Shown piece after piece: positions 1 through 32,000 of a stretch of DNA of 32,000 bases. Location of the stretch: contig CP178758.1 of the NCBI GenBank assembly GCA_047651235.1, positions 3,030,001-3,062,000 of the forward strand. Reading direction: 5' to 3'. The notes beneath the pieces were generated by a model, which was given only the letters and a program-made list of their open reading frames with translations, was not told the origin of the DNA and searched no databases. This DNA is from Candidatus Electrothrix yaqonensis. Lineage in GTDB: Bacteria; Desulfobacterota; Desulfobulbia; Desulfobulbales; Desulfobulbaceae. Each line of letters starts with the position of its first letter. Positions within the stretch are counted from its first letter, which is position 1. The translations under genes and the position numbers were made by a program.

Positions 1-797
1 AAGACCCGCTTGACCATGCCCTCGCTAACAGCAATGACATCGTCCTCGCCGACAAAACTCAGCTCCATATCGATCTGGGTGAATTCGGGCTGGCGGTCGG
101 CCCGCAGGTCTTCGTCGCGGAAGCACTTGACGATCTGAAAGTAGCGTTCCATGCCGCCCATCATCAGGAGCTGCTTGAAGAGCTGCGGCGACTGCGGCAG
201 GGCGAAAAAACGGCCCGCGTTGACCCGGCTGGGCACCAGATAATCCCGCGCTCCTTCCGGGGTGGAGCGGGTGAGCATGGGCGTTTCCACTTCAAGGAAG
301 TCGTTTTCGCTCAGATAGTTGCGCACAGCCTGTGCCGCCTTGTGGCGCATGATCAGGTTGCTGGCGATTTCCGGCCGCCGTAAATCGAGATAACGGTATT
401 GGAGGCGGATGTTGTCCGATACCTCGCTGTCCTCGTCCAGCGGGAAGGGCGGGGTTTTGCTGGTGTTAAGGATGCGCAGCTCGCTGACCAGCACCTCGAT
501 CTCGCCGGTCTGCAGCTTGGGGTTGGCCATGTCGCCGGGCCGGGCCTCAACCTTGCCTTTGATTGCCAGAACCCACTCAGAGCGGAGCTGGTGCGCCTTG
601 GCGTGCGGCTCAGGATTTATTTCCGGGTTGAAGACCACCTGAGTGATGCCTTGGCGGTCGCGAAGGTCGATGAAAATAACCCCGCCGTGGTCGCGACGGC
701 GAAGAACCCAGCCCATAAGGACGACGTCCTGATCCAGGTTGTCCAGGCCGAGGGTATTGCAGTCATGTGTGCGCCGCAGCGCTCCCATTGATTCCAT
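1..797 (-). CDS. aspS: aspartyl-tRNA synthetase, N-terminal ~265 aa (remainder lies beyond the window start)
   Basis: Own translation of the minus strand from ATG 797 (alternative ATG 788) gives [48 protein letters not shown] (OB-fold region), then [25 protein letters not shown] and [47 protein letters not shown] (class II aaRS motifs). It is absent from the ORF track because it runs off the edge. Confidence 0.9.
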
Positions 798-826
798 GTG
801 TGTCTCTTTTTATGCGGAAAAGTTTA

Positions 827-876
827 AAACAACGTAGGGGTGGTTCGCGAACCGTCCTTACACAGGATGTTTTTAT
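827..876 (-). other. attC-like imperfect hairpin just downstream of the AT-rich gene and upstream of aspS
   Basis: Minus strand reads ATAAAAAC-ATCCTGTGTAAGGACGGTTCG/CGAACCACCCCTAC-GTTGTTT. This is an ..AAC box, imperfect inverted arms around the perfect palindrome GGTTCGCGAACC (842-853), then a GTT.. box. It could equally be a plain terminator or operator hairpin. Confidence 0.25.
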
Positions 877-879
877 CTA

Positions 880-1611
880 TTATAGAGAAATGATTCTTCT
901 CTCTTCTTGTATTGAGCACGTGTTATGCACATTACTTATTGTCGTACTTAACGGGCCATTCGGTAAAGTATAGATTCTCAATTTCAAGGCTAACGCAATT
1001 ATTATTCCAGCCATGTATGCAATCAATGTAAGATATGCAATAAGATATCCAACTCCTATTTTCTGATATATAAAATATGCTCCCTGCCAAGTAGAAAATC
1101 CTGTTAACATAAACAGGCAAGGGATAAGAATCAGGTTATCTCTTAAACTGATTATGTTCTCAATTCTGTTTCCTTCATGATCGTTTTCACCTCCATAAAC
1201 TTTTGGACACACCCTATGCTCCCAAGATAGCGAATTATTCCTGGTTAATATATTGATCTTTTTCTCTAAGTTTCCAAGATGATTTCCTATTGCAAATACA
1301 TGAAATATATCATTGAGTGGAAATGTTATCGTGAGCAGCAATACAGGGGTAAAAGCAACAAAAAATATATTTATGATATTTTCAGCATTCGCTCTTAAAA
1401 CTCCTGTTTTTACCGGGTTACCTACCGAATTTATAACATCCTGCAGACTTAAACCGTTAAAAGCGAGGATAAGGGAACCGACTGCCGTAATATAGGTGAG
1501 ATAATTATGGTACTTTCTAATTCCCTCCTTGTGAATGAGTTTTTCATTCCACAAGTTATTATATTCCTGAATCAGAATATATTCCTGAATCAGAATTTCA
1601 TCAGCATCCAT
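880..1611 (-). CDS. hypothetical multi-pass membrane protein (about 4 TM), visibly AT-rich gene
   Basis: ORF 880..1821 from the track. I prefer the internal start MDADEILIQEY at 1611 because GAGGAA lies 6 nt upstream. The longer version overlaps the DUF2283 gene in GC-richer sequence. Hydrophobic segments are YLTYITAVGSLILAF, IINIFFVAFTPVLLLTITF, LILIPCLFMLTGF and GYLIAYLTLIAYMAGIIIALAL. No family recognised. Confidence 0.6.
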   Translation of the reverse strand: MDADEILIQEYILIQEYNNLWNEKLIHKEGIRKYHNYLTYITAVGSLILAFNGLSLQDVINSVGNPVKTGVLRANAENIINIFFVAFTPVLLLTITFPLNDIFHVFAIGNHLGNLEKKINILTRNNSLSWEHRVCPKVYGGENDHEGNRIENIISLRDNLILIPCLFMLTGFSTWQGAYFIYQKIGVGYLIAYLTLIAYMAGIIIALALKLRIYTLPNGPLSTTISNVHNTCSIQEERRIISL

Positions 1612-1723
1612 TTTTTCTTCCTCTAATTCAATCAGATAATGAGCGTCAAAAACCCCTTGCCGGATAATCATGCCGCCTGAAAAAGCATGGTGGAAAGCTC
1701 CTCTTTGCTGGCCCGCGCCGAGA

Positions 1724-1957
1724 TCAAATGATCTCCGCCTGTCCACTGACCTGCGCAGCCCGAAACGGCATTTCCTGATAAGAAAATTCCCATAACCCGG
1801 TATCGGCTTTGGCGTGCTCAACGGTCATACTGACGATATTCCCGTTCTCATCAAGGTCAACACAAATATTCTCGTTGAGTTCTCGTGTTTCAACGATCTC
1901 TTTCTTCGTAAATTCAATCAGGGCGGTATCTGTATCGGAAAAACACTTCACTTTCAT
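1724..1957 (-). CDS. DUF2283-family small protein
   Basis: MKVKCFSDTDTALIEFTKKEIVETRELNENICVDLDENGNIVSMTVEHA matches the DUF2283 pattern as I recall it (D.eaDalyI.l......e..e....v.vDld..G.ivgiei..A). Confidence 0.65.
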   Translation of the reverse strand: MKVKCFSDTDTALIEFTKKEIVETRELNENICVDLDENGNIVSMTVEHAKADTGLWEFSYQEMPFRAAQVSGQAEII

Positions 1958-1960
1958 GAC

Positions 1961-3223
1961 TCATTCCTCCTGATTTACCATCGCCACCAGCAGTTCCACC
2001 GCCCCCTGTAGAGAAAACGCGCTCTGCTCATGGGTATCCATATTACGCAGCACCGCCTCCTGCTTTTCCAATTCCTGCTCACCGACAATCAGGGTGAAGC
2101 GGGCATTAACCCGGCCGGCCTGTTTCATCTGCGCCTTGAGGCTGCGGCTGCTGTAGTCCATTGTCGCATATAGGCCGCGCTTGCGTAATTCGTAAACAAG
2201 GGGCGCACAGGCTGCCACGGCCTGTTCACCAAGGGCGGCGGCAAAGAAATCAGCCCGGTCAGCGGTAGAGTCCTGTGCTGCTTCCTGCTGCTCCATGAGC
2301 AGGACAAGGCGTTCCATGCCCAAGGCAAAGCCGATTCCCGGCGTGTTCTTCGGCCCGCCGAGCTGCTCGATCAGACCATCATAGCGGCCCCCGGCAGCAA
2401 CGGCGGCCTGGGCCCCGAGCTTGTCCGTGATGAATTCAAAGGTGGTGCGGGTATAATAATCCAGTCCCCGAACCATAAAGCGGTTGAGCGTATAGGTCAC
2501 GCCGAATTCGTTGAGCTGCTGCTGCACAGCGGCAAAATGGCTGTCACAGTCCGGGCAGAGGTTGTCGAGAATAGACGGAGCCTCCTGAACCAAGGCTTTG
2601 CAGTCCCGATTCTTGCAATCCAAGACGCGGAGGGGATTGGTCTCGGTTCGGCGTCTGCAGTCTTCGCACAGCCCGTCCAAGCCTTTCAGGTAATCTACCA
2701 GGAGGCTACGGAAGGCGGGACGGCATTCCGGACAGCCTAGGGAGTTGACCTCCAAGCTGACCTCCAAGTCTAGCTCAGTGAGCAGCATCTGGGCCATAGC
2801 CATCAGCTCGGCATCCAGCTGTGCCTCAGCAGCACCGATGACCTCCACGCTGATCTGGTGGAACTGTCGCTGTCTGCCTTTTTGCGGTCGTTCGTGGCGG
2901 AACATGGGACCGATGGTAAAGAGCCGCTGGACCGGCTGCTGCACATGCAGGCCGTGTTCAATATAGGCCCGCAGCAGGGAGGCTGTGGCCTCGGGCCGCA
3001 GAGTCAGGCCCTTGTCGGCAAAGGTGTACATTTCCTTTTCCACGATATCCGTGGCCTCACCGATGGACCGGGCAAAGAGTTCGGTCTTTTCCAGAATCGG
3101 CAGGCGGATCTCCCGCAGCCCGAAACGGCGGAACACATCGCGGGCAGTCTGCTCCAGTTTCCGCCACAAGGCAGCCTCGGCAGGCAGGATATCTTTAAAG
3201 CCGTTTACGGCCTTGATCTTCAA
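1961..3223 (-). CDS. hisS: histidyl-tRNA synthetase
   Basis: The track ORF 1961..3283 contains KAVNGFKDILP, LREIRLPILE, RLFTIGPMFRHERPQKGRQRQFHQ and GGGRYDGL motifs. I place the start at TTG 3223, where AAGGAGG lies 5 nt upstream, giving MKIKAVNGFKDILP. The upstream extension in the track looks non-coding. Confidence 0.93.
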   Translation of the reverse strand: MKIKAVNGFKDILPAEAALWRKLEQTARDVFRRFGLREIRLPILEKTELFARSIGEATDIVEKEMYTFADKGLTLRPEATASLLRAYIEHGLHVQQPVQRLFTIGPMFRHERPQKGRQRQFHQISVEVIGAAEAQLDAELMAMAQMLLTELDLEVSLEVNSLGCPECRPAFRSLLVDYLKGLDGLCEDCRRRTETNPLRVLDCKNRDCKALVQEAPSILDNLCPDCDSHFAAVQQQLNEFGVTYTLNRFMVRGLDYYTRTTFEFITDKLGAQAAVAAGGRYDGLIEQLGGPKNTPGIGFALGMERLVLLMEQQEAAQDSTADRADFFAAALGEQAVAACAPLVYELRKRGLYATMDYSSRSLKAQMKQAGRVNARFTLIVGEQELEKQEAVLRNMDTHEQSAFSLQGAVELLVAMVNQEE

Positions 3224-3397
3224 ACTGACCTCCTTAAAAAACAAACAGTTACTTTCAATCAGAAGAAAGTGCACGGTCTGCACCGTACCAGGGCAAAAGA
3301 AAGAAATCTACTCCATTTCTGCCGGAAAAGTCAAGCCGATCGCACAGAATTATGGTACGATGCCGGAATATTCTGCAACTGCCCGGCAAGGGGATAC

Positions 3398-3426
3398 TTG
3401 ACAAAGCCGTTATGGCGTAGCATTAT
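3398..3426 (+). promoter_or_regulatory. candidate sigma70 promoter for the oxidoreductase gene
   Basis: TTGACA (3398-3403), a 17-bp spacer, then CATTAT (3421-3426), about 80 nt upstream of ATG 3504. Confidence 0.35.
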
Positions 3427-3503
3427 GGACAGGAATCTGATATCTTCCGTGGAATCCCGCCTTCAATCGGAGAGAAGATAATGAAACCAAGAGTATATAA
3501 TTA

Positions 3504-4496
3504 ATGAAATTACCTGAACTCAAAATCGGTCCGTTCACCGCACGGATTCCCCTTGTCCAGGGTGGAATGTCCGTCCGGGTTTCCACCTCCACCCTTGCCG
3601 TTCCTGTGGCGGAATGCGGCGGAATCGGCACCATAGGCGGCTCCGGCATTCCGGTACCGGAACTGCAGGAAGATATACGCAAGGCCAAGTCAGCTACCGA
3701 CGGTGTCATTGCTGTCAACATTATGTATGCAATGAAAAATTTCAATGAGCTGGTCCATGCCTCCATTGAAGCCGGAGTGGATATGATCATCACCGGCGCC
3801 GGTTTTTCCAGAGATATTTTTAAGATAGGCAGAAAATACAACATCCCTATTGTTTCGATTGTCTCCTCCCCGTCTTTTGCCCGACTGGCAGAAAAGCTCG
3901 GTGCTGCTGCGGTTGTGGTTGAAGGGACCGAGGCTGGCGGACATCTTGGCACGGACAAGCCGCTGCGGGAGATCTTCCCGGTCATCCGCAAGGTGGTATC
4001 CAAAGTTCCGCTGATTGCGGCAGGCGGGGTAACGGACGGCTTTGATATGGCGGAGATGATGGATGAGTACGGCGCAGACGGGGTGCAGATCGCTTCCCGT
4101 TTTGTCCTGAGCGAAGAGTGCTCTGTTTCGCAGGAATTCAAAGAAACCTATTTGAAGGCCCGGAAGGAGGACATTATTAATGTGCAGTCCCCGGTGGGCA
4201 TGACCGGACGGGCCGTGAAAACCAATTTTATAGAGCAGATGGAACGGGGGGAAGATGTCTCGCCCGAAAAATGTCACTTTAAGTGCCTGAAAAAATGCAG
4301 CTACAAGTACTGCATCAATGACCGCCTGACAGCATCCTGCCGGGGAGATGTGAAAAACGGTCTGGTCTTCTGCGGGGCCAATACCTATAAAATGAAAGAA
4401 ATTCTGCCGGTCAAAGAAATTTTCAGACAATTTGTCCGGGATGCGGAGTCGGTCTTTAAAGAAACGAAGGAAAACTGGAAACCGCAAAAAAAATGA
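3504..4496 (+). CDS. NAD(P)H-dependent flavin oxidoreductase, nitronate monooxygenase / FabK-like family
   Basis: The N-terminus IPLVQGGMSVRVSTSTLAVPVAECGGIGTIG, then VVVEGTEAGGHLG and IPLIAAGGVTDG, are characteristic of the NPD/FabK TIM-barrel FMN family. Confidence 0.8.
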   Translation: MKLPELKIGPFTARIPLVQGGMSVRVSTSTLAVPVAECGGIGTIGGSGIPVPELQEDIRKAKSATDGVIAVNIMYAMKNFNELVHASIEAGVDMIITGAGFSRDIFKIGRKYNIPIVSIVSSPSFARLAEKLGAAAVVVEGTEAGGHLGTDKPLREIFPVIRKVVSKVPLIAAGGVTDGFDMAEMMDEYGADGVQIASRFVLSEECSVSQEFKETYLKARKEDIINVQSPVGMTGRAVKTNFIEQMERGEDVSPEKCHFKCLKKCSYKYCINDRLTASCRGDVKNGLVFCGANTYKMKEILPVKEIFRQFVRDAESVFKETKENWKPQKK

Positions 4497-4542
4497 CCTG
4501 CAGATACCCTGCCCAGGAACTGAGGAAACAAGAACACCCATT

Positions 4543-5976
4543 ATGATGAGCAGAATCACAGGCAATGGACCGCAGCCGTCGGAAGAGACAGAAAAAGGAG
4601 AGGGTGTTATTCTTTCGCCCGATGAACATCCTATTCAGGAACAAGATATCGAGTCCGAAGCGCTGAAGGTGCTGTACCGACTGCGTGATGCAGGATACTC
4701 CGGCTATCTGGTCGGCGGCGGCGTGCGGGATCTGTACCTCGGCAACAAACCGAAAGATTTTGATATTTCCACCAATGCCCGGCCGGGCCAGCTGCGCAAA
4801 CTGTTCCGCAACTCGCGCACCATCGGTCGTCGGTTCCGCTTGGTTCAGGTTTTTTTCCGGGGCAATAAGATCATCGAAGTCTCCACCCTCCGTTCCCAGA
4901 GCGAATACGACAGCGATGCACCCGACAAGGTACTGCCAGCCAATAATACCTTCGGTACGCTGGAGGAGGACGCCTTCCGTCGTGACCTGACCATCAACTC
5001 GCTGTTTTACGAGATCGAAAACAAAACAGTGATTGATTATGTCGGCGGGGTGCGGGATTTGACCGACGGCATCATCCGACTGGTCGGTGAACCTGAACAG
5101 CGGATTATCCGCGATCCGGTGCGTATGCTGCGGGCGATACGTCATGCAGCCCGGAACGATTTCACTATTGAAGAAAAAACATGGCAGGCTATCTGCAGTC
5201 ATGCGGACAAACTTGCACTCTGTCCCACCTCCAGGCTCCGGGACGAACTGCTCAAAGACCTGCGCGGCGGCAGCAGCAGCGCCTGGGCGGAGCTCGCAGT
5301 GCGGAGCGGCGTATTTACCGCGCTGTTTCCTTTTTACAGCGATCTGCTCAGCAGCGGGGAGCGTGAAGCTGTGCAGAAGGAACTGCTGGCCATGCTGGCC
5401 TCGTTGGATAAAGTGTATTGCAATGGCGCAAAGCATGGTCGGGTGCGTATTGATGACGCCATGATTTTTGCCGTGCTTCTCCTTCCTTGGGCAGAGCGGC
5501 GGTTTGACCTGCTGCAGCAGGAACTGAAAGGACCGGGTTATCATCAGCTGGCAAAGGCTGTCCGGGTAGAGCTGGATGAGGTAATTGCCCATCGCATGAA
5601 CCTGAAGCGGGCGATCAGAGACAGAATCACTACCCTGTTCGTCAACATGCCCTCGCTGCAGAAACACCAGAAAAACAACACCTGGCCAGCTTGGCTGCGG
5701 AAGAAGAGTTACTTTGCCGACTGCTCCCGCCTGTACGCCCTGTACCGGGAAGCTGTTGCCGGAGAGACGCCCGATATCGGTCAATTTATCGAGACAGCAG
5801 AGACAGACGATCCGTCAGATCCGTCAGTGCAGAACAAGAACAGGACGGCTGAATCTGAATCTTCTCCGGTTTCTTCTGCTGCCGCAGGAAGAAGCCAGTG
5901 CAGCGGAAAAAGAGGAGGAAACAATCCTGCCTTCAGTAGCCATAAACACGGAGTCTTCGGGTTACGCAAGGGATAA
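4543..5976 (+). CDS. pcnB: poly(A) polymerase I (tRNA nucleotidyltransferase/poly(A) polymerase family)
   Basis: YRLRDAGYSGYLVGGGVRDLYLGNKPKDFDISTNARPGQLRKLFRNSRTIGRRFRLVQVFF...RRDLTINSLFY. The track ORF starts at 4432 and overlaps the previous gene, so I prefer ATG 4543 (MMSRITG). Confidence 0.85.
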   Translation: MMSRITGNGPQPSEETEKGEGVILSPDEHPIQEQDIESEALKVLYRLRDAGYSGYLVGGGVRDLYLGNKPKDFDISTNARPGQLRKLFRNSRTIGRRFRLVQVFFRGNKIIEVSTLRSQSEYDSDAPDKVLPANNTFGTLEEDAFRRDLTINSLFYEIENKTVIDYVGGVRDLTDGIIRLVGEPEQRIIRDPVRMLRAIRHAARNDFTIEEKTWQAICSHADKLALCPTSRLRDELLKDLRGGSSSAWAELAVRSGVFTALFPFYSDLLSSGEREAVQKELLAMLASLDKVYCNGAKHGRVRIDDAMIFAVLLLPWAERRFDLLQQELKGPGYHQLAKAVRVELDEVIAHRMNLKRAIRDRITTLFVNMPSLQKHQKNNTWPAWLRKKSYFADCSRLYALYREAVAGETPDIGQFIETAETDDPSDPSVQNKNRTAESESSPVSSAAAGRSQCSGKRGGNNPAFSSHKHGVFGLRKG

Positions 5977-6106
5977 AGTCGTAAACAGTACTCAGCAGGA
6001 TTTTCAGCAGAGTCCTGTGCGGATCAGGAGGAACGGATTATGCGTGTCCGTATGTAGTATGTATATTGTTGCAACTCGATAAACGCAGCCCGCAAAAAAA
6101 AATGAC

Positions 6107-6298
6107 ATGAACAACCAGGAGCGCACCTGTCTGCTGGAAGATGAACTCCTTATCCTGCGGCATTCCGGTGAGCTGCCGGAAATTGCCTACCATTCCTCGC
6201 TGTATTATCTCACTGCTGACAAGGACGGCCCCGGTCTGGTCCTGACTGAAGATGAACAGAAAATGCTGCAGGAGGCTGCTATAGCTGGAGCAACATAG
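6107..6298 (+). CDS. hypothetical small ORF whose 3' end runs into MITE copy 1 (probably a truncated gene)
   Basis: A 63-aa ORF. Its last codons and stop lie inside the repeat element that starts at 6281. No family recognised. Confidence 0.3.
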   Translation: MNNQERTCLLEDELLILRHSGELPEIAYHSSLYYLTADKDGPGLVLTEDEQKMLQEAAIAGAT

Positions 6299-6395
6299 CA
6301 ACATAATTTGAATATGCCCACAAGAGGCATAAGTTTTGCCTTCACGCCTTTCAGATAGCTGATCCTGTATTCAGTTTATACTGCTCCAGCTATAT
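6281..6395. mobile_element. MITE-like element, copy 1 (115 bp, carries an 8-bp internal duplication AGCAACAT)
   Basis: Terminal inverted repeats are TAGCTGGAGCA ... TGCTCCAGCTA, flanked on both sides by TA. It is near-identical to 13308-13414. Confidence 0.6.
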
Positions 6396-6710
6396 GTCAA
6401 GCCCCGACTGATTGTATACCTGTTTTTTAAATAAATCGGGATGCGTTTTCCGCCAATTTTTCAGAGCCTCAACCGGCGTGATATGGCCGAGATTTTTCTG
6501 CGGAATATGGTGATTATAAATACGGAGATACTGCAGCAGTATTTCCTTAAGCTGACGGGACGATTCAAACTTTGTCTGCTGAACAACTTCTTTAATTCTG
6601 CCGTTGAAGCGCTCGACCATGCCGTTTGTCTGCGGTCTGCGCGGTTTTATCAGACGGTGCTCAATGCCGTTCTCCCCGCATTTCCGATCAAATGCGTGGT
6701 TTCGTATCAA
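6390..6710 (-). pseudogene. IS481/IS3-type DDE (rve) transposase, C-terminal fragment only
   Basis: HRLIKPRRPQTNGMVERFNGRIKE...YNHHIPQKNLGHITPVEALKNW is the C-terminal third of an integrase-core transposase. The N-terminal two thirds are missing. The upstream side is replaced by a tandem repeat array, and the stop codon lies inside the MITE TIR. Confidence 0.75.
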
Positions 6711-6800
6711 TCAAATGCATGCATTCGTTCCGATCAAATGCATGGTTTCGATCTAATCAAATGCGTGCATTCGTTTCGATCAAATGCATGCAGTTATATG
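6681..6800. repeat. tandem array of 5 units of 21-25 bp with core ATCAAATGC(A/G)TG, organised as a ~46-bp higher-order repeat
   Basis: Read directly as CGATCAAATGCGTGGTTTCGTA / TCAATCAAATGCATGCATTCGTTC / CGATCAAATGCATGGTTTCGA / TCTAATCAAATGCGTGCATTCGTTT / CGATCAAATGCATGCAG. Related half-sites (ACGAATG, GTTTCGTTCCGATC) follow up to about 6830. Confidence 0.8.
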
Positions 6801-7083
6801 TTACGAATGTGGGGTTTCGTTCCGATCCTCAGCATGCCTTGCATGAAAGGGGCATGGACAGGTGGGCTTGTATCCCTTGCCCCAAATGGGGAATATATAA
6901 TTAGGGCAGGGTAACACCTTGTGCCGCTTTTGCCTCCTGTTTTTGTCCCGTAGCTCTGCAAAACCCTTGCATTTTAAGAAAAAAGCTGGCAAGTTTTTGC
7001 CTAAACATTTCATCAACGGGTTGCACTCAACCCATAACCGTAACTTCTCTTGGAGGAAAACCAATGATTACTACACCAAAGAA

Positions 7084-8214
7084 ATGTTCCATTCTTCTCT
7101 TCTCTTCTCTTGCTCTTTATTCCTTCTGTTCCAGGTTAATGTCGGCTATACAGCGGCACTTCAGAAGATATCATCAAATCATGTTGTGAAAAGCGACGGA
7201 TCGCTCTGGGCATGGGGAGACAACGATTGGGGCGAGCTTGGTGACGGTTCAACTACTGACAGGCCGACTCCCGTCCGGATTGGAAAAGACAGCGACTGGA
7301 CAGTTATCACGACAGGATCGGCTCATCACAGTCTTGCTCTGAAGAACGACGGATCGCTCTGGGCATGGGGACTCAACAAACACGGCGAGATCGGTGACGG
7401 TTCAACAGATGCAAGACATTCTCCCGTCCGGATCGGAAAAGACAGTGACTGGGCAGCCGTCGCAGCAGGATCATATTGCAGTCTTGCCCTGAAAAGCGAT
7501 GGCTCGCTCTGGGCATGGGGACTCAACTATAACGGCCAGCTTGGTGACGGTTCAACAGATGCAAGACATTCCCCTGTCCGGATAGGAAAAGACAATGACT
7601 GGACAGCTATCTCGGCAGGGAGTGGTCACAGCCTTGCCCTGAAAAAAGATGGATCACTCTGGGCATGGGGACACAACTCTGGCGGCCAGCTCGGTGACGG
7701 TTCACAAACTCATAGACATTCTCCTGTCCGGATTGATGAAGGCAGTGACTGGACAGCTGTCTCGGCAGGAGAGTATCACAGTCTTGCCCTGAAAAAAGAT
7801 GGGTCGCTCTGGGCATGGGGGGACAACGGGGCCGGCCGGATCGGTGACCAAGCTATGGGGCTTACCAATCGTTCTCCTATCCGGATCGGGAAAGACAGTG
7901 ACTGGGCAGCTATCTCAGCAGGCTACGAGCACAACCTTGCCCTGAAAAAAGATGGGTCGCTCTGGGCATGGGGAGGACGCAACGAGCACGGTGAGATCGG
8001 TGACGGTTCAACTACGAAGAGACATTCCCCTGTCCGGATCGGAGAAGACAGTGACTGGGCAGCTATCTCGGCAGGGAGTAGTCACAGCCTTGCCCTGAAG
8101 AAAGATGGATCGCTCTGGGCATGGGGCCGCGACTGGTTCGGTGATGAAGTGTACGGTGAAGCGGCACGAACAGAGAGACATTCCCCCGTCCGGATCGGTG
8201 AAAAGAGTGAATAG
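7084..8214 (+). CDS. secreted RCC1-repeat (beta-propeller) protein, 7 repeats
   Basis: There are seven units of the type [35 protein letters not shown]. The hydrophobic N-terminus is [25 protein letters not shown]. The track ORF begins at 6919, but that part looks non-coding. See the finding on the alternative start at 7064. Confidence 0.85.
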
Positions 8215-8706
8215 ACAGATGCAGGTGTTATAATTTGACATCAATAGGGGAGACAGACCACTATTGTAACTTATAGCCTTGTAGGGTGCCCTACCACACC
8301 ATTTTCGGTACGGAGGGCTAGCTTCAGCATTCATGCCCCGCGATAAATCACGGGGCTATTACGGCTCTCCCTCCGGGACAAGGAAGAAAGCCTGTCATAG
8401 AGGAACGCACCGAACTCATCATACCCCGTAGCTATTTTCTCTGTAAAAGATCATCCGTTTTGAACAGGCATCATCGGTAAAACAGAACAGCATAGCCTCC
8501 AGCTGCTTGTACAGGGGATTAAAGGTGCCTCTGCGCAGCAGGGGAGTTGTGCCCTTAGTTCCTCTGCACCTGCATCATCCTACGGTCACGGTCAATCTCT
8601 CCTTCCTTGGATTGGGAATGGGGAGAAACCAAGAATTGTATTGCAAGGGGAGCGTGAGAGTTGCCGGGGCAGGGGAGGCCCCCAGGAAAAAACGACAAAA
8701 AAAAGA

Positions 8707-8824
<118 letters not shown>

Positions 8825-8878
8825 TCGGTATATATAAATTAAATAGCAGGGTATGTATAACTTTATTTGAAAAGAATA

Positions 8879-8969
8879 TGGTTAAGCCGCACGGCTTATT
8901 AGTATCGGTTAGCTCCATGTGTTGCCACACTTCCACACCCGACCTATCAACGTTGTAGTCTCCAACGAG
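8879..8969 (-). rRNA. 23S rRNA, 3'-terminal ~90 nt only (truncated remnant)
   Basis: The reverse complement is CGTTGGAGACTACAACGTTGATAGGTCGGGTGTGGAAGTGTGGCAACACATGGAGCTAACCGATACTAATAAGCCGTGCGGCTTAACC. It aligns with the E. coli 23S 3' end (CGTTGAAGACGACGACGTTGATAGGCCGGGTGTGTAAGCGCAGCGATGCGTTGAGCTAACCGGTACTAATGAACCGTGAGGCTTAACC). The conserved upstream motif GCTGAAAGCATCTAAG is absent beyond 8969. Confidence 0.8.
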
Positions 8970-9031
8970 TAGTAATTAGGGGTCAGACCATCATTTCCTC
9001 TCATCAAACAGAACAGGTCTTCTGTACGACT

Positions 9032-9314
9032 CTATTCCGCCTTTCCGCCCTGAGCTTCCAAATGATACCTTACCGTATCGTAAATATTTTTTGCAAAATC
9101 ATAAAATTGCTTCACCTGTTCCGAAGTCGGTCTGCCTTCGGGCAAAAAACCGAAAGCTCCGGGATAACGGGATTCAATATACAAACGCTTTCTCGACACA
9201 CTGCTGCGCATGAAAACTCGCAGCCCCGGTCGCAACTCCGCTCTGTAGCAGAGATTCGGCGGCGCATAGGTCTTCCTCGCACGCCTGAAGCCAAGCGGAG
9301 ACGGAGAGTTTCAT
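9032..9314 (-). pseudogene. HEPN-domain toxin partner of MNT, frameshifted and internally deleted
   Basis: The N-terminal piece (ATG 9314, overlapping the MNT stop as ATGA) translates MKLSVSAWLQACEEDLCAAESLLQSGVATGAASFHAQQCVEKAFVY then stops near 9174. The C-terminal piece is in another frame (track ORF 9032..9235), ..IESRYPGAFGFLPEGRPTSEQVKQFYDFAKNIYDTV. The total span of 95 codons is shorter than typical HEPN partners. Confidence 0.7.
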
Positions 9315-9712
9315 ATCAGAATTTTTCCTTTTTCCAGCACTTCTCTGGTGAATGAATTATCCGCTTGAACAAAATTATCCCATTCGCGCCTCGTATAGAC
9401 AATCAAGTCCATAGGAACCTTACGTTTTAAAAACTTGAAATATTTTTTCACAAAGGAATAATTTTCAATTCTTTCGTCAAAACTCCTCGGAACATCGTCT
9501 CTGTCCAGCACTACGATTAAATCTATATCGCTGTCGTCACCTACTTTTCCGTATGCATATGATCCGAACAGCACAGCTTTATACGGCTTCAGCTCGGTCA
9601 GAATATTTTTCAACTCAGTCAGGTAACTCTGTAGCATTTGCTTTTCCGCTTTCATATCAATATGCTTTACGCCTCCCTCAACGTCGCCTGCAATGAGATA
9701 ATGACAACTCAA
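9311..9712 (-). CDS. nucleotidyltransferase-domain protein (MNT-type antitoxin of MNT/HEPN modules)
   Basis: LFGSYAYGKVGDDSDIDLIVVLD is the GS-x9-D-x-D minimal nucleotidyltransferase motif. An alternative start is MKAEKQML at 9655. Confidence 0.85.
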   Translation of the reverse strand: MSCHYLIAGDVEGGVKHIDMKAEKQMLQSYLTELKNILTELKPYKAVLFGSYAYGKVGDDSDIDLIVVLDRDDVPRSFDERIENYSFVKKYFKFLKRKVPMDLIVYTRREWDNFVQADNSFTREVLEKGKILI

Positions 9713-9770
9713 CTCGTTCTGCTTAATTCTTTTTTAAAAGGACATTACTCCCTCTACCATCAATAAAGAT

Positions 9771-10046
9771 TCATGTCAAGAAAACAAAAGGTTGAGAAGT
9801 GCTGCCATCAAAATTTGCGAACCTCCAGCCCCTGGAAAAGATGTGCTCAAATCGAACGGTGCCGATGGCGGATGGGATGCGGCTACCAAACGGCCAGAGC
9901 GGAATTGATCCGGCGGTGGCATGGGTGCCCACCACTCTGATGGTCGGTCTGCGGTTGCGGGCAGTCAGAATACTCGGAAAAATGGTTGCAGCCAGTGTGG
10001 CTGCTCCGACCCGGCCGGTTTTCTTGAGAAAGGATCGACGGTTCAT
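9771..10046 (-). CDS. hypothetical ORF with a twin-arginine signal peptide, probably a gene fragment
   Basis: The N-terminus MNRRSFLKKTGRVGAATLAATIFPS is a Tat-type signal. The remaining ~50 aa have no recognisable domain and the ORF is short. Confidence 0.3.
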   Translation of the reverse strand: MNRRSFLKKTGRVGAATLAATIFPSILTARNRRPTIRVVGTHATAGSIPLWPFGSRIPSAIGTVRFEHIFSRGWRFANFDGSTSQPFVFLT

Positions 10047-10247
10047 ATCAACGGCATACTATTATCTGACTCTGACACAATCCGCAGAGGATGCGGATTG
10101 ATTACTCCGAGCCTCTACAGACAGGTTACCCTAATAATGCGGTGCAATTACAAACTGGCCTTTATGCGGCGAGCAGCCCCCCTCCCCTGCTCCGGTCATC
10201 AGCTTCTCCTGGACCTTCTTCTGAACCCGAAACGCGGACAGGCAACC

Positions 10248-10280
10248 AAAAAAGCCCCTACCGGATAACCCGGCAGGGGC
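10248..10280 (-). terminator. rho-independent terminator ending the mini-array transcript
   Basis: Minus strand reads GCCCCTGCCGG-GTTAT-CCGGTAGGGGC followed by TTTTTT. The single non-Watson-Crick position is a G-U pair only in the minus-strand RNA sense. Confidence 0.65.
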
Positions 10281-10388
10281 TTTAAAAAAAGAATCAGCAG
10301 CGACCTATTGGATAGTACAGGTGATCAATTCTTCCTGACCAGCTCTCCTGCCGACCCGTATCATCCGTTATCGCGGTGTCGGGGTACG

Positions 10389-10492
10389 GTCATAACCCAG
10401 GGCGCCCCGGAGTGTCATTGTGACATTATGACTCTGGCAAATGGTTCGGATTCACTGTCATAACCCAGGGCGCCCCGGAGTGTCATTGTGAC
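10389..10492 (-). CRISPR. mini-CRISPR array: 2 identical 36-nt repeats and one 32-nt spacer
   Basis: The repeat (minus sense) GTCACAATGACACTCCGGGGCGCCCTGGGTTATGAC lies at 10457-10492 and 10389-10424. The spacer AGTGAATCCGAACCATTTGCCAGAGTCATAAT lies at 10425-10456. The array is immediately downstream of a promoter-containing 40-bp leader. A third, degenerate repeat lies at 11942-11978 next to a RAMP/Cas6-like gene end. Confidence 0.6.
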
Positions 10493-10532
10493 CCTGCCTT
10501 TTTTTATACCCGTAAATTCAGTTCCCTGTCAA
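10493..10532 (-). promoter_or_regulatory. CRISPR leader-promoter, copy A
   Basis: Minus strand reads TTGACA (10532-10527), an 18-bp spacer, then TATAAA (10508-10503). The first repeat begins about 10 nt after the -10 box. It is 39/40 identical to 11979-12018. Confidence 0.55.
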
Positions 10533-10879
10533 TCCCTTTTTGTAGTACCTCCCCTCCGGAGCATGATTCTGACCCTGTTTTGCGGGAGGTCCTACACTGT
10601 GTTGGTTTTGGCGAATAACGACGCAGATTCAGCGCGATAAAATAACATTGAAAAATTAATTCAACTACCTGATTCAAAAGAATTTCTCCAGTTTCTTCTC
10701 TGAAATGACCCCATTTTCCCCTCTGACAGGCAAAAACGGCCCTGAATTGCCCGAAATTCGACCTACGTTTTTTTCAGAGTCATATTTTAACCCAGTATTC
10801 AACAAGCAGACCCATGTGTCTGCCCGGCGGACCGACCGGGTAATTCGGGGCGTTAATAGAGGCGACCGACCGGTTGCAT

Positions 10880-11137
10880 CTACAGCCTGTAAATTTCTTT
10901 GCGATGACCGACAGCGACAACCAGCACACTGATATTCCCGTCGTTTATTTCGTAGATCACTCGATATGAGCCAATTCGGATACGCCAAGCCGGACGACCA
11001 GACATTTTTTTGCTGCCCGCAGGACGCGGTTGTTTAGCAAGTGATGCGATAACAGTTATGATACGAGATTGGTCTTTCCGATCAATCTTGCGAAGCTGTT
11101 TCTGAGCAGAGCGCAGGATCTCAACAGAATATGTCAT
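10880..11137 (-). CDS. type II toxin, RelE/ParE superfamily
   Basis: 85 aa, MTYSVEILRSAQKQLRKIDRKDQSRIITVIASLAKQPRPAGSKKMSGRPAWRIRIGSYRVIYEINDGNISVLVVAVGHRKEIY. It shows the typical RelE/ParE layout and a 4-nt overlap with the upstream antitoxin. Confidence 0.85.
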   Translation of the reverse strand: MTYSVEILRSAQKQLRKIDRKDQSRIITVIASLAKQPRPAGSKKMSGRPAWRIRIGSYRVIYEINDGNISVLVVAVGHRKEIYRL

Positions 11138-11340
11138 GCATCATATTCCGCCTGAATTTCACGGATTGCCTGCTCAAAAGGGATACTTTTTTGTGACCCT
11201 GCTTTTGCCTTGTCATATGCACGGATATCATCAAGCTCTTCAAGCTCCGCAAGCACTTTCTCCCAGTCTGAAAAAGGCAGAAGCACTGCCTTTGGCTGTT
11301 TTTTACTGTCTATTACGTATTCCGGACGAATGGTAAGCAT
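11134..11340 (-). CDS. type II antitoxin (Phd/YefM-like)
   Basis: Start at ATG 11340 with GGAGGA 7 nt upstream. MLTIRPEYVIDSKKQPKAVLLPFSDWEKVLAELEELDDIRAYDKAKAG is a typical antitoxin N-terminal pattern. The track ORF 11134..11394 has a spurious N-terminal extension. Confidence 0.8.
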   Translation of the reverse strand: MLTIRPEYVIDSKKQPKAVLLPFSDWEKVLAELEELDDIRAYDKAKAGSQKSIPFEQAIREIQAEYDA

Positions 11341-11696
11341 AAAATGTTCCTCCATTGTTTCGGGGCACCTTGTCCAAGCCTGCCTTGGAACCACAAGGCA
11401 ATAAACTTACTTATACACGGAAGATCAGTATATAGCTGGAGCAGAACGATAACTTCACCTTCTGCGTCGGTTTCCGGTTCAAGCGAAAAAACAATCCGGC
11501 AATCGTAACCGCAGCTGCACGCCCGGAGTCCTTCAAGAATGCCGCTTAACTTATGCGTACCCAGTGATGCGGCAAAAATATCCTCCTGCATCTGCAGCAG
11601 GGTATTCTCAATGTGTTTCTGCAGCTTTGCATTACGCCGGACAAACTTACGAAAAGCCCGTTTGAACTTCGGGGTCAGAATCAGTTTTCGCCGCAT
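11313..11696 (-). pseudogene. RelE/YafQ-like mRNA-interferase toxin with a replaced C-terminus (probably inactivated)
   Basis: MRRKLILTPKFKRAFRKFVRRNAKLQKHIENTLLQMQEDIFAASLGTHKLSGILEGLRACSCGYDCRIVFSLEP...GEVIVLL is family-typical. After VIVLLQ the ORF runs through a solo MITE TIR (11431-11443) into unrelated sequence and overlaps the next antitoxin gene. Confidence 0.6.
11431..11443. repeat. solo copy of the MITE terminal inverted repeat (TATAGCTGGAGCA)
   Basis: An exact 13-nt match to the left ends of the MITE copies at 6279-6292 and 13306-13319. No adjacent MITE body is present. Confidence 0.5.
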
Positions 11697-11701
11697 GATT
11701 A

Positions 11702-11923
11702 TTAATCCGACGACGAGTCCTGAAGTTCCGCAATAACACTCTGTGCTGACCTGGCCTCAAATTGTCCGGCACGAAAATCTGCTAAAGATTTCCCGGTGTC
11801 ACGGGCAATTTCCTGACGGCGCGCTTCAATATGCCAACTGCGGATCAGATCGACGAGCATCTCCTGCTGTTCAATCGGAAATTTTCTGGCAATCTCGACT
11901 ACCTGCTCAAAAGTCATACTCAT
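11702..11923 (-). CDS. putative antitoxin of the RelE/YafQ-like toxin
   Basis: A 73-aa ORF ending 6 nt upstream of the toxin ATG. The RBS AAGGGGA lies 7 nt before ATG 11923. The protein is helical and charged (MSMTFEQVVEIARKFPIEQQEMLVDLIRSW...). Assignment is by position. Confidence 0.6.
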   Translation of the reverse strand: MSMTFEQVVEIARKFPIEQQEMLVDLIRSWHIEARRQEIARDTGKSLADFRAGQFEARSAQSVIAELQDSSSD

Positions 11924-11941
11924 AGAGACTGTCCCCTTTTA

Positions 11942-11978
11942 ATTATAACCCAGGGCCGCCCCGGAGTGTCATTGTGAC
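11942..11978 (-). CRISPR. solitary degenerate CRISPR repeat
   Basis: Minus sense GTCACAATGACACTCCGGGGCGGCCCTGGGTTATAAT. Compared with the array repeat it has one inserted C, and the last 3 nt change from GAC to AAT. Confidence 0.5.
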
Positions 11979-12018
11979 TCTGCCTTTTTTTATACCCGTA
12001 AATTCAGTTCCCTGTCAA
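11979..12018 (-). promoter_or_regulatory. CRISPR leader-promoter, copy B
   Basis: Same TTGACA-18 bp-TATAAA block as copy A. The TGA stop of the RAMP/Cas6-like fragment (12017-12015) is embedded in the -35 hexamer. Confidence 0.5.
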
Positions 12019-12191
12019 GCGACTTCTCTACATTTCTCCATATCGTGGACCAGTCTGTAATGTCCTAAACCGAAAGCACTGTGTCTGCCGTTATTAATCT
12101 CGGAACAGAGCAGGAGGAGCGGATAGACCGGCTCGATTTCGCCGCGCAGGTAGAGCGGCCCCACTGTGCCGTTCAGGTACTGTTTCCCCCT
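12015..12191 (-). pseudogene. C-terminal 58 aa of a RAMP/Cas6-like CRISPR-associated protein, 5'-truncated by the ISAs1 remnant
   Basis: Own translation gives RGKQYLNGTVGPLYLRGEIEPVYPLLLLCSEINNGRHSAFGLGHYRLVHDMEKCREVA. GRHSAFGLG fits the C-terminal glycine-rich loop (G-x5-G-h-G) of Cas6/RAMP proteins, and the gene ends at a CRISPR leader. There is no start codon; the frame hits a stop inside the IS end. Confidence 0.5.
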
Positions 12192-12944
12192 CAGGGCTGT
12201 TCAATTCTATAAGAGCTTGTATTTTCAAGACGTATGCAGTAATTGATACAGAAAAACTTTACACGAGGATTCTGCATGCTGTTTTTTTGCTGAACACAAT
12301 CAAAGATCATCGACGCGGGCAGGGCCGGCGATATGAGCTTACGCATATTCTTCTGTTTTCGATCATGGCGATCCTGAGCGGTTCGGATTCTTATCGCAAA
12401 AATCTGTTCGTTGATGCGCATCGTGAAAGGCTCAATGAATATTTCGGCCTGGACTGGAAAAAAGCTCCTGCATATACAACGATCCGCACTGTCATTCTGA
12501 ATACTTCCGGTTCGGAACTTGAGCGGATTTTCAGGGAGCACGGCAAAGCTCTCGCGGAAGAGGAACCGGACGGAGAATTTATTCATTGCGACGGCAAAAC
12601 TCTCCGGGGAAGTTTCGATAACATGAAGGATATTAATCAGCTTCAGATATTGAGTGCTTTTGCTGGCGACCGCGCCGTCGTTCTCGGCCATGAAGAAATC
12701 AGGGAGAAAAGCAATGAAATCCCGGCGGCGCGGAAACTGATGAAAGAACTCGGTTTATCCGACCGCATTTGACCGCTCCCGAATTCGTTGCAATCCGCAC
12801 ATATTTGCGAAACTGAGAAGCTTCGCTCTCAATATTCTTCGTAAGAACAAGGTGAAAAATGTCAGCCGGGAGCTTTTCAGGAACTGTATGGATATAAATC
12901 GTCTGTTTGATTACGCCGGGATTTTCTAGAATTGAACAGCCCTG
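12192..12944 (+). mobile_element. ISAs1-family insertion sequence, internally deleted derivative (753 bp)
   Basis: Perfect 18-bp inverted repeats CAGGGCTGTTCAATTCTA (12192-12209) and TAGAATTGAACAGCCCTG (12927-12944). The transposase N-terminus is at 12287-12772 (DHRRGQGRRYELTHILLFSIMAILSGSDSYR..). The C-terminal tail is in another frame at 12771-12929 (DRSRIRCNPHIFAKLRSFALNILRKN..). The DDE core is missing and no target-site duplication is seen. Confidence 0.8.
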
Positions 12945-13261
12945 CCGGTAGGGCTAGTTCACCCTATGTCAGCATCATCAACGGCACGATCACGGAACCG
13001 GAAATTCTGCGCATCCAGGCAGTGCTTGATCTGCGGGCAGATACGCTGATCTTCAGCCTGATCAATATGCACGAGGAAGGTACGGCAGGCCCGGCAGTGG
13101 CTGTCACTGCCAACGGCGGCTACACCCTGAACGGCTTTGCCGATTCTGCAGTCAGCAGTCTGGATATCCGGGTGGACAGCTATACTGCCCTAAAAGATAT
13201 GATACGCAACGACTACAGCGGCAGGCTGGTGGATATCCTGGATGTGAGGTTAGCCGGGTAA
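12932..13261 (+). CDS. hypothetical protein fragment (C-terminal part; upstream side cut by the IS)
   Basis: The coding-looking ORF ..ITEPEILRIQAVLDLRADTLIFSLINMHEEGTAGPAVAVTANGGYTLNGF...LVDILDVRLAG begins at the IS boundary. No family recognised. Confidence 0.35.
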   Translation: MNSPAGRASSPYVSIINGTITEPEILRIQAVLDLRADTLIFSLINMHEEGTAGPAVAVTANGGYTLNGFADSAVSSLDIRVDSYTALKDMIRNDYSGRLVDILDVRLAG

Positions 13262-13307
13262 GCTGCATCCAGGCAGCTCTATGGTTCATCAGACTGATTC
13301 CTCCGGT

Positions 13308-13414
13308 ATAGCTGGAGCAACATAATTTGAATATGCCCACAAGAGGCATAAGTTTTGCCTTCACGCCTTTCAGATAGCTGATCCTGTATTCAGTTTATAC
13401 TGCTCCAGCTATAT
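13308..13414. mobile_element. MITE-like element, copy 2 (107 bp)
   Basis: Same TIRs and TA flanks as copy 1, same orientation, identical except for the 8-bp duplication in copy 1. Confidence 0.6.
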
Positions 13415-13473
13415 CTGACAGTTGCCGGTTTTCAGGAGGTGTCTGTCAGATCAGATTCAAGCTACAAATAATC

Positions 13474-15474
13474 TCAATCGACTCTACAGGCTGGATTTAT
13501 GTGCTTATTCCTTAACCCCAACAAGGCAATCGTTCGATCATCATGATTACCGGGCGACCAGAAGGAAAGCCAGTCCAGAAGATTCTTTGCCGTTTCTCCC
13601 GGCGTGCCTGATAATTTTGGACGGATTTCTTCAGCCCAGAATCTGTCCCAGCGCTCAGGCTGCTGTAAATTATGATCCGTCTCAAAAATCGGATCCGTGA
13701 TACCGTCGGTCAGGAGAAACAGGGCGGTCATGGAATCCACGCAGGTAAAAGAGATCCGCCGCATAATATCTTCCCCGTCATTGGCCTCCGGATCGAGAAA
13801 ACGGGTCTGTCCGGCATATTCACCGCTGTCCGGCCGGCCCAGCAGCCTGACGTCTCCGTTTTCTCCCTCCTGCCCCTCCTGATACAGGGCTATGCCGCCA
13901 TCGCCGATCCAGTAACCGACAAGGAAATGGCGGCCCTGAATTTCCTTATGGGCAGCCAGCAGCAGGGTAGCGTAAAAATCCCGGAACCGGCACTGTTCTT
14001 TTTTGGCTTTCTGGTGAATGGTGTTGATGGCCTGATAAATCGCCTGGCTGAAGACAGAGTAGAGCACCTGCCGCAACTGCCCCTCTGTCCGGTCTGATTG
14101 TTCCTCATTCCAGGCCGACAGCGCATCAGCAAGGGCATCCTTCTGTTCAGTTAATTTTTCCGCAAGGACCGCTGTCGAGGTTCTGACGGCCAGCCTGGAA
14201 CCCTCTCTGGAATACTGACTGCTGCCTGCGCCGTCAGACACGGCCAGAATATGCCATTGGTCGGGATGTTCACTAAGCAGCATAAAATCGTCATCCCGGC
14301 ATTTGCCTTCGTGGGCATGGGATCGTCCCCGTTTACTGGCAGCAACCAGCCTCCAGATGCCGTGTCCAGCCCTTTCCTCAGCCGCTTCATCCGGTTTCCA
14401 GAACATCACACCTTGATCCGAGGGGATATCTTTCCACAAGGACTTGGGATCATGATTGACGACAAAATCGAAATGGCTCACTCCGCTGCCGCCGGAGCTC
14501 AGAATACAGGTCACCTTTACGCTGAATTCTCCGGGCGTGGAAGGCATTCCCTCGACGCGCTGCGTTTCCGGATCATAACAGATCCCTGTTGCTTCCAGTC
14601 CTTCAATTTTGGTGATTTTCAGGACCTCGCCGCCCGCAATAGACAGCTCTTCAGAATACGGGCTGTTGACCATTGCGTTGGGGAGTTTAAACTGCACAAT
14701 CGATGGATCAATATCTGGTTGCATGGTCGTGCTCTGCGGGGGGAGATGGATGCCAGGATCAGCGGAATGCGTTCCCTGTTCCTCCTGTTCCTGATTATTT
14801 TCCGGAATAGGCGGCGGCTCTGTTGCTTCAGGCGGCGATAGAGTATGCTGCGTAGCATCTTCCGGCACCGGCAGAGCAGTATCTGTCCCTTCCTCGGTCG
14901 CATCAATATCACCGCTTACAGCCTCCGGCGGCTCTGCGCAGTCAGTTCCTTCGACCTCTTCTTTCTGCTCTACCTTTTCAGCATGTTCTGTTTCCGCAGA
15001 TTCAGCAGGTTCCTCAACGGTTTCTTCGTTGATACTCAGGTCTTCCTGAGGCGGCATATCCGTTTCCTCGCTCTCCTGCGCAACCTGGTCATCGTCTACC
15101 AGAGCACTGTCATCGAGAGGGGGATCGTTTTTTTCTTCCGCATCATCTGTTTCCGCAGCTTCCACAGATAACTCTTCAGGAGCTTTCTCTTTGTTCGAGG
15201 TGTCCTGGGAGGACGCCGCCCTGTCCTCTGCTTCCTGAAAATCCGCCAGCAGCTCCTCCTCAATGCTTCTTTTGGCTGCAGAGATCACATTATCCTTTGG
15301 TGCAGTCCGATATTTTTTCCACATATACCAATGCTGCAGAAGTTCATCTGAAAAAGAGTTCAGTGCCTCAACAACGGCAGTGGTTTCCAGAAACTGGTCC
15401 AGCTCCTCCTCTGTCAGCGCCTGCCCGTTCAGGATGTTCCGGCAGGCGGCCCGTAACGAGGTGTGCTCTTTCAT
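13474..15474 (-). CDS. PP2C-family protein phosphatase with N-terminal helical region, ~170-aa acidic linker and an Ig-like (He_PIG-type) domain
   Basis: The C-terminal half WRLVAASKRGRSHAHEGKCRDDDFML...WHILAVSDGAGSSQYSREGSRLAV...YWIGDGGIALY...LLTDGITDP fits PP2C (PP2C_2-type) motifs. KLPNAMVNSPYSEELSIAGGEVLKITKIEGLEATGICYDPETQRVEGMPSTPGEFSVKVT fits the putative-Ig repeat. The start ATG overlaps the vWA stop (ATGA). Confidence 0.85.
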   Translation of the reverse strand: MKEHTSLRAACRNILNGQALTEEELDQFLETTAVVEALNSFSDELLQHWYMWKKYRTAPKDNVISAAKRSIEEELLADFQEAEDRAASSQDTSNKEKAPEELSVEAAETDDAEEKNDPPLDDSALVDDDQVAQESEETDMPPQEDLSINEETVEEPAESAETEHAEKVEQKEEVEGTDCAEPPEAVSGDIDATEEGTDTALPVPEDATQHTLSPPEATEPPPIPENNQEQEEQGTHSADPGIHLPPQSTTMQPDIDPSIVQFKLPNAMVNSPYSEELSIAGGEVLKITKIEGLEATGICYDPETQRVEGMPSTPGEFSVKVTCILSSGGSGVSHFDFVVNHDPKSLWKDIPSDQGVMFWKPDEAAEERAGHGIWRLVAASKRGRSHAHEGKCRDDDFMLLSEHPDQWHILAVSDGAGSSQYSREGSRLAVRTSTAVLAEKLTEQKDALADALSAWNEEQSDRTEGQLRQVLYSVFSQAIYQAINTIHQKAKKEQCRFRDFYATLLLAAHKEIQGRHFLVGYWIGDGGIALYQEGQEGENGDVRLLGRPDSGEYAGQTRFLDPEANDGEDIMRRISFTCVDSMTALFLLTDGITDPIFETDHNLQQPERWDRFWAEEIRPKLSGTPGETAKNLLDWLSFWSPGNHDDRTIALLGLRNKHINPACRVD

Positions 15475-16538
15475 CCTAAAGACCTCACAATATCGAATTG
15501 TTCATTGTTCTCCACCGGCACCAGAGTCAGTTGCTGCCTGCACCAGGGGCATTGGGCCGTGGTTGCGATCCCATCCACACAGAAGAGCCGACCGCAGGAA
15601 CACAGGGCCATTGCCGACGGATTGCCGCAGTACGGACAGCCTGCCTGTCCGAGGAGCTGCTGAAAATCGACCTTGGCCTCAATTTCGTTCACCACGGAGG
15701 ACCAGTCAAAATAGCTTTCATCCACCGGATAACAGCCGGTCATCCGGTAGCAGTATGCACCTGATCCTGTCCCTGCCTGTTGCGCTGAAAGCGCAACAGA
15801 GGCAAGCAGCACCCGCTCGTACTTGAGTAGATAGGGGGTTCCGCGCTGCTGGCAGCGGCCCGGAAAAATGGCAAAATCCTCATCCGAACCGGGATGTTCC
15901 GCAGCGGAGATCAACAGCTCGCCCGTCTTTTCCAGGGAGATGGGCAGATGCTGCTCGCCCTGCTGCTGCACCCTGACGCTCTGCGAGCGCACCGACATGG
16001 TCATCCAGTCAATAAAGCGGGAAAAATCCGCGCTGTCCTCGCCGTTATAGGTCAGTACATGATCGGCAAACTCCGATAAGGCTCCCGTGGCCGCATGGTT
16101 GCCCAGCCCGATGGCCACCAGCTGCGCCCGCCCGGCATATTTTTTCTTCCAAGTCTGCACAGCATCCCGGCAATCATCTGTGGGTTTGCCGTCAGTCATC
16201 AGATAAACAAGCGGCTTCCAGTCCCCTTTGCGCTCCGCTGTGGTGGGGTGGATCCGGGTATCGATTTCCTGCATCAGATGGGTCAATGCCTTGCCCAGGG
16301 CTGTGCCGGAACCCAACGGCAGCTTAGGCGGATAAAAAGTCGGCAGATCCACCAGCGGAACCAGGGTTTGTACCTTACCGGCAAAGGCGATGATGGATAG
16401 AAATACGGTCTCCAAGGCATGGGGGTCCCGGCGGAGTGTGGTGATGAGCTGATTCAATCCCTGTTCAAGAAATTGCAGCGGTTCGCCGACCATGGAGTCG
16501 GAGACATCAAGGACAAGAAATACAGGCAGACGGCGCAT
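15471..16538 (-). CDS. vWA-domain protein (TerY-like) with C-terminal Cys-rich zinc ribbon
   Basis: MRRLPVFLVLDVSDSMVGEPL (MIDAS DxSxS)...PLVYLMTDGKPTD is vWA/TerY-like. The C-terminus is CPYCGNPSAMALCSCGRLFCVDGIATTAQCPWC. The RBS GGAGAA lies before ATG 16538. Confidence 0.85.
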   Translation of the reverse strand: MRRLPVFLVLDVSDSMVGEPLQFLEQGLNQLITTLRRDPHALETVFLSIIAFAGKVQTLVPLVDLPTFYPPKLPLGSGTALGKALTHLMQEIDTRIHPTTAERKGDWKPLVYLMTDGKPTDDCRDAVQTWKKKYAGRAQLVAIGLGNHAATGALSEFADHVLTYNGEDSADFSRFIDWMTMSVRSQSVRVQQQGEQHLPISLEKTGELLISAAEHPGSDEDFAIFPGRCQQRGTPYLLKYERVLLASVALSAQQAGTGSGAYCYRMTGCYPVDESYFDWSSVVNEIEAKVDFQQLLGQAGCPYCGNPSAMALCSCGRLFCVDGIATTAQCPWCRQQLTLVPVENNEQFDIVRSLG

Positions 16539-16592
16539 GATATTCTCCGGCAGCAGGTAGGGTTAGGAACGGGAATTAAATAACTACGGGAT

Positions 16593-16964
16593 TCAAAGCC
16601 GTTCTGACGGAACAGCGGCATAATTCCACTTCGGCAGAAACTCGTCGAAGTGAATTTTCATATTTTCTTTAAAACCGTCAGCCGTTTTGCGGCCTGTCTC
16701 GAAGAGGAATTCAGATTTTCCATGTGTCGTCCACCAGTTCCGAATACAGGCGCACCCGAACTCGGAGGTGTCACCGCTTGCCCCTAATGTGATATAACCG
16801 ATATTACTGTATATATCATACAGTCCATAGGCGAACCCGCCGTGTGTTTTTTCAGCACTGCGAAAAATGAGTCATCAAGGCCGACGGCGGTCTTTTTCAG
16901 ACAGGCTGCCGTAAAAATTACGCATTCGCGTTTCTATCTCAGGAGAATATGTTTTTATCTTCAT
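16593..16964 (-). pseudogene. ISAzo13-family transposase remnant (multiple deletions, frameshifts, in-frame stops)
   Basis: Minus-strand pieces are MKIKTYSPEIETRMRNFYGSLSEKDRRR.., FAVLKKHTAGSPMD (other frame), DTSEFGCACIRNWW and ..HFDEFLPKWNYAAVP. They match, in order, conserved blocks of ISAzo13-type transposases as I remember them (..DERqRRL.., ..tRGdPm.., DTaeFAv.sIRrWW, FHGEWNYtI.P). Confidence 0.45.
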
Positions 16965-17050
16965 AACCGGATGAGAATAAACGCAACTATGAAATTGTCA
17001 ATGACCTGTCAGCAAGTTCCGTTGTTATTAAATTTTCATTCCTAACATAG

Positions 17051-17085
17051 AAAAACCACGTCCTCTGGGCGTGGTCAGAGGACGT
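17051..17085 (-). terminator. rho-independent terminator of rny
   Basis: Minus strand reads ACGTCCTCTG-ACCACGCC-CAGAGGACGT followed by GGTTTTTTC, about 30 nt after the rny stop. Confidence 0.7.
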
Positions 17086-17115
17086 TCGGCTTTACGCCCG
17101 ATTCAAGCAATTTCT

Positions 17116-18681
17116 TTACTTGGCATACTCAACCGCCCTGGTCTCCCGAATGACCGTCACCCGAATCTGGCCGGGATAGGTCAGCTGCTCCTCAATCGCC
17201 TTGGCAATATCACGGCTCATCAGCAGGGCATCCTCATCATATATCTTCTGGCTGTTCACAATGATACGTAGATCCCGCCCGGCCTGCACAGCATAGGATT
17301 TCTCAACCCCTTCAAAGGAATTTGCTATGTTTTCAAGATCCTCCAGGCGCTTTACATAACTCTGCAGCATTTCCTTCCGGGCGCCCGGTCGGGCACCGGA
17401 CAGCGCATCTGCCGACTGGACCAGAACATCCAGGACGCTCTGCGGCGGCAGGTCTTCATGATGGGCGCCGACCGCGTAGACAATATCGTCACGCTCTCCA
17501 TATTTTTTAACCAGATCACGGCCGATAATGGCGTGAGATCCTTCTATCTCATGGTCCACAGCCTTGCCGATATCATGCAGCAGCCCGGCCCGTTTGGCCT
17601 TCTTCACATCAAGTCCGAGTTCTGCGGCCATAACTCCGCAGAGAAAGGCCACCTCCAGGGAATGCTGAAGAATATTCTGGCCATAGCTGGTCCTGTATTT
17701 CAGGCGGCCGATCAGGTTGATCAGGTCAACATGTATGCCGTGGGCCCCGACATCAAAGGTGGCCTGCTCGCCCACCTCTTTGATCTCCACATCCAGGTCT
17801 TCGGTTACCTTGGCGACCACCTCCTCAATCCGGGCCGGATGGATCCGACCGTCGGAAATCAGCTGCACCAGGGCCTGGCGGGCAATCTCACGCCGAATCG
17901 GGTTGAAGCCGGACAGAATAACAGCCTCCGGCGTGTCATCAATAATGATATCAATCCCGGTGGCTGCCTCGATCGCCCGGATATTACGGCCTTCCCGCCC
18001 GATAATCCGACCCTTCATTTCGTCGTTGGGCAGCGGCACCATAGAGACGGTCTTGTCGGCAACATAGTCTCCAGCATACCGGGCAATGGCAAGAGCGAGA
18101 ATATTTTTTCCCTTCCGGTCAGCCTCCAGCTTCATCTCATTTTCAATGCGGCTGAGTCGCTTGGCCGCATCCATACGCGCCTCGCTCTCAATGGAGTTCA
18201 TGAGCTGCTCTTTGGCCTGTTCACGGGTTATTCCGGAAAGGTTCTCCAGCCGGTAGCGCTGCTGTTCAATAACCGAGTTCAGCTCTTCTTCCCGCCCGGC
18301 AACGAACTTTTCTTTTTCGTTTATTTTCTGTTCTCTGGAATGCAGTCCGCCTTCCCGTTTTTTCAGGTCATTCAGCTCGTCATGCACTTTATCCAGCTTG
18401 CGGTCCAGCCGGCGTTCCTCCTCCTTCAGTCCTTTTCTGGACTCCCTGACCTCGGCCTCGGCCTCTTTCTTGCTCTGATATATCTCCTCCTTGACCTGCA
18501 GCAGACTTTCTTTTTTGATCTGCTCGGCCTCCTGAATCGCATTCTCGACAATCAGACGGCCCTGACTCTCTATATCAGCCTGATTGCCCTCGATAAATTT
18601 CTTCCTGAGAATGAAACCGACAGCTCCTCCGGCCATCAGCATCACTACACATAGAAGTACTACCATTCCGCTCATCATCAT
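17116..18681 (-). CDS. rny: ribonuclease Y
   Basis: The order N-terminal TM helix, long coiled coil, KH domain ([26 protein letters not shown]) and HD domain ([12 protein letters not shown]) is diagnostic for RNase Y. Confidence 0.95.
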
Positions 18682-18946
18682 AATGAATTATCATATCTGC
18701 GTCATGCAGGTCTGTTCGGCAGAACATAAAACACATGGATCTCTGCCGTAAAATAAAAATAAGCAAAAAACATCAACCTCAACCCTTGGATCTTGAAATC
18801 AACATGCGGGGAGCAGAAACTGAAAAGAGTACCGGAGCGGACAAGTACAGAAGAAGCAGGAGACAATATGCTGACGGGGCCGGACAGCTCCGTTTCCGAA
18901 CGGAATTATGCAGGGAAGATATATTTTATATCGCTACAGGATATAA

Positions 18947-19118
18947 AAAAAATCCCCACCCTGCCGTGTCAACGAAATGATTAAACCTATATAAATAGGT
19001 GGGCTGCTCATGCTGCACTTTGGAAATCAATGAAGGTTTCCGGCATACAGCAGGGAAGCGGCCCTATCAATGAGAGTTGGCTCAATACTCCGTTGATCAC
19101 AAACAGCGCAGGGAACCC
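18947..19118 (-). ncRNA. ssrS: candidate 6S RNA
   Basis: It lies directly downstream of zapA, a common 6S location. The closing helix pairs CCCTGC..GTG.TCAACG with CGTTGA.CAC.GCAGGG. A large central bubble has small hairpins on both sides (ACCTAT/ATAGGT). The apical stem is GGGC..CTGCT..ATGC / GCAT.AGCAG.GCCC, capped by GGAAA/TTTCC. A run of 8 T ends it, and a possible promoter TTGGGT-18-TATAAA sits upstream. Confidence 0.55.
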
Positions 19119-19164
19119 TGTTTTTATATTTATATCGTAGAAGAAAACCCAAAAAAGCTGAAAA

Positions 19165-19497
19165 TCAGGTCTGTTCTTCCAGTACCGAAGAAATATGCTC
19201 AATCATTCCTGAAATTACACGCTTTCTTTCCTCGTAACTTTTCCGTTCAGAATGGAATCTGTTGAAATCATTCTTCAGATTCACATAACGGGCTGCAAGA
19301 CGCAGACAGGCCAATACCAGCATTGTACTGGACGGCACCGTTGTTATGCCTGCCGACTCAGGGACATCCAGCTCGTTCCGCAGCAGCGTGACAGCTTCAT
19401 CCACCTCCTCATCAGGGGCATCGCTGTAAAAGGAGAATTCCTGTCCGCAGAGCCTAAAGCTGATCAGGCGTTCTTCCATGGTCCGACAGCCAGTCAT
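19165..19497 (-). CDS. zapA: cell division protein ZapA
   Basis: ISFRLCGQEFSFYSDAPDEEVDEAVTLLRNELD...MLVLACLRLAARYVNLKNDF fits the ZapA pattern. It is adjacent to a ZapB-like coiled coil. An alternative start is at 19479. Confidence 0.75.
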   Translation of the reverse strand: MTGCRTMEERLISFRLCGQEFSFYSDAPDEEVDEAVTLLRNELDVPESAGITTVPSSTMLVLACLRLAARYVNLKNDFNRFHSERKSYEERKRVISGMIEHISSVLEEQT

Positions 19498-19498
19498 G

Positions 19499-19804
19499 TC
19501 AGCTGTTCTTCAGTTCGGCCGAATCAGCACAGCCTCCTTTACCGTCCTCAATCTCCGTCCGTGTCCCGGCTTCCTGCTGCGAATCCCATTGCTCAATCCG
19601 GTCAAGCAGTCCGTTTACCCGCCTGAAGACCTCGGAACGCTGCTCATGCACCTCAGCAAGTTCCATTTTCATAAGCTCGCATTCCTCTTCACTGCTGCGG
19701 AGCTTTTCTTCAAGAACACATACTGTATTTTTCAGGCTGTTATACTTATCGATAAGATCTCCGACAAGCCGTTCAAGCCGGACAAGCTCTTCATTATTCT
19801 CCAT
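19499..19804 (-). CDS. ZapB-like coiled-coil cell division protein
   Basis: A 101-aa heptad-rich sequence (LERLVGDLIDKYNSLKNTVCVLEEKLRSSEEECELMKMELAEVHEQ), immediately upstream of zapA. Confidence 0.55.
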   Translation of the reverse strand: MENNEELVRLERLVGDLIDKYNSLKNTVCVLEEKLRSSEEECELMKMELAEVHEQRSEVFRRVNGLLDRIEQWDSQQEAGTRTEIEDGKGGCADSAELKNS

Positions 19805-19963
19805 GCTCCGTACTCCTTCCTGATCTTTCCGTTCCGCATACCGCCCGGAAAAAAGAACAAATTTATCCTGCCAGAGCGATTATTGAATTCTATTCTTACC
19901 AGCTGCAGCCTGCAAACGCAAGGGTTTTACAAAGACATTGTGATGAAAATCTTCTGCCTGCCC

Positions 19964-20446
19964 CTAACGGGAATACTGCCAACTCACAGGATATCCCTGA
20001 GAATAGGGCATATGGCCGTGAAAAGGTCGCGGGTTCCGGTCAAAAACAAGAGGCAGGAAATACCGGTCGCCTTCCCACATGGGGAGTCGGCTCAGGGTCT
20101 GCAGCGGATGCCAGCCCAGCTCTCCCTCCTCGTTGGACGGGCAGGGCGTCCCGTCAAAGCCTGTAATCAGAAAAATAAAGCCCAGCCAGTGCTGCCCGTC
20201 AGGGCCGAATCCCGGCCAGCTGACTGTTCCCCGCAGCGTCATCTCCCGGCAGACAAGATCAGCCTCCTCCCTGATTTCCCTAGTCATGCAGGTATGCACA
20301 TCTTCACCTTCCAGCATTTTACCGCCCAGGCCGTTGTATTTTCCCAGATGCGGATCATCTTTTCTGGCATTCCGATGGACAAGCAGAACCTCCTGTCTGT
20401 CCGGGGAAAGAATATATCCGAGCGTCCCTATTACAGGGGTGTACAT
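19964..20446 (-). CDS. NUDIX hydrolase
   Basis: Nudix box GGKMLEGEDVHTCMTREIREEADL (G-x5-E-x7-REUxEExGU). Confidence 0.85.
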   Translation of the reverse strand: MYTPVIGTLGYILSPDRQEVLLVHRNARKDDPHLGKYNGLGGKMLEGEDVHTCMTREIREEADLVCREMTLRGTVSWPGFGPDGQHWLGFIFLITGFDGTPCPSNEEGELGWHPLQTLSRLPMWEGDRYFLPLVFDRNPRPFHGHMPYSQGYPVSWQYSR

Positions 20447-20621
20447 TGTATGCCTCCTCTTCCTCCTTTCTGTTCACTGACTGTTCCCTTGCTGTCCCCT
20501 GGCACCGACATCGGAACCGCCCCGGTTTTCTCCTTCCTTTCTCATGCAGAAACTGTATAATAACAGGGCAGAAAAATAAAATAATAAAAGAACCGCAACA
20601 GTCGGAGTTTCAGGGCCCTGT

Positions 20622-22118
20622 ATGTTCTCCTTCTCCATAACCGGCAGATTCGTCTTCTTCCTTTTCTTTTTCGTGACTGTCCTCATCAGCAGTCAGGCTG
20701 AGGCGGGCGCCCGGTTTCCAGTGTATTCCATCATTTCCCCCAATATCCTTTTCTGGGAAAAGGTCTACAGCAAATACACCGGTAGTCAGGGAATACTGCA
20801 TGATAAAAACGATCTGAATATTATCTATACGATCATTGACCTTGTCCCGCGCAATGCCCCCGGAGCAGCAAAAATCAATGAACAGCTTATCAGACTGGTC
20901 CGCCTGCGCTACCAGAATATGCTCAACAAATTTGCAGACGGCAAAAAACCGGGCACAAAAGAAGAAAGAAGGATCTTTGCCCTGTTCAAAGGGAAAACCC
21001 GTGCCTATACATTCCGTGAAGCTGCTGAAAATCTCCGGCTGCAGCATGGCCTGAAAGACACCTTCCGGAAAGGGGTTATCCGTTCAGGGGCCTACATGCC
21101 GCTCATTAAAAAAATTATGCGGGCCAGAGGGCTGCCGCAGGAGCTGGCCTATCTCCCGCATGTGGAATCCTCCTTCAACCTGAATGCCCATTCCAAAGCC
21201 GCAGCGGTCGGGCTCTGGCAGTTCACCAAGTATACCGGCCGAGAATATATGACGGTCAATGAGCTGGTGGATGAACGTTTTGACGTGTACCTGTCCAGCG
21301 TGGCCGCAGCAAACTTTCTCAAGGAAAACTACCGACAGCTCGGTTCCTGGCCCCTTGCCCTGACCGCCTATAATTACGGAAGGGCCGGTATGGTCCGGGC
21401 GCAGAAAAAATGGGGAACCTTTCCGAGGATCATCGCCCACCATGAAACGGGCATCTTTAAATTTGCCTCGAAAAATTTTTATGCCGAATTCGTCGCTGCC
21501 CTCCGGGTGGCAAAACGCCTGGAAAATGACCGTTCTCTGATTAAAGAGCGTCCCTGGATCAATGTCACCTTCCGTCTGCGGGGCTATGCTGCAGTAAAAA
21601 AACTGTGCGATTACTTTAAAATAAGCAGAGCGAATTTTGAACGGCTGAATCCGGCTCTCCGTGATCCGGTTCTTGAAGGAAGAAAATACATTCCCAAAGG
21701 CACGCTGATCCGTCTTCCTGCCACAAAACGTATCCGGCAGCGGATTCAGAGCATGCCTTCCCGGCTTTTTCATGCCCGCCAAATCCGGGACAAGGAATAC
21801 AAGATTAAAGAAGGTGATACCCTCATAGCTATTGCCCGGAAATTCAAGCTCTCCGTACAGGAGCTGATGCAGGCCAACGGACTGAGCGGCAAGGCTATAA
21901 TTCGCTGCGGCAGAACCTTGAAGATTCCCCGGCCCGCAAAATACATCGGCGGAAGACAAAGAAAACAGTCTCGGATGATTACCCTGCAGGTGCATACAGA
22001 AGACAGAAAAAGCACACCGCCTCCTGAAAAAAAGGGGGTAATTCCTGAACCGCCTGCACCATCTGAACATAACGACAGCATCCCGACGCTGCGCCGACAG
22101 GCAAAAGAAGCACCGTGA
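20622..22118 (+). CDS. lytic murein transglycosylase (SLT domain) with C-terminal LysM, MltD-like
   Basis: It has a signal peptide, the SLT catalytic region LAYLPHVESSFNLNAHSKAAAVGLWQFTKYTGREY, and the LysM YKIKEGDTLIAIARKFKLSVQELMQANGLSGKAIIRCGRTLKIP. Confidence 0.85.
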   Translation: MFSFSITGRFVFFLFFFVTVLISSQAEAGARFPVYSIISPNILFWEKVYSKYTGSQGILHDKNDLNIIYTIIDLVPRNAPGAAKINEQLIRLVRLRYQNMLNKFADGKKPGTKEERRIFALFKGKTRAYTFREAAENLRLQHGLKDTFRKGVIRSGAYMPLIKKIMRARGLPQELAYLPHVESSFNLNAHSKAAAVGLWQFTKYTGREYMTVNELVDERFDVYLSSVAAANFLKENYRQLGSWPLALTAYNYGRAGMVRAQKKWGTFPRIIAHHETGIFKFASKNFYAEFVAALRVAKRLENDRSLIKERPWINVTFRLRGYAAVKKLCDYFKISRANFERLNPALRDPVLEGRKYIPKGTLIRLPATKRIRQRIQSMPSRLFHARQIRDKEYKIKEGDTLIAIARKFKLSVQELMQANGLSGKAIIRCGRTLKIPRPAKYIGGRQRKQSRMITLQVHTEDRKSTPPPEKKGVIPEPPAPSEHNDSIPTLRRQAKEAP

Positions 22119-22149
22119 GCTGCCTCTCTCTGCTTTCGATTTATAATAG

Positions 22150-22596
22150 ATGAAAACAAATCAACATCTTGCTGACGCCGTGTACAAACAGGTCGGGGAG
22201 GAAATGATCCGCAAGGAGTTTTCTCCCGGTGCCATGGCTCGTGCAGTGGCCGAGGCCAACGGAAATAAGGCTCTTGCGGAGAGTCTCTACGCTAAGTTTC
22301 GATTCGAGGAACTTATGCGCGAACTTGAACGCGAGGTGGTTGCCGAAAGTTCCCGGCGTAAGAAAGAGGAGGAACGGCAAGCAGAAGCCATCAGGCAGGA
22401 GCGACAGAAAGGAATCTACATGTGCCCGAATTGTGGATACTACGGGAAACCGAAGCAGATGCATCAAGGCAGCGTCCTGCTTATGTTCCTGCTGCTTTCT
22501 GTCTATGTGATCCCAGGCATAATTTACGCGCTCATTTTCAACGGGCATAAGGGCGTTTGCCCGAAGTGCGGGACAGTCGTCGCAAAGAAGATGTAA
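22150..22596 (+). CDS. hypothetical membrane-anchored zinc-ribbon protein (LITAF-like C-terminal module)
   Basis: The C-terminus CPNCG-x15-[LLMFLLLSVYVIPGIIYALIF]-NGHKGVCPKCG is two CxxC knuckles split by a hydrophobic hairpin. The N-terminal half is charged and helical. Confidence 0.55.
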   Translation: MKTNQHLADAVYKQVGEEMIRKEFSPGAMARAVAEANGNKALAESLYAKFRFEELMRELEREVVAESSRRKKEEERQAEAIRQERQKGIYMCPNCGYYGKPKQMHQGSVLLMFLLLSVYVIPGIIYALIFNGHKGVCPKCGTVVAKKM

Positions 22597-22652
22597 GAGG
22601 CTCGAAACAAGCACTGCATACATATTGATCCTGTCACCCCCTGCTCCGTACA

Positions 22653-24158
22653 ATGACAAATTCCGCTTCGCAGTCCACAGTTGCCGCCAACCAGACCATG
22701 CAGATCGGGGCCCTGAAGAGAGGGCATCGTTTAAGCCGCTGGTCCTTTGTTCAGAAACCGGATGAAAAACAGTTCATCCGGCTGCTCCGCAGTTTGCTCC
22801 GGATCCTGCTGATCATGATGCATGAATTCAGCAGCACGAATATTTCCCTGCGCGCCTCTGCTCTTACCTTCTCCATTATGCTGTCTATGGTGCCCCTGCT
22901 GGCAATGAGCACGGCCATTCTCAAAGGTCTGGGCAATGGCGACCAGATGCGGATCGCAGCCTATCGGTTTATCGATCAGCTGGACCCGGAGGCGGAGTGG
23001 GAAGCGGAAGTACCGCCGAACAGCCTGCCGGCTGCTGAAAACAGTTTCACGGAGGAACCGACAGCGGCTGACGATGAAACTGTTGAGAAACAGACAGAAC
23101 CGCATCTGCCTCTTTCCCTGAACAGCCATCTGCATAACGCGGTTGACACGATTTTCGACTATGTGGAAAATACCAACTTTGCCGCTCTCGGTGCCTTCGG
23201 CATCGGCGGGCTCCTTATTGTGGTGGTCATGGTGCTCAGTTCTGTGGAAGACGCGATGAACGCCATCTGGCATACCAGACGGGGCCGCTCATTTTTCCGC
23301 AAAATTATGGACTATCTGGCCTTGCTCGTTCTGCTGCCCATTTCCGTCAATATCGCTCTTGCAGGTGAGGCTGTTTTTGAATCCCCCAAAATAATGGGAT
23401 ATGTCGCCACTGTGATTCCGTCCCCCTGGGCCGTACAGATGCTCCTGAAACTGCTACCGTTTCTTGTCATCACTCTGTCTCTGATGATGATGTATCTCTT
23501 TTTTCCCAATGTCAAGGTCAGGACTTCGGCAGCGTTCTGCGGCGCCCTGTTCGGCGCGGTCTTCTGGTTTATCGTGCAGCGGACCTACGTTATCCTGCAG
23601 ATCGGGGTAGCCAAACATAATGCGATCTACGGCTCCTTTGCCACTCTGCCGCTCTTTCTCATCTGGATCCAGTTGGGCTGGATATTCGTCCTTCTCGGTG
23701 CGGTTCTGGCCTATGCCATTCAGAACCGCGATCATTATCAGCTCTCAGGCACAGTCAGCACCACCCGGCAGGAGCTACAGCAGGCCTTTGATATCCTGAT
23801 TACAGTGTATAACAACTTTGCTCTTTCTCGTGCCACCCCTCTGGAGGAGCTGGTGGAACAGTGTCAGGTAATCCGGGAGACAGATCTCTCCCGGACACTT
23901 GATCTGCTTATTCAGGGAGAACTGCTGCACGAGATCGAGCAGAACGGTGCTGCCGCCTTCCTGCCCACCCAGCCTGCTGATCAGGTCAGTACCGACCGGA
24001 TCATTCGCCTGATCATCGGGGAGCAGGAAGAATCAAATTCTGCGGGCGGGACTCTTGCGGATCAGATTGTGCTCGCAGCGGAACAGGCTCTTCCGCCGGG
24101 GGATTTTCCGGATAAATATCTGACCAGAAGGCTTGCTCATCATGCGGAGACAGCCTGA
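22653..24158 (+). CDS. YihY/BrkB-family inner membrane protein with an extended C-terminal domain
   Basis: NISLRASALTFSIMLSMVPLLAM, multiple TM segments and FLIWIQLGWIFVLLGAVLAYA are typical of the YihY (formerly RNase BN-like) family. Confidence 0.8.
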   Translation: MTNSASQSTVAANQTMQIGALKRGHRLSRWSFVQKPDEKQFIRLLRSLLRILLIMMHEFSSTNISLRASALTFSIMLSMVPLLAMSTAILKGLGNGDQMRIAAYRFIDQLDPEAEWEAEVPPNSLPAAENSFTEEPTAADDETVEKQTEPHLPLSLNSHLHNAVDTIFDYVENTNFAALGAFGIGGLLIVVVMVLSSVEDAMNAIWHTRRGRSFFRKIMDYLALLVLLPISVNIALAGEAVFESPKIMGYVATVIPSPWAVQMLLKLLPFLVITLSLMMMYLFFPNVKVRTSAAFCGALFGAVFWFIVQRTYVILQIGVAKHNAIYGSFATLPLFLIWIQLGWIFVLLGAVLAYAIQNRDHYQLSGTVSTTRQELQQAFDILITVYNNFALSRATPLEELVEQCQVIRETDLSRTLDLLIQGELLHEIEQNGAAAFLPTQPADQVSTDRIIRLIIGEQEESNSAGGTLADQIVLAAEQALPPGDFPDKYLTRRLAHHAETA

Positions 24159-24207
24159 CTGTGTTACTTGAAAAACTGAAATACGCTGTACTCCAAGAGG
24201 ATTGAAC

Positions 24208-24256
24208 TAATCACCAATCACTAATCACTAATCACTAATCACTAATCACTAATCAG
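24208..24256. repeat. heptanucleotide tandem repeat (TAATCAC) x7
   Basis: Read directly as TAATCAC CAATCAC TAATCAC TAATCAC TAATCAC TAATCAC TAATCAG, in the gap between two convergent genes. Confidence 0.9.
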
Positions 24257-24360
24257 GGGAGGGGATTCACCATCCCTTGAACAGATTGACAAGAAATATT
24301 ATCAGAAGCTATCAGGAATCCACTGTTACATCGCTGTAGCAGCATTCATATCGGCAGATG

Positions 24361-24729
24361 TCATGCGCGCCGAAAGCCGTATTCCAGCACAAAGTATTCA
24401 GGATTCAGGTCGGCAAGCGGTTCACGGAGTTTTGCCAGCTCCTCTTCCGGTCCGTGCAGCTCCAGACGGCTAAGGTCGGAAATTTTGAGTGCTTCCTGCA
24501 GCAACGTGCCGACATTATCGAGATGAGATAATACCCCTTCAGCATCTTCATATCCTTCCCGGCAATGCACCTGATCGCCGTTGAAGGTAAAGCCGTAGTA
24601 CAGACATTTCGATTCGCTGTCGGTTGCTTTGATAAATTCTTCGCATTTCTTTTTAAAGTCATCAAGGCAACCGTCATGCACCTTGAAATAGGGCACTATC
24701 GTGCAGCATTTATCTTTGGTTGCGACCAT
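24361..24729 (-). CDS. small ABM-like (ferredoxin-fold monooxygenase-like) protein, function unknown
   Basis: I prefer the start at ATG 24729, with AAGGAGGA 6 nt upstream. CCTIVPYFKVHDGCLDDFKKKCEEFI...YYGFTFNGDQVHCREGYEDAEGVLSHL resembles ABM/dimeric alpha-beta barrel proteins. This is weak motif-level evidence. Confidence 0.5.
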   Translation of the reverse strand: MVATKDKCCTIVPYFKVHDGCLDDFKKKCEEFIKATDSESKCLYYGFTFNGDQVHCREGYEDAEGVLSHLDNVGTLLQEALKISDLSRLELHGPEEELAKLREPLADLNPEYFVLEYGFRRA

Positions 24730-24876
24730 GTTATCCTCCTTTTCGAATTGTTGAATCAAGTTTCCGCGTGATGCGTACCTGCATAGTACGGAACGACCGG
24801 CTTTGACCGAAAGCTACTGAAACATATCGTTGAACAATAGTCAATACTTTTTGCCATATCAGTAAGTTGAGAATGA

Positions 24877-25020
24877 GAGGCAATACCGGAACTGCTGCGG
24901 GACAAAGAACTTGCTTCTCAGTTGGAAAAGCAGGCCGGGGTGTTGCAGGAATTACAGGCCCGACTGTCGAAAAACAGCCGGAACAGCGGAAAGCCTCCTT
25001 CAGTCGATGGATATCGATAA
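24877..25020 (+). pseudogene. IS66-family transposase N-terminal fragment
   Basis: EAIPELLRDKELASQLEKQAGVLQELQARLSKNSRNSGKPPSVDGY then a stop. The L..RL.kNS.NSskPPSsDG block is characteristic of the IS66 TnpC N-terminus. The frame breaks afterwards and no transposase body follows. Confidence 0.5.
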
Positions 25021-25278
25021 ACCGAAAAAAAAAGGAAGTCCGAGAGAATCCGGCCGGAATCCGAGCGGTTTGGCTCAACAGGATTTTTAAAACAGCTTTT
25101 AATACGGCGTAATATACGCTATCTTTTTCCGGGAAATATGGTAAGTATAATGGCGGAAATGCCGCAGGCAGCGGTGAGGAGCGGAATGCTGCCGATTGCA
25201 TGAACGTCTTCCGTCCGGGGCGGAGAAAAACAGAAAAAAAGATAGTTATCCTGAAGTTAAACCTGTGAGACAGTACTG

Positions 25279-26067
25279 ATGAAGCGCAGCAACGTGAAAC
25301 TGGAGCAGGATCTGCAGCAGCGGCTGCAGCACAAACCTATCCTTCTGACGACTCACTTGGTTCTCGGCTATCCTTCCCTGGAGACCAACCGGGAGGTGAT
25401 CCGGCAGATGGCGGAGAACGGAGTGGACTGTATTGAACTGCAGATTCCTTTTTCCGAGCCTATGGCCGACGGTCCGGTGATCTTGAAGGCCAATCAGGAT
25501 GCCCTAGCAGCAGGAATCCGGGTTGAGGACAGTATTGCCTTTGCCGAAGAAGTGGTACAGGAATTCCCGCAGGTGAATTTCCTGTTCATGACCTATTACA
25601 ATATTGCCTTCCGCTACGGTCTGGCTGCGTTTATTGAGCGGGCAGCGGGGATCGGCATGAAGGGCTTTATCATTCCTGATCTGCCGCCGGAGGAAGGGGA
25701 AGAGTACCTCCGCTTGGCCCGACAGAACGATATGGCGGCGATTATGTTTTTCACTCCGACCTCCACGGATGAGCGCATGGCCGAGGTGGCAGGGCAGGGA
25801 AGCGGTTTCATCTACTGTGTGGCCCGGAAGGGGGTCACCGGTCGGAAGACAGCAATGGACGACAGCCTGTCTGCGTACCTTGCCCGCTATCGACAGGCAA
25901 CCGATCTGCCGCTGGCTGTCGGGTTCGGGATCAGCAGCCGGGAGGATGTTGCCATGCTGGAGGGCAAGGCGGATATGGCAGTCATCGGCACGGCCACCAT
26001 CAAACTGGTTGACCGGGAAGGGGCAGCAGCTGTGGGGCCGTTTATCCGCTCGCTTGCCGGGAAATGA
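25279..26067 (+). CDS. trpA: tryptophan synthase alpha chain
   Basis: LGYPSLETNREVIRQMAENGVDCIELQIPFSEPMADGPVILKANQDAL...GFIYCVARKGVTG...PLAVGFGIS. Confidence 0.9.
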   Translation: MKRSNVKLEQDLQQRLQHKPILLTTHLVLGYPSLETNREVIRQMAENGVDCIELQIPFSEPMADGPVILKANQDALAAGIRVEDSIAFAEEVVQEFPQVNFLFMTYYNIAFRYGLAAFIERAAGIGMKGFIIPDLPPEEGEEYLRLARQNDMAAIMFFTPTSTDERMAEVAGQGSGFIYCVARKGVTGRKTAMDDSLSAYLARYRQATDLPLAVGFGISSREDVAMLEGKADMAVIGTATIKLVDREGAAAVGPFIRSLAGK

Positions 26068-26110
26068 AGGGATAAAGGATAAATAACAGGCCGGGTGCGG
26101 CTTTATCTCA

Positions 26111-27313
26111 ATGACAATTAATCTGGTCAATAATTTTCCACAGAAAACAATCCGGCTGCCCGAAAACCTGCTGCGGCAGCACACCGCCTTTCTGCTCCGG
26201 CGTATGGGTATGAGCGGCAGATCGGTGAGCATCGTGCTCATGGATGATGCGGCAATGGCGGAATATAATCAGCAGTACCGCTCCAAATCAGGGCCGACCA
26301 ACGTGCTTTCGTTTCCGGCAGCACAGAACTCTCCTGATCTGGTCGGGATCCCTGCGGAACTGACTGCGGATGAATTGGGCGATATTCTTATTTCGGTGGA
26401 TACAGCCCGAAAAGAGGCCAAAGAAAAACAGATCTCCCTGCAGCAGCGGCTTACTGAGCTGATCATCCACGGCCTGCTCCACCTTGCAGGATATGACCAT
26501 GAAGGGTCGGAACAGGAAGCCGAGGTTATGTTCAGCATGGAAAAAAAATTGTTCTGCTCACTTCAACATATCTATTCAGAGAGAAGAAAAATGCCGAAAC
26601 TTGCCATTAATGTTGATCATATTGCTACTATCCGGCAGGCCCGTGGAGGAGCGGAGCCTGATCCGGTTCTGGCTGCCGGAATCTGCGAACTTGCCGGAGC
26701 CAAAGGCATTGTCGTGCATCTGCGGGAAGACCGGCGCCATATCCAGGACCGGGACGTCCGTCTGCTCCGGCAGACCGTAAAAACCCGGTTAAATCTGGAG
26801 ATGGCCGCGACCAAGGAGATCATCGCCGTTGCCTTGGAGGTTGTGCCGAATATGGTCACTCTGGTACCGGAAAAGAGAAAAGAACTGACCACCGAAGGCG
26901 GCTTGGACATCATCAGCAATGCAAAAAAAATCAGAAAGACGATTGAAAAAATGAGCGGGGCCGGAATCCCTGTTTCTATTTTTATTGATCCGGATATTGA
27001 GCAGATCAAGGCGGCTCTGGATGCGGGCGCGATCTATGTGGAACTCCATACCGGCCGCTACTGCGATGCGGGAAATGAAAAGGAACGGGACAGAGAGTTT
27101 CATCTGATTGAGGTGGCAGCGGAATATGCCTTTGAAGCGGGTCTGCGGGTGAATGCCGGGCACGGCCTGGACTACCGGACCACCACCAGAATCGCGGCCC
27201 TGCCCGCCATTGAGGAACTGAGCATCGGTCATGCCGTAATTGCCCGGTCCGCCTTTGTCGGCCTGGATCAGGCGGTACGGGAAATGCAGGCCTGCATCGA
27301 CAGAGCAGGATGA
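26111..27313 (+). CDS. single continuous ORF encoding YbeY endoribonuclease (aa 1-~155) followed in frame by pyridoxine 5'-phosphate synthase PdxJ (from internal ATG 26591)
   Basis: The YbeY part has GPTNVLSFPA and ELIIHGLLHLAGYDHE. The PdxJ part has MPKLAINVDHIATIRQARGGAEPDPV...HLREDRRHIQDRD...VTLVPEKRKELTTEGGLD...ELHTGRY...VNAGHGL. No stop codon separates them. PdxJ may also initiate independently at 26591, where GAGAGAAG lies upstream. Confidence 0.85.
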   Translation: MTINLVNNFPQKTIRLPENLLRQHTAFLLRRMGMSGRSVSIVLMDDAAMAEYNQQYRSKSGPTNVLSFPAAQNSPDLVGIPAELTADELGDILISVDTARKEAKEKQISLQQRLTELIIHGLLHLAGYDHEGSEQEAEVMFSMEKKLFCSLQHIYSERRKMPKLAINVDHIATIRQARGGAEPDPVLAAGICELAGAKGIVVHLREDRRHIQDRDVRLLRQTVKTRLNLEMAATKEIIAVALEVVPNMVTLVPEKRKELTTEGGLDIISNAKKIRKTIEKMSGAGIPVSIFIDPDIEQIKAALDAGAIYVELHTGRYCDAGNEKERDREFHLIEVAAEYAFEAGLRVNAGHGLDYRTTTRIAALPAIEELSIGHAVIARSAFVGLDQAVREMQACIDRAG

Positions 27314-27668
27314 TTGATGATCGGCAGGTTTATCACCCTATAAAAACAGGATGGTTGCCCGAACAGAAGATGTCATCACCACCGCTGATCAATATGCCCG
27401 TGACAACAGCGGCCAGCCCGTTTCCTATCTTTCCACCTGGCGTATCCGAAAAGAAGAAATTGCTCATGAACGCCAGCAGCAGGAGCAGATCAAGACCGGC
27501 CTGATCTTTTTCTGATGCCGAACAACGGATCATCCGGGCAGCTTTATCTGATAGCAGCGGAAAAAATAAATTATCAGATAAAATTACCTGATATTAAGAT
27601 ATCGCGTTAATGTTCCCGATAATATGACAGTTAAGCTGTTATCGGGCAGAATTCCTTGATAATCAATG

Positions 27669-27849
27669 GTTCCAAAGGCGCGCCCCTTCGGGCCACGCCT
27701 TTGGAATGCCGAGTTGACCGTACCGGCCCAACATTTGATTCCTGCGGCGCTGCGCGCCTTCGGAACCAAACGTTGGACTCGAAATTTTCCCGCAATAATC
27801 AACCGCAAGCGGCCATTATACCAGGAAAATTCCGGTCAACTCGGCATTA
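27669..27849. repeat. 181-bp structured element, copy 1 (starts exactly at the GTT of an attC R' box)
   Basis: 180/181 identical to 29192-29372. It has an 11-bp perfect hairpin (TTCCAAAGGCG/CGCCTTTGGAA). A 13-bp closing helix (GCCGAGTTGACCG/CGGTCAACTCGGC) encloses two further hairpins. Confidence 0.85.
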
Positions 27850-27888
27850 ACCAAACATAAATTTCAAACTTGAAAATTACTAACTCAG

Positions 27889-28668
27889 ATGCAAGAAAAG
27901 TTTTTACTTTACATTGACATACTTGGTTTTAGCGACCTTATCAAATCTGAGGAGCGGACAAAAGATCTGTACAAGATAATTGACTCACTCAATGTGCATA
28001 GCCATGATGTGTTTCAAACAATAGTATTTTCCGATACAATTTTGGTATATAACAAAGAAACGCATTCTGATGAAGATTCAGCAAAATACATCGTTTGGTA
28101 CGCTACTGAGTTTGCAGAAGATTTACACTTCAGGCTAATTGGTAAAGGCCTATATTTTCGGGCAGTGTTAACTTACGGTGAATTTGAGCATTATCATTTA
28201 AAAAACACGGAATGCTTTTTTGGAAAAGCCCTTGTCGATTCTTACAACAGTGAAAAGAACATTCAAACAACAGGGCTATTAATTGACAATGAGTGTCACA
28301 AATACTTGAGATTTTTTGCATCAGAAAAGTTTGACAATAACTGGCACTTTATCTATTTGGAACGTAGCTTCAAATATTTAGATGAAATGATGTTCGAGGG
28401 TTTACCCATTAGGCGTGAAGTGTTTATGGAAGGTGAAAATGTTCCATTTTTACTTGAAGCATTAGAATTCATTAAAGACATATACGGGAATATGCGTAAT
28501 CATCCTGTGCCAACTATTAGGACAAAATACCTCACAACATGGGATTTTTATCACCGAAAATATTCAGTAATTTTGGATTATTTGATAGGTAATAATTTCT
28601 CACCAGAGTCTGTATGTCCAAATTTTAATTGGGAGCCACTACTCAAAAGATTTGAGAATAAAACCTAA
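27889..28668 (+). CDS. cassette ORF 1: hypothetical protein with class III nucleotidyl-cyclase-like motif order in the N-terminal half
   Basis: FLLYIDILGFSDLI .. TIVFSDTILVY .. LYFRAVLTYGEF .. FFGKALVDSYNSEK parallels the cyclase homology domain blocks (vlFaDIvGFT / iGDavma.F / lRiGihtGpv / viG..VN.AaR). The Asn/Arg of the last block are not conserved. Motif-level inference only. Confidence 0.6.
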   Translation: MQEKFLLYIDILGFSDLIKSEERTKDLYKIIDSLNVHSHDVFQTIVFSDTILVYNKETHSDEDSAKYIVWYATEFAEDLHFRLIGKGLYFRAVLTYGEFEHYHLKNTECFFGKALVDSYNSEKNIQTTGLLIDNECHKYLRFFASEKFDNNWHFIYLERSFKYLDEMMFEGLPIRREVFMEGENVPFLLEALEFIKDIYGNMRNHPVPTIRTKYLTTWDFYHRKYSVILDYLIGNNFSPESVCPNFNWEPLLKRFENKT

Positions 28669-28671
28669 ATT

Positions 28672-28735
28672 GGTTAACCAGTCATTCCACTGGATTTCGC
28701 AAACTGCGCGAAACCCAGTGAATTCAACGTTATAA
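28672..28735 (+). other. attC recombination site 1 (64 bp)
   Basis: R'' is GGTTAAC and R' is GTTATAA. The arms CATTC[C]ACTGGATTTCGC / GCGAAACCCAGTGAATT pair with one extrahelical C. Confidence 0.65.
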
Positions 28736-28739
28736 GAAA

Positions 28740-29135
28740 ATGAAATACACGAAAAAAGAGATACGACTTTTCCGTACAATAAATCTCGTGGCGGTTGTAA
28801 TTGGATTGCTGATACTTCTGTTTTTGAGCAAAGCCGTCGGAATGGTCATCATTGGTTTATCGCTTTTCTTTTTGTTTCGACCATTTTCGGATGATGAGCG
28901 AGCTGAATTCTCAGATTTAGTCTCGGAATACAAAATCGTGAAGAAATATGAAGAAGGTCTACCTTGGGCGATTCTTCTCGTTCTTGAAGATGGAAGTGAA
29001 ACATGGAACAAAACGATACCGGGTAGTTTTTGCGCAAGAGACCCGGAAAATGACCTGACTTTCGTATTCTCAAGTGCGGAGGACGCACTCAGGCACGCAC
29101 AAGACATTTTTCCAAATGCGATTCATCGAAAATAA
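28740..29135 (+). CDS. cassette ORF 2: hypothetical protein with two N-terminal TM helices
   Basis: The 131-aa ORF has LVAVVIGLLILLFL and MVIIGLSLFFLF followed by a ~75-aa soluble tail. No family recognised. Confidence 0.6.
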   Translation: MKYTKKEIRLFRTINLVAVVIGLLILLFLSKAVGMVIIGLSLFFLFRPFSDDERAEFSDLVSEYKIVKKYEEGLPWAILLVLEDGSETWNKTIPGSFCARDPENDLTFVFSSAEDALRHAQDIFPNAIHRK

Positions 29136-29140
29136 ACTGA

Positions 29141-29198
29141 TTATAACGAATAAATGCTGCCGACTTCGCAAGCTCAGCGGCAGATTTTTGCGTTCCAA
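29141..29198 (+). other. attC recombination site 2 (58 bp)
   Basis: R'' TTATAAC is the exact complement of the preceding junction box GTTATAA. The arms AAAT[G]CTGCCG / CGGCAGATTT pair with an extrahelical G. R' is GTTCCAA. Confidence 0.65.
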
Positions 29199-29372
29199 AG
29201 GCGCGCCCCTTCGGGCCACGCCTTTGGAATGCCGAGTTGACCGTACCGGCCCAACATTTGATTCCTGCGGCGCTGCGCGCCTTCGGAACCAAACGTTGGA
29301 CTCGAAATTTTCCCGCAATAATCAACCGCAAGCGGCCATTATACCAGGAAAATTACGGTCAACTCGGCATTA
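29192..29372. repeat. 181-bp structured element, copy 2
   Basis: See copy 1. The single difference (A at 29355 versus C at 27832) falls on a position that is mismatched in the predicted helix. Confidence 0.85.
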
Positions 29373-29395
29373 TCAATACGAATGAGGAGGAATAA

Positions 29396-29731
29396 ATGTT
29401 AGTTGTTTTTAATACAGTTGGATTTCTATGGTTACTTGTTGCATTCGGGATCGCCATTGGCTTGCAAAGTGCTGGAATTATAATTGACAAAAAAGGTGAC
29501 TATTTCTTAGAAGTAATCGCTACTTCAATAATATTATTTGATTTCGCATTCAGGTTTTTGATTGGTAAGAATCGAAAATTGGAAGAAGAAGATGAATCAA
29601 AAAACGTTACAGAAGATGTATCAGGTCACTGGTTGATAGGTTCTAAGTTTGGAGGAAGTTTAATGTTCCTACCGACTTATATTGCAGCCATATTAGGATA
29701 TCTTTTTTTGGTATTTGTTGTAAAAGTATAG
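29396..29731 (+). CDS. cassette ORF 3: small membrane protein (3 TM)
   Basis: The 111-aa ORF has GAGGAGGA 5 nt upstream of the ATG. Hydrophobic segments are VGFLWLLVAFGIAIGL, VIATSIILFDFAFRFLI and LPTYIAAILGYLFLVFVV. Confidence 0.65.
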   Translation: MLVVFNTVGFLWLLVAFGIAIGLQSAGIIIDKKGDYFLEVIATSIILFDFAFRFLIGKNRKLEEEDESKNVTEDVSGHWLIGSKFGGSLMFLPTYIAAILGYLFLVFVVKV

Positions 29732-29746
29732 AGCAATAACAGTTGT

Positions 29747-29876
29747 TGATAACAATGCCCTTCCACCCGACCGGGCTTACGGCAAGGCTTTTTGAAAGGG
29801 TTACATTTAATAAATTATTTCTGCTTTTCAACCTGTTTTGGGTATTCCGCCCGTCGGGTGAAGGGCGGCGTTAGGC
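29747..29876 (+). other. attC recombination site 3 (130 bp, long type)
   Basis: R'' is TGATAAC and R' is the canonical GTTAGGC. The arms GCCCTTC[C]ACCCGAC / GTCGGGTGAAGGGC pair with one extrahelical C. Confidence 0.75.
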
Positions 29877-29882
29877 ATTCAG

Positions 29883-30581
29883 ATGAATCTATTAAAAACT
29901 TTCATATCTATGCTGGGCGTATTTACTGCGCTAATGTACTTTCATGGGTTGGCATTTTATGAAGGTTGGATGAGTTATTGGAATTTAGAGCCTGAACTAT
30001 TCCCTATATCACTCGAAGAAACTTTAGTTTATGGCTATCGGGCATACGGTCGCTTAAGTATATGGTTATTTTATATTTTAGGCTTGACCATTTCGATAAT
30101 CATTTTTTTTGCTATATTGCGATGGCTTAGGACAACCAAGATATTTGAAAAATTCACTGATAATTTAACTAGATTTTCAATATCTACTAGCATTAGAGAC
30201 TCAGTGTTATTTAAGGATAAAATAATCATATTTTTTGTAAAGTTTTTCGGAATATCGTTTCTTCTTCTAACTTGCATCTATACGATATTCTTTGTTTACC
30301 GAGAAGCGCAACTCCAAGGATACGATGCTGGATTTGATTACCATCACACATTAAGAAATATACAAAGAACAAATCCGTTGGCCATATATAAAACTAAAGA
30401 AGGTGAGTCATACGAAGGTACGGTTGTAACTTGTAGTGAGAAGTATTGTGCTCTGTTTGCATCAGGCAAGATTATCGTTTTAGCCCTATCTAGTATTGAT
30501 TTATCCACAAGAAAAGCACCTGACATTCTGAAAAGACGGCATACGAAACACAATCCGAGACGATTCATTTACTCGGATTGA
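29883..30581 (+). CDS. cassette ORF 4: membrane protein (about 4 TM) with a small C-terminal soluble domain
   Basis: A 232-aa ORF starting 7 nt after the cassette junction. No family recognised. Confidence 0.6.
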   Translation: MNLLKTFISMLGVFTALMYFHGLAFYEGWMSYWNLEPELFPISLEETLVYGYRAYGRLSIWLFYILGLTISIIIFFAILRWLRTTKIFEKFTDNLTRFSISTSIRDSVLFKDKIIIFFVKFFGISFLLLTCIYTIFFVYREAQLQGYDAGFDYHHTLRNIQRTNPLAIYKTKEGESYEGTVVTCSEKYCALFASGKIIVLALSSIDLSTRKAPDILKRRHTKHNPRRFIYSD

Positions 30582-30604
30582 CGGAATACGGATAATGGAA
30601 AGAT

Positions 30605-30662
30605 GCCTAACAAGTAAATCAAGCGGACGCGAAAAACTGTGCCGCTTATTAAAATGTTAGGT
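30605..30662 (+). other. attC recombination site 4 (58 bp)
   Basis: R'' GCCTAAC is the exact complement of the previous junction box GTTAGGC. The inner arms are AAGCGG / CCGCTT. R' is GTTAGGT. Confidence 0.75.
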
Positions 30663-30675
30663 GTAGTCACAGAGC

Positions 30676-31017
30676 ATGACAGAAGCAGATAAAGAAATTT
30701 TAGAGATTCTGAAAGAACTATTTCGTAATAAAGATAACGAACTTATCGATCCAGATGACCTTCTTAGAGAACAAATCGTAAAATGGACAATTTATTTTTC
30801 TATTTTTTCTGTTGTTACGCTGGTTCCTGCAAAAATATTTGGGCATGCAGGTAGCGATCTTATTAATGGGGTTCTATCAGGTGTAATTGGAGTGACATTC
30901 ACATTTCTCTTTGTTTATCTAAATATTAAATCGAAGAACCCAAGTTTTATATTGTACGTGTTAACTTGGTTATCAGCCGGGAAAGCTGCCCAAGCGGATT
31001 TTCCAGGAACACTTTAA
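30676..31017 (+). CDS. cassette ORF 5: small membrane protein (2-3 TM)
   Basis: The 113-aa ORF has WTIYFSIFSVVTLVPA and GVIGVTFTFLFVYL segments. No family recognised. Confidence 0.55.
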   Translation: MTEADKEILEILKELFRNKDNELIDPDDLLREQIVKWTIYFSIFSVVTLVPAKIFGHAGSDLINGVLSGVIGVTFTFLFVYLNIKSKNPSFILYVLTWLSAGKAAQADFPGTL

Positions 31018-31041
31018 CACTATTATTATGAGGTTACCGAT

Positions 31042-32000
31042 ATGAACCAGAAGTATTCTTTTTTACGCCCAAGTATGATGACGGCTTTTGTGCTTTGTTT
31101 TTTTCTGTCCGCAGTGCAGGCTGTAGCGGAAAATCATGATAAAGCTCTTGCAATGCTGGACCGTTCTGCCAAGGCATTCAGTTCGGTGGTGAAAAAGGCC
31201 GGGCCTGCGGTGGTGTATATCGAGGTGGAAAAAAGCGCGGCGAGAGGCAGCAGCCCCGGACAGCCGAACCTGTTTGATGATCCTATTTTTGAACACTTCT
31301 TTGGAAAAAGGTTTCAGCAGAAACCGAGTCCGAGTCCGTTCAAGCGGCACGGGGCCGGTTCCGGCTTTATTATTGCGCCGGACGGCCTGATTCTGACCAA
31401 CAACCACGTAGTTGAAGATGCGGATAATATCAGAGTCAGACTGGCGGACAAACAGGAGTTTACGGCATCGGTAGTCGGTACGGACCCCCAGTCCGATGTG
31501 GCGCTGATTCAGATCGATGGAAAAAACTTACCCTTTCTGCCTCTGGGAGATTCTGACCAACTTGAGGTCGGTGAATGGGTGATCGCCATCGGCAGCCCTT
31601 TTGAATTGAGCCAGACGGTCACGGTCGGTGTGGTTTCGGCAAAAGGGCGCTCTAAAATAGGGATTAATGATTATGAAAATTTTATCCAGACCGATGCGGC
31701 CATCAATCCCGGCAATTCAGGCGGCCCGCTGCTCAATATCCACGGCAAAGTCGTGGGTATCAATACCGCTATTTTTTCCCGCAGCGGCGGCTACATGGGG
31801 ATCGGCTTCGCCATTCCCATCAACATGGCCAAAGCCATTGAAGGGCAGCTGCGCGACAAGGGCAAGGTGACCAGGGGCTGGCTCGGTCTTGCCATTCAGG
31901 ATATGAATGAAGACCTTGCCCATTCCTTCGGCGTCAACCGGGCGGAAGGAATTCTTGTCTCCGAGGTTACAGAAGGATCTCCTGCGGAGAAGGCAGGCAT
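31042..32000 (+). CDS. periplasmic serine endoprotease DegP/HtrA family, N-terminal ~320 aa (continues beyond the window end)
   Basis: Own translation from ATG 31042 (GAGG 8 nt upstream) gives the signal peptide MNQKYSFLRPSMMTAFVLCFFLSAVQA. It continues GSGFIIAPDGLILTNNHVV (His), DVALIQI (Asp), GNSGGPLLN (Ser), then the start of a PDZ domain (RGWLGLAIQDM...GSPAEKAG). Confidence 0.9.
   Translation, partial: MNQKYSFLRPSMMTAFVLCFFLSAVQAVAENHDKALAMLDRSAKAFSSVVKKAGPAVVYIEVEKSAARGSSPGQPNLFDDPIFEHFFGKRFQQKPSPSPFKRHGAGSGFIIAPDGLILTNNHVVEDADNIRVRLADKQEFTASVVGTDPQSDVALIQIDGKNLPFLPLGDSDQLEVGEWVIAIGSPFELSQTVTVGVVSAKGRSKIGINDYENFIQTDAAINPGNSGGPLLNIHGKVVGINTAIFSRSGGYMGIGFAIPINMAKAIEGQLRDKGKVTRGWLGLAIQDMNEDLAHSFGVNRAEGILVSEVTEGSPAEKAG

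What the first reader, a model, noticed from the sequence alone, without database searches (positions are those of the whole stretch)
10248..12018. Duplicated CRISPR leader-promoter: one copy feeds a one-spacer mini-array, the other feeds two toxin-antitoxin operons through a solitary repeat
All of this is on the minus strand. A 40-bp block, TTGACAGGGAACTGAATTTACGGGTATAAAAAAAGGCAG(G/A), carries a consensus -35, an 18-bp spacer and TATAAA. It occurs twice (10493-10532 and 11979-12018, 39/40 identical). Copy A is followed at once by repeat-spacer-repeat (36/32/36 nt), then about 105 nt, then a strong terminator. The repeat has a small central hairpin (CCGGG/CCTGG) followed by an 8-nt tail, the layout of Cas6-processed repeats. 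Copy B sits directly after a RAMP/Cas6-like gene end, with that gene's TGA inside the -35 box. It is followed by one degenerate repeat. Eighteen nt further on come the RBS and ATG of the first of two tandem type II TA operons (11923 down to 10880). So about 1.45 kb of TA genes occupies the slot where spacer 1 would be, bracketed by direct leader+repeat copies. The degenerate repeat has GTTATGAC changed to GTTATAAT. This creates a perfect TATAAT 19 nt after ATGACA, so the repeat itself may have become a promoter. The 3' end of the only spacer (GTCATAAT) is a near-complement of the repeat-derived 5' tag (GTTATGAC), which is unusual for an acquired spacer. Two readings are possible. One is Campbell-type integration of a TA-bearing element that carried its own leader-repeat. 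The other is a CreTA-like wiring of addiction modules to CRISPR transcription and processing. I do not know of this exact architecture being described.
Basis: partly seen in the sequence, partly recalled or inferred. Interest (0 to 1): 0.8.

Follow-up and report, generated by a model that had tools for sequence, protein, structure and literature searches.

The report
Toxin-antitoxin genes lodged in decayed CRISPR arrays
This is the wreck of a cable-bacterium CRISPR locus in which two toxin-antitoxin gene pairs sit directly behind a CRISPR leader promoter and a lone repeat; relatives show the same arrangement many times over, so it is a recurring and apparently undescribed habit of this lineage rather than a one-off accident.

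Summary
The window comes from Candidatus Electrothrix sp. YB6, a cable bacterium.

The 40-bp block is the conserved segment of a CRISPR leader that directly abuts the first repeat. In five other cable-bacterium assemblies it precedes repeat 1 of arrays linked to a type III system (Csx11/Cmr-like effector, Cas6, Cas2, Cas1 or a Cas6-RT-Cas1 fusion).

Several leader-bearing arrays in tandem are ancestral. The intact locus of Ca. Electrothrix aestuarii has three and no toxin-antitoxin (TA) genes. The leader was therefore not duplicated by a TA-bearing element.

TA operons arrived later at the trailer ends of arrays. I found about nine different TA families at 15 junctions. All are co-oriented with the array, and 13 start 17-43 nt after a repeat. 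Four cassettes have a repeat or repeat remnant on both sides.

In this window the locus has decayed:
- cas6 is cut to its last 58 codons by an ISAs1 remnant.
- Array 1 has collapsed to one terminal-type repeat.
- The first toxin has lost its C-terminus.
- No effector genes remain.

No CreTA hallmark is present. The likely mechanism, which is inferred, is that promoter-less addictive cassettes are read from the leader promoter and outlive the array. I rate it a new variant of a known association, of moderate interest.

The parts
12015..12191 (-). cas6 remnant: the last 58 codons plus a TGA stop that lies inside the -35 box of block B
   Evidence: tblastn with full-length Cas6 of relatives matches residues 207-256 at 84-88% identity, E 3e-22 to 5e-24. 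Alignment with eight family members. Pfam PF10040 E 0.002, below cutoff. In L010 the cas6 stop is the same TGA of TTGACA.
12192..12944 (.). Internally deleted ISAs1-family insertion sequence with 21-bp terminal inverted repeats. It truncates cas6 and has no target-site duplication.
   Evidence: Inverted repeats 12192-12212 / 12924-12944 are 95% complementary. ORF 12287-12772 (+) matches NCBIfam transpos_ISAs1 at E 8e-24, model positions 1-139 of 314, and Pfam DDE_Tnp_1_assoc. Flanks read.
12964..13059 (-). Sequence 'X' next to the IS. An identical 30-residue stretch ends the other cas6 fragment of this genome (XOF33088.1), which marks an IS-associated rearrangement that split cas6.
   Evidence: P0009 residues 168-198 match window ORF 12964-13113 at 30/31 identical. 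P0009 is Cas6 residues 1-167 plus this tail. Both belong to Ca. Electrothrix sp. YB6.
11979..12018 (-). Block B: the repeat-proximal leader block (TTGACA-18-TATAAA) at the head of the cas6-adjacent array 1
   Evidence: 39/40 identical to block A. Same block in the same position after cas6 in L006, L010, L011 and L012. TTGACA is invariant in 15 of 15 aligned copies.
11942..11978 (-). Solitary degenerate repeat, all that is left of array 1. It has +1 G in the hairpin and ends GTTATAAT, the terminal-repeat type.
   Evidence: It still folds as a hairpin at -12.3 kcal/mol. Terminal repeats of E. aestuarii arrays end GTTATATAC.
11702..11923 (-). TA1 antitoxin gene (73 aa). Its ATG lies 18 nt after the repeat and is preceded by AAGGGGA.
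   Evidence: An orthologous 73-aa gene precedes the YafQ toxin in Ca. Electronema sp. PJ. No Pfam or NCBIfam hit.
11313..11696 (-). TA1 toxin, YafQ/RelE family. It is damaged: collinear with intact homologues to residue 85, then the C-terminal DIGTHDEVY is replaced by 42 unrelated codons.
   Evidence: 806 homologues; all those listed (best 120) except the identical self-hit are 82-100 aa, nearly all 94-95, and cover 57-71% of the query. Pairwise alignment with P0012. Pfam YafQ match stops at model position 73 of 88.
11420..11444 (-). Junction between the truncated TA1 cassette and the TA2 cassette
   Evidence: Homology to the MAG TA2 cassette starts at window 11431. Homology to intact YafQ ends at the same place. 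The 15-mer CTGCTCCAGCTATAT recurs in the palindrome at 13400-13414.
11134..11340 (-). TA2 antitoxin (RelB-like, 68 aa)
   Evidence: Pfam RelB-like E 8e-6, PhdYeFM E 1e-4. 90% nucleotide identity to the copy after a 3-repeat array in MAG L008. Homologue 27 nt after a solitary repeat in L018.
10880..11137 (-). TA2 toxin (ParE, 85 aa, apparently intact)
   Evidence: Pfam ParE_toxin E 2.4e-14, full model length. 93% nucleotide identity to MAG L008 2066-2326.
10533..10792 (-). Extended leader of array 2
   Evidence: About 80% identical to the leaders of five arrays in MAG S24.Bin023 and of others. Alignment of 15 copies, strongly conserved over the last ~150 nt.
10493..10532 (-). Block A: the repeat-proximal leader block at the head of array 2
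10389..10492 (-). Array 2: repeat, 32-nt spacer, repeat. Both repeats are identical to the consensus of relatives.
   Evidence: Hairpin plus 7-nt tail.
10251..10283 (-). Intrinsic terminator (15-bp stem and T run) that closes the unit
   Evidence: No other convincing minus-strand terminator lies between 12018 and 10283.

Best explanation
This is the decayed remnant of a cable-bacterium type III CRISPR-Cas locus of a kind that carries several arrays in tandem, each with its own roughly 300-nt leader. Every leader ends in the same 40-bp block directly before repeat 1.

**Identity of the two copies (shown by comparison).** Copy B is the head of array 1, the cas6-adjacent array. That array has collapsed to its terminal repeat. 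Copy A is the head of array 2, now one spacer long. The leader duplication is ancestral and has nothing to do with the TA genes.

**The TA operons (shown by comparison).** They are later arrivals at the trailer end of array 1. In relatives this position, and the equivalent one behind other arrays, is occupied again and again by different TA cassettes. The cassettes are co-oriented with the array and begin a few tens of nucleotides after a repeat.

**Mechanism (inferred).** With only 17-43 nt between repeat and start codon, most cassettes have no room for their own promoter. They are probably transcribed from the leader block through the repeat. In this window the transcript would run 12018 -> TA1 -> TA2 -> leader A -> mini-array -> terminator at 10251. 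Where Cas6 is present, it would cut the repeat and release the TA message. Because the cassettes are addictive, they resist the repeat-to-repeat and leader-to-leader recombination that erases spacers. They therefore accumulate and outlast the arrays, and incidentally stabilise the locus.

**State of this genome (shown).** cas6 is split by an IS-associated rearrangement and no effector gene is nearby. The TA1 toxin has lost its C-terminus. The CRISPR function of this stretch is probably dead, and only the promoter-plus-TA relic and a one-spacer array remain.
For: **The repeat and block are genuine array parts.**
- The block directly precedes repeat 1 at 17 or more array heads in five other assemblies.
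- Those assemblies encode Cas6 (PF10040), Cas2, Cas1, a Cas6-RT-Cas1 fusion, Csx11, Cmr4-like and Cmr1-like proteins.
- TTGACA is invariant in 15 of 15 aligned leaders.

**Multi-leader arrays are ancestral.** E. aestuarii has leader-4R, cas2, cas6-RT-cas1, leader-7R, leader-18R and the cmr operon, with no TA.

**Synteny with the window.**
- E. halotolerans: cas6, block, 5R, VapBC, leader, 3R, cmr.
- L012: cas6, block, 1R, VapBC, leader-block, 1R, UPF0175/DUF3368, R, cmr.

**TA follows repeats.** Gaps from repeat to start codon are 17-43 nt at 13 of 15 junctions. All are co-oriented, and about nine TA families are involved.

**Cassettes with a repeat on both sides.** L012 has two with full repeats. 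L004 has two with partial downstream repeats.

**Genes normally ride on array transcription.** cas2 starts 44 nt after the last repeat of array 0 in E. aestuarii. The cas6 stop codon lies inside the block.

**TA outlives the array.** The TA1 orthologue in Ca. Electronema sp. PJ sits among housekeeping genes yet keeps a degenerate repeat upstream. The alignment score is 38, against a null of 18.3 +/- 3.3 and a maximum of 30 in 2000 trials.

**Decay in this genome.**
- Only Cas6 residues 207-256 remain in the window.
- The N-terminal piece is a separate gene, 68 accession numbers away in the same genome.
- The toxin is truncated.

**Array direction.** The leader is always on the block side, and the unique spacers are 33% GC and pyrimidine-rich.
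Against: - No transcript data exist, so promoter activity of the block and read-through into the TA genes are inferred.
- The -10 (TATAAA, or TACAAA in E. aestuarii) lacks the conserved T at -7, and the consensus scan did not call the block.
- REP-like hairpins lie between some arrays and the downstream genes and could stop transcription.
- The TA2 cassette carries about 90 nt of its own palindrome-rich upstream sequence, so it may have its own promoter and operator.
- The TA1 orthologue in Electronema sp. PJ evidently works without the block.
- A stabilising role is argued by analogy and was not tested.
- Most comparison contigs are short metagenome assemblies, in which repeats can cause mis-joins. 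The two closed genomes do show the same patterns.
- Absence of Cas6 and Cas10 elsewhere in YB6 rests on protein searches that miss unannotated pseudogenes.
Confidence: 0.6

Rival explanations
1. Campbell-type integration. A circular TA-bearing element that carried its own leader and repeat recombined into the array, which created the two direct leader-repeat copies around the TA genes.
For: The TA genes are bracketed by 65-nt direct repeats at 97% identity. Leader-plus-mini-array units are scattered at four sites in the E. halotolerans chromosome, one beside an IS5-type transposase gene. Such units therefore do move.
Against: Two adjacent arrays, each with its own leader, exist without any TA in E. 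aestuarii. The same cas6 / array 1 / array 2 order with different TA content occurs in E. halotolerans and L012. Copy A carries a further 260 nt of leader that copy B lacks, while copy B abuts cas6 as in relatives. The copies are therefore not products of one duplication.
Confidence: 0.07
2. CreTA-like guard. The TA modules are wired to CRISPR function so that loss of Cas6 processing or of the effector releases the toxin and kills cells that lose cas genes.
For: Promoter-less TA operons lie directly behind repeats, sometimes with the start codon at the repeat edge. Cas6 cleavage would set the 5' end of the antitoxin message. In this genome cas6 is destroyed and the first toxin is also disabled, as expected if the toxin had to be lost.
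Against: - There is no degenerate-repeat / pseudo-spacer unit matching a toxin promoter. The spacer has no match within 3 mismatches, only a 17/22 partial match in the leader.
- The toxins are ordinary type II or VII proteins with cognate protein antitoxins.
- The linked effector is type III, not a DNA-binding Cascade.
- TA2 ParE looks intact although cas6 is gone.
- TA1 is intact in Electronema sp. PJ without any cas context.
Confidence: 0.1
3. Oversized spacers. The TA operons were inserted into the arrays by the Cas1-Cas2 integrase, here an RT-Cas1 lineage, possibly from mRNA. Only addictive inserts survived later deletion.
For: Four cassettes have a repeat or repeat remnant on both sides, with short untranslated flanks and no promoter. 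The lineage encodes Cas6-RT-Cas1 fusions. All cassettes are in the sense orientation.
Against: - Inserts of 0.5-1 kb are far beyond the 29-38 nt spacer range seen here.
- Cassettes sit at trailer ends, whereas integration is expected at the leader end.
- Several downstream repeats are truncated or absent.
- Non-TA genes and REP elements also interrupt the arrays.
- There are no poly-A or other cDNA signatures.
Confidence: 0.08
4. Junkyard coincidence. Array trailers are dispensable DNA in a defence island rich in IS, REP and TA elements, and TA genes simply pile up there with no functional or transcriptional link.
For: The region is full of debris: an ISAs1 remnant, REP-like hairpins, a truncated toxin, a 23S fragment and an MntA-like gene. 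TA pairs bordering CRISPR-Cas modules are a known general tendency (PMC6546367).
Against: Random accumulation does not predict uniform co-orientation at 15 junctions, or starts 17-43 nt after a repeat end. The intact E. aestuarii locus has no TA in 22.9 kb, so TA density near these loci is not uniformly high.
Confidence: 0.15

Closest known systems
Type I toxin-antitoxin modules adjacent to CRISPR arrays in Clostridioides difficile (PMC5961336)
   Same: TA modules lie immediately beside CRISPR arrays, recurrently within one lineage. A link to maintenance of the region has been suggested.
   Different: Those are type I (RNA antitoxin) modules with their own promoters, next to type I-B arrays and often in prophages. 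Here they are type II or VII protein TA operons, co-oriented with the array, starting 17-43 nt after a repeat and apparently promoter-less, in a type III system.
CreTA and CRISPR-supervised systems (PMC9458426; bioRxiv 10.1101/2024.01.05.574328; 10.1101/2024.12.27.630466)
   Same: Solitary or degenerate repeats outside normal arrays sit next to toxic or defence genes within or near cas loci.
   Different: CreTA and CRISIS work through a crRNA-like RNA whose pseudo-spacer pairs with the promoter of the toxin or defence gene, so that a DNA-binding effector represses it. No such pairing exists here, the effector is type III, and the toxins have protein antitoxins.
TA gene pairs bordering CRISPR-Cas modules, such as vapBC in Sulfolobales and type III loci (discussed in PMC6546367)
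   Same: TA pairs sit between functional modules of CRISPR-Cas loci. Proposed roles are in mobility or maintenance of the modules.
   Different: In that literature, as far as I know it, the adjacency is described at the level of gene neighbourhoods. Here the TA operons abut the repeats themselves, and some occupy spacer-like positions between repeats.
TA cassettes in chromosomal integrons, for example the Vibrio superintegron (from my own knowledge, not checked here)
   Same: Promoter-less addictive cassettes sit in a repeat-punctuated array, are read from an upstream promoter, and are thought to protect the array against recombinational loss.
   Different: There is no integron integrase, attI or attC. 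The repeats are CRISPR repeats, and the insertion mechanism is unknown.
Ordinary degenerate or orphan CRISPR arrays after cas loss
   Same: cas genes are disrupted by an IS, the arrays have shrunk to 0-1 spacers, and the terminal repeat is degenerate.
   Different: The relic keeps a conserved leader block positioned to drive two TA operons.

Membership tests
CRISPR array (bona fide) | Direct repeats of 23-55 nt separated by unique spacers of similar length | tested here: met
   36/32/36 nt with identical repeats and 0 chance matches. This is the minimum possible array, with one spacer.
CRISPR array (bona fide) | The same repeat forms longer arrays next to cas genes in related genomes | tested here: met
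   Arrays of 2 to 18 repeats lie next to cas6, cas2, cas1 and the type III effector in E. halotolerans, MAG S24.Bin023, L010-L012, L019 and E. aestuarii.
CRISPR array (bona fide) | Conserved leader on one side | tested here: met
   Alignment of 15 leaders. The block and about 150 nt upstream are conserved.
CRISPR array (bona fide) | Functional cas genes in the same genome | tested here: not met
   Only Cas6 residues 207-256 are in the window. The N-terminal piece is a separate chimeric ORF. No YB6 protein appears among the Cas6 or Csx11 homologues, although unannotated pseudogenes or other CRISPR types cannot be excluded.
   The closed 3.2-Mb E. halotolerans genome has matches in six 8-kb blocks. 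Three are contiguous and form the cas locus, two are leader-bearing mini-arrays, and one is a solitary repeat.
CreTA (CRISPR-regulated toxin-antitoxin) | crRNA-like antitoxin RNA whose pseudo-spacer partially matches the toxin promoter | tested here: not met
   The spacer has no second match within 3 mismatches in the window. The best partial match is 17 of 22 in the leader, not at a TA promoter.
CreTA (CRISPR-regulated toxin-antitoxin) | Toxin repressed by a DNA-binding effector (Cascade); no protein antitoxin | tested here: not met
   The linked effector in relatives is type III (Csx11, Cmr4-like). The toxins are ParE and YafQ with adjacent protein antitoxins.
Type II toxin-antitoxin operon (RelB/ParE), TA2 | Small antitoxin gene overlapping a downstream toxin gene, both matching TA families | tested here: met
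   RelB-like E 8e-6 (26.0 bits against a cutoff of 27). ParE E 2.4e-14 over the full model. 4-nt overlap at 11137-11134.
Type II toxin-antitoxin operon (YafQ family), TA1 | Complete toxin fold including the C-terminal catalytic residues | tested here: not met
   81% identical to an intact 95-aa YafQ-family toxin through residue 85-90, after which DIGTHDEVY is replaced. The catalytic role of the C-terminal His/Phe is from my knowledge of E. coli YafQ.
Integron cassette array | IntI integrase, attI site and attC sites flanking the cassettes | tested here: not met
   No integrase was found among the ORFs of the window that I scanned, or among the genes called in the related loci. The cassettes are flanked by CRISPR repeats.
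Sigma-70 promoter (the 40-bp block) | -35 and -10 hexamers at 16-18 nt spacing, with A at -11 and T at -7 | tested here: inconclusive
   TTGACA is perfect and invariant with an 18-nt spacer, but the -10 is TATAAA or TACAAA without T at -7. The scan did not call it. Activity cannot be tested here.

The most novel reading that the evidence does not exclude
In cable bacteria, CRISPR arrays double as an integron-like expression platform. Promoter-less toxin-antitoxin cassettes, and the cas2-cas6 genes themselves, occupy spacer-like slots between repeats. They are transcribed from the leader promoter and are cut free as separate messages by Cas6. The cassettes may have entered through the RT-Cas1-Cas2 integrase, and they protect the arrays against recombinational collapse.
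Probability: 0.15. Interest if true: 0.85.

Novelty: new variant of a known kind. Interest (0 to 1): 0.55.

Why it matters
TA genes are known to gather near CRISPR-Cas loci, but the reason is still argued. In this lineage the link is unusually tight and recurrent: cassettes of many TA families start within a few tens of nucleotides of a repeat, always in the array's direction, and some sit between repeats.

That arrangement makes three ideas directly testable in cable-bacterium transcriptomes or in a surrogate host:
- CRISPR leader promoters express cargo other than crRNAs.
- Cas6 processes messenger RNAs in nature.
- Addiction modules stabilise arrays against repeat-mediated deletion, as is proposed for integron cassette arrays.

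It also explains what a lone repeat next to a TA operon can mean when it is met in a genome: the last surviving piece of an array.

Tried and rejected
- **Spacer target.** There was no exact match of 24 nt of the spacer in viral contigs, nor of the repeat core. The target remains unknown.
- **Tag/spacer panhandle.** It exists, but no other spacer in the set ends this way. I treat it as incidental. It may instead be a partial duplication of the repeat's 5' end: GTCATAAT|GTCACAAT here, and GTCACAAGA|GTCACAAT in L018.
- **Reverse array orientation.** The plus strand would give a tail ATTGTGAC. I rejected this because the leader block, the cas6 direction and the pyrimidine-rich spacers all agree on the minus strand.
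- **First metagenome scan.** The exact repeat core found nothing. A degenerate pattern then found six contigs.
- **Other half of cas6.** I looked for it upstream of the IS. There is no similarity within the window, and the 109-aa plus-strand ORF there has no family.
- **YB6 locus of the N-terminal cas6 piece.** I tried to fetch it, but it is not on record.
- **Rfam.** It found no known RNA in the finding's region.
- **A promoter for TA2 in its ~90-nt upstream region.** None was called.

Full report
**1. The observation**

- The 40-bp block lies at 12018-11979 (B) and 10532-10493 (A), 39/40 identical. The shared stretch runs 65 nt at 97% and reaches into the repeat.
- Block A is followed by two identical 36-nt repeats around a 32-nt spacer. 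No shuffle of the window gave a match. After 105 nt comes a terminator with a 15-bp stem.
- Block B is followed by a 37-nt degenerate repeat with one extra G and GAC changed to AAT. Then come 18 nt and the ATG at 11923.
- The stop codon of the upstream ORF is the TGA inside TTGACA.
- The repeat RNA folds as a 6-bp hairpin with a 7-nt tail.

**2. Which organism this is**

The PP2C and RNase Y proteins of the window are exact matches to XOF33156.1 and XOF33158.1 of Candidatus Electrothrix sp. YB6, on a 3.74-Mb contig. YB6 is a cable bacterium. The surroundings are ordinary chromosome: hisS, RNase Y, 6S RNA, trpA and pdxJ.

**3. The repeat and the block are genuine CRISPR parts**

A scan of one genome per species with the repeat core hit only two genomes. 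They are Ca. Electronema halotolerans, which is closed at 3.2 Mb, and a Desulfobulbaceae MAG. Further contigs came from Cas6 and Cas10 homologues and from a degenerate metagenome scan.

In all of them the 40-bp block sits directly before repeat 1 of an array. In an alignment of 15 copies TTGACA is invariant, and the leader is conserved for a further ~150 nt and more weakly to ~300 nt.

The linked genes are:
- Cas6 (PF10040), Cas2 and Cas1, and in E. aestuarii a Cas6-RT-Cas1 fusion;
- a type III effector with Csx11, a Cmr4-like and a Cmr1-like protein.

The spacers are 29-38 nt long. Taken together they are 33% GC against about 50% for the genome, and they are pyrimidine-rich in the transcribed sense. 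This suits crRNAs aimed at foreign mRNAs and supports the minus-strand reading.

The repeat is not a REP or MITE. In the closed E. halotolerans genome the matches fall in six 8-kb blocks. Three of these are contiguous and form the cas locus.

**4. The leader duplication is ancestral**

The intact locus of Ca. Electrothrix aestuarii (closed genome) reads: leader-4 repeats, cas2, cas6-RT-cas1, leader-7 repeats, leader-18 repeats, cmr operon. It has no TA genes.

Two other loci share this order but carry TA cassettes:
- E. halotolerans has cas6, block, 5 repeats, VapBC, leader and 3 repeats, then cmr.
- Contig L012 has cas6, block, 1 repeat, VapBC, leader-block, 1 repeat, UPF0175/DUF3368, repeat, then cmr.

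The window has the same order: cas6 remnant, block B, 1 repeat, TA1, TA2, leader, block A, repeat-spacer-repeat.

Copy B is therefore the head of the cas6-adjacent array and copy A the head of the next array. Even the TGA-in-TTGACA overlap recurs in L010. Only the TA content of the slot varies between genomes.

**5. TA cassettes sit at array trailers again and again**

Across the window and eight other assemblies I counted 15 junctions where a TA operon follows a repeat or a repeat remnant.

| Locus | Gap from repeat to start codon (nt) |
|---|---|
| window | 18 |
| L014 | 37 |
| L008 | 124 (34 to the start of cassette homology), 30, 35 |
| L004 | 17, 40 |
| L006 | 43 |
| L012 | 26, 28, 25-28, 71 |
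| L010 | 19 |
| L018 | 27 |
| L022 | 24 |

All 15 are co-oriented with the array.

About nine families are involved: YafQ-type, RelB/ParE, a second RelB-like/ParE-like pair, MNT/HEPN, another ParE pair, a PIN pair, VapBC, BrnT/BrnA and UPF0175/DUF3368.

Four cassettes have a repeat on the far side as well. In L012 two have full repeats, and in L004 two have partial ones.

Arrays that are not followed by TA end instead in a REP-like GTAGGGGC…GCCCCTAC hairpin or a terminator.

The window's TA2 is 90-93% identical to a cassette that follows a 3-repeat array in the MAG. It also has a homologue 27 nt after a solitary repeat in L018.

The TA1 orthologue in Ca. Electronema sp. PJ lies among housekeeping genes but still has a degenerate repeat in front. 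The alignment score is 38, against a null of 18.3 ± 3.3 and a maximum of 30 in 2000 trials. TA plus repeat is therefore what survives when the array goes.

**6. Decay in this genome**

- Only Cas6 residues 207-256 remain, at 12191-12042. They are cut off by a 753-bp ISAs1 deletion derivative that has 21-bp inverted repeats and no target duplication.
- The N-terminal 167 residues of Cas6 are a separate YB6 protein, XOF33088.1, 68 accession numbers away. It ends in 30 residues identical to window 13059-12967, beside the IS. cas6 was therefore split by an IS-associated rearrangement.
- No other cas gene is in the window. No YB6 protein appears among intact Cas6 or Csx11 homologues. This is a soft negative, since pseudogenes would be missed.
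- The TA1 toxin is collinear with its homologues (82-100 aa, nearly all 94-95) to residue 85 and then loses DIGTHDEVY. The break is exactly where homology to the TA2 cassette begins.
- TA2 ParE looks intact.

**7. How it most likely works**

The comparative anatomy above is shown. The following steps are inferred.

- The block is the leader promoter. The evidence is a perfect, invariant -35 and an 18-nt spacer. The -10 is TATAAA without the T at -7, which is why the scan missed it.
- Genes downstream of arrays ride on this transcription. cas2 starts 44 nt after an array in E. aestuarii, and the cas6 stop lies inside the block.
- With 17-43 nt between repeat and start codon, most TA cassettes have no room for their own promoter.
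- In the window no convincing terminator lies between 12018 and 10283. One unit may therefore run from block B through TA1, TA2 and the mini-array.
- Where Cas6 exists it would cut 7-8 nt before the repeat's end and release the TA message.
- The cassettes persist because they are addictive. Recombination between repeats or between leaders removes spacers freely but cannot remove a working TA pair without cost. This both explains the enrichment and would stabilise the locus.

**8. The repeat-as-promoter idea**

For:
- The canonical repeat already reads ATGACA-18-TATGAC.
- The window's copy reads ATGACA-19-TATAAT.
- The solitary repeat at L012 83-118 has C36->T, giving ATGACA-18-TATGAT. That is the best promoter-like site in the locus.

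Against:
- Terminal repeats of E. aestuarii arrays with no TA behind them also end GTTATATAC.

I regard it as possible but not needed.

**9. Comparison with known systems**

TA genes near CRISPR loci are known in three forms:
- type I TA beside arrays in C. difficile (PMC5961336);
- TA pairs bordering type III modules (PMC6546367);
- CreTA and CRISPR-supervised systems (PMC9458426; bioRxiv 10.1101/2024.12.27.630466).

None of the CreTA features is met here. There is no pseudo-spacer that matches a promoter, the toxins are not RNA or Cascade-repressed, and the effector is type III.

My searches found no description of repeat-abutting protein TA cassettes, nor of cable-bacterium CRISPR architecture. 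The closest functional analogy is TA cassettes in chromosomal integrons. That comparison rests on my own knowledge, and there is no integron machinery here.

**10. Verdict**

The window holds a dead CRISPR locus whose most durable parts are the leader block and the TA genes. The wider pattern in cable bacteria is a new variant of the known TA-CRISPR association and is worth a transcript-level test.

Noticed in passing
window 8705-8969 (-): A complete 5S rRNA gene (8705-8821) is preceded by only the last 75 nt of 23S rRNA (8895-8969, model positions 2834-2908). No other part of 23S is in the window. This looks like an orphan 5S with a 23S stub, or a broken rRNA operon, about 1.4 kb from the CRISPR relic.
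   Followed up: no
window 12964-13059 and YB6 protein XOF33088.1: The N-terminal 167 residues of Cas6 survive elsewhere in the same genome as a chimeric 198-aa ORF. Its last 30 residues are identical to the sequence beside the ISAs1 remnant in the window. That flanking sequence is therefore present at least twice and marks the rearrangement that split cas6.
   Followed up: partly
window 13302-13418: A 117-bp palindromic, MITE-like element has 32-nt arms that are 81% complementary. Its arm motif CTGCTCCAGCTATAT recurs exactly at 11430-11444, the point where the YafQ toxin is truncated and the TA2 cassette begins.
   Followed up: partly
L005 3785-3820 (E. halotolerans chromosome, about 2.36 Mb): A perfect solitary CRISPR repeat with no leader block lies between nadA-like and methyltransferase-like genes, far from the cas locus. 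The repeat's ATGAC overlaps a possible start codon of the downstream gene.
   Followed up: no
L006-L003 (E. halotolerans, concatenated coordinates 9073-13295): The Cas10-like csx11 gene of E. halotolerans is split by a 381-aa ORF that looks like an IS transposase (9491-10636; not checked against any family). The type III effector in that closed genome may therefore also be inactive.
   Followed up: no
Array ends in L004, L006, L008, L009, L010, L012, L015, L020 and L023; window 10793-10879: REP-like hairpins of the form GTAGGGGC(N)GCCCCTAC sit right after the last repeat of many arrays, sometimes splitting a repeat, and directly after the ParE stop codon of the TA2 cassette in three genomes. 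They give rise to spurious ORFs such as VGARRAVPL.
   Followed up: partly
L010 5398-6335 and L019 10038-10624: In some lineages the cas6-adjacent array uses a repeat variant whose first 8 nt are GTCACACC instead of GTCACAAT, while the array upstream of cas2 in the same contig keeps GTCACAAT. The hairpin variant GGGACGTCC, against GGGGCGCCC, changes both sides of a possible G-C pair to A-U.
   Followed up: no
window 9311-10046 (-): Downstream of the terminator lie a 91-aa ORF with a weak twin-arginine signal match and a 133-aa MntA-like nucleotidyltransferase, with no intact HEPN partner before the 23S stub. MNT/HEPN pairs follow arrays in four related loci, so this may be another decayed cassette.
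   Followed up: partly
window 13474-16538 (-): A vWA/TerY-C protein (355 aa) overlaps a 666-aa PP2C phosphatase that has a long acidic N-terminal region. This pair resembles TerY-phosphorylation modules, and no kinase gene was seen beside it.
   Followed up: no
window 27889-31017 (+): A low-GC stretch (35-41%, against about 52% elsewhere) holds five consecutive ORFs of 111-259 aa with no Pfam family. It may be a foreign island.
   Followed up: no
window 26111-27313 (+): A single 400-aa ORF joins a YbeY endoribonuclease domain (residues 26-148) to a complete PdxJ domain (163-396).
   Followed up: no

Follow-up and report, generated by a model that had tools for sequence, protein, structure and literature searches.

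A vWA-TerY-C/PP2C gene pair in Candidatus Electrothrix yaqonensis is probably the truncated remnant of a Ter-cluster TerY-P triad

In a 32,000-nt stretch of the Candidatus Electrothrix yaqonensis genome (henceforth referred to as 'the window'), two overlapping genes encode a TerY-type vWA protein and a PP2C-family phosphatase (Table 1). We consider this pair to be a decapitated canonical TerY-P triad, that is, a Ter-cluster remnant that IS/MITE-mediated rearrangement has stripped and left stranded, and we put the probability of this reading at about 0.78. The pair would correspond to the first two genes of a triad composed of vWA-TerY-C, PP2C and a ~500-aa Ser/Thr kinase, the home of which in cable-bacteria-like Desulfobulbales would be a chromosomal Ter (TerD/TerY/AIM24/PRTase) stress-response cluster. 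The TerY-P triad of Ter gene clusters was reportedly described by Anantharaman, Iyer and Aravind in 2012.

Table 1. Features of the gene pair and of its flanks (window coordinates; aa, residues of the encoded protein).
Feature	Position	Strand	Basis
vWA protein gene, TerY-type with C-terminal TerY-C metal-binding domain	15471..16538	-	355-aa ORF; Pfam VWA and TerY_C
vWA (MIDAS) domain, ~aa 6-195	15954..16523	-	Pfam VWA, AF2, Foldseek
TerY-C domain, aa 219-355: beta-rich region and Cys-rich zinc-ribbon-like tail	15474..15884	-	PF15616
ATGA stop/start overlap of vWA and PP2C genes	15471..15474	-	Sequence
PP2C-family phosphatase gene	13474..15474	-	666-aa ORF; PP2C_2
N-terminal helical segment of phosphatase, aa 4-87	15214..15465	-	AF2: four helices, pLDDT 75-93
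Acidic disordered linker of phosphatase, aa 88-255	14710..15213	-	AF2 pLDDT <50
Ig-like (He_PIG-type) beta-sandwich of phosphatase, aa 256-345	14440..14709	-	AF2; homologue profile matches
PP2C catalytic domain, aa 360-655, with helical hairpin insert aa 420-492	13510..14397	-	AF2, Foldseek
ISAzo13-type transposase remnant, internally deleted	16593..16964	-	Joined fragments match PF07592, E=9e-10
117-bp MITE with 32-nt terminal inverted repeats	13302..13418		Repeat families I2, D7
Transposase fragment, DDE_Tnp_1_assoc only	12287..12772	+	PF13808, E=5e-16, without a DDE domain after it

An earlier note on this DNA had proposed both ORFs, their ATGA overlap and their assignment to the TerY-P-related families TerY-type vWA and PP2C, and all of this proved correct. 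In the vWA protein, Pfam VWA is matched at aa 6-159 (E=2e-9) and TerY_C (PF15616) at aa 219-355 over the entire profile (1-129/129; E=4e-36; score 124 bits, cut-off 28.4). The AF2 model of the vWA part adopts a Rossmann-like alpha/beta fold, for which Foldseek returned vWA and integrin I domains; with the model of the whole protein the matches were mostly vWA domains, and a PDB sequence-profile search with TerY-C gave one weak vWA match and nothing else. The MIDAS motif is intact, its residues (D11-x-S13-x-S15, T79 and D116) being invariant in a set of 21 homologues to which the window protein belongs. The Cys-rich zinc ribbon previously noticed at the C-terminus (CPYC..CSC..C..CPWC) was located at aa 301-333, and eight Cys (C229, C301, C304, C313, C315, C320, C330 and C333) are invariant across 21 homologues. 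The ~90-aa middle region had been labelled 'unassigned'; this label is wrong, because the region falls inside the TerY-C Pfam domain. The same domain architecture is present in >2400 proteins, and RefSeq names the domain TerY-C.

The phosphatase matches PP2C_2 over aa 382-636 (E=2e-37; score 129 bits, cut-off 24), and the top Foldseek matches of its core are PPM1A, PPM1B, PstP and other PP2Cs (prob 1.0). The acidic metal ligands (D394/D395, D414, D525, D549, D590, D594 and D645/D646) are invariant among homologues and kept in the window protein. In the AF2 model, the proposed N-terminal helices and a disordered linker precede the PP2C core, and a beta-sandwich lies where the Ig-like domain had been placed. 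The linker, when delimited as aa 89-255, comprises 167 aa with a D+E content of 31%, and its length among PP2C homologues varies from 3 to 173 aa. The core of the beta-sandwich (aa 261-340) consists of eight strands with pLDDT >92; He_PIG (PF05345) finds no match in the window phosphatase at E<=1 but matches the corresponding part of the alignment in 6 out of 50 homologues (best E=7e-5), and an HMM built from the Ig-like region matches all PP2C genes that adjoin vWA-TerY-C genes (77/77). The view that the two proteins carry unusual domain additions was not supported: TerY-C is curated in Pfam and the Ig-like domain is a constant feature of these phosphatases, whereas the long acidic linker is the only domain extra specific to the window's lineage.

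At the junction of the two genes (...GGATGAAAG...) the TGA stop codon of the vWA gene and the ATG start codon of the PP2C gene share the four nucleotides ATGA. An identical 4-nt overlap is present in five orthologous loci (L001, L002, L086, L088 and L090), and the two genes overlap in every cable-bacterium orthologous locus examined; from its sequence, the overlap is predicted to couple translation of the two genes. Conservation was assessed by a leave-one-out count of conserved residues; synonymous sites are saturated at the 60-75% amino-acid identity of these proteins. By this count, the window vWA protein retains 87 of 88 family-conserved residues and the window PP2C 58 of 58, which is no worse than in kinase-linked orthologues. 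Since both full-length ORFs, the ATGA overlap and an RBS are kept as well, the pair displays no positive sign of decay.

The closest orthologues of the pair reside in the Ter clusters of the cable bacteria Ca. Electrothrix aarhusensis, Ca. Electrothrix sp. Rat3 and Ca. Electronema aureum. The vWA proteins of Electrothrix and Electronema are 72-76% identical to the window protein over the full length, the window PP2C shares 60% identity with its Electrothrix orthologues across 98% of its length, and the cable bacteria also have in common with the window the helical N-terminus of the phosphatase, its long acidic linker and the overlap at ATGA. The gene order in these three genomes and in Desulfamplus, which also ranks among the closest relatives, is TerD-TerD-TerY-(TerD)-AIM24-TerY-[vWA-TerY-C]-[PP2C]-[Pkinase]-PgpA-Na_Ca_ex-PRTase. 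Thus, whereas the cable bacteria keep TerD-TerD-TerY-AIM24-TerY upstream and kinase-PgpA-Na_Ca_ex downstream, the window keeps the pair alone. The kinase is present in all sufficiently long orthologous loci of cable bacteria and Desulfamplus, and four Electrothrix genomes contain differing cargo (DUF3892, MazE-like, wHTH and unknown proteins) between PP2C and kinase. The PP2C-kinase junction is a rearrangement hotspot, that is, a recurrent point of insertion or breakage in Electrothrix-like genomes.

We then consider the wider family on the basis of 80 species loci of vWA-TerY-C homologues, where the denominators refer to assessable loci. PP2C follows the vWA-TerY-C gene in 73 of 74 loci, a short TerY immediately precedes it in 77 of 78, and TerD occurs within 10 kb in 65 of 80; the vWA-TerY-C/PP2C pair is the triad's tightly coupled core. 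In 67 of 71 loci, a full kinase comes after the pair. The proposal that the triad had been decapitated by the neighbouring rearrangements is therefore supported by this count together with the sufficiently long cable-bacterium and Desulfamplus loci, and homologous loci essentially always carry the kinase that is deleted here, an outcome that had been named in advance as a refutation. A kinase-less variant, as a kind of its own, was not supported: loss of the kinase is sporadic (4/71), scattered over unrelated lineages and not a conserved architecture, and within Thiocystis the kinase is missing from Thiocystis minor but present in two other genomes.

The earlier remark that no kinase follows the phosphatase holds across the whole window, where neither tblastn with three orthologous kinases nor HMM searches found one. 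The same is true of its Ter partners: TerD, AIM24 and short TerY left no tblastn trace in the window, and HMM searches of it found no other Ter genes. Kinase sequences are strongly conserved, with 63-90% identity across the top 120 matches in the protein database, and an orthologue from the 3,738,687-bp source contig would be expected near the top of this list at ~85% identity; none of these 120 homologues is an intact cognate kinase of that contig, from which the window's own vWA and PP2C proteins are indexed. This is indirect evidence against a kinase or Ter cluster elsewhere in the genome. For ten TerD/TerZ proteins of relatives, the 90%-identity clusters contained no member from the source contig, although this threshold may hide diverged copies. 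We also considered whether the pair is a duplicated partial copy beside a complete cluster and rejected this, as the top matches included no further vWA-TerY-C or PP2C protein of this contig.

As had been noticed, the pair has IS remnants on both sides and a MITE downstream (Table 1). Upstream of the vWA gene, the ISAzo13-type remnant is heavily deleted, with its fragments spread over several frames, and stands in place of the native upstream Ter genes; homology to orthologous loci stops ~20 nt upstream of the vWA ATG. Downstream, the MITE begins 56 nt past the phosphatase stop codon, beyond which flank alignment detected zero homology to orthologous loci, and the DDE_Tnp_1_assoc fragment is part of the rearranged DNA found where the kinase is expected. 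A second copy of the MITE lies at ~6283-6399 of the window and is identical over 99 nt (6297-6395). A 3.2-kb short-read contig from the same organism (L005) breaks at the border of the ISAzo13 remnant and inside the MITE; apart from this contig, neither the MITE nor the IS remnant had a match in related loci. A promoter-like site (TTGACA-16-TATTCT) lies upstream of the pair at 17001-16974 on the minus strand; promoter-like matches are not enriched in this DNA (4 found against 2.9±1.9 expected in shuffled sequence).

According to our preferred reading, IS/MITE-mediated rearrangement would have taken all upstream DNA up to a point ~20-55 nt from the vWA ATG and, on the other side, all DNA past the phosphatase stop codon, including the kinase. 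Following the published hypothesis for the intact system, the vWA MIDAS and the eight-Cys TerY-C domain would bind metal or a partner, the kinase would phosphorylate a component and PP2C would reverse this, thereby providing a reversible switch for the Ter response. As such a switch would here be without its kinase writer, the likeliest reading of the pair is a remnant that was orphaned recently and is still intact, yet functionally stranded. Any transcription of the pair would have to start at promoter-like DNA, for example that in the IS remnant upstream.

The intactness of the pair is also what would be expected of a functional kinase-less module, in which the pair is expressed and works with a Ser/Thr kinase from another locus (its own relocated partner or a different kinase of the Hanks type), PP2C resets phosphorylation and vWA-TerY-C acts as sensor or scaffold. 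In keeping with this, the catalytic, MIDAS and Cys residues are all kept along with the conserved coupling, and the promoter-like site could serve the pair. Moreover, the kinase of Electrothrix relatives lies 1-2 kb off behind inserted genes, hence tight coupling of the kinase in cis is not required in this lineage, and two loci from two other species (L011 and L062) contain an intact vWA-TerY-C/PP2C pair without an adjacent kinase, so the pair may tolerate kinase loss. However, an intact cognate kinase of the source contig is missing from the top 120 database matches, kinase-less loci are rare and phylogenetically scattered, the upstream TerY/TerD partners have gone likewise, and promoter-like matches are no more frequent than chance would give. 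Overall, we judge a functional kinase-less module to be unlikely and favour the stranded Ter-cluster remnant.

The pair had also been taken for the cargo of a defence island, and it could accordingly be (part of) a stand-alone TerY-P anti-phage system of the kind studied by Gao et al. 2020. PMC11090510, citing Gao et al. 2020, reports that TerY-P-like modules protect against phage, and the three-family logic of the anti-phage system and of the CoCoNuT modules (TerY-like vWA, PP2C and Ser/Thr kinase) is shared in principle with the window's family; TA modules lie nearby, as does an MNT-type nucleotidyltransferase with matches to candidate families of PADLOC. Against this, one of the three genes that define the system, the kinase, is missing, such that the three-gene content rule of the TerY-P defence system would fail here. 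Furthermore, PMC11090510 describes the kinase of the tested modules (Gao et al. 2020) as fused to a C-terminal OB fold, whereas Pkinase is the sole Pfam match of Ter-cluster kinases. It also describes the kinase in the TerY-P modules of Type II/III-A CoCoNuT systems as carrying a zinc ribbon; in the window's family, by contrast, the predicted zinc-binding Cys cluster is on the vWA protein, and the window has no kinase. The orthologues of the pair reside in Ter stress clusters and not in defence islands, and the DNA around the pair contains TA modules and remains of IS elements, set between housekeeping genes; the 10 neighbouring ORFs scanned include no recognised or established defence system. 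The cargo proposal was not supported, and we consider an anti-phage system highly improbable. A search of PADLOC-DB v2.0.0 found no match for the window proteins, which is uninformative because the proteins of canonical control triads (Klebsiella, Providencia and Electrothrix, from plasmids and a cable bacterium) also give no TerY/PP2C match.

The comparison with complete triads leads to the annotation that we propose. The Ter-cluster TerY-P triad and the window are alike in having a vWA protein with an eight-Cys TerY-C domain followed by an overlapping PP2C with an Ig-like domain before its core, and vWA-TerY-C proteins of complete triads are 42-76% identical to the window protein over the full length; where the triad has its third gene (the ~500-aa Ser/Thr kinase) and TerD, short TerY, AIM24 and PRTase, the window has IS/MITE debris. 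Enterobacterial plasmid/island ter loci display the same vWA-TerY-C/PP2C order and architecture (vWA-TerY-C 43-45% identical over 100% of the length). One example is the ter locus of the IncHI2 plasmid pC629 (NZ_CP015725.1), which by RefSeq names encodes TerW, VWA, a TerD-family protein, a TerY-C protein, PP2C and kinase; 2330 plasmid records contain a vWA-TerY-C homologue. The plasmid loci are complete, with the kinase present and ATP-grasp/PRTase/StiP/TerW upstream, whereas the window copy is chromosomal and truncated and its phosphatase has a much longer, acidic linker. The architecture is thus already known, having been described in 2012, curated as a Pfam family, named in RefSeq and found in thousands of genomes and plasmids. 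The discovery value is small and the outcome is corrective: the pair is properly annotated as a truncated Ter-cluster TerY-P remnant, and neither as a defence system nor as a new variant without kinase.

For specialists in Ter systems or cable bacteria, the contrast is between a tightly coupled pair and a breakage-prone kinase junction in Electrothrix-like genomes. It is distinctly unlikely that selection has kept the pair as a module of two genes that acts independently of the kinase; if it were so, a metal- or redox-sensing vWA/Cys8 protein could, for example, control PP2C on substrates of unrelated kinases, and the kinase-less loci L011 and L062 would be further cases of such a reduced system. 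The persistence of an intact pair without its kinase offers a natural test of kinase-independent roles of the phosphatase and the sensor.

The vWA-TerY-C gene and the PP2C gene of the window are both full length (see table). The minus-strand bases around 15474 read ...TTAGGATGAAAGAG..., and the first gene's stop codon and the second gene's start codon accordingly have ATGA in common; the overlap and the positions of the two ORFs are as the earlier note gave them, and Pfam (VWA and TerY_C; PP2C_2) bears out the families named there, TerY-type vWA and PP2C. A leave-one-out count of positions that 95% or more of the other homologues share shows 87 of 88 conserved residues retained in the window vWA-TerY-C protein, with a V-to-I substitution as the sole change, and 58 of 58 in the phosphatase, which is as good as in kinase-linked orthologues. 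Judged by sequence, the intact pair would mean either that truncation was recent or that a use for the pair persists.

Features of the gene pair, its flanks and its two proteins
Feature	Position	Strand	Details
vWA protein ORF	15471..16538	(-)	355 aa
PP2C ORF	13474..15474	(-)	666 aa
MITE	13302-13418		117 bp, 32-nt terminal inverted repeats; starts 56 nt from PP2C stop codon
Truncated DDE_Tnp_1_assoc fragment	12287-12772
Shattered ISAzo13-type transposase, upstream of pair	16593-16964		PF07592, E=9e-10 on joined fragments
RNase Y gene and terminator, beyond ISAzo13 remnant	17116-18681
VWA	aa 6-159		Pfam, E=2e-9
TerY_C (PF15616)	aa 219-355		Pfam, E=4e-36, whole profile
PP2C_2	aa 382-636		Pfam, E=2e-37
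Phosphatase helices	aa 4-87		AlphaFold2, pLDDT 75-93
Phosphatase disordered stretch	aa 88-255		AlphaFold2, pLDDT <50
Phosphatase beta-sandwich	aa 261-340		AlphaFold2, pLDDT >92
Phosphatase PPM fold	aa 360-655		AlphaFold2, pLDDT mostly >90

The closest homologues of both proteins occur in cable bacteria (Ca. Electrothrix and Ca. Electronema), then in Desulfamplus, with identities of 72-76% for the vWA protein and 60% over 98% of the length for PP2C. The pair is part of a Ter cluster in E. aarhusensis, Electrothrix sp. Rat3, Electronema aureum and D. magnetovallimortis, where the genes run TerD-TerD-TerY-(TerD)-AIM24-TerY-[vWA-TerY-C]-[PP2C]-[500-aa Pkinase]-PgpA-Na_Ca_ex-PRTase_2/StiP. The vWA-TerY-C/PP2C/kinase trio, a known system, also comes after TerW/TerY/TerX in the classical ter locus of IncHI2 plasmids. 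Purpose-built HMMs were applied to 80 species loci, each taken with 10-kb flanks. PP2C follows the vWA-TerY-C gene at 73 of 74 assessable loci, a full-length kinase follows PP2C at 67 of 71, a short TerY vWA gene directly precedes at 77 of 78, and TerD occurs within 10 kb at 65 of 80. The four kinase-less exceptions are scattered: an uncultured proteobacterium (L011), Thiocystis minor (L062; the kinase is present in two other Thiocystis genomes), a locus where PP2C is lost too (L054) and one with only a kinase fragment, downstream of which lies a permease gene (L060). At L011, L062 and L054 the cluster gives way to unrelated genes. Because of this scatter and these neighbours, kinase loss has the look of occasional decay rather than of a conserved variant, and the kinase-less variant that the earlier note had offered as one alternative is not supported.

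Neither tblastn with three orthologous kinases nor an HMM search found a kinase in the 32-kb window, confirming that none follows the phosphatase. The triad kinase is very well conserved, at 63-90% identity among the best 120 of 4218 matches. No protein of the source contig (3,738,687 bp), under which both proteins of the pair are indexed, falls in the clusters of those 120. Among the matches listed, this contig contributes no second copy of vWA-TerY-C or PP2C, and no source-contig member occurs in the relatives' TerD 90% clusters, an identity threshold that may miss diverged copies.

IS remnants and a MITE surround the pair, as previously described. Upstream, only the RBS and ~20 nt ahead of the ATG still resemble the intergenic DNA of the orthologous loci, and the ISAzo13 remnant begins after them; downstream of the PP2C stop codon nothing aligned to the orthologous loci. 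A second MITE copy lies near 6297-6395 (99 nt identical). The two genes of the pair are all that a 3203-bp short-read contig of the same organism carries; the contig ends at the IS-remnant border and inside the MITE, which means that repeats flank the pair on both sides in that genome. Four Electrothrix genomes have differing cargo at the PP2C-kinase junction (DUF3892, MazE-like antitoxin, GMT-wHTH protein and unknowns; gaps 10982-12847 in L001, 9974-12019 in L090, 11315-11854 in L086 and 10938-11633 in L088), and two of these four contigs break there; the kinase gene directly adjoins, overlaps or closely follows PP2C in Electronema, Desulfamplus and most of the other species examined. The junction is a lineage-specific insertion hotspot within the triad, and the window looks like an end point of its rearrangement.

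In one hypothesis, the intact triad serves the Ter response as a switch that senses metal and depends on phosphorylation (Anantharaman et al. 2012, summarised in PMC11090510). In such a switch the vWA MIDAS and the TerY-C Cys cluster would bind metal or a partner, the kinase would write the phosphate and PP2C would erase it. With neither the kinase nor the Ter effectors in the window, we consider it most likely (probability roughly 0.78) that the pair is a stranded remnant; the prevalence of the kinase at homologous loci and its absence here support the decapitated triad, the second alternative of the earlier note. That the two full-length genes act in trans with another kinase is unlikely. 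A stand-alone TerY-P defence function is highly improbable, because the defining kinase is missing, the orthologues sit in a Ter stress cluster, PADLOC found no established defence system in 10 neighbouring ORFs, and the kinase of the published modules differs, being fused to an OB fold according to PMC11090510. With the same Ter context and PADLOC result, the defence-island cargo that had been suggested is not supported. PADLOC's lack of a hit on the pair itself carries no information, since the canonical triad proteins were missed too.

The middle region and zinc ribbon of the vWA protein, formerly regarded as an unusual extra, prove to be the curated TerY-C domain, standard for the family (RefSeq name 'TerY-C metal binding domain-containing protein'). 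This ~350-aa architecture occurs in more than 2400 database proteins, with at least 587 matching stretches confirmed in a one-genome-per-species collection and homologues in 2330 plasmid records; the MIDAS residues and eight Cys are invariant among the homologues compared. TFIIH subunit p44/Ssl1 chains have a vWA domain followed by zinc-binding modules, and in a Foldseek search of PDB the whole vWA+TerY-C model (15474-16538 (-)) aligned to chains of this type with high rmsd, a likeness that may be an architectural parallel.

The phosphatase model (mean pLDDT 77.7) contains a PPM fold with Foldseek matches to PPM1A, PPM1B, PstP and others. Its beta-sandwich resembles He_PIG, a profile reached by 6 of 50 homologues and not matched by the window protein in the Pfam scan. 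In other species, an HMM of this region matched every PP2C gene located after a vWA-TerY-C gene (77/77), and the beta-sandwich is universal in triad phosphatases. The acidic linker ranges from 3 to 173 aa across homologues; at 167 aa and 31% D+E, that of the window is comparable to Electrothrix orthologues. Of the domains thought unusual, the linker is the sole lineage-specific part.

Elsewhere in the window, a 400-aa ORF at 26111-27313 (+) carries a YbeY endoribonuclease domain (aa 26-148) and a complete PdxJ domain (aa 163-396), and looks like a YbeY-PdxJ gene fusion. A low-GC block (~28000-31000; 35-41% GC vs ~51% elsewhere), possibly a foreign insertion, has at its edge a 188-nt direct repeat (27669-27856 and 29192-29379, 98%); its larger ORFs scanned (27889-28668, 29883-30581) gave no Pfam or PADLOC match. 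A 23-nt unit repeated six times in tandem (6682-6819) lies just upstream of a gene for a 431-aa RCC1-repeat (beta-propeller) protein (6919-8214), whose internal 150-153-nt repeats dominate the repeat scan. Two toxin-antitoxin cassettes (ParE/RelB-like, 10880-11394; YafQ-like, 11313-11923) are flanked by a 65-nt repeat (10386-10532 and 11940-12018; 97% identical, 1486 nt apart, plus an extra partial copy) that may mark a cassette boundary or be a MITE-like element. The MNT-type nucleotidyltransferase (NTP_transf_2/Polbeta) at 9311-9712 (-) matches the PADLOC candidate families PDC-S09 and PDC-M05A and probably forms one half of an MNT-HEPN toxin-antitoxin pair.

What the first reader, a model, noticed from the sequence alone, without database searches (positions are those of the whole stretch)
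27669..29372. Near-identical 181-bp highly structured element at the 5' end of two unrelated integron cassettes
Copies at 27669-27849 and 29192-29372 are 180/181 identical, while the flanking cassettes share nothing. Identity starts exactly at the G of the GTT recombination point of the upstream attC. It ends 24-40 nt before each cassette ORF. The element is GC-richer than the cassettes. It folds on paper into an 11-bp perfect hairpin capped by GCCC-CTTC-GGGC. A 13-bp closing helix then encloses two long hairpins, forming a three-way junction. All three non-Watson-Crick positions in these helices are A-C on the plus strand. They would be G-U in a minus-strand RNA. The only substitution between the copies hits one of these unpaired positions. 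This hints at a functional RNA transcribed antisense to the cassettes, or a folded single-stranded DNA substrate. I could not match it to any RNA family, attC type or IS end that I know.
Basis: seen in the sequence. Interest (0 to 1): 0.7.

Follow-up and report, generated by a model that had tools for sequence, protein, structure and literature searches.

The report
Repeated gene-free integron mini-cassette
A 177-base, gene-free, strongly folding DNA module built from recombination-site-like hairpins sits as its own unit between gene cassettes of a cable bacterium. It is most likely a small non-coding (probably selfish) integron cassette, not part of the neighbouring genes and not a recognisable RNA gene.

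Summary
Windows 27669-27849 and 29192-29372 are 180/181 identical, with unrelated flanks. A third copy lies elsewhere in the same genome, Ca. Electrothrix yaqonensis YB6.

The unit is not the 5' end of two cassettes. It is a separate 177-bp module (27670-27846 and 29193-29369) lying exactly between the G of the upstream junction and the TT that starts the next cassette. Deleting it restores a canonical attC R' box. Homologues of the third copy's cassette in other metagenomes lack it.

As a circle, its two ends meet on an internal 25-nt stretch and form a perfect 25-bp helix. That helix has the 7-5-7 box layout of an attC site. A second hairpin matches the canonical pattern RYYYAAC...GTTRRRY.

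Only the bottom strand, the strand integrases recombine, has 7 G·T wobbles and 4 C-GNA-G loop motifs.

No match was found in Rfam, and no intron, IS, transposase or homologue outside this genome.

Best reading: a paralogous non-coding cassette derived from attC sites and probably moved by an integron integrase. Anomalies are the A|TT junction instead of G|TT, the lack of extrahelical bases, and no integrase in the window. An antisense RNA role is not excluded.

The parts
27670..27846 (+). Element copy 1: a 177-bp module TTCCAAAGG...CTCGGCA. The identical block 27669-27849 also includes the upstream G and the TTA that begins cassette 1.
   Evidence: Cassette 1's own R'' (TTGGTTAAC at about 28670-28678) is complementary to TTAACCAA, which starts at 27847.
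29193..29369 (+). Element copy 2. It differs from copy 1 only at 29355 (A, against C at 27832).
   Evidence: Removing it joins ...TTTTTGCG to TTATCAA. That makes a canonical R' complementary to cassette 3's R'' GTTGATAAC (29745-29753).
27670..27706 (+). Left hairpin H1: TTCCAAAGGCG / 15-nt cap / CGCCTTTGGAA. On the bottom strand the cap forms a CCC-GAA-GGG mini-hairpin. In copy 2 it lies at 29193-29229.
27707..27720 (+). 5' arm of the closing helix (TGCCGAGTTGACCG). It contains the box GTTGACC. Together with 27696-27706 it forms the internal 25-nt 'splint' CGCCTTTGGAATGCCGAGTTGACCG.
27833..27846 (+). 3' arm of the closing helix (CGGTCAACTCGGCA). It contains the box GGTCAAC, the spacer TCGGC and the junction base A.
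   Evidence: Joined to 27670-27680, it is the exact reverse complement of 27696-27720.
27726..27778 (+). Hairpin B ('site B'), 53 nt, with canonical attC grammar: GCCCAAC-ATTTG-ATTCC...GGAAC-CAAAC-GTTGGAC. In copy 2 it lies at 29249-29301.
   Evidence: It is one of very few loci in the 32-kb window that pass a strict RYYYAAC...GTTRRRY paired-arm scan.
27782..27832 (+). Hairpin A. It has four of the seven bottom-strand wobble pairs and no attC grammar. The site that varies between copies is 27832.
27815..27823 (-). Extended -10-like TGGTATAAT on the minus strand, inside hairpin A. TTGACC lies only 13 nt upstream.
   Evidence: Read from the sequence. The consensus scan did not call it. Function is untested.
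28672..28735 (+). attC of cassette 1: GGTTAAC-CAGTC-ATTCCAC...GTGAAT-TCAAC-G|TTATAAG.
29141..29192 (+). attC of cassette 2. Its final G (29192) is the base immediately before element copy 2.
29746..29876 (+). attC of cassette 3: TTGATAAC...GGCG|TTAGGC.
30605..30662 (+). attC of cassette 4: GCCTAAC...ATG|TTAGGT.
27505..31042 (+). Low-GC cassette array of five ORF cassettes plus two element copies. It lies between a ybeY-pdxJ fusion gene and an htrA-like gene. No integrase gene is in the window, so it is a CALIN-type cluster.

Best explanation
The 181-bp repeat is a self-contained 177-bp non-coding integron cassette built almost entirely from attC-like hairpins. It is present in at least three nearly identical copies in Ca. 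Electrothrix yaqonensis YB6.

Shown from the sequence:
- Each copy lies as a separate unit exactly at the cassette crossover point, after the junction G and before the TT that begins the next cassette. All copies have the same orientation as the cassettes.
- If the unit is closed into a circle, its right end (CGGTCAACTCGGCA) and left end (TTCCAAAGGCG) abut on an internal 25-nt complement. This gives a perfect 25-bp helix.
- That helix has two 7-bp boxes separated by 5 bp: TTGGAAT-GCCGA-GTTGACC paired with GGTCAAC-TCGGC-ATTCCAA. This is the layout of the R and L boxes of an attC site. A branched 113-nt region (hairpins A and B) closes one end of the helix, and a 15-nt mini-hairpin closes the other.

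Inferred mechanism: the bottom strand folds, an integron integrase binds the boxes, and the circle is inserted at, or excised from, attC junctions like any other cassette.

Inferred function: the unit carries no gene, so it is most likely a selfish 'attC-only' passenger. Any effect on neighbouring cassettes (structure in the mRNA, or antisense transcription) would be secondary.
For: Separate module:
- Identity stops exactly at G27669 and at TTA27849. The flanks are unrelated.
- The bases after each copy (TTAACCAA, TTATCAA) are the complements of the R'' of the following cassette's own attC (TTGGTTAAC, GTTGATAAC).
- Removing the unit therefore restores canonical G|TT R' boxes.

Third copy:
- A third copy in the same genome is fused upstream of another small cassette ORF (P0003).
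- Cassettes 76-87% identical in protein in other metagenomes start directly after an attC G and lack the unit.

Cassette topology:
- The 11 nt at the left end plus the 14 nt at the right end are the exact reverse complement of the contiguous 27696-27720.

attC grammar:
- Site B passes a strict RYYYAAC...GTTRRRY scan that otherwise finds only attC4 and one other locus in 64 kb of both strands.
- The 25-bp helix and site B align with the array's own attCs. AAC-N5-A.T...N5-GTT is invariant, and the element's GGTCAAC-TCGGC-ATTCCAA resembles attC1's GGTTAAC-CAGTC-ATTCCAC.

Bottom-strand bias, as expected for the recombined strand:
- 7 of 7 non-Watson-Crick pairs are G·T on the bottom strand and A·C on the top.
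- There are 4 C-GNA-G motifs on the bottom strand and 0 on the top.
- DNA folding energy is -67.5 kcal/mol (bottom) against -57.0 (top).

Known rivals differ:
- Group IIC-attC introns and IS1111-attC elements insert near the 5' (R'') end of attC, not at G|TT (PMC3001079).
- Rfam gives nothing.

Precedent:
- Paralogous non-coding cassettes restricted to one lineage are common in Vibrio arrays (PMC1382264).

The repeat is real in an independent short-read assembly.
Against: - The unit ends in A, so its junction is A|TT rather than the conserved G|TT. For IntI1, the first nucleotide must be the same in both partners, otherwise recombination falls 10^3-10^4-fold (PMC2811028). At least three A|TT x G|TT events are implied. 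The crossover can only be placed within the shared TT, so this mismatch may or may not matter.
- The 25-bp helix is perfectly paired. It lacks the extrahelical bases and unpaired central spacer that define working attC sites.
- The box at the observed crossover (ATTCCAA) resembles the L'' boxes of neighbouring attCs rather than an R' box. The more canonical reading of the same helix (R' = G|TTGACC, with the 15-nt loop as the variable terminal structure) is not the one seen opened in any copy.
- There is no integrase gene in the window. Whether the genome has one was not testable.
- Upstream of copy 1 there is no recognisable attC.
- Only three copies from one genome were seen, and no circle or excision product has been observed.
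Confidence: 0.55

Rival explanations
1. The module carries a functional structured RNA transcribed from the minus strand, antisense to the cassettes. It could be a regulatory small RNA or an antisense regulator of the upstream cassette. The module may still travel as a cassette.
For: - The minus-strand RNA fold is -115.7 kcal/mol with z = -12.75, against -86.6 and z = -7.8 for the plus strand.
- All 7 non-canonical pairs are G·U on the minus strand.
- A perfect extended -10 (TGGTATAAT) lies on the minus strand at 27823-27815.
- There is precedent: ORF-less cassettes with antisense promoters in Treponema and small-RNA cassettes in Xanthomonas (PMC8876359).
Against: - The only promoter-like site lies inside hairpin A. 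Its transcript would lack the 5' arms of hairpin A and of the closing helix, so the three-way junction could not form.
- No upstream promoter is shared, because the downstream flanks differ.
- The promoter scan called nothing in the unit.
- Hairpin caps on the minus strand are C-GNA-G, a DNA-type stable loop, and not GNRA or UNCG (loop stabilities are from my own knowledge).
- No Rfam match even at E<=10.
- No homologues, so no covariation test.
Confidence: 0.15
2. It is a non-autonomous mobile element (MITE-like) that targets the attC crossover point. Something other than the integron integrase moves it, for example an IS110/IS1111-type recombinase with a guide RNA, a Y1/HUH single-strand transposase, or another tyrosine recombinase encoded elsewhere in the genome.
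For: - It is multi-copy, near-identical and gene-free, with a fixed orientation.
- The donor junction (CA|TT|CC) and the targets (G|TT|RR) share only the TT dinucleotide, reminiscent of a 2-nt core.
- The A|TT junction fits IntI rules badly.
- Its size (about 180 nt) and its two long hairpins loosely recall bridge or seek RNAs of IS110/IS1111 elements (PMC11187229 was listed but not read; the resemblance is from my own knowledge).
Against: - The target flanks have no conserved sequence for a guide to read (CAATGG|TTAACC vs TTTGCG|TTATCA). What they share is being the cassette crossover point.
- Known attC-targeting IS elements and introns insert at the other end of attC.
- The ends are not inverted repeats of each other, and there is no target duplication.
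- No transposase or recombinase is in the window, and the cassette ORFs have no family hits.
- The internal boxes match the local attC grammar.
Confidence: 0.12
3. It acts in cis on the sense transcript as a leader or insulator. A very stable structure just upstream of the downstream ORF would stabilise, terminate or isolate cassette mRNAs, and it is kept for that benefit.
For: - It always lies 14-39 nt upstream of a cassette start codon, in sense orientation.
- The plus-strand RNA also folds strongly (z = -7.8).
- attC hairpins in mRNA are known to affect cassette translation (my own knowledge).
Against: - The plus strand is the worse-folding strand, and it carries all 7 A·C mismatches.
- No terminator-like U-tract or promoter was called.
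- Homologous cassettes function without it.
- The cassette-boundary evidence shows it is not part of the cassettes.
Confidence: 0.08

Closest known systems
Paralogous non-coding (ORF-less) integron cassettes, as described in Vibrio arrays (Boucher et al. 2006, PMC1382264)
   Same: Both have no ORF and sit as their own unit between cassettes. Both occur as several near-identical copies in one genome and have no homologues outside the lineage. The same two suggested roles apply to both: selfish element or regulator.
   Different: The Vibrio cases carry a non-coding body plus a classical attC. Here almost the whole 177 bp is recombination-site-like hairpin, with only 15 nt of 'cargo'. The site is perfectly paired, and the junction base is A, not G.
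attC sites (59-base elements), including those with branched variable terminal structures
   Same: Both have two 7-bp boxes separated by 5 bp on each arm and an AAC...GTT grammar (site B, and the 25-bp helix read with the 15-nt loop as apex). Both have a stable bottom-strand fold and a crossover next to TT.
   Different: The element has no extrahelical bases and no unpaired central spacer. The observed crossover is at A|TT in a box that looks like an L'' box. Stability is far higher: about -67 kcal/mol as DNA, against -10 to -23 for the four attCs in the array.
ORF-less promoter cassettes of oral Treponema and small-RNA cassettes of Xanthomonas integrons (reviewed in PMC8876359)
   Same: These are gene-free cassettes that can carry antisense promoters or small RNAs. 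Here a TGGTATAAT lies on the antisense strand.
   Different: Promoter or RNA activity has not been tested here. The promoter-like site is buried in a hairpin, and there is no sequence similarity.
Group IIC-attC introns and IS1111-attC insertion sequences (parasites that target attC)
   Same: They specifically occupy integron recombination sites in a fixed orientation.
   Different: They insert near the 5' (R'') end of attC, are antisense to the cassettes, and are 1-2 kb long with a reverse transcriptase or DEDD transposase. This unit lies at the 3' crossover G|TT, has no ORF and gives no intron match in Rfam.

Membership tests
Integron gene cassette (non-coding type) | Lies within an array of cassettes delimited by attC sites, in the same orientation as its neighbours. 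| tested here: met
   Four attCs with R''/R' pairs flank ORF cassettes from 27847 to 30656. Both copies are in the array's orientation.
Integron gene cassette (non-coding type) | The 5' boundary is the TT immediately after the G of the preceding recombination site. | tested here: met
   G27669|TTCC and G29192|TTCC. Identity between copies starts there. The upstream partner of copy 1 is not a recognisable attC.
Integron gene cassette (non-coding type) | The first bases of the cassette are complementary to the R'' (inverse core) of its own recombination site. | tested here: met
   TTCCAAAGGCG (27670-27680) against CGCCTTTGGAA (27696-27706), 11 of 11.
Integron gene cassette (non-coding type) | The 3' boundary is the conserved G of G|TT. 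| tested here: not met
   The unit ends ...CTCGGCA, and the junctions read A|TTAACC and A|TTATCA. IntI1 cleaves A-variant sites but needs the same first base in both partners.
Integron gene cassette (non-coding type) | Moved by an integron integrase encoded in the genome. | not testable with these tools
   No integrase is in the 32-kb window. The rest of the YB6 genome could not be read.
Canonical attC site | R'' = RYYYAAC and R' = GTTRRRY at the base of the hairpin. | tested here: inconclusive
   The feature is met by site B (GCCCAAC / GTTGGAC). It is also met, with one mismatch per box, by the 25-bp helix read with the 15-nt loop as apex (GGTCAAC / GTTGACC). It is not met by the box where the crossover is actually seen (TTGGAAT / ATTCCAA).
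Canonical attC site | Two simple sites of 7-bp boxes separated by 5-6 bp. | tested here: met
   TTGGAAT-GCCGA-GTTGACC, GGTCAAC-TCGGC-ATTCCAA, GCCCAAC-ATTTG-ATTCCTG and TCGGAAC-CAAAC-GTTGGAC. These align with the array's own attCs.
Canonical attC site | Extrahelical bases in the L box and an unpaired central spacer in the folded bottom strand. | tested here: not met
   The 25-bp helix is perfectly paired. Site B has only G·T wobbles and a symmetric 3x3 loop. By contrast, attC1 shows the expected single-base bulge.
Group IIC-attC intron | Ribozyme domains (domain V/VI), usually a reverse-transcriptase ORF, inserted after the attC bottom-strand hairpin (R'' side). | tested here: not met
   No Rfam intron match even at E<=10. 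There is no ORF. The position is at G|TT, not near the 5' end of attC.
IS1111-attC / IS110 family, or a MITE derived from it | DEDD transposase (or ends matching such an IS), subterminal inverted repeats, insertion near the 5' end of attC, and target read by a guide RNA. | tested here: not met
   No transposase is in the window. The ends are not inverted repeats of each other. The insertion position differs. The target flanks share no guide-readable sequence. A trans-acting enzyme elsewhere in the genome could not be checked.
Any Rfam RNA family | Match to a curated covariance model. | tested here: not met
   The gathering-threshold scan of the window finds only 5S, a 23S fragment and 6S. The permissive scan of 27500-29500 gives no hit inside either copy.

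The most novel reading that the evidence does not exclude
The unit is a minimal selfish integron cassette, a 177-nt 'dumbbell' circle that is essentially nothing but recombination site. Its symmetric core lacks extrahelical bases and is recombined at an A|TT in an L-box-like sequence against ordinary G|TT attC sites. That would be a natural exception to the conserved GTT crossover and to the rule that unpaired features are required. It would also be the integron counterpart of a MITE.
Probability: 0.3. Interest if true: 0.65.

Novelty: new variant of a known kind. Interest (0 to 1): 0.48.

Why it matters
If correct, this shows that integron arrays can host a parasite made only of recombination site. 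It would also be a natural substrate that breaks three textbook attC rules: the GTT triplet, the extrahelical bases and the unpaired spacer. That would make the limits of integrase site recognition directly testable with a ready-made sequence.

It also documents cassette arrays and cassette paralogy in cable bacteria. The genome paper for this strain contains no occurrence of the words integron, integrase or transposase (term search).

Practically, such units break short-read assemblies and create spurious ORFs. One copy is annotated as the N-terminus of a hypothetical protein.

Tried and rejected
Searches for the element elsewhere:
- Rfam at gathering and at permissive thresholds gave nothing in the unit.
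- The exact 25-mer was absent from 185,579 species-representative genomes.
- The closing-helix pattern in JGI metagenomes and IMG/VR gave only chance palindromes.
- The box pattern TTCCAA...TTGGAAT-N5-GTTGACC in genomes and viral contigs gave 24+2 hits, the number expected by chance. All were unrelated, and one cluster is a Flavobacterium coding gene.
- blastn against plasmids and phages gave nothing.
- blastn and nhmmer of the unit against the window and all fetched loci found only the two copies.
- Searching a concatenated six-frame translation of the unit against 5.8 billion proteins found only one hit, the third copy in the same genome. Its DNA context could not be fetched.

Synteny:
- PdxJ relatives are at most 77% identical and have a K+ channel gene, not a cassette array, downstream. 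No empty site could be reconstructed for the left end of the array.

Rejected readings:
- Two tiny cassettes split at the internal G|TT sites. The first bases of each piece do not match the R'' of its own site.
- Group II intron. There are no ribozyme domains and the insertion point is wrong.
- MITE with terminal inverted repeats and a target duplication. Neither is present.
- Coding ORF. The start codon is not shared between copies.
- Promoter or terminator by the consensus scan. None was called inside the unit.

Cassette ORFs gave no Pfam or PADLOC family, so no candidate recombinase was found among them.
Full report
**Observation**

The repeat finder reports 27669-27856 vs 29192-29379. Base-by-base comparison gives an identical block of exactly 181 nt with one difference, 27832 C vs 29355 A. 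Identity does not extend on either side, and the 200-nt flanks are 29% identical, which is random.

The block has 56.5% GC. The cassettes have 34-41%, and the rest of the window about 51%.

The proposed fold is the minimum-free-energy structure. It consists of a left hairpin (27670-27706) and a 14-bp closing helix (27707-27720 with 27833-27846) around two long hairpins.

An independent short-read assembly (Logan contig L007) equals window 27820-29219 at 100% and ends inside both copies. This is what a real multi-copy repeat produces.

**Source and setting**

The cassette proteins identify the source as Ca. Electrothrix sp. YB6, a closed 3.74-Mb cable-bacterium genome. It has been described as Ca. 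E. yaqonensis, an early-branching species. A term search of that paper found no occurrence of integron, integrase or transposase.

The region 27.5-31.0 kb is a low-GC array of small orphan ORFs, each followed by an attC-type palindrome. It lies between a ybeY-pdxJ fusion gene and an htrA-like gene. None of the ORFs tested in the window (ten large ORFs upstream, the array ORFs and their neighbours) has an integrase domain, so this is a cluster of attC sites without a nearby integrase.

**The unit is a separate module, not the 5' end of the cassettes**

In an array, the first bases of a cassette (TTRRRY) are the complement of the R'' box of that cassette's own attC.
- Cassette 1's R'' is TTGGTTAAC. 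Its complement, TTAACCAA, begins at 27847, immediately after the repeat's ...CTCGGCA.
- Cassette 3's R'' is GTTGATAAC. Its complement, TTATCAA, begins at 29370.

So the unit is 27670-27846 (177 bp; copy 2 is 29193-29369). It lies between the junction G and the TT of the next cassette. Deleting copy 2 rebuilds a canonical R' (GCG|TTATCAA) for the attC of cassette 2.

A third copy supports this. Searching the translated unit against 5.8 billion proteins hit one protein only, YB6 locus ACL93V_16700. In that protein the last 135 nt of the unit are read in frame into a 108-aa cassette ORF. Proteins 76-87% identical occur in other metagenomes. In the two contigs with a clear upstream attC (L034, L035), the cassette starts about 20 nt before the ATG, directly after an attC G, and the unit is absent. 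It is also absent from L036.

**Anatomy**

The right end (CGGTCAACTCGGCA) followed by the left end (TTCCAAAGGCG) is the exact reverse complement of the contiguous internal 25-mer at 27696-27720. Closed into a circle, the unit therefore forms a perfect 25-bp helix. A 15-nt mini-hairpin closes one end, and the 113-nt branched region (hairpins B and A) closes the other. This is the topology of any cassette (TT-start ... R''-L''-apex-L'-R'), but with a cargo of only 15 nt.

The helix has the attC box layout:
- TTGGAAT-GCCGA-GTTGACC on one arm.
- GGTCAAC-TCGGC-ATTCCAA on the other arm.

Hairpin B (27726-27778) is a second site with fully canonical grammar: GCCCAAC-ATTTG-ATTCC...GGAAC-CAAAC-GTTGGAC. 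A strict scan for this grammar with paired arms finds, in both strands of the window, only attC4, hairpin B of both copies, and one other locus.

Aligned with the array's own attCs, both element sites share the invariant AAC-N5-A.T...N5-GTT. The element's GGTCAAC-TCGGC-ATTCCAA closely resembles attC1's GGTTAAC-CAGTC-ATTCCAC.

**Strand bias**

- All 7 non-Watson-Crick pairs are G·T (G·U) on the bottom strand and A·C on the top. The two-sided sign test gives about 0.016.
- Four C-GNA-G motifs lie on the bottom strand and none on the top. Two of these cap hairpins, and two form a purine-rich internal loop. From my own knowledge, C-GNA-G triloops are unusually stable in DNA and not in RNA.
- As DNA, the bottom strand folds to -67.5 kcal/mol, against -57.0 for the top.

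Integron integrases recombine the folded bottom strand, so the bias points to single-stranded DNA. It does not exclude RNA.

**What it is not**

- Rfam finds nothing in the unit, including group II intron models.
- Group IIC-attC introns and IS1111-attC elements insert near the 5' end of attC, antisense to the cassettes, and carry enzymes. This unit lies at the 3' crossover and has no ORF.
- Its ends are not inverted repeats of each other, and there is no target duplication.
- The target flanks share nothing that a guide RNA could read.
- Cassette ORFs have no family hits, so none is recognisable as a recombinase.

**Difficulties for the integrase model**

- The unit ends in A, so its junction is A|TT. 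Frumerie et al. showed that IntI1 still cleaves G-to-A sites. They also showed that the first base must be identical in both partners, otherwise recombination drops 10^3-10^4-fold.
- At least three A|TT x G|TT events are implied. By the same docking logic, excision would be favoured over insertion (my inference).
- From sequence, the crossover can only be placed somewhere within the shared TT, so the mismatch may be avoidable.
- The helix lacks extrahelical bases and an unpaired spacer.
- The crossover box (ATTCCAA) looks like the L'' boxes of neighbouring attCs. The same helix read the other way (R' = G|TTGACC, small loop as apex) is more canonical, yet no copy is opened there.
- A symmetric site without the usual asymmetry cues might be cut at either box. 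This is inference only.

**RNA reading**

The minus strand folds much better than the plus strand (z = -12.75 against -7.8). It also carries TGGTATAAT at 27823-27815.

That site lies inside hairpin A, so a transcript from it could not form the three-way junction. The copies share no external promoter, and the consensus scan calls nothing.

No homologue was found in genomes, metagenomes, viral contigs, plasmids or phages. Covariation therefore cannot be tested.

**Comparison and verdict**

The closest described kind is the paralogous non-coding cassette of Vibrio arrays. Those cassettes are also gene-free, multi-copy and restricted to one lineage. The same two roles, selfish element or regulator, were proposed for them. 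ORF-less cassettes with antisense promoters or small RNAs are also known.

This unit differs in four ways:
- It is almost entirely recombination-site-like hairpin.
- It is hyper-stable.
- It is perfectly paired.
- It is joined at A|TT.

I rate it a new variant of a known kind. Confidence is about 0.85 that it is an independent cassette-like module, and about 0.55 that an integron integrase moves it. Interest is moderate.

Noticed in passing
window 6297-6395 and 13316-13414: Two 99-bp perfect direct repeats lie 7,019 bp apart. They bracket a segment holding an RCC1-repeat protein, an orphan 5S rRNA with only the last 75 nt of 23S, a nucleotidyltransferase and a ParE/RelB toxin-antitoxin pair. 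This could be the ends of an inserted or duplicated island.
   Followed up: partly
window 8705-8969 (minus strand): A 5S rRNA gene is preceded only by the 3'-terminal 75 nt of 23S rRNA (model positions 2834-2908). This looks like a truncated rRNA operon remnant.
   Followed up: no
window 10468-10532 and 11954-12018: A 65-bp repeat (97% identical) lies 1,486 bp apart within the region of small ORFs that includes the ParE/RelB pair.
   Followed up: no
window 6682-6819: About six tandem copies of a 23-bp unit (TTCGATCAAATGCATGnnTTCG-like) lie just upstream of the RCC1-repeat ORF.
   Followed up: no
window 26111-27313: YbeY endoribonuclease and PdxJ are fused in one 400-aa ORF. The best 120 homologues listed (Electrothrix, Electronema and other Desulfobulbaceae-type hits) all carry both domains.
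   Followed up: partly
window 27505-27668: A 164-nt AT-rich stretch lies between the last core gene and element copy 1. It has an 11-bp inverted repeat (TTATCTGATA...TTATCAGATAA) and a CCCGATAA...TTATCGGG hairpin, but no recognisable attC or attI. The left end of the array is undefined.
   Followed up: partly
window 30657-31042: The last cassette (ORF 30676-31017) has no recognisable attC and abuts the start codon of the htrA-like gene. The right end of the array appears decayed.
   Followed up: no
L034, L035, L036 (metagenome contigs): The 108-aa cassette protein that follows the third copy belongs to a small family (76-87% identical). Members occur in several environmental assemblies, and at least two (L034, L035) lie on short attC-flanked contigs. 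One member (P0008) has a divergent C-terminal extension.
   Followed up: partly
YB6 locus ACL93V_16700 (protein P0003): The public annotation merges 45 codons of the non-coding unit with the downstream cassette ORF, starting at a TTG inside the closing helix. This N-terminal extension is probably spurious.
   Followed up: yes
window 17505-17598: A 94-nt stretch inside the RNase Y gene passes the strict attC-grammar scan (TTTTAAC...GTTTGGC). It is most likely a chance match.
   Followed up: no
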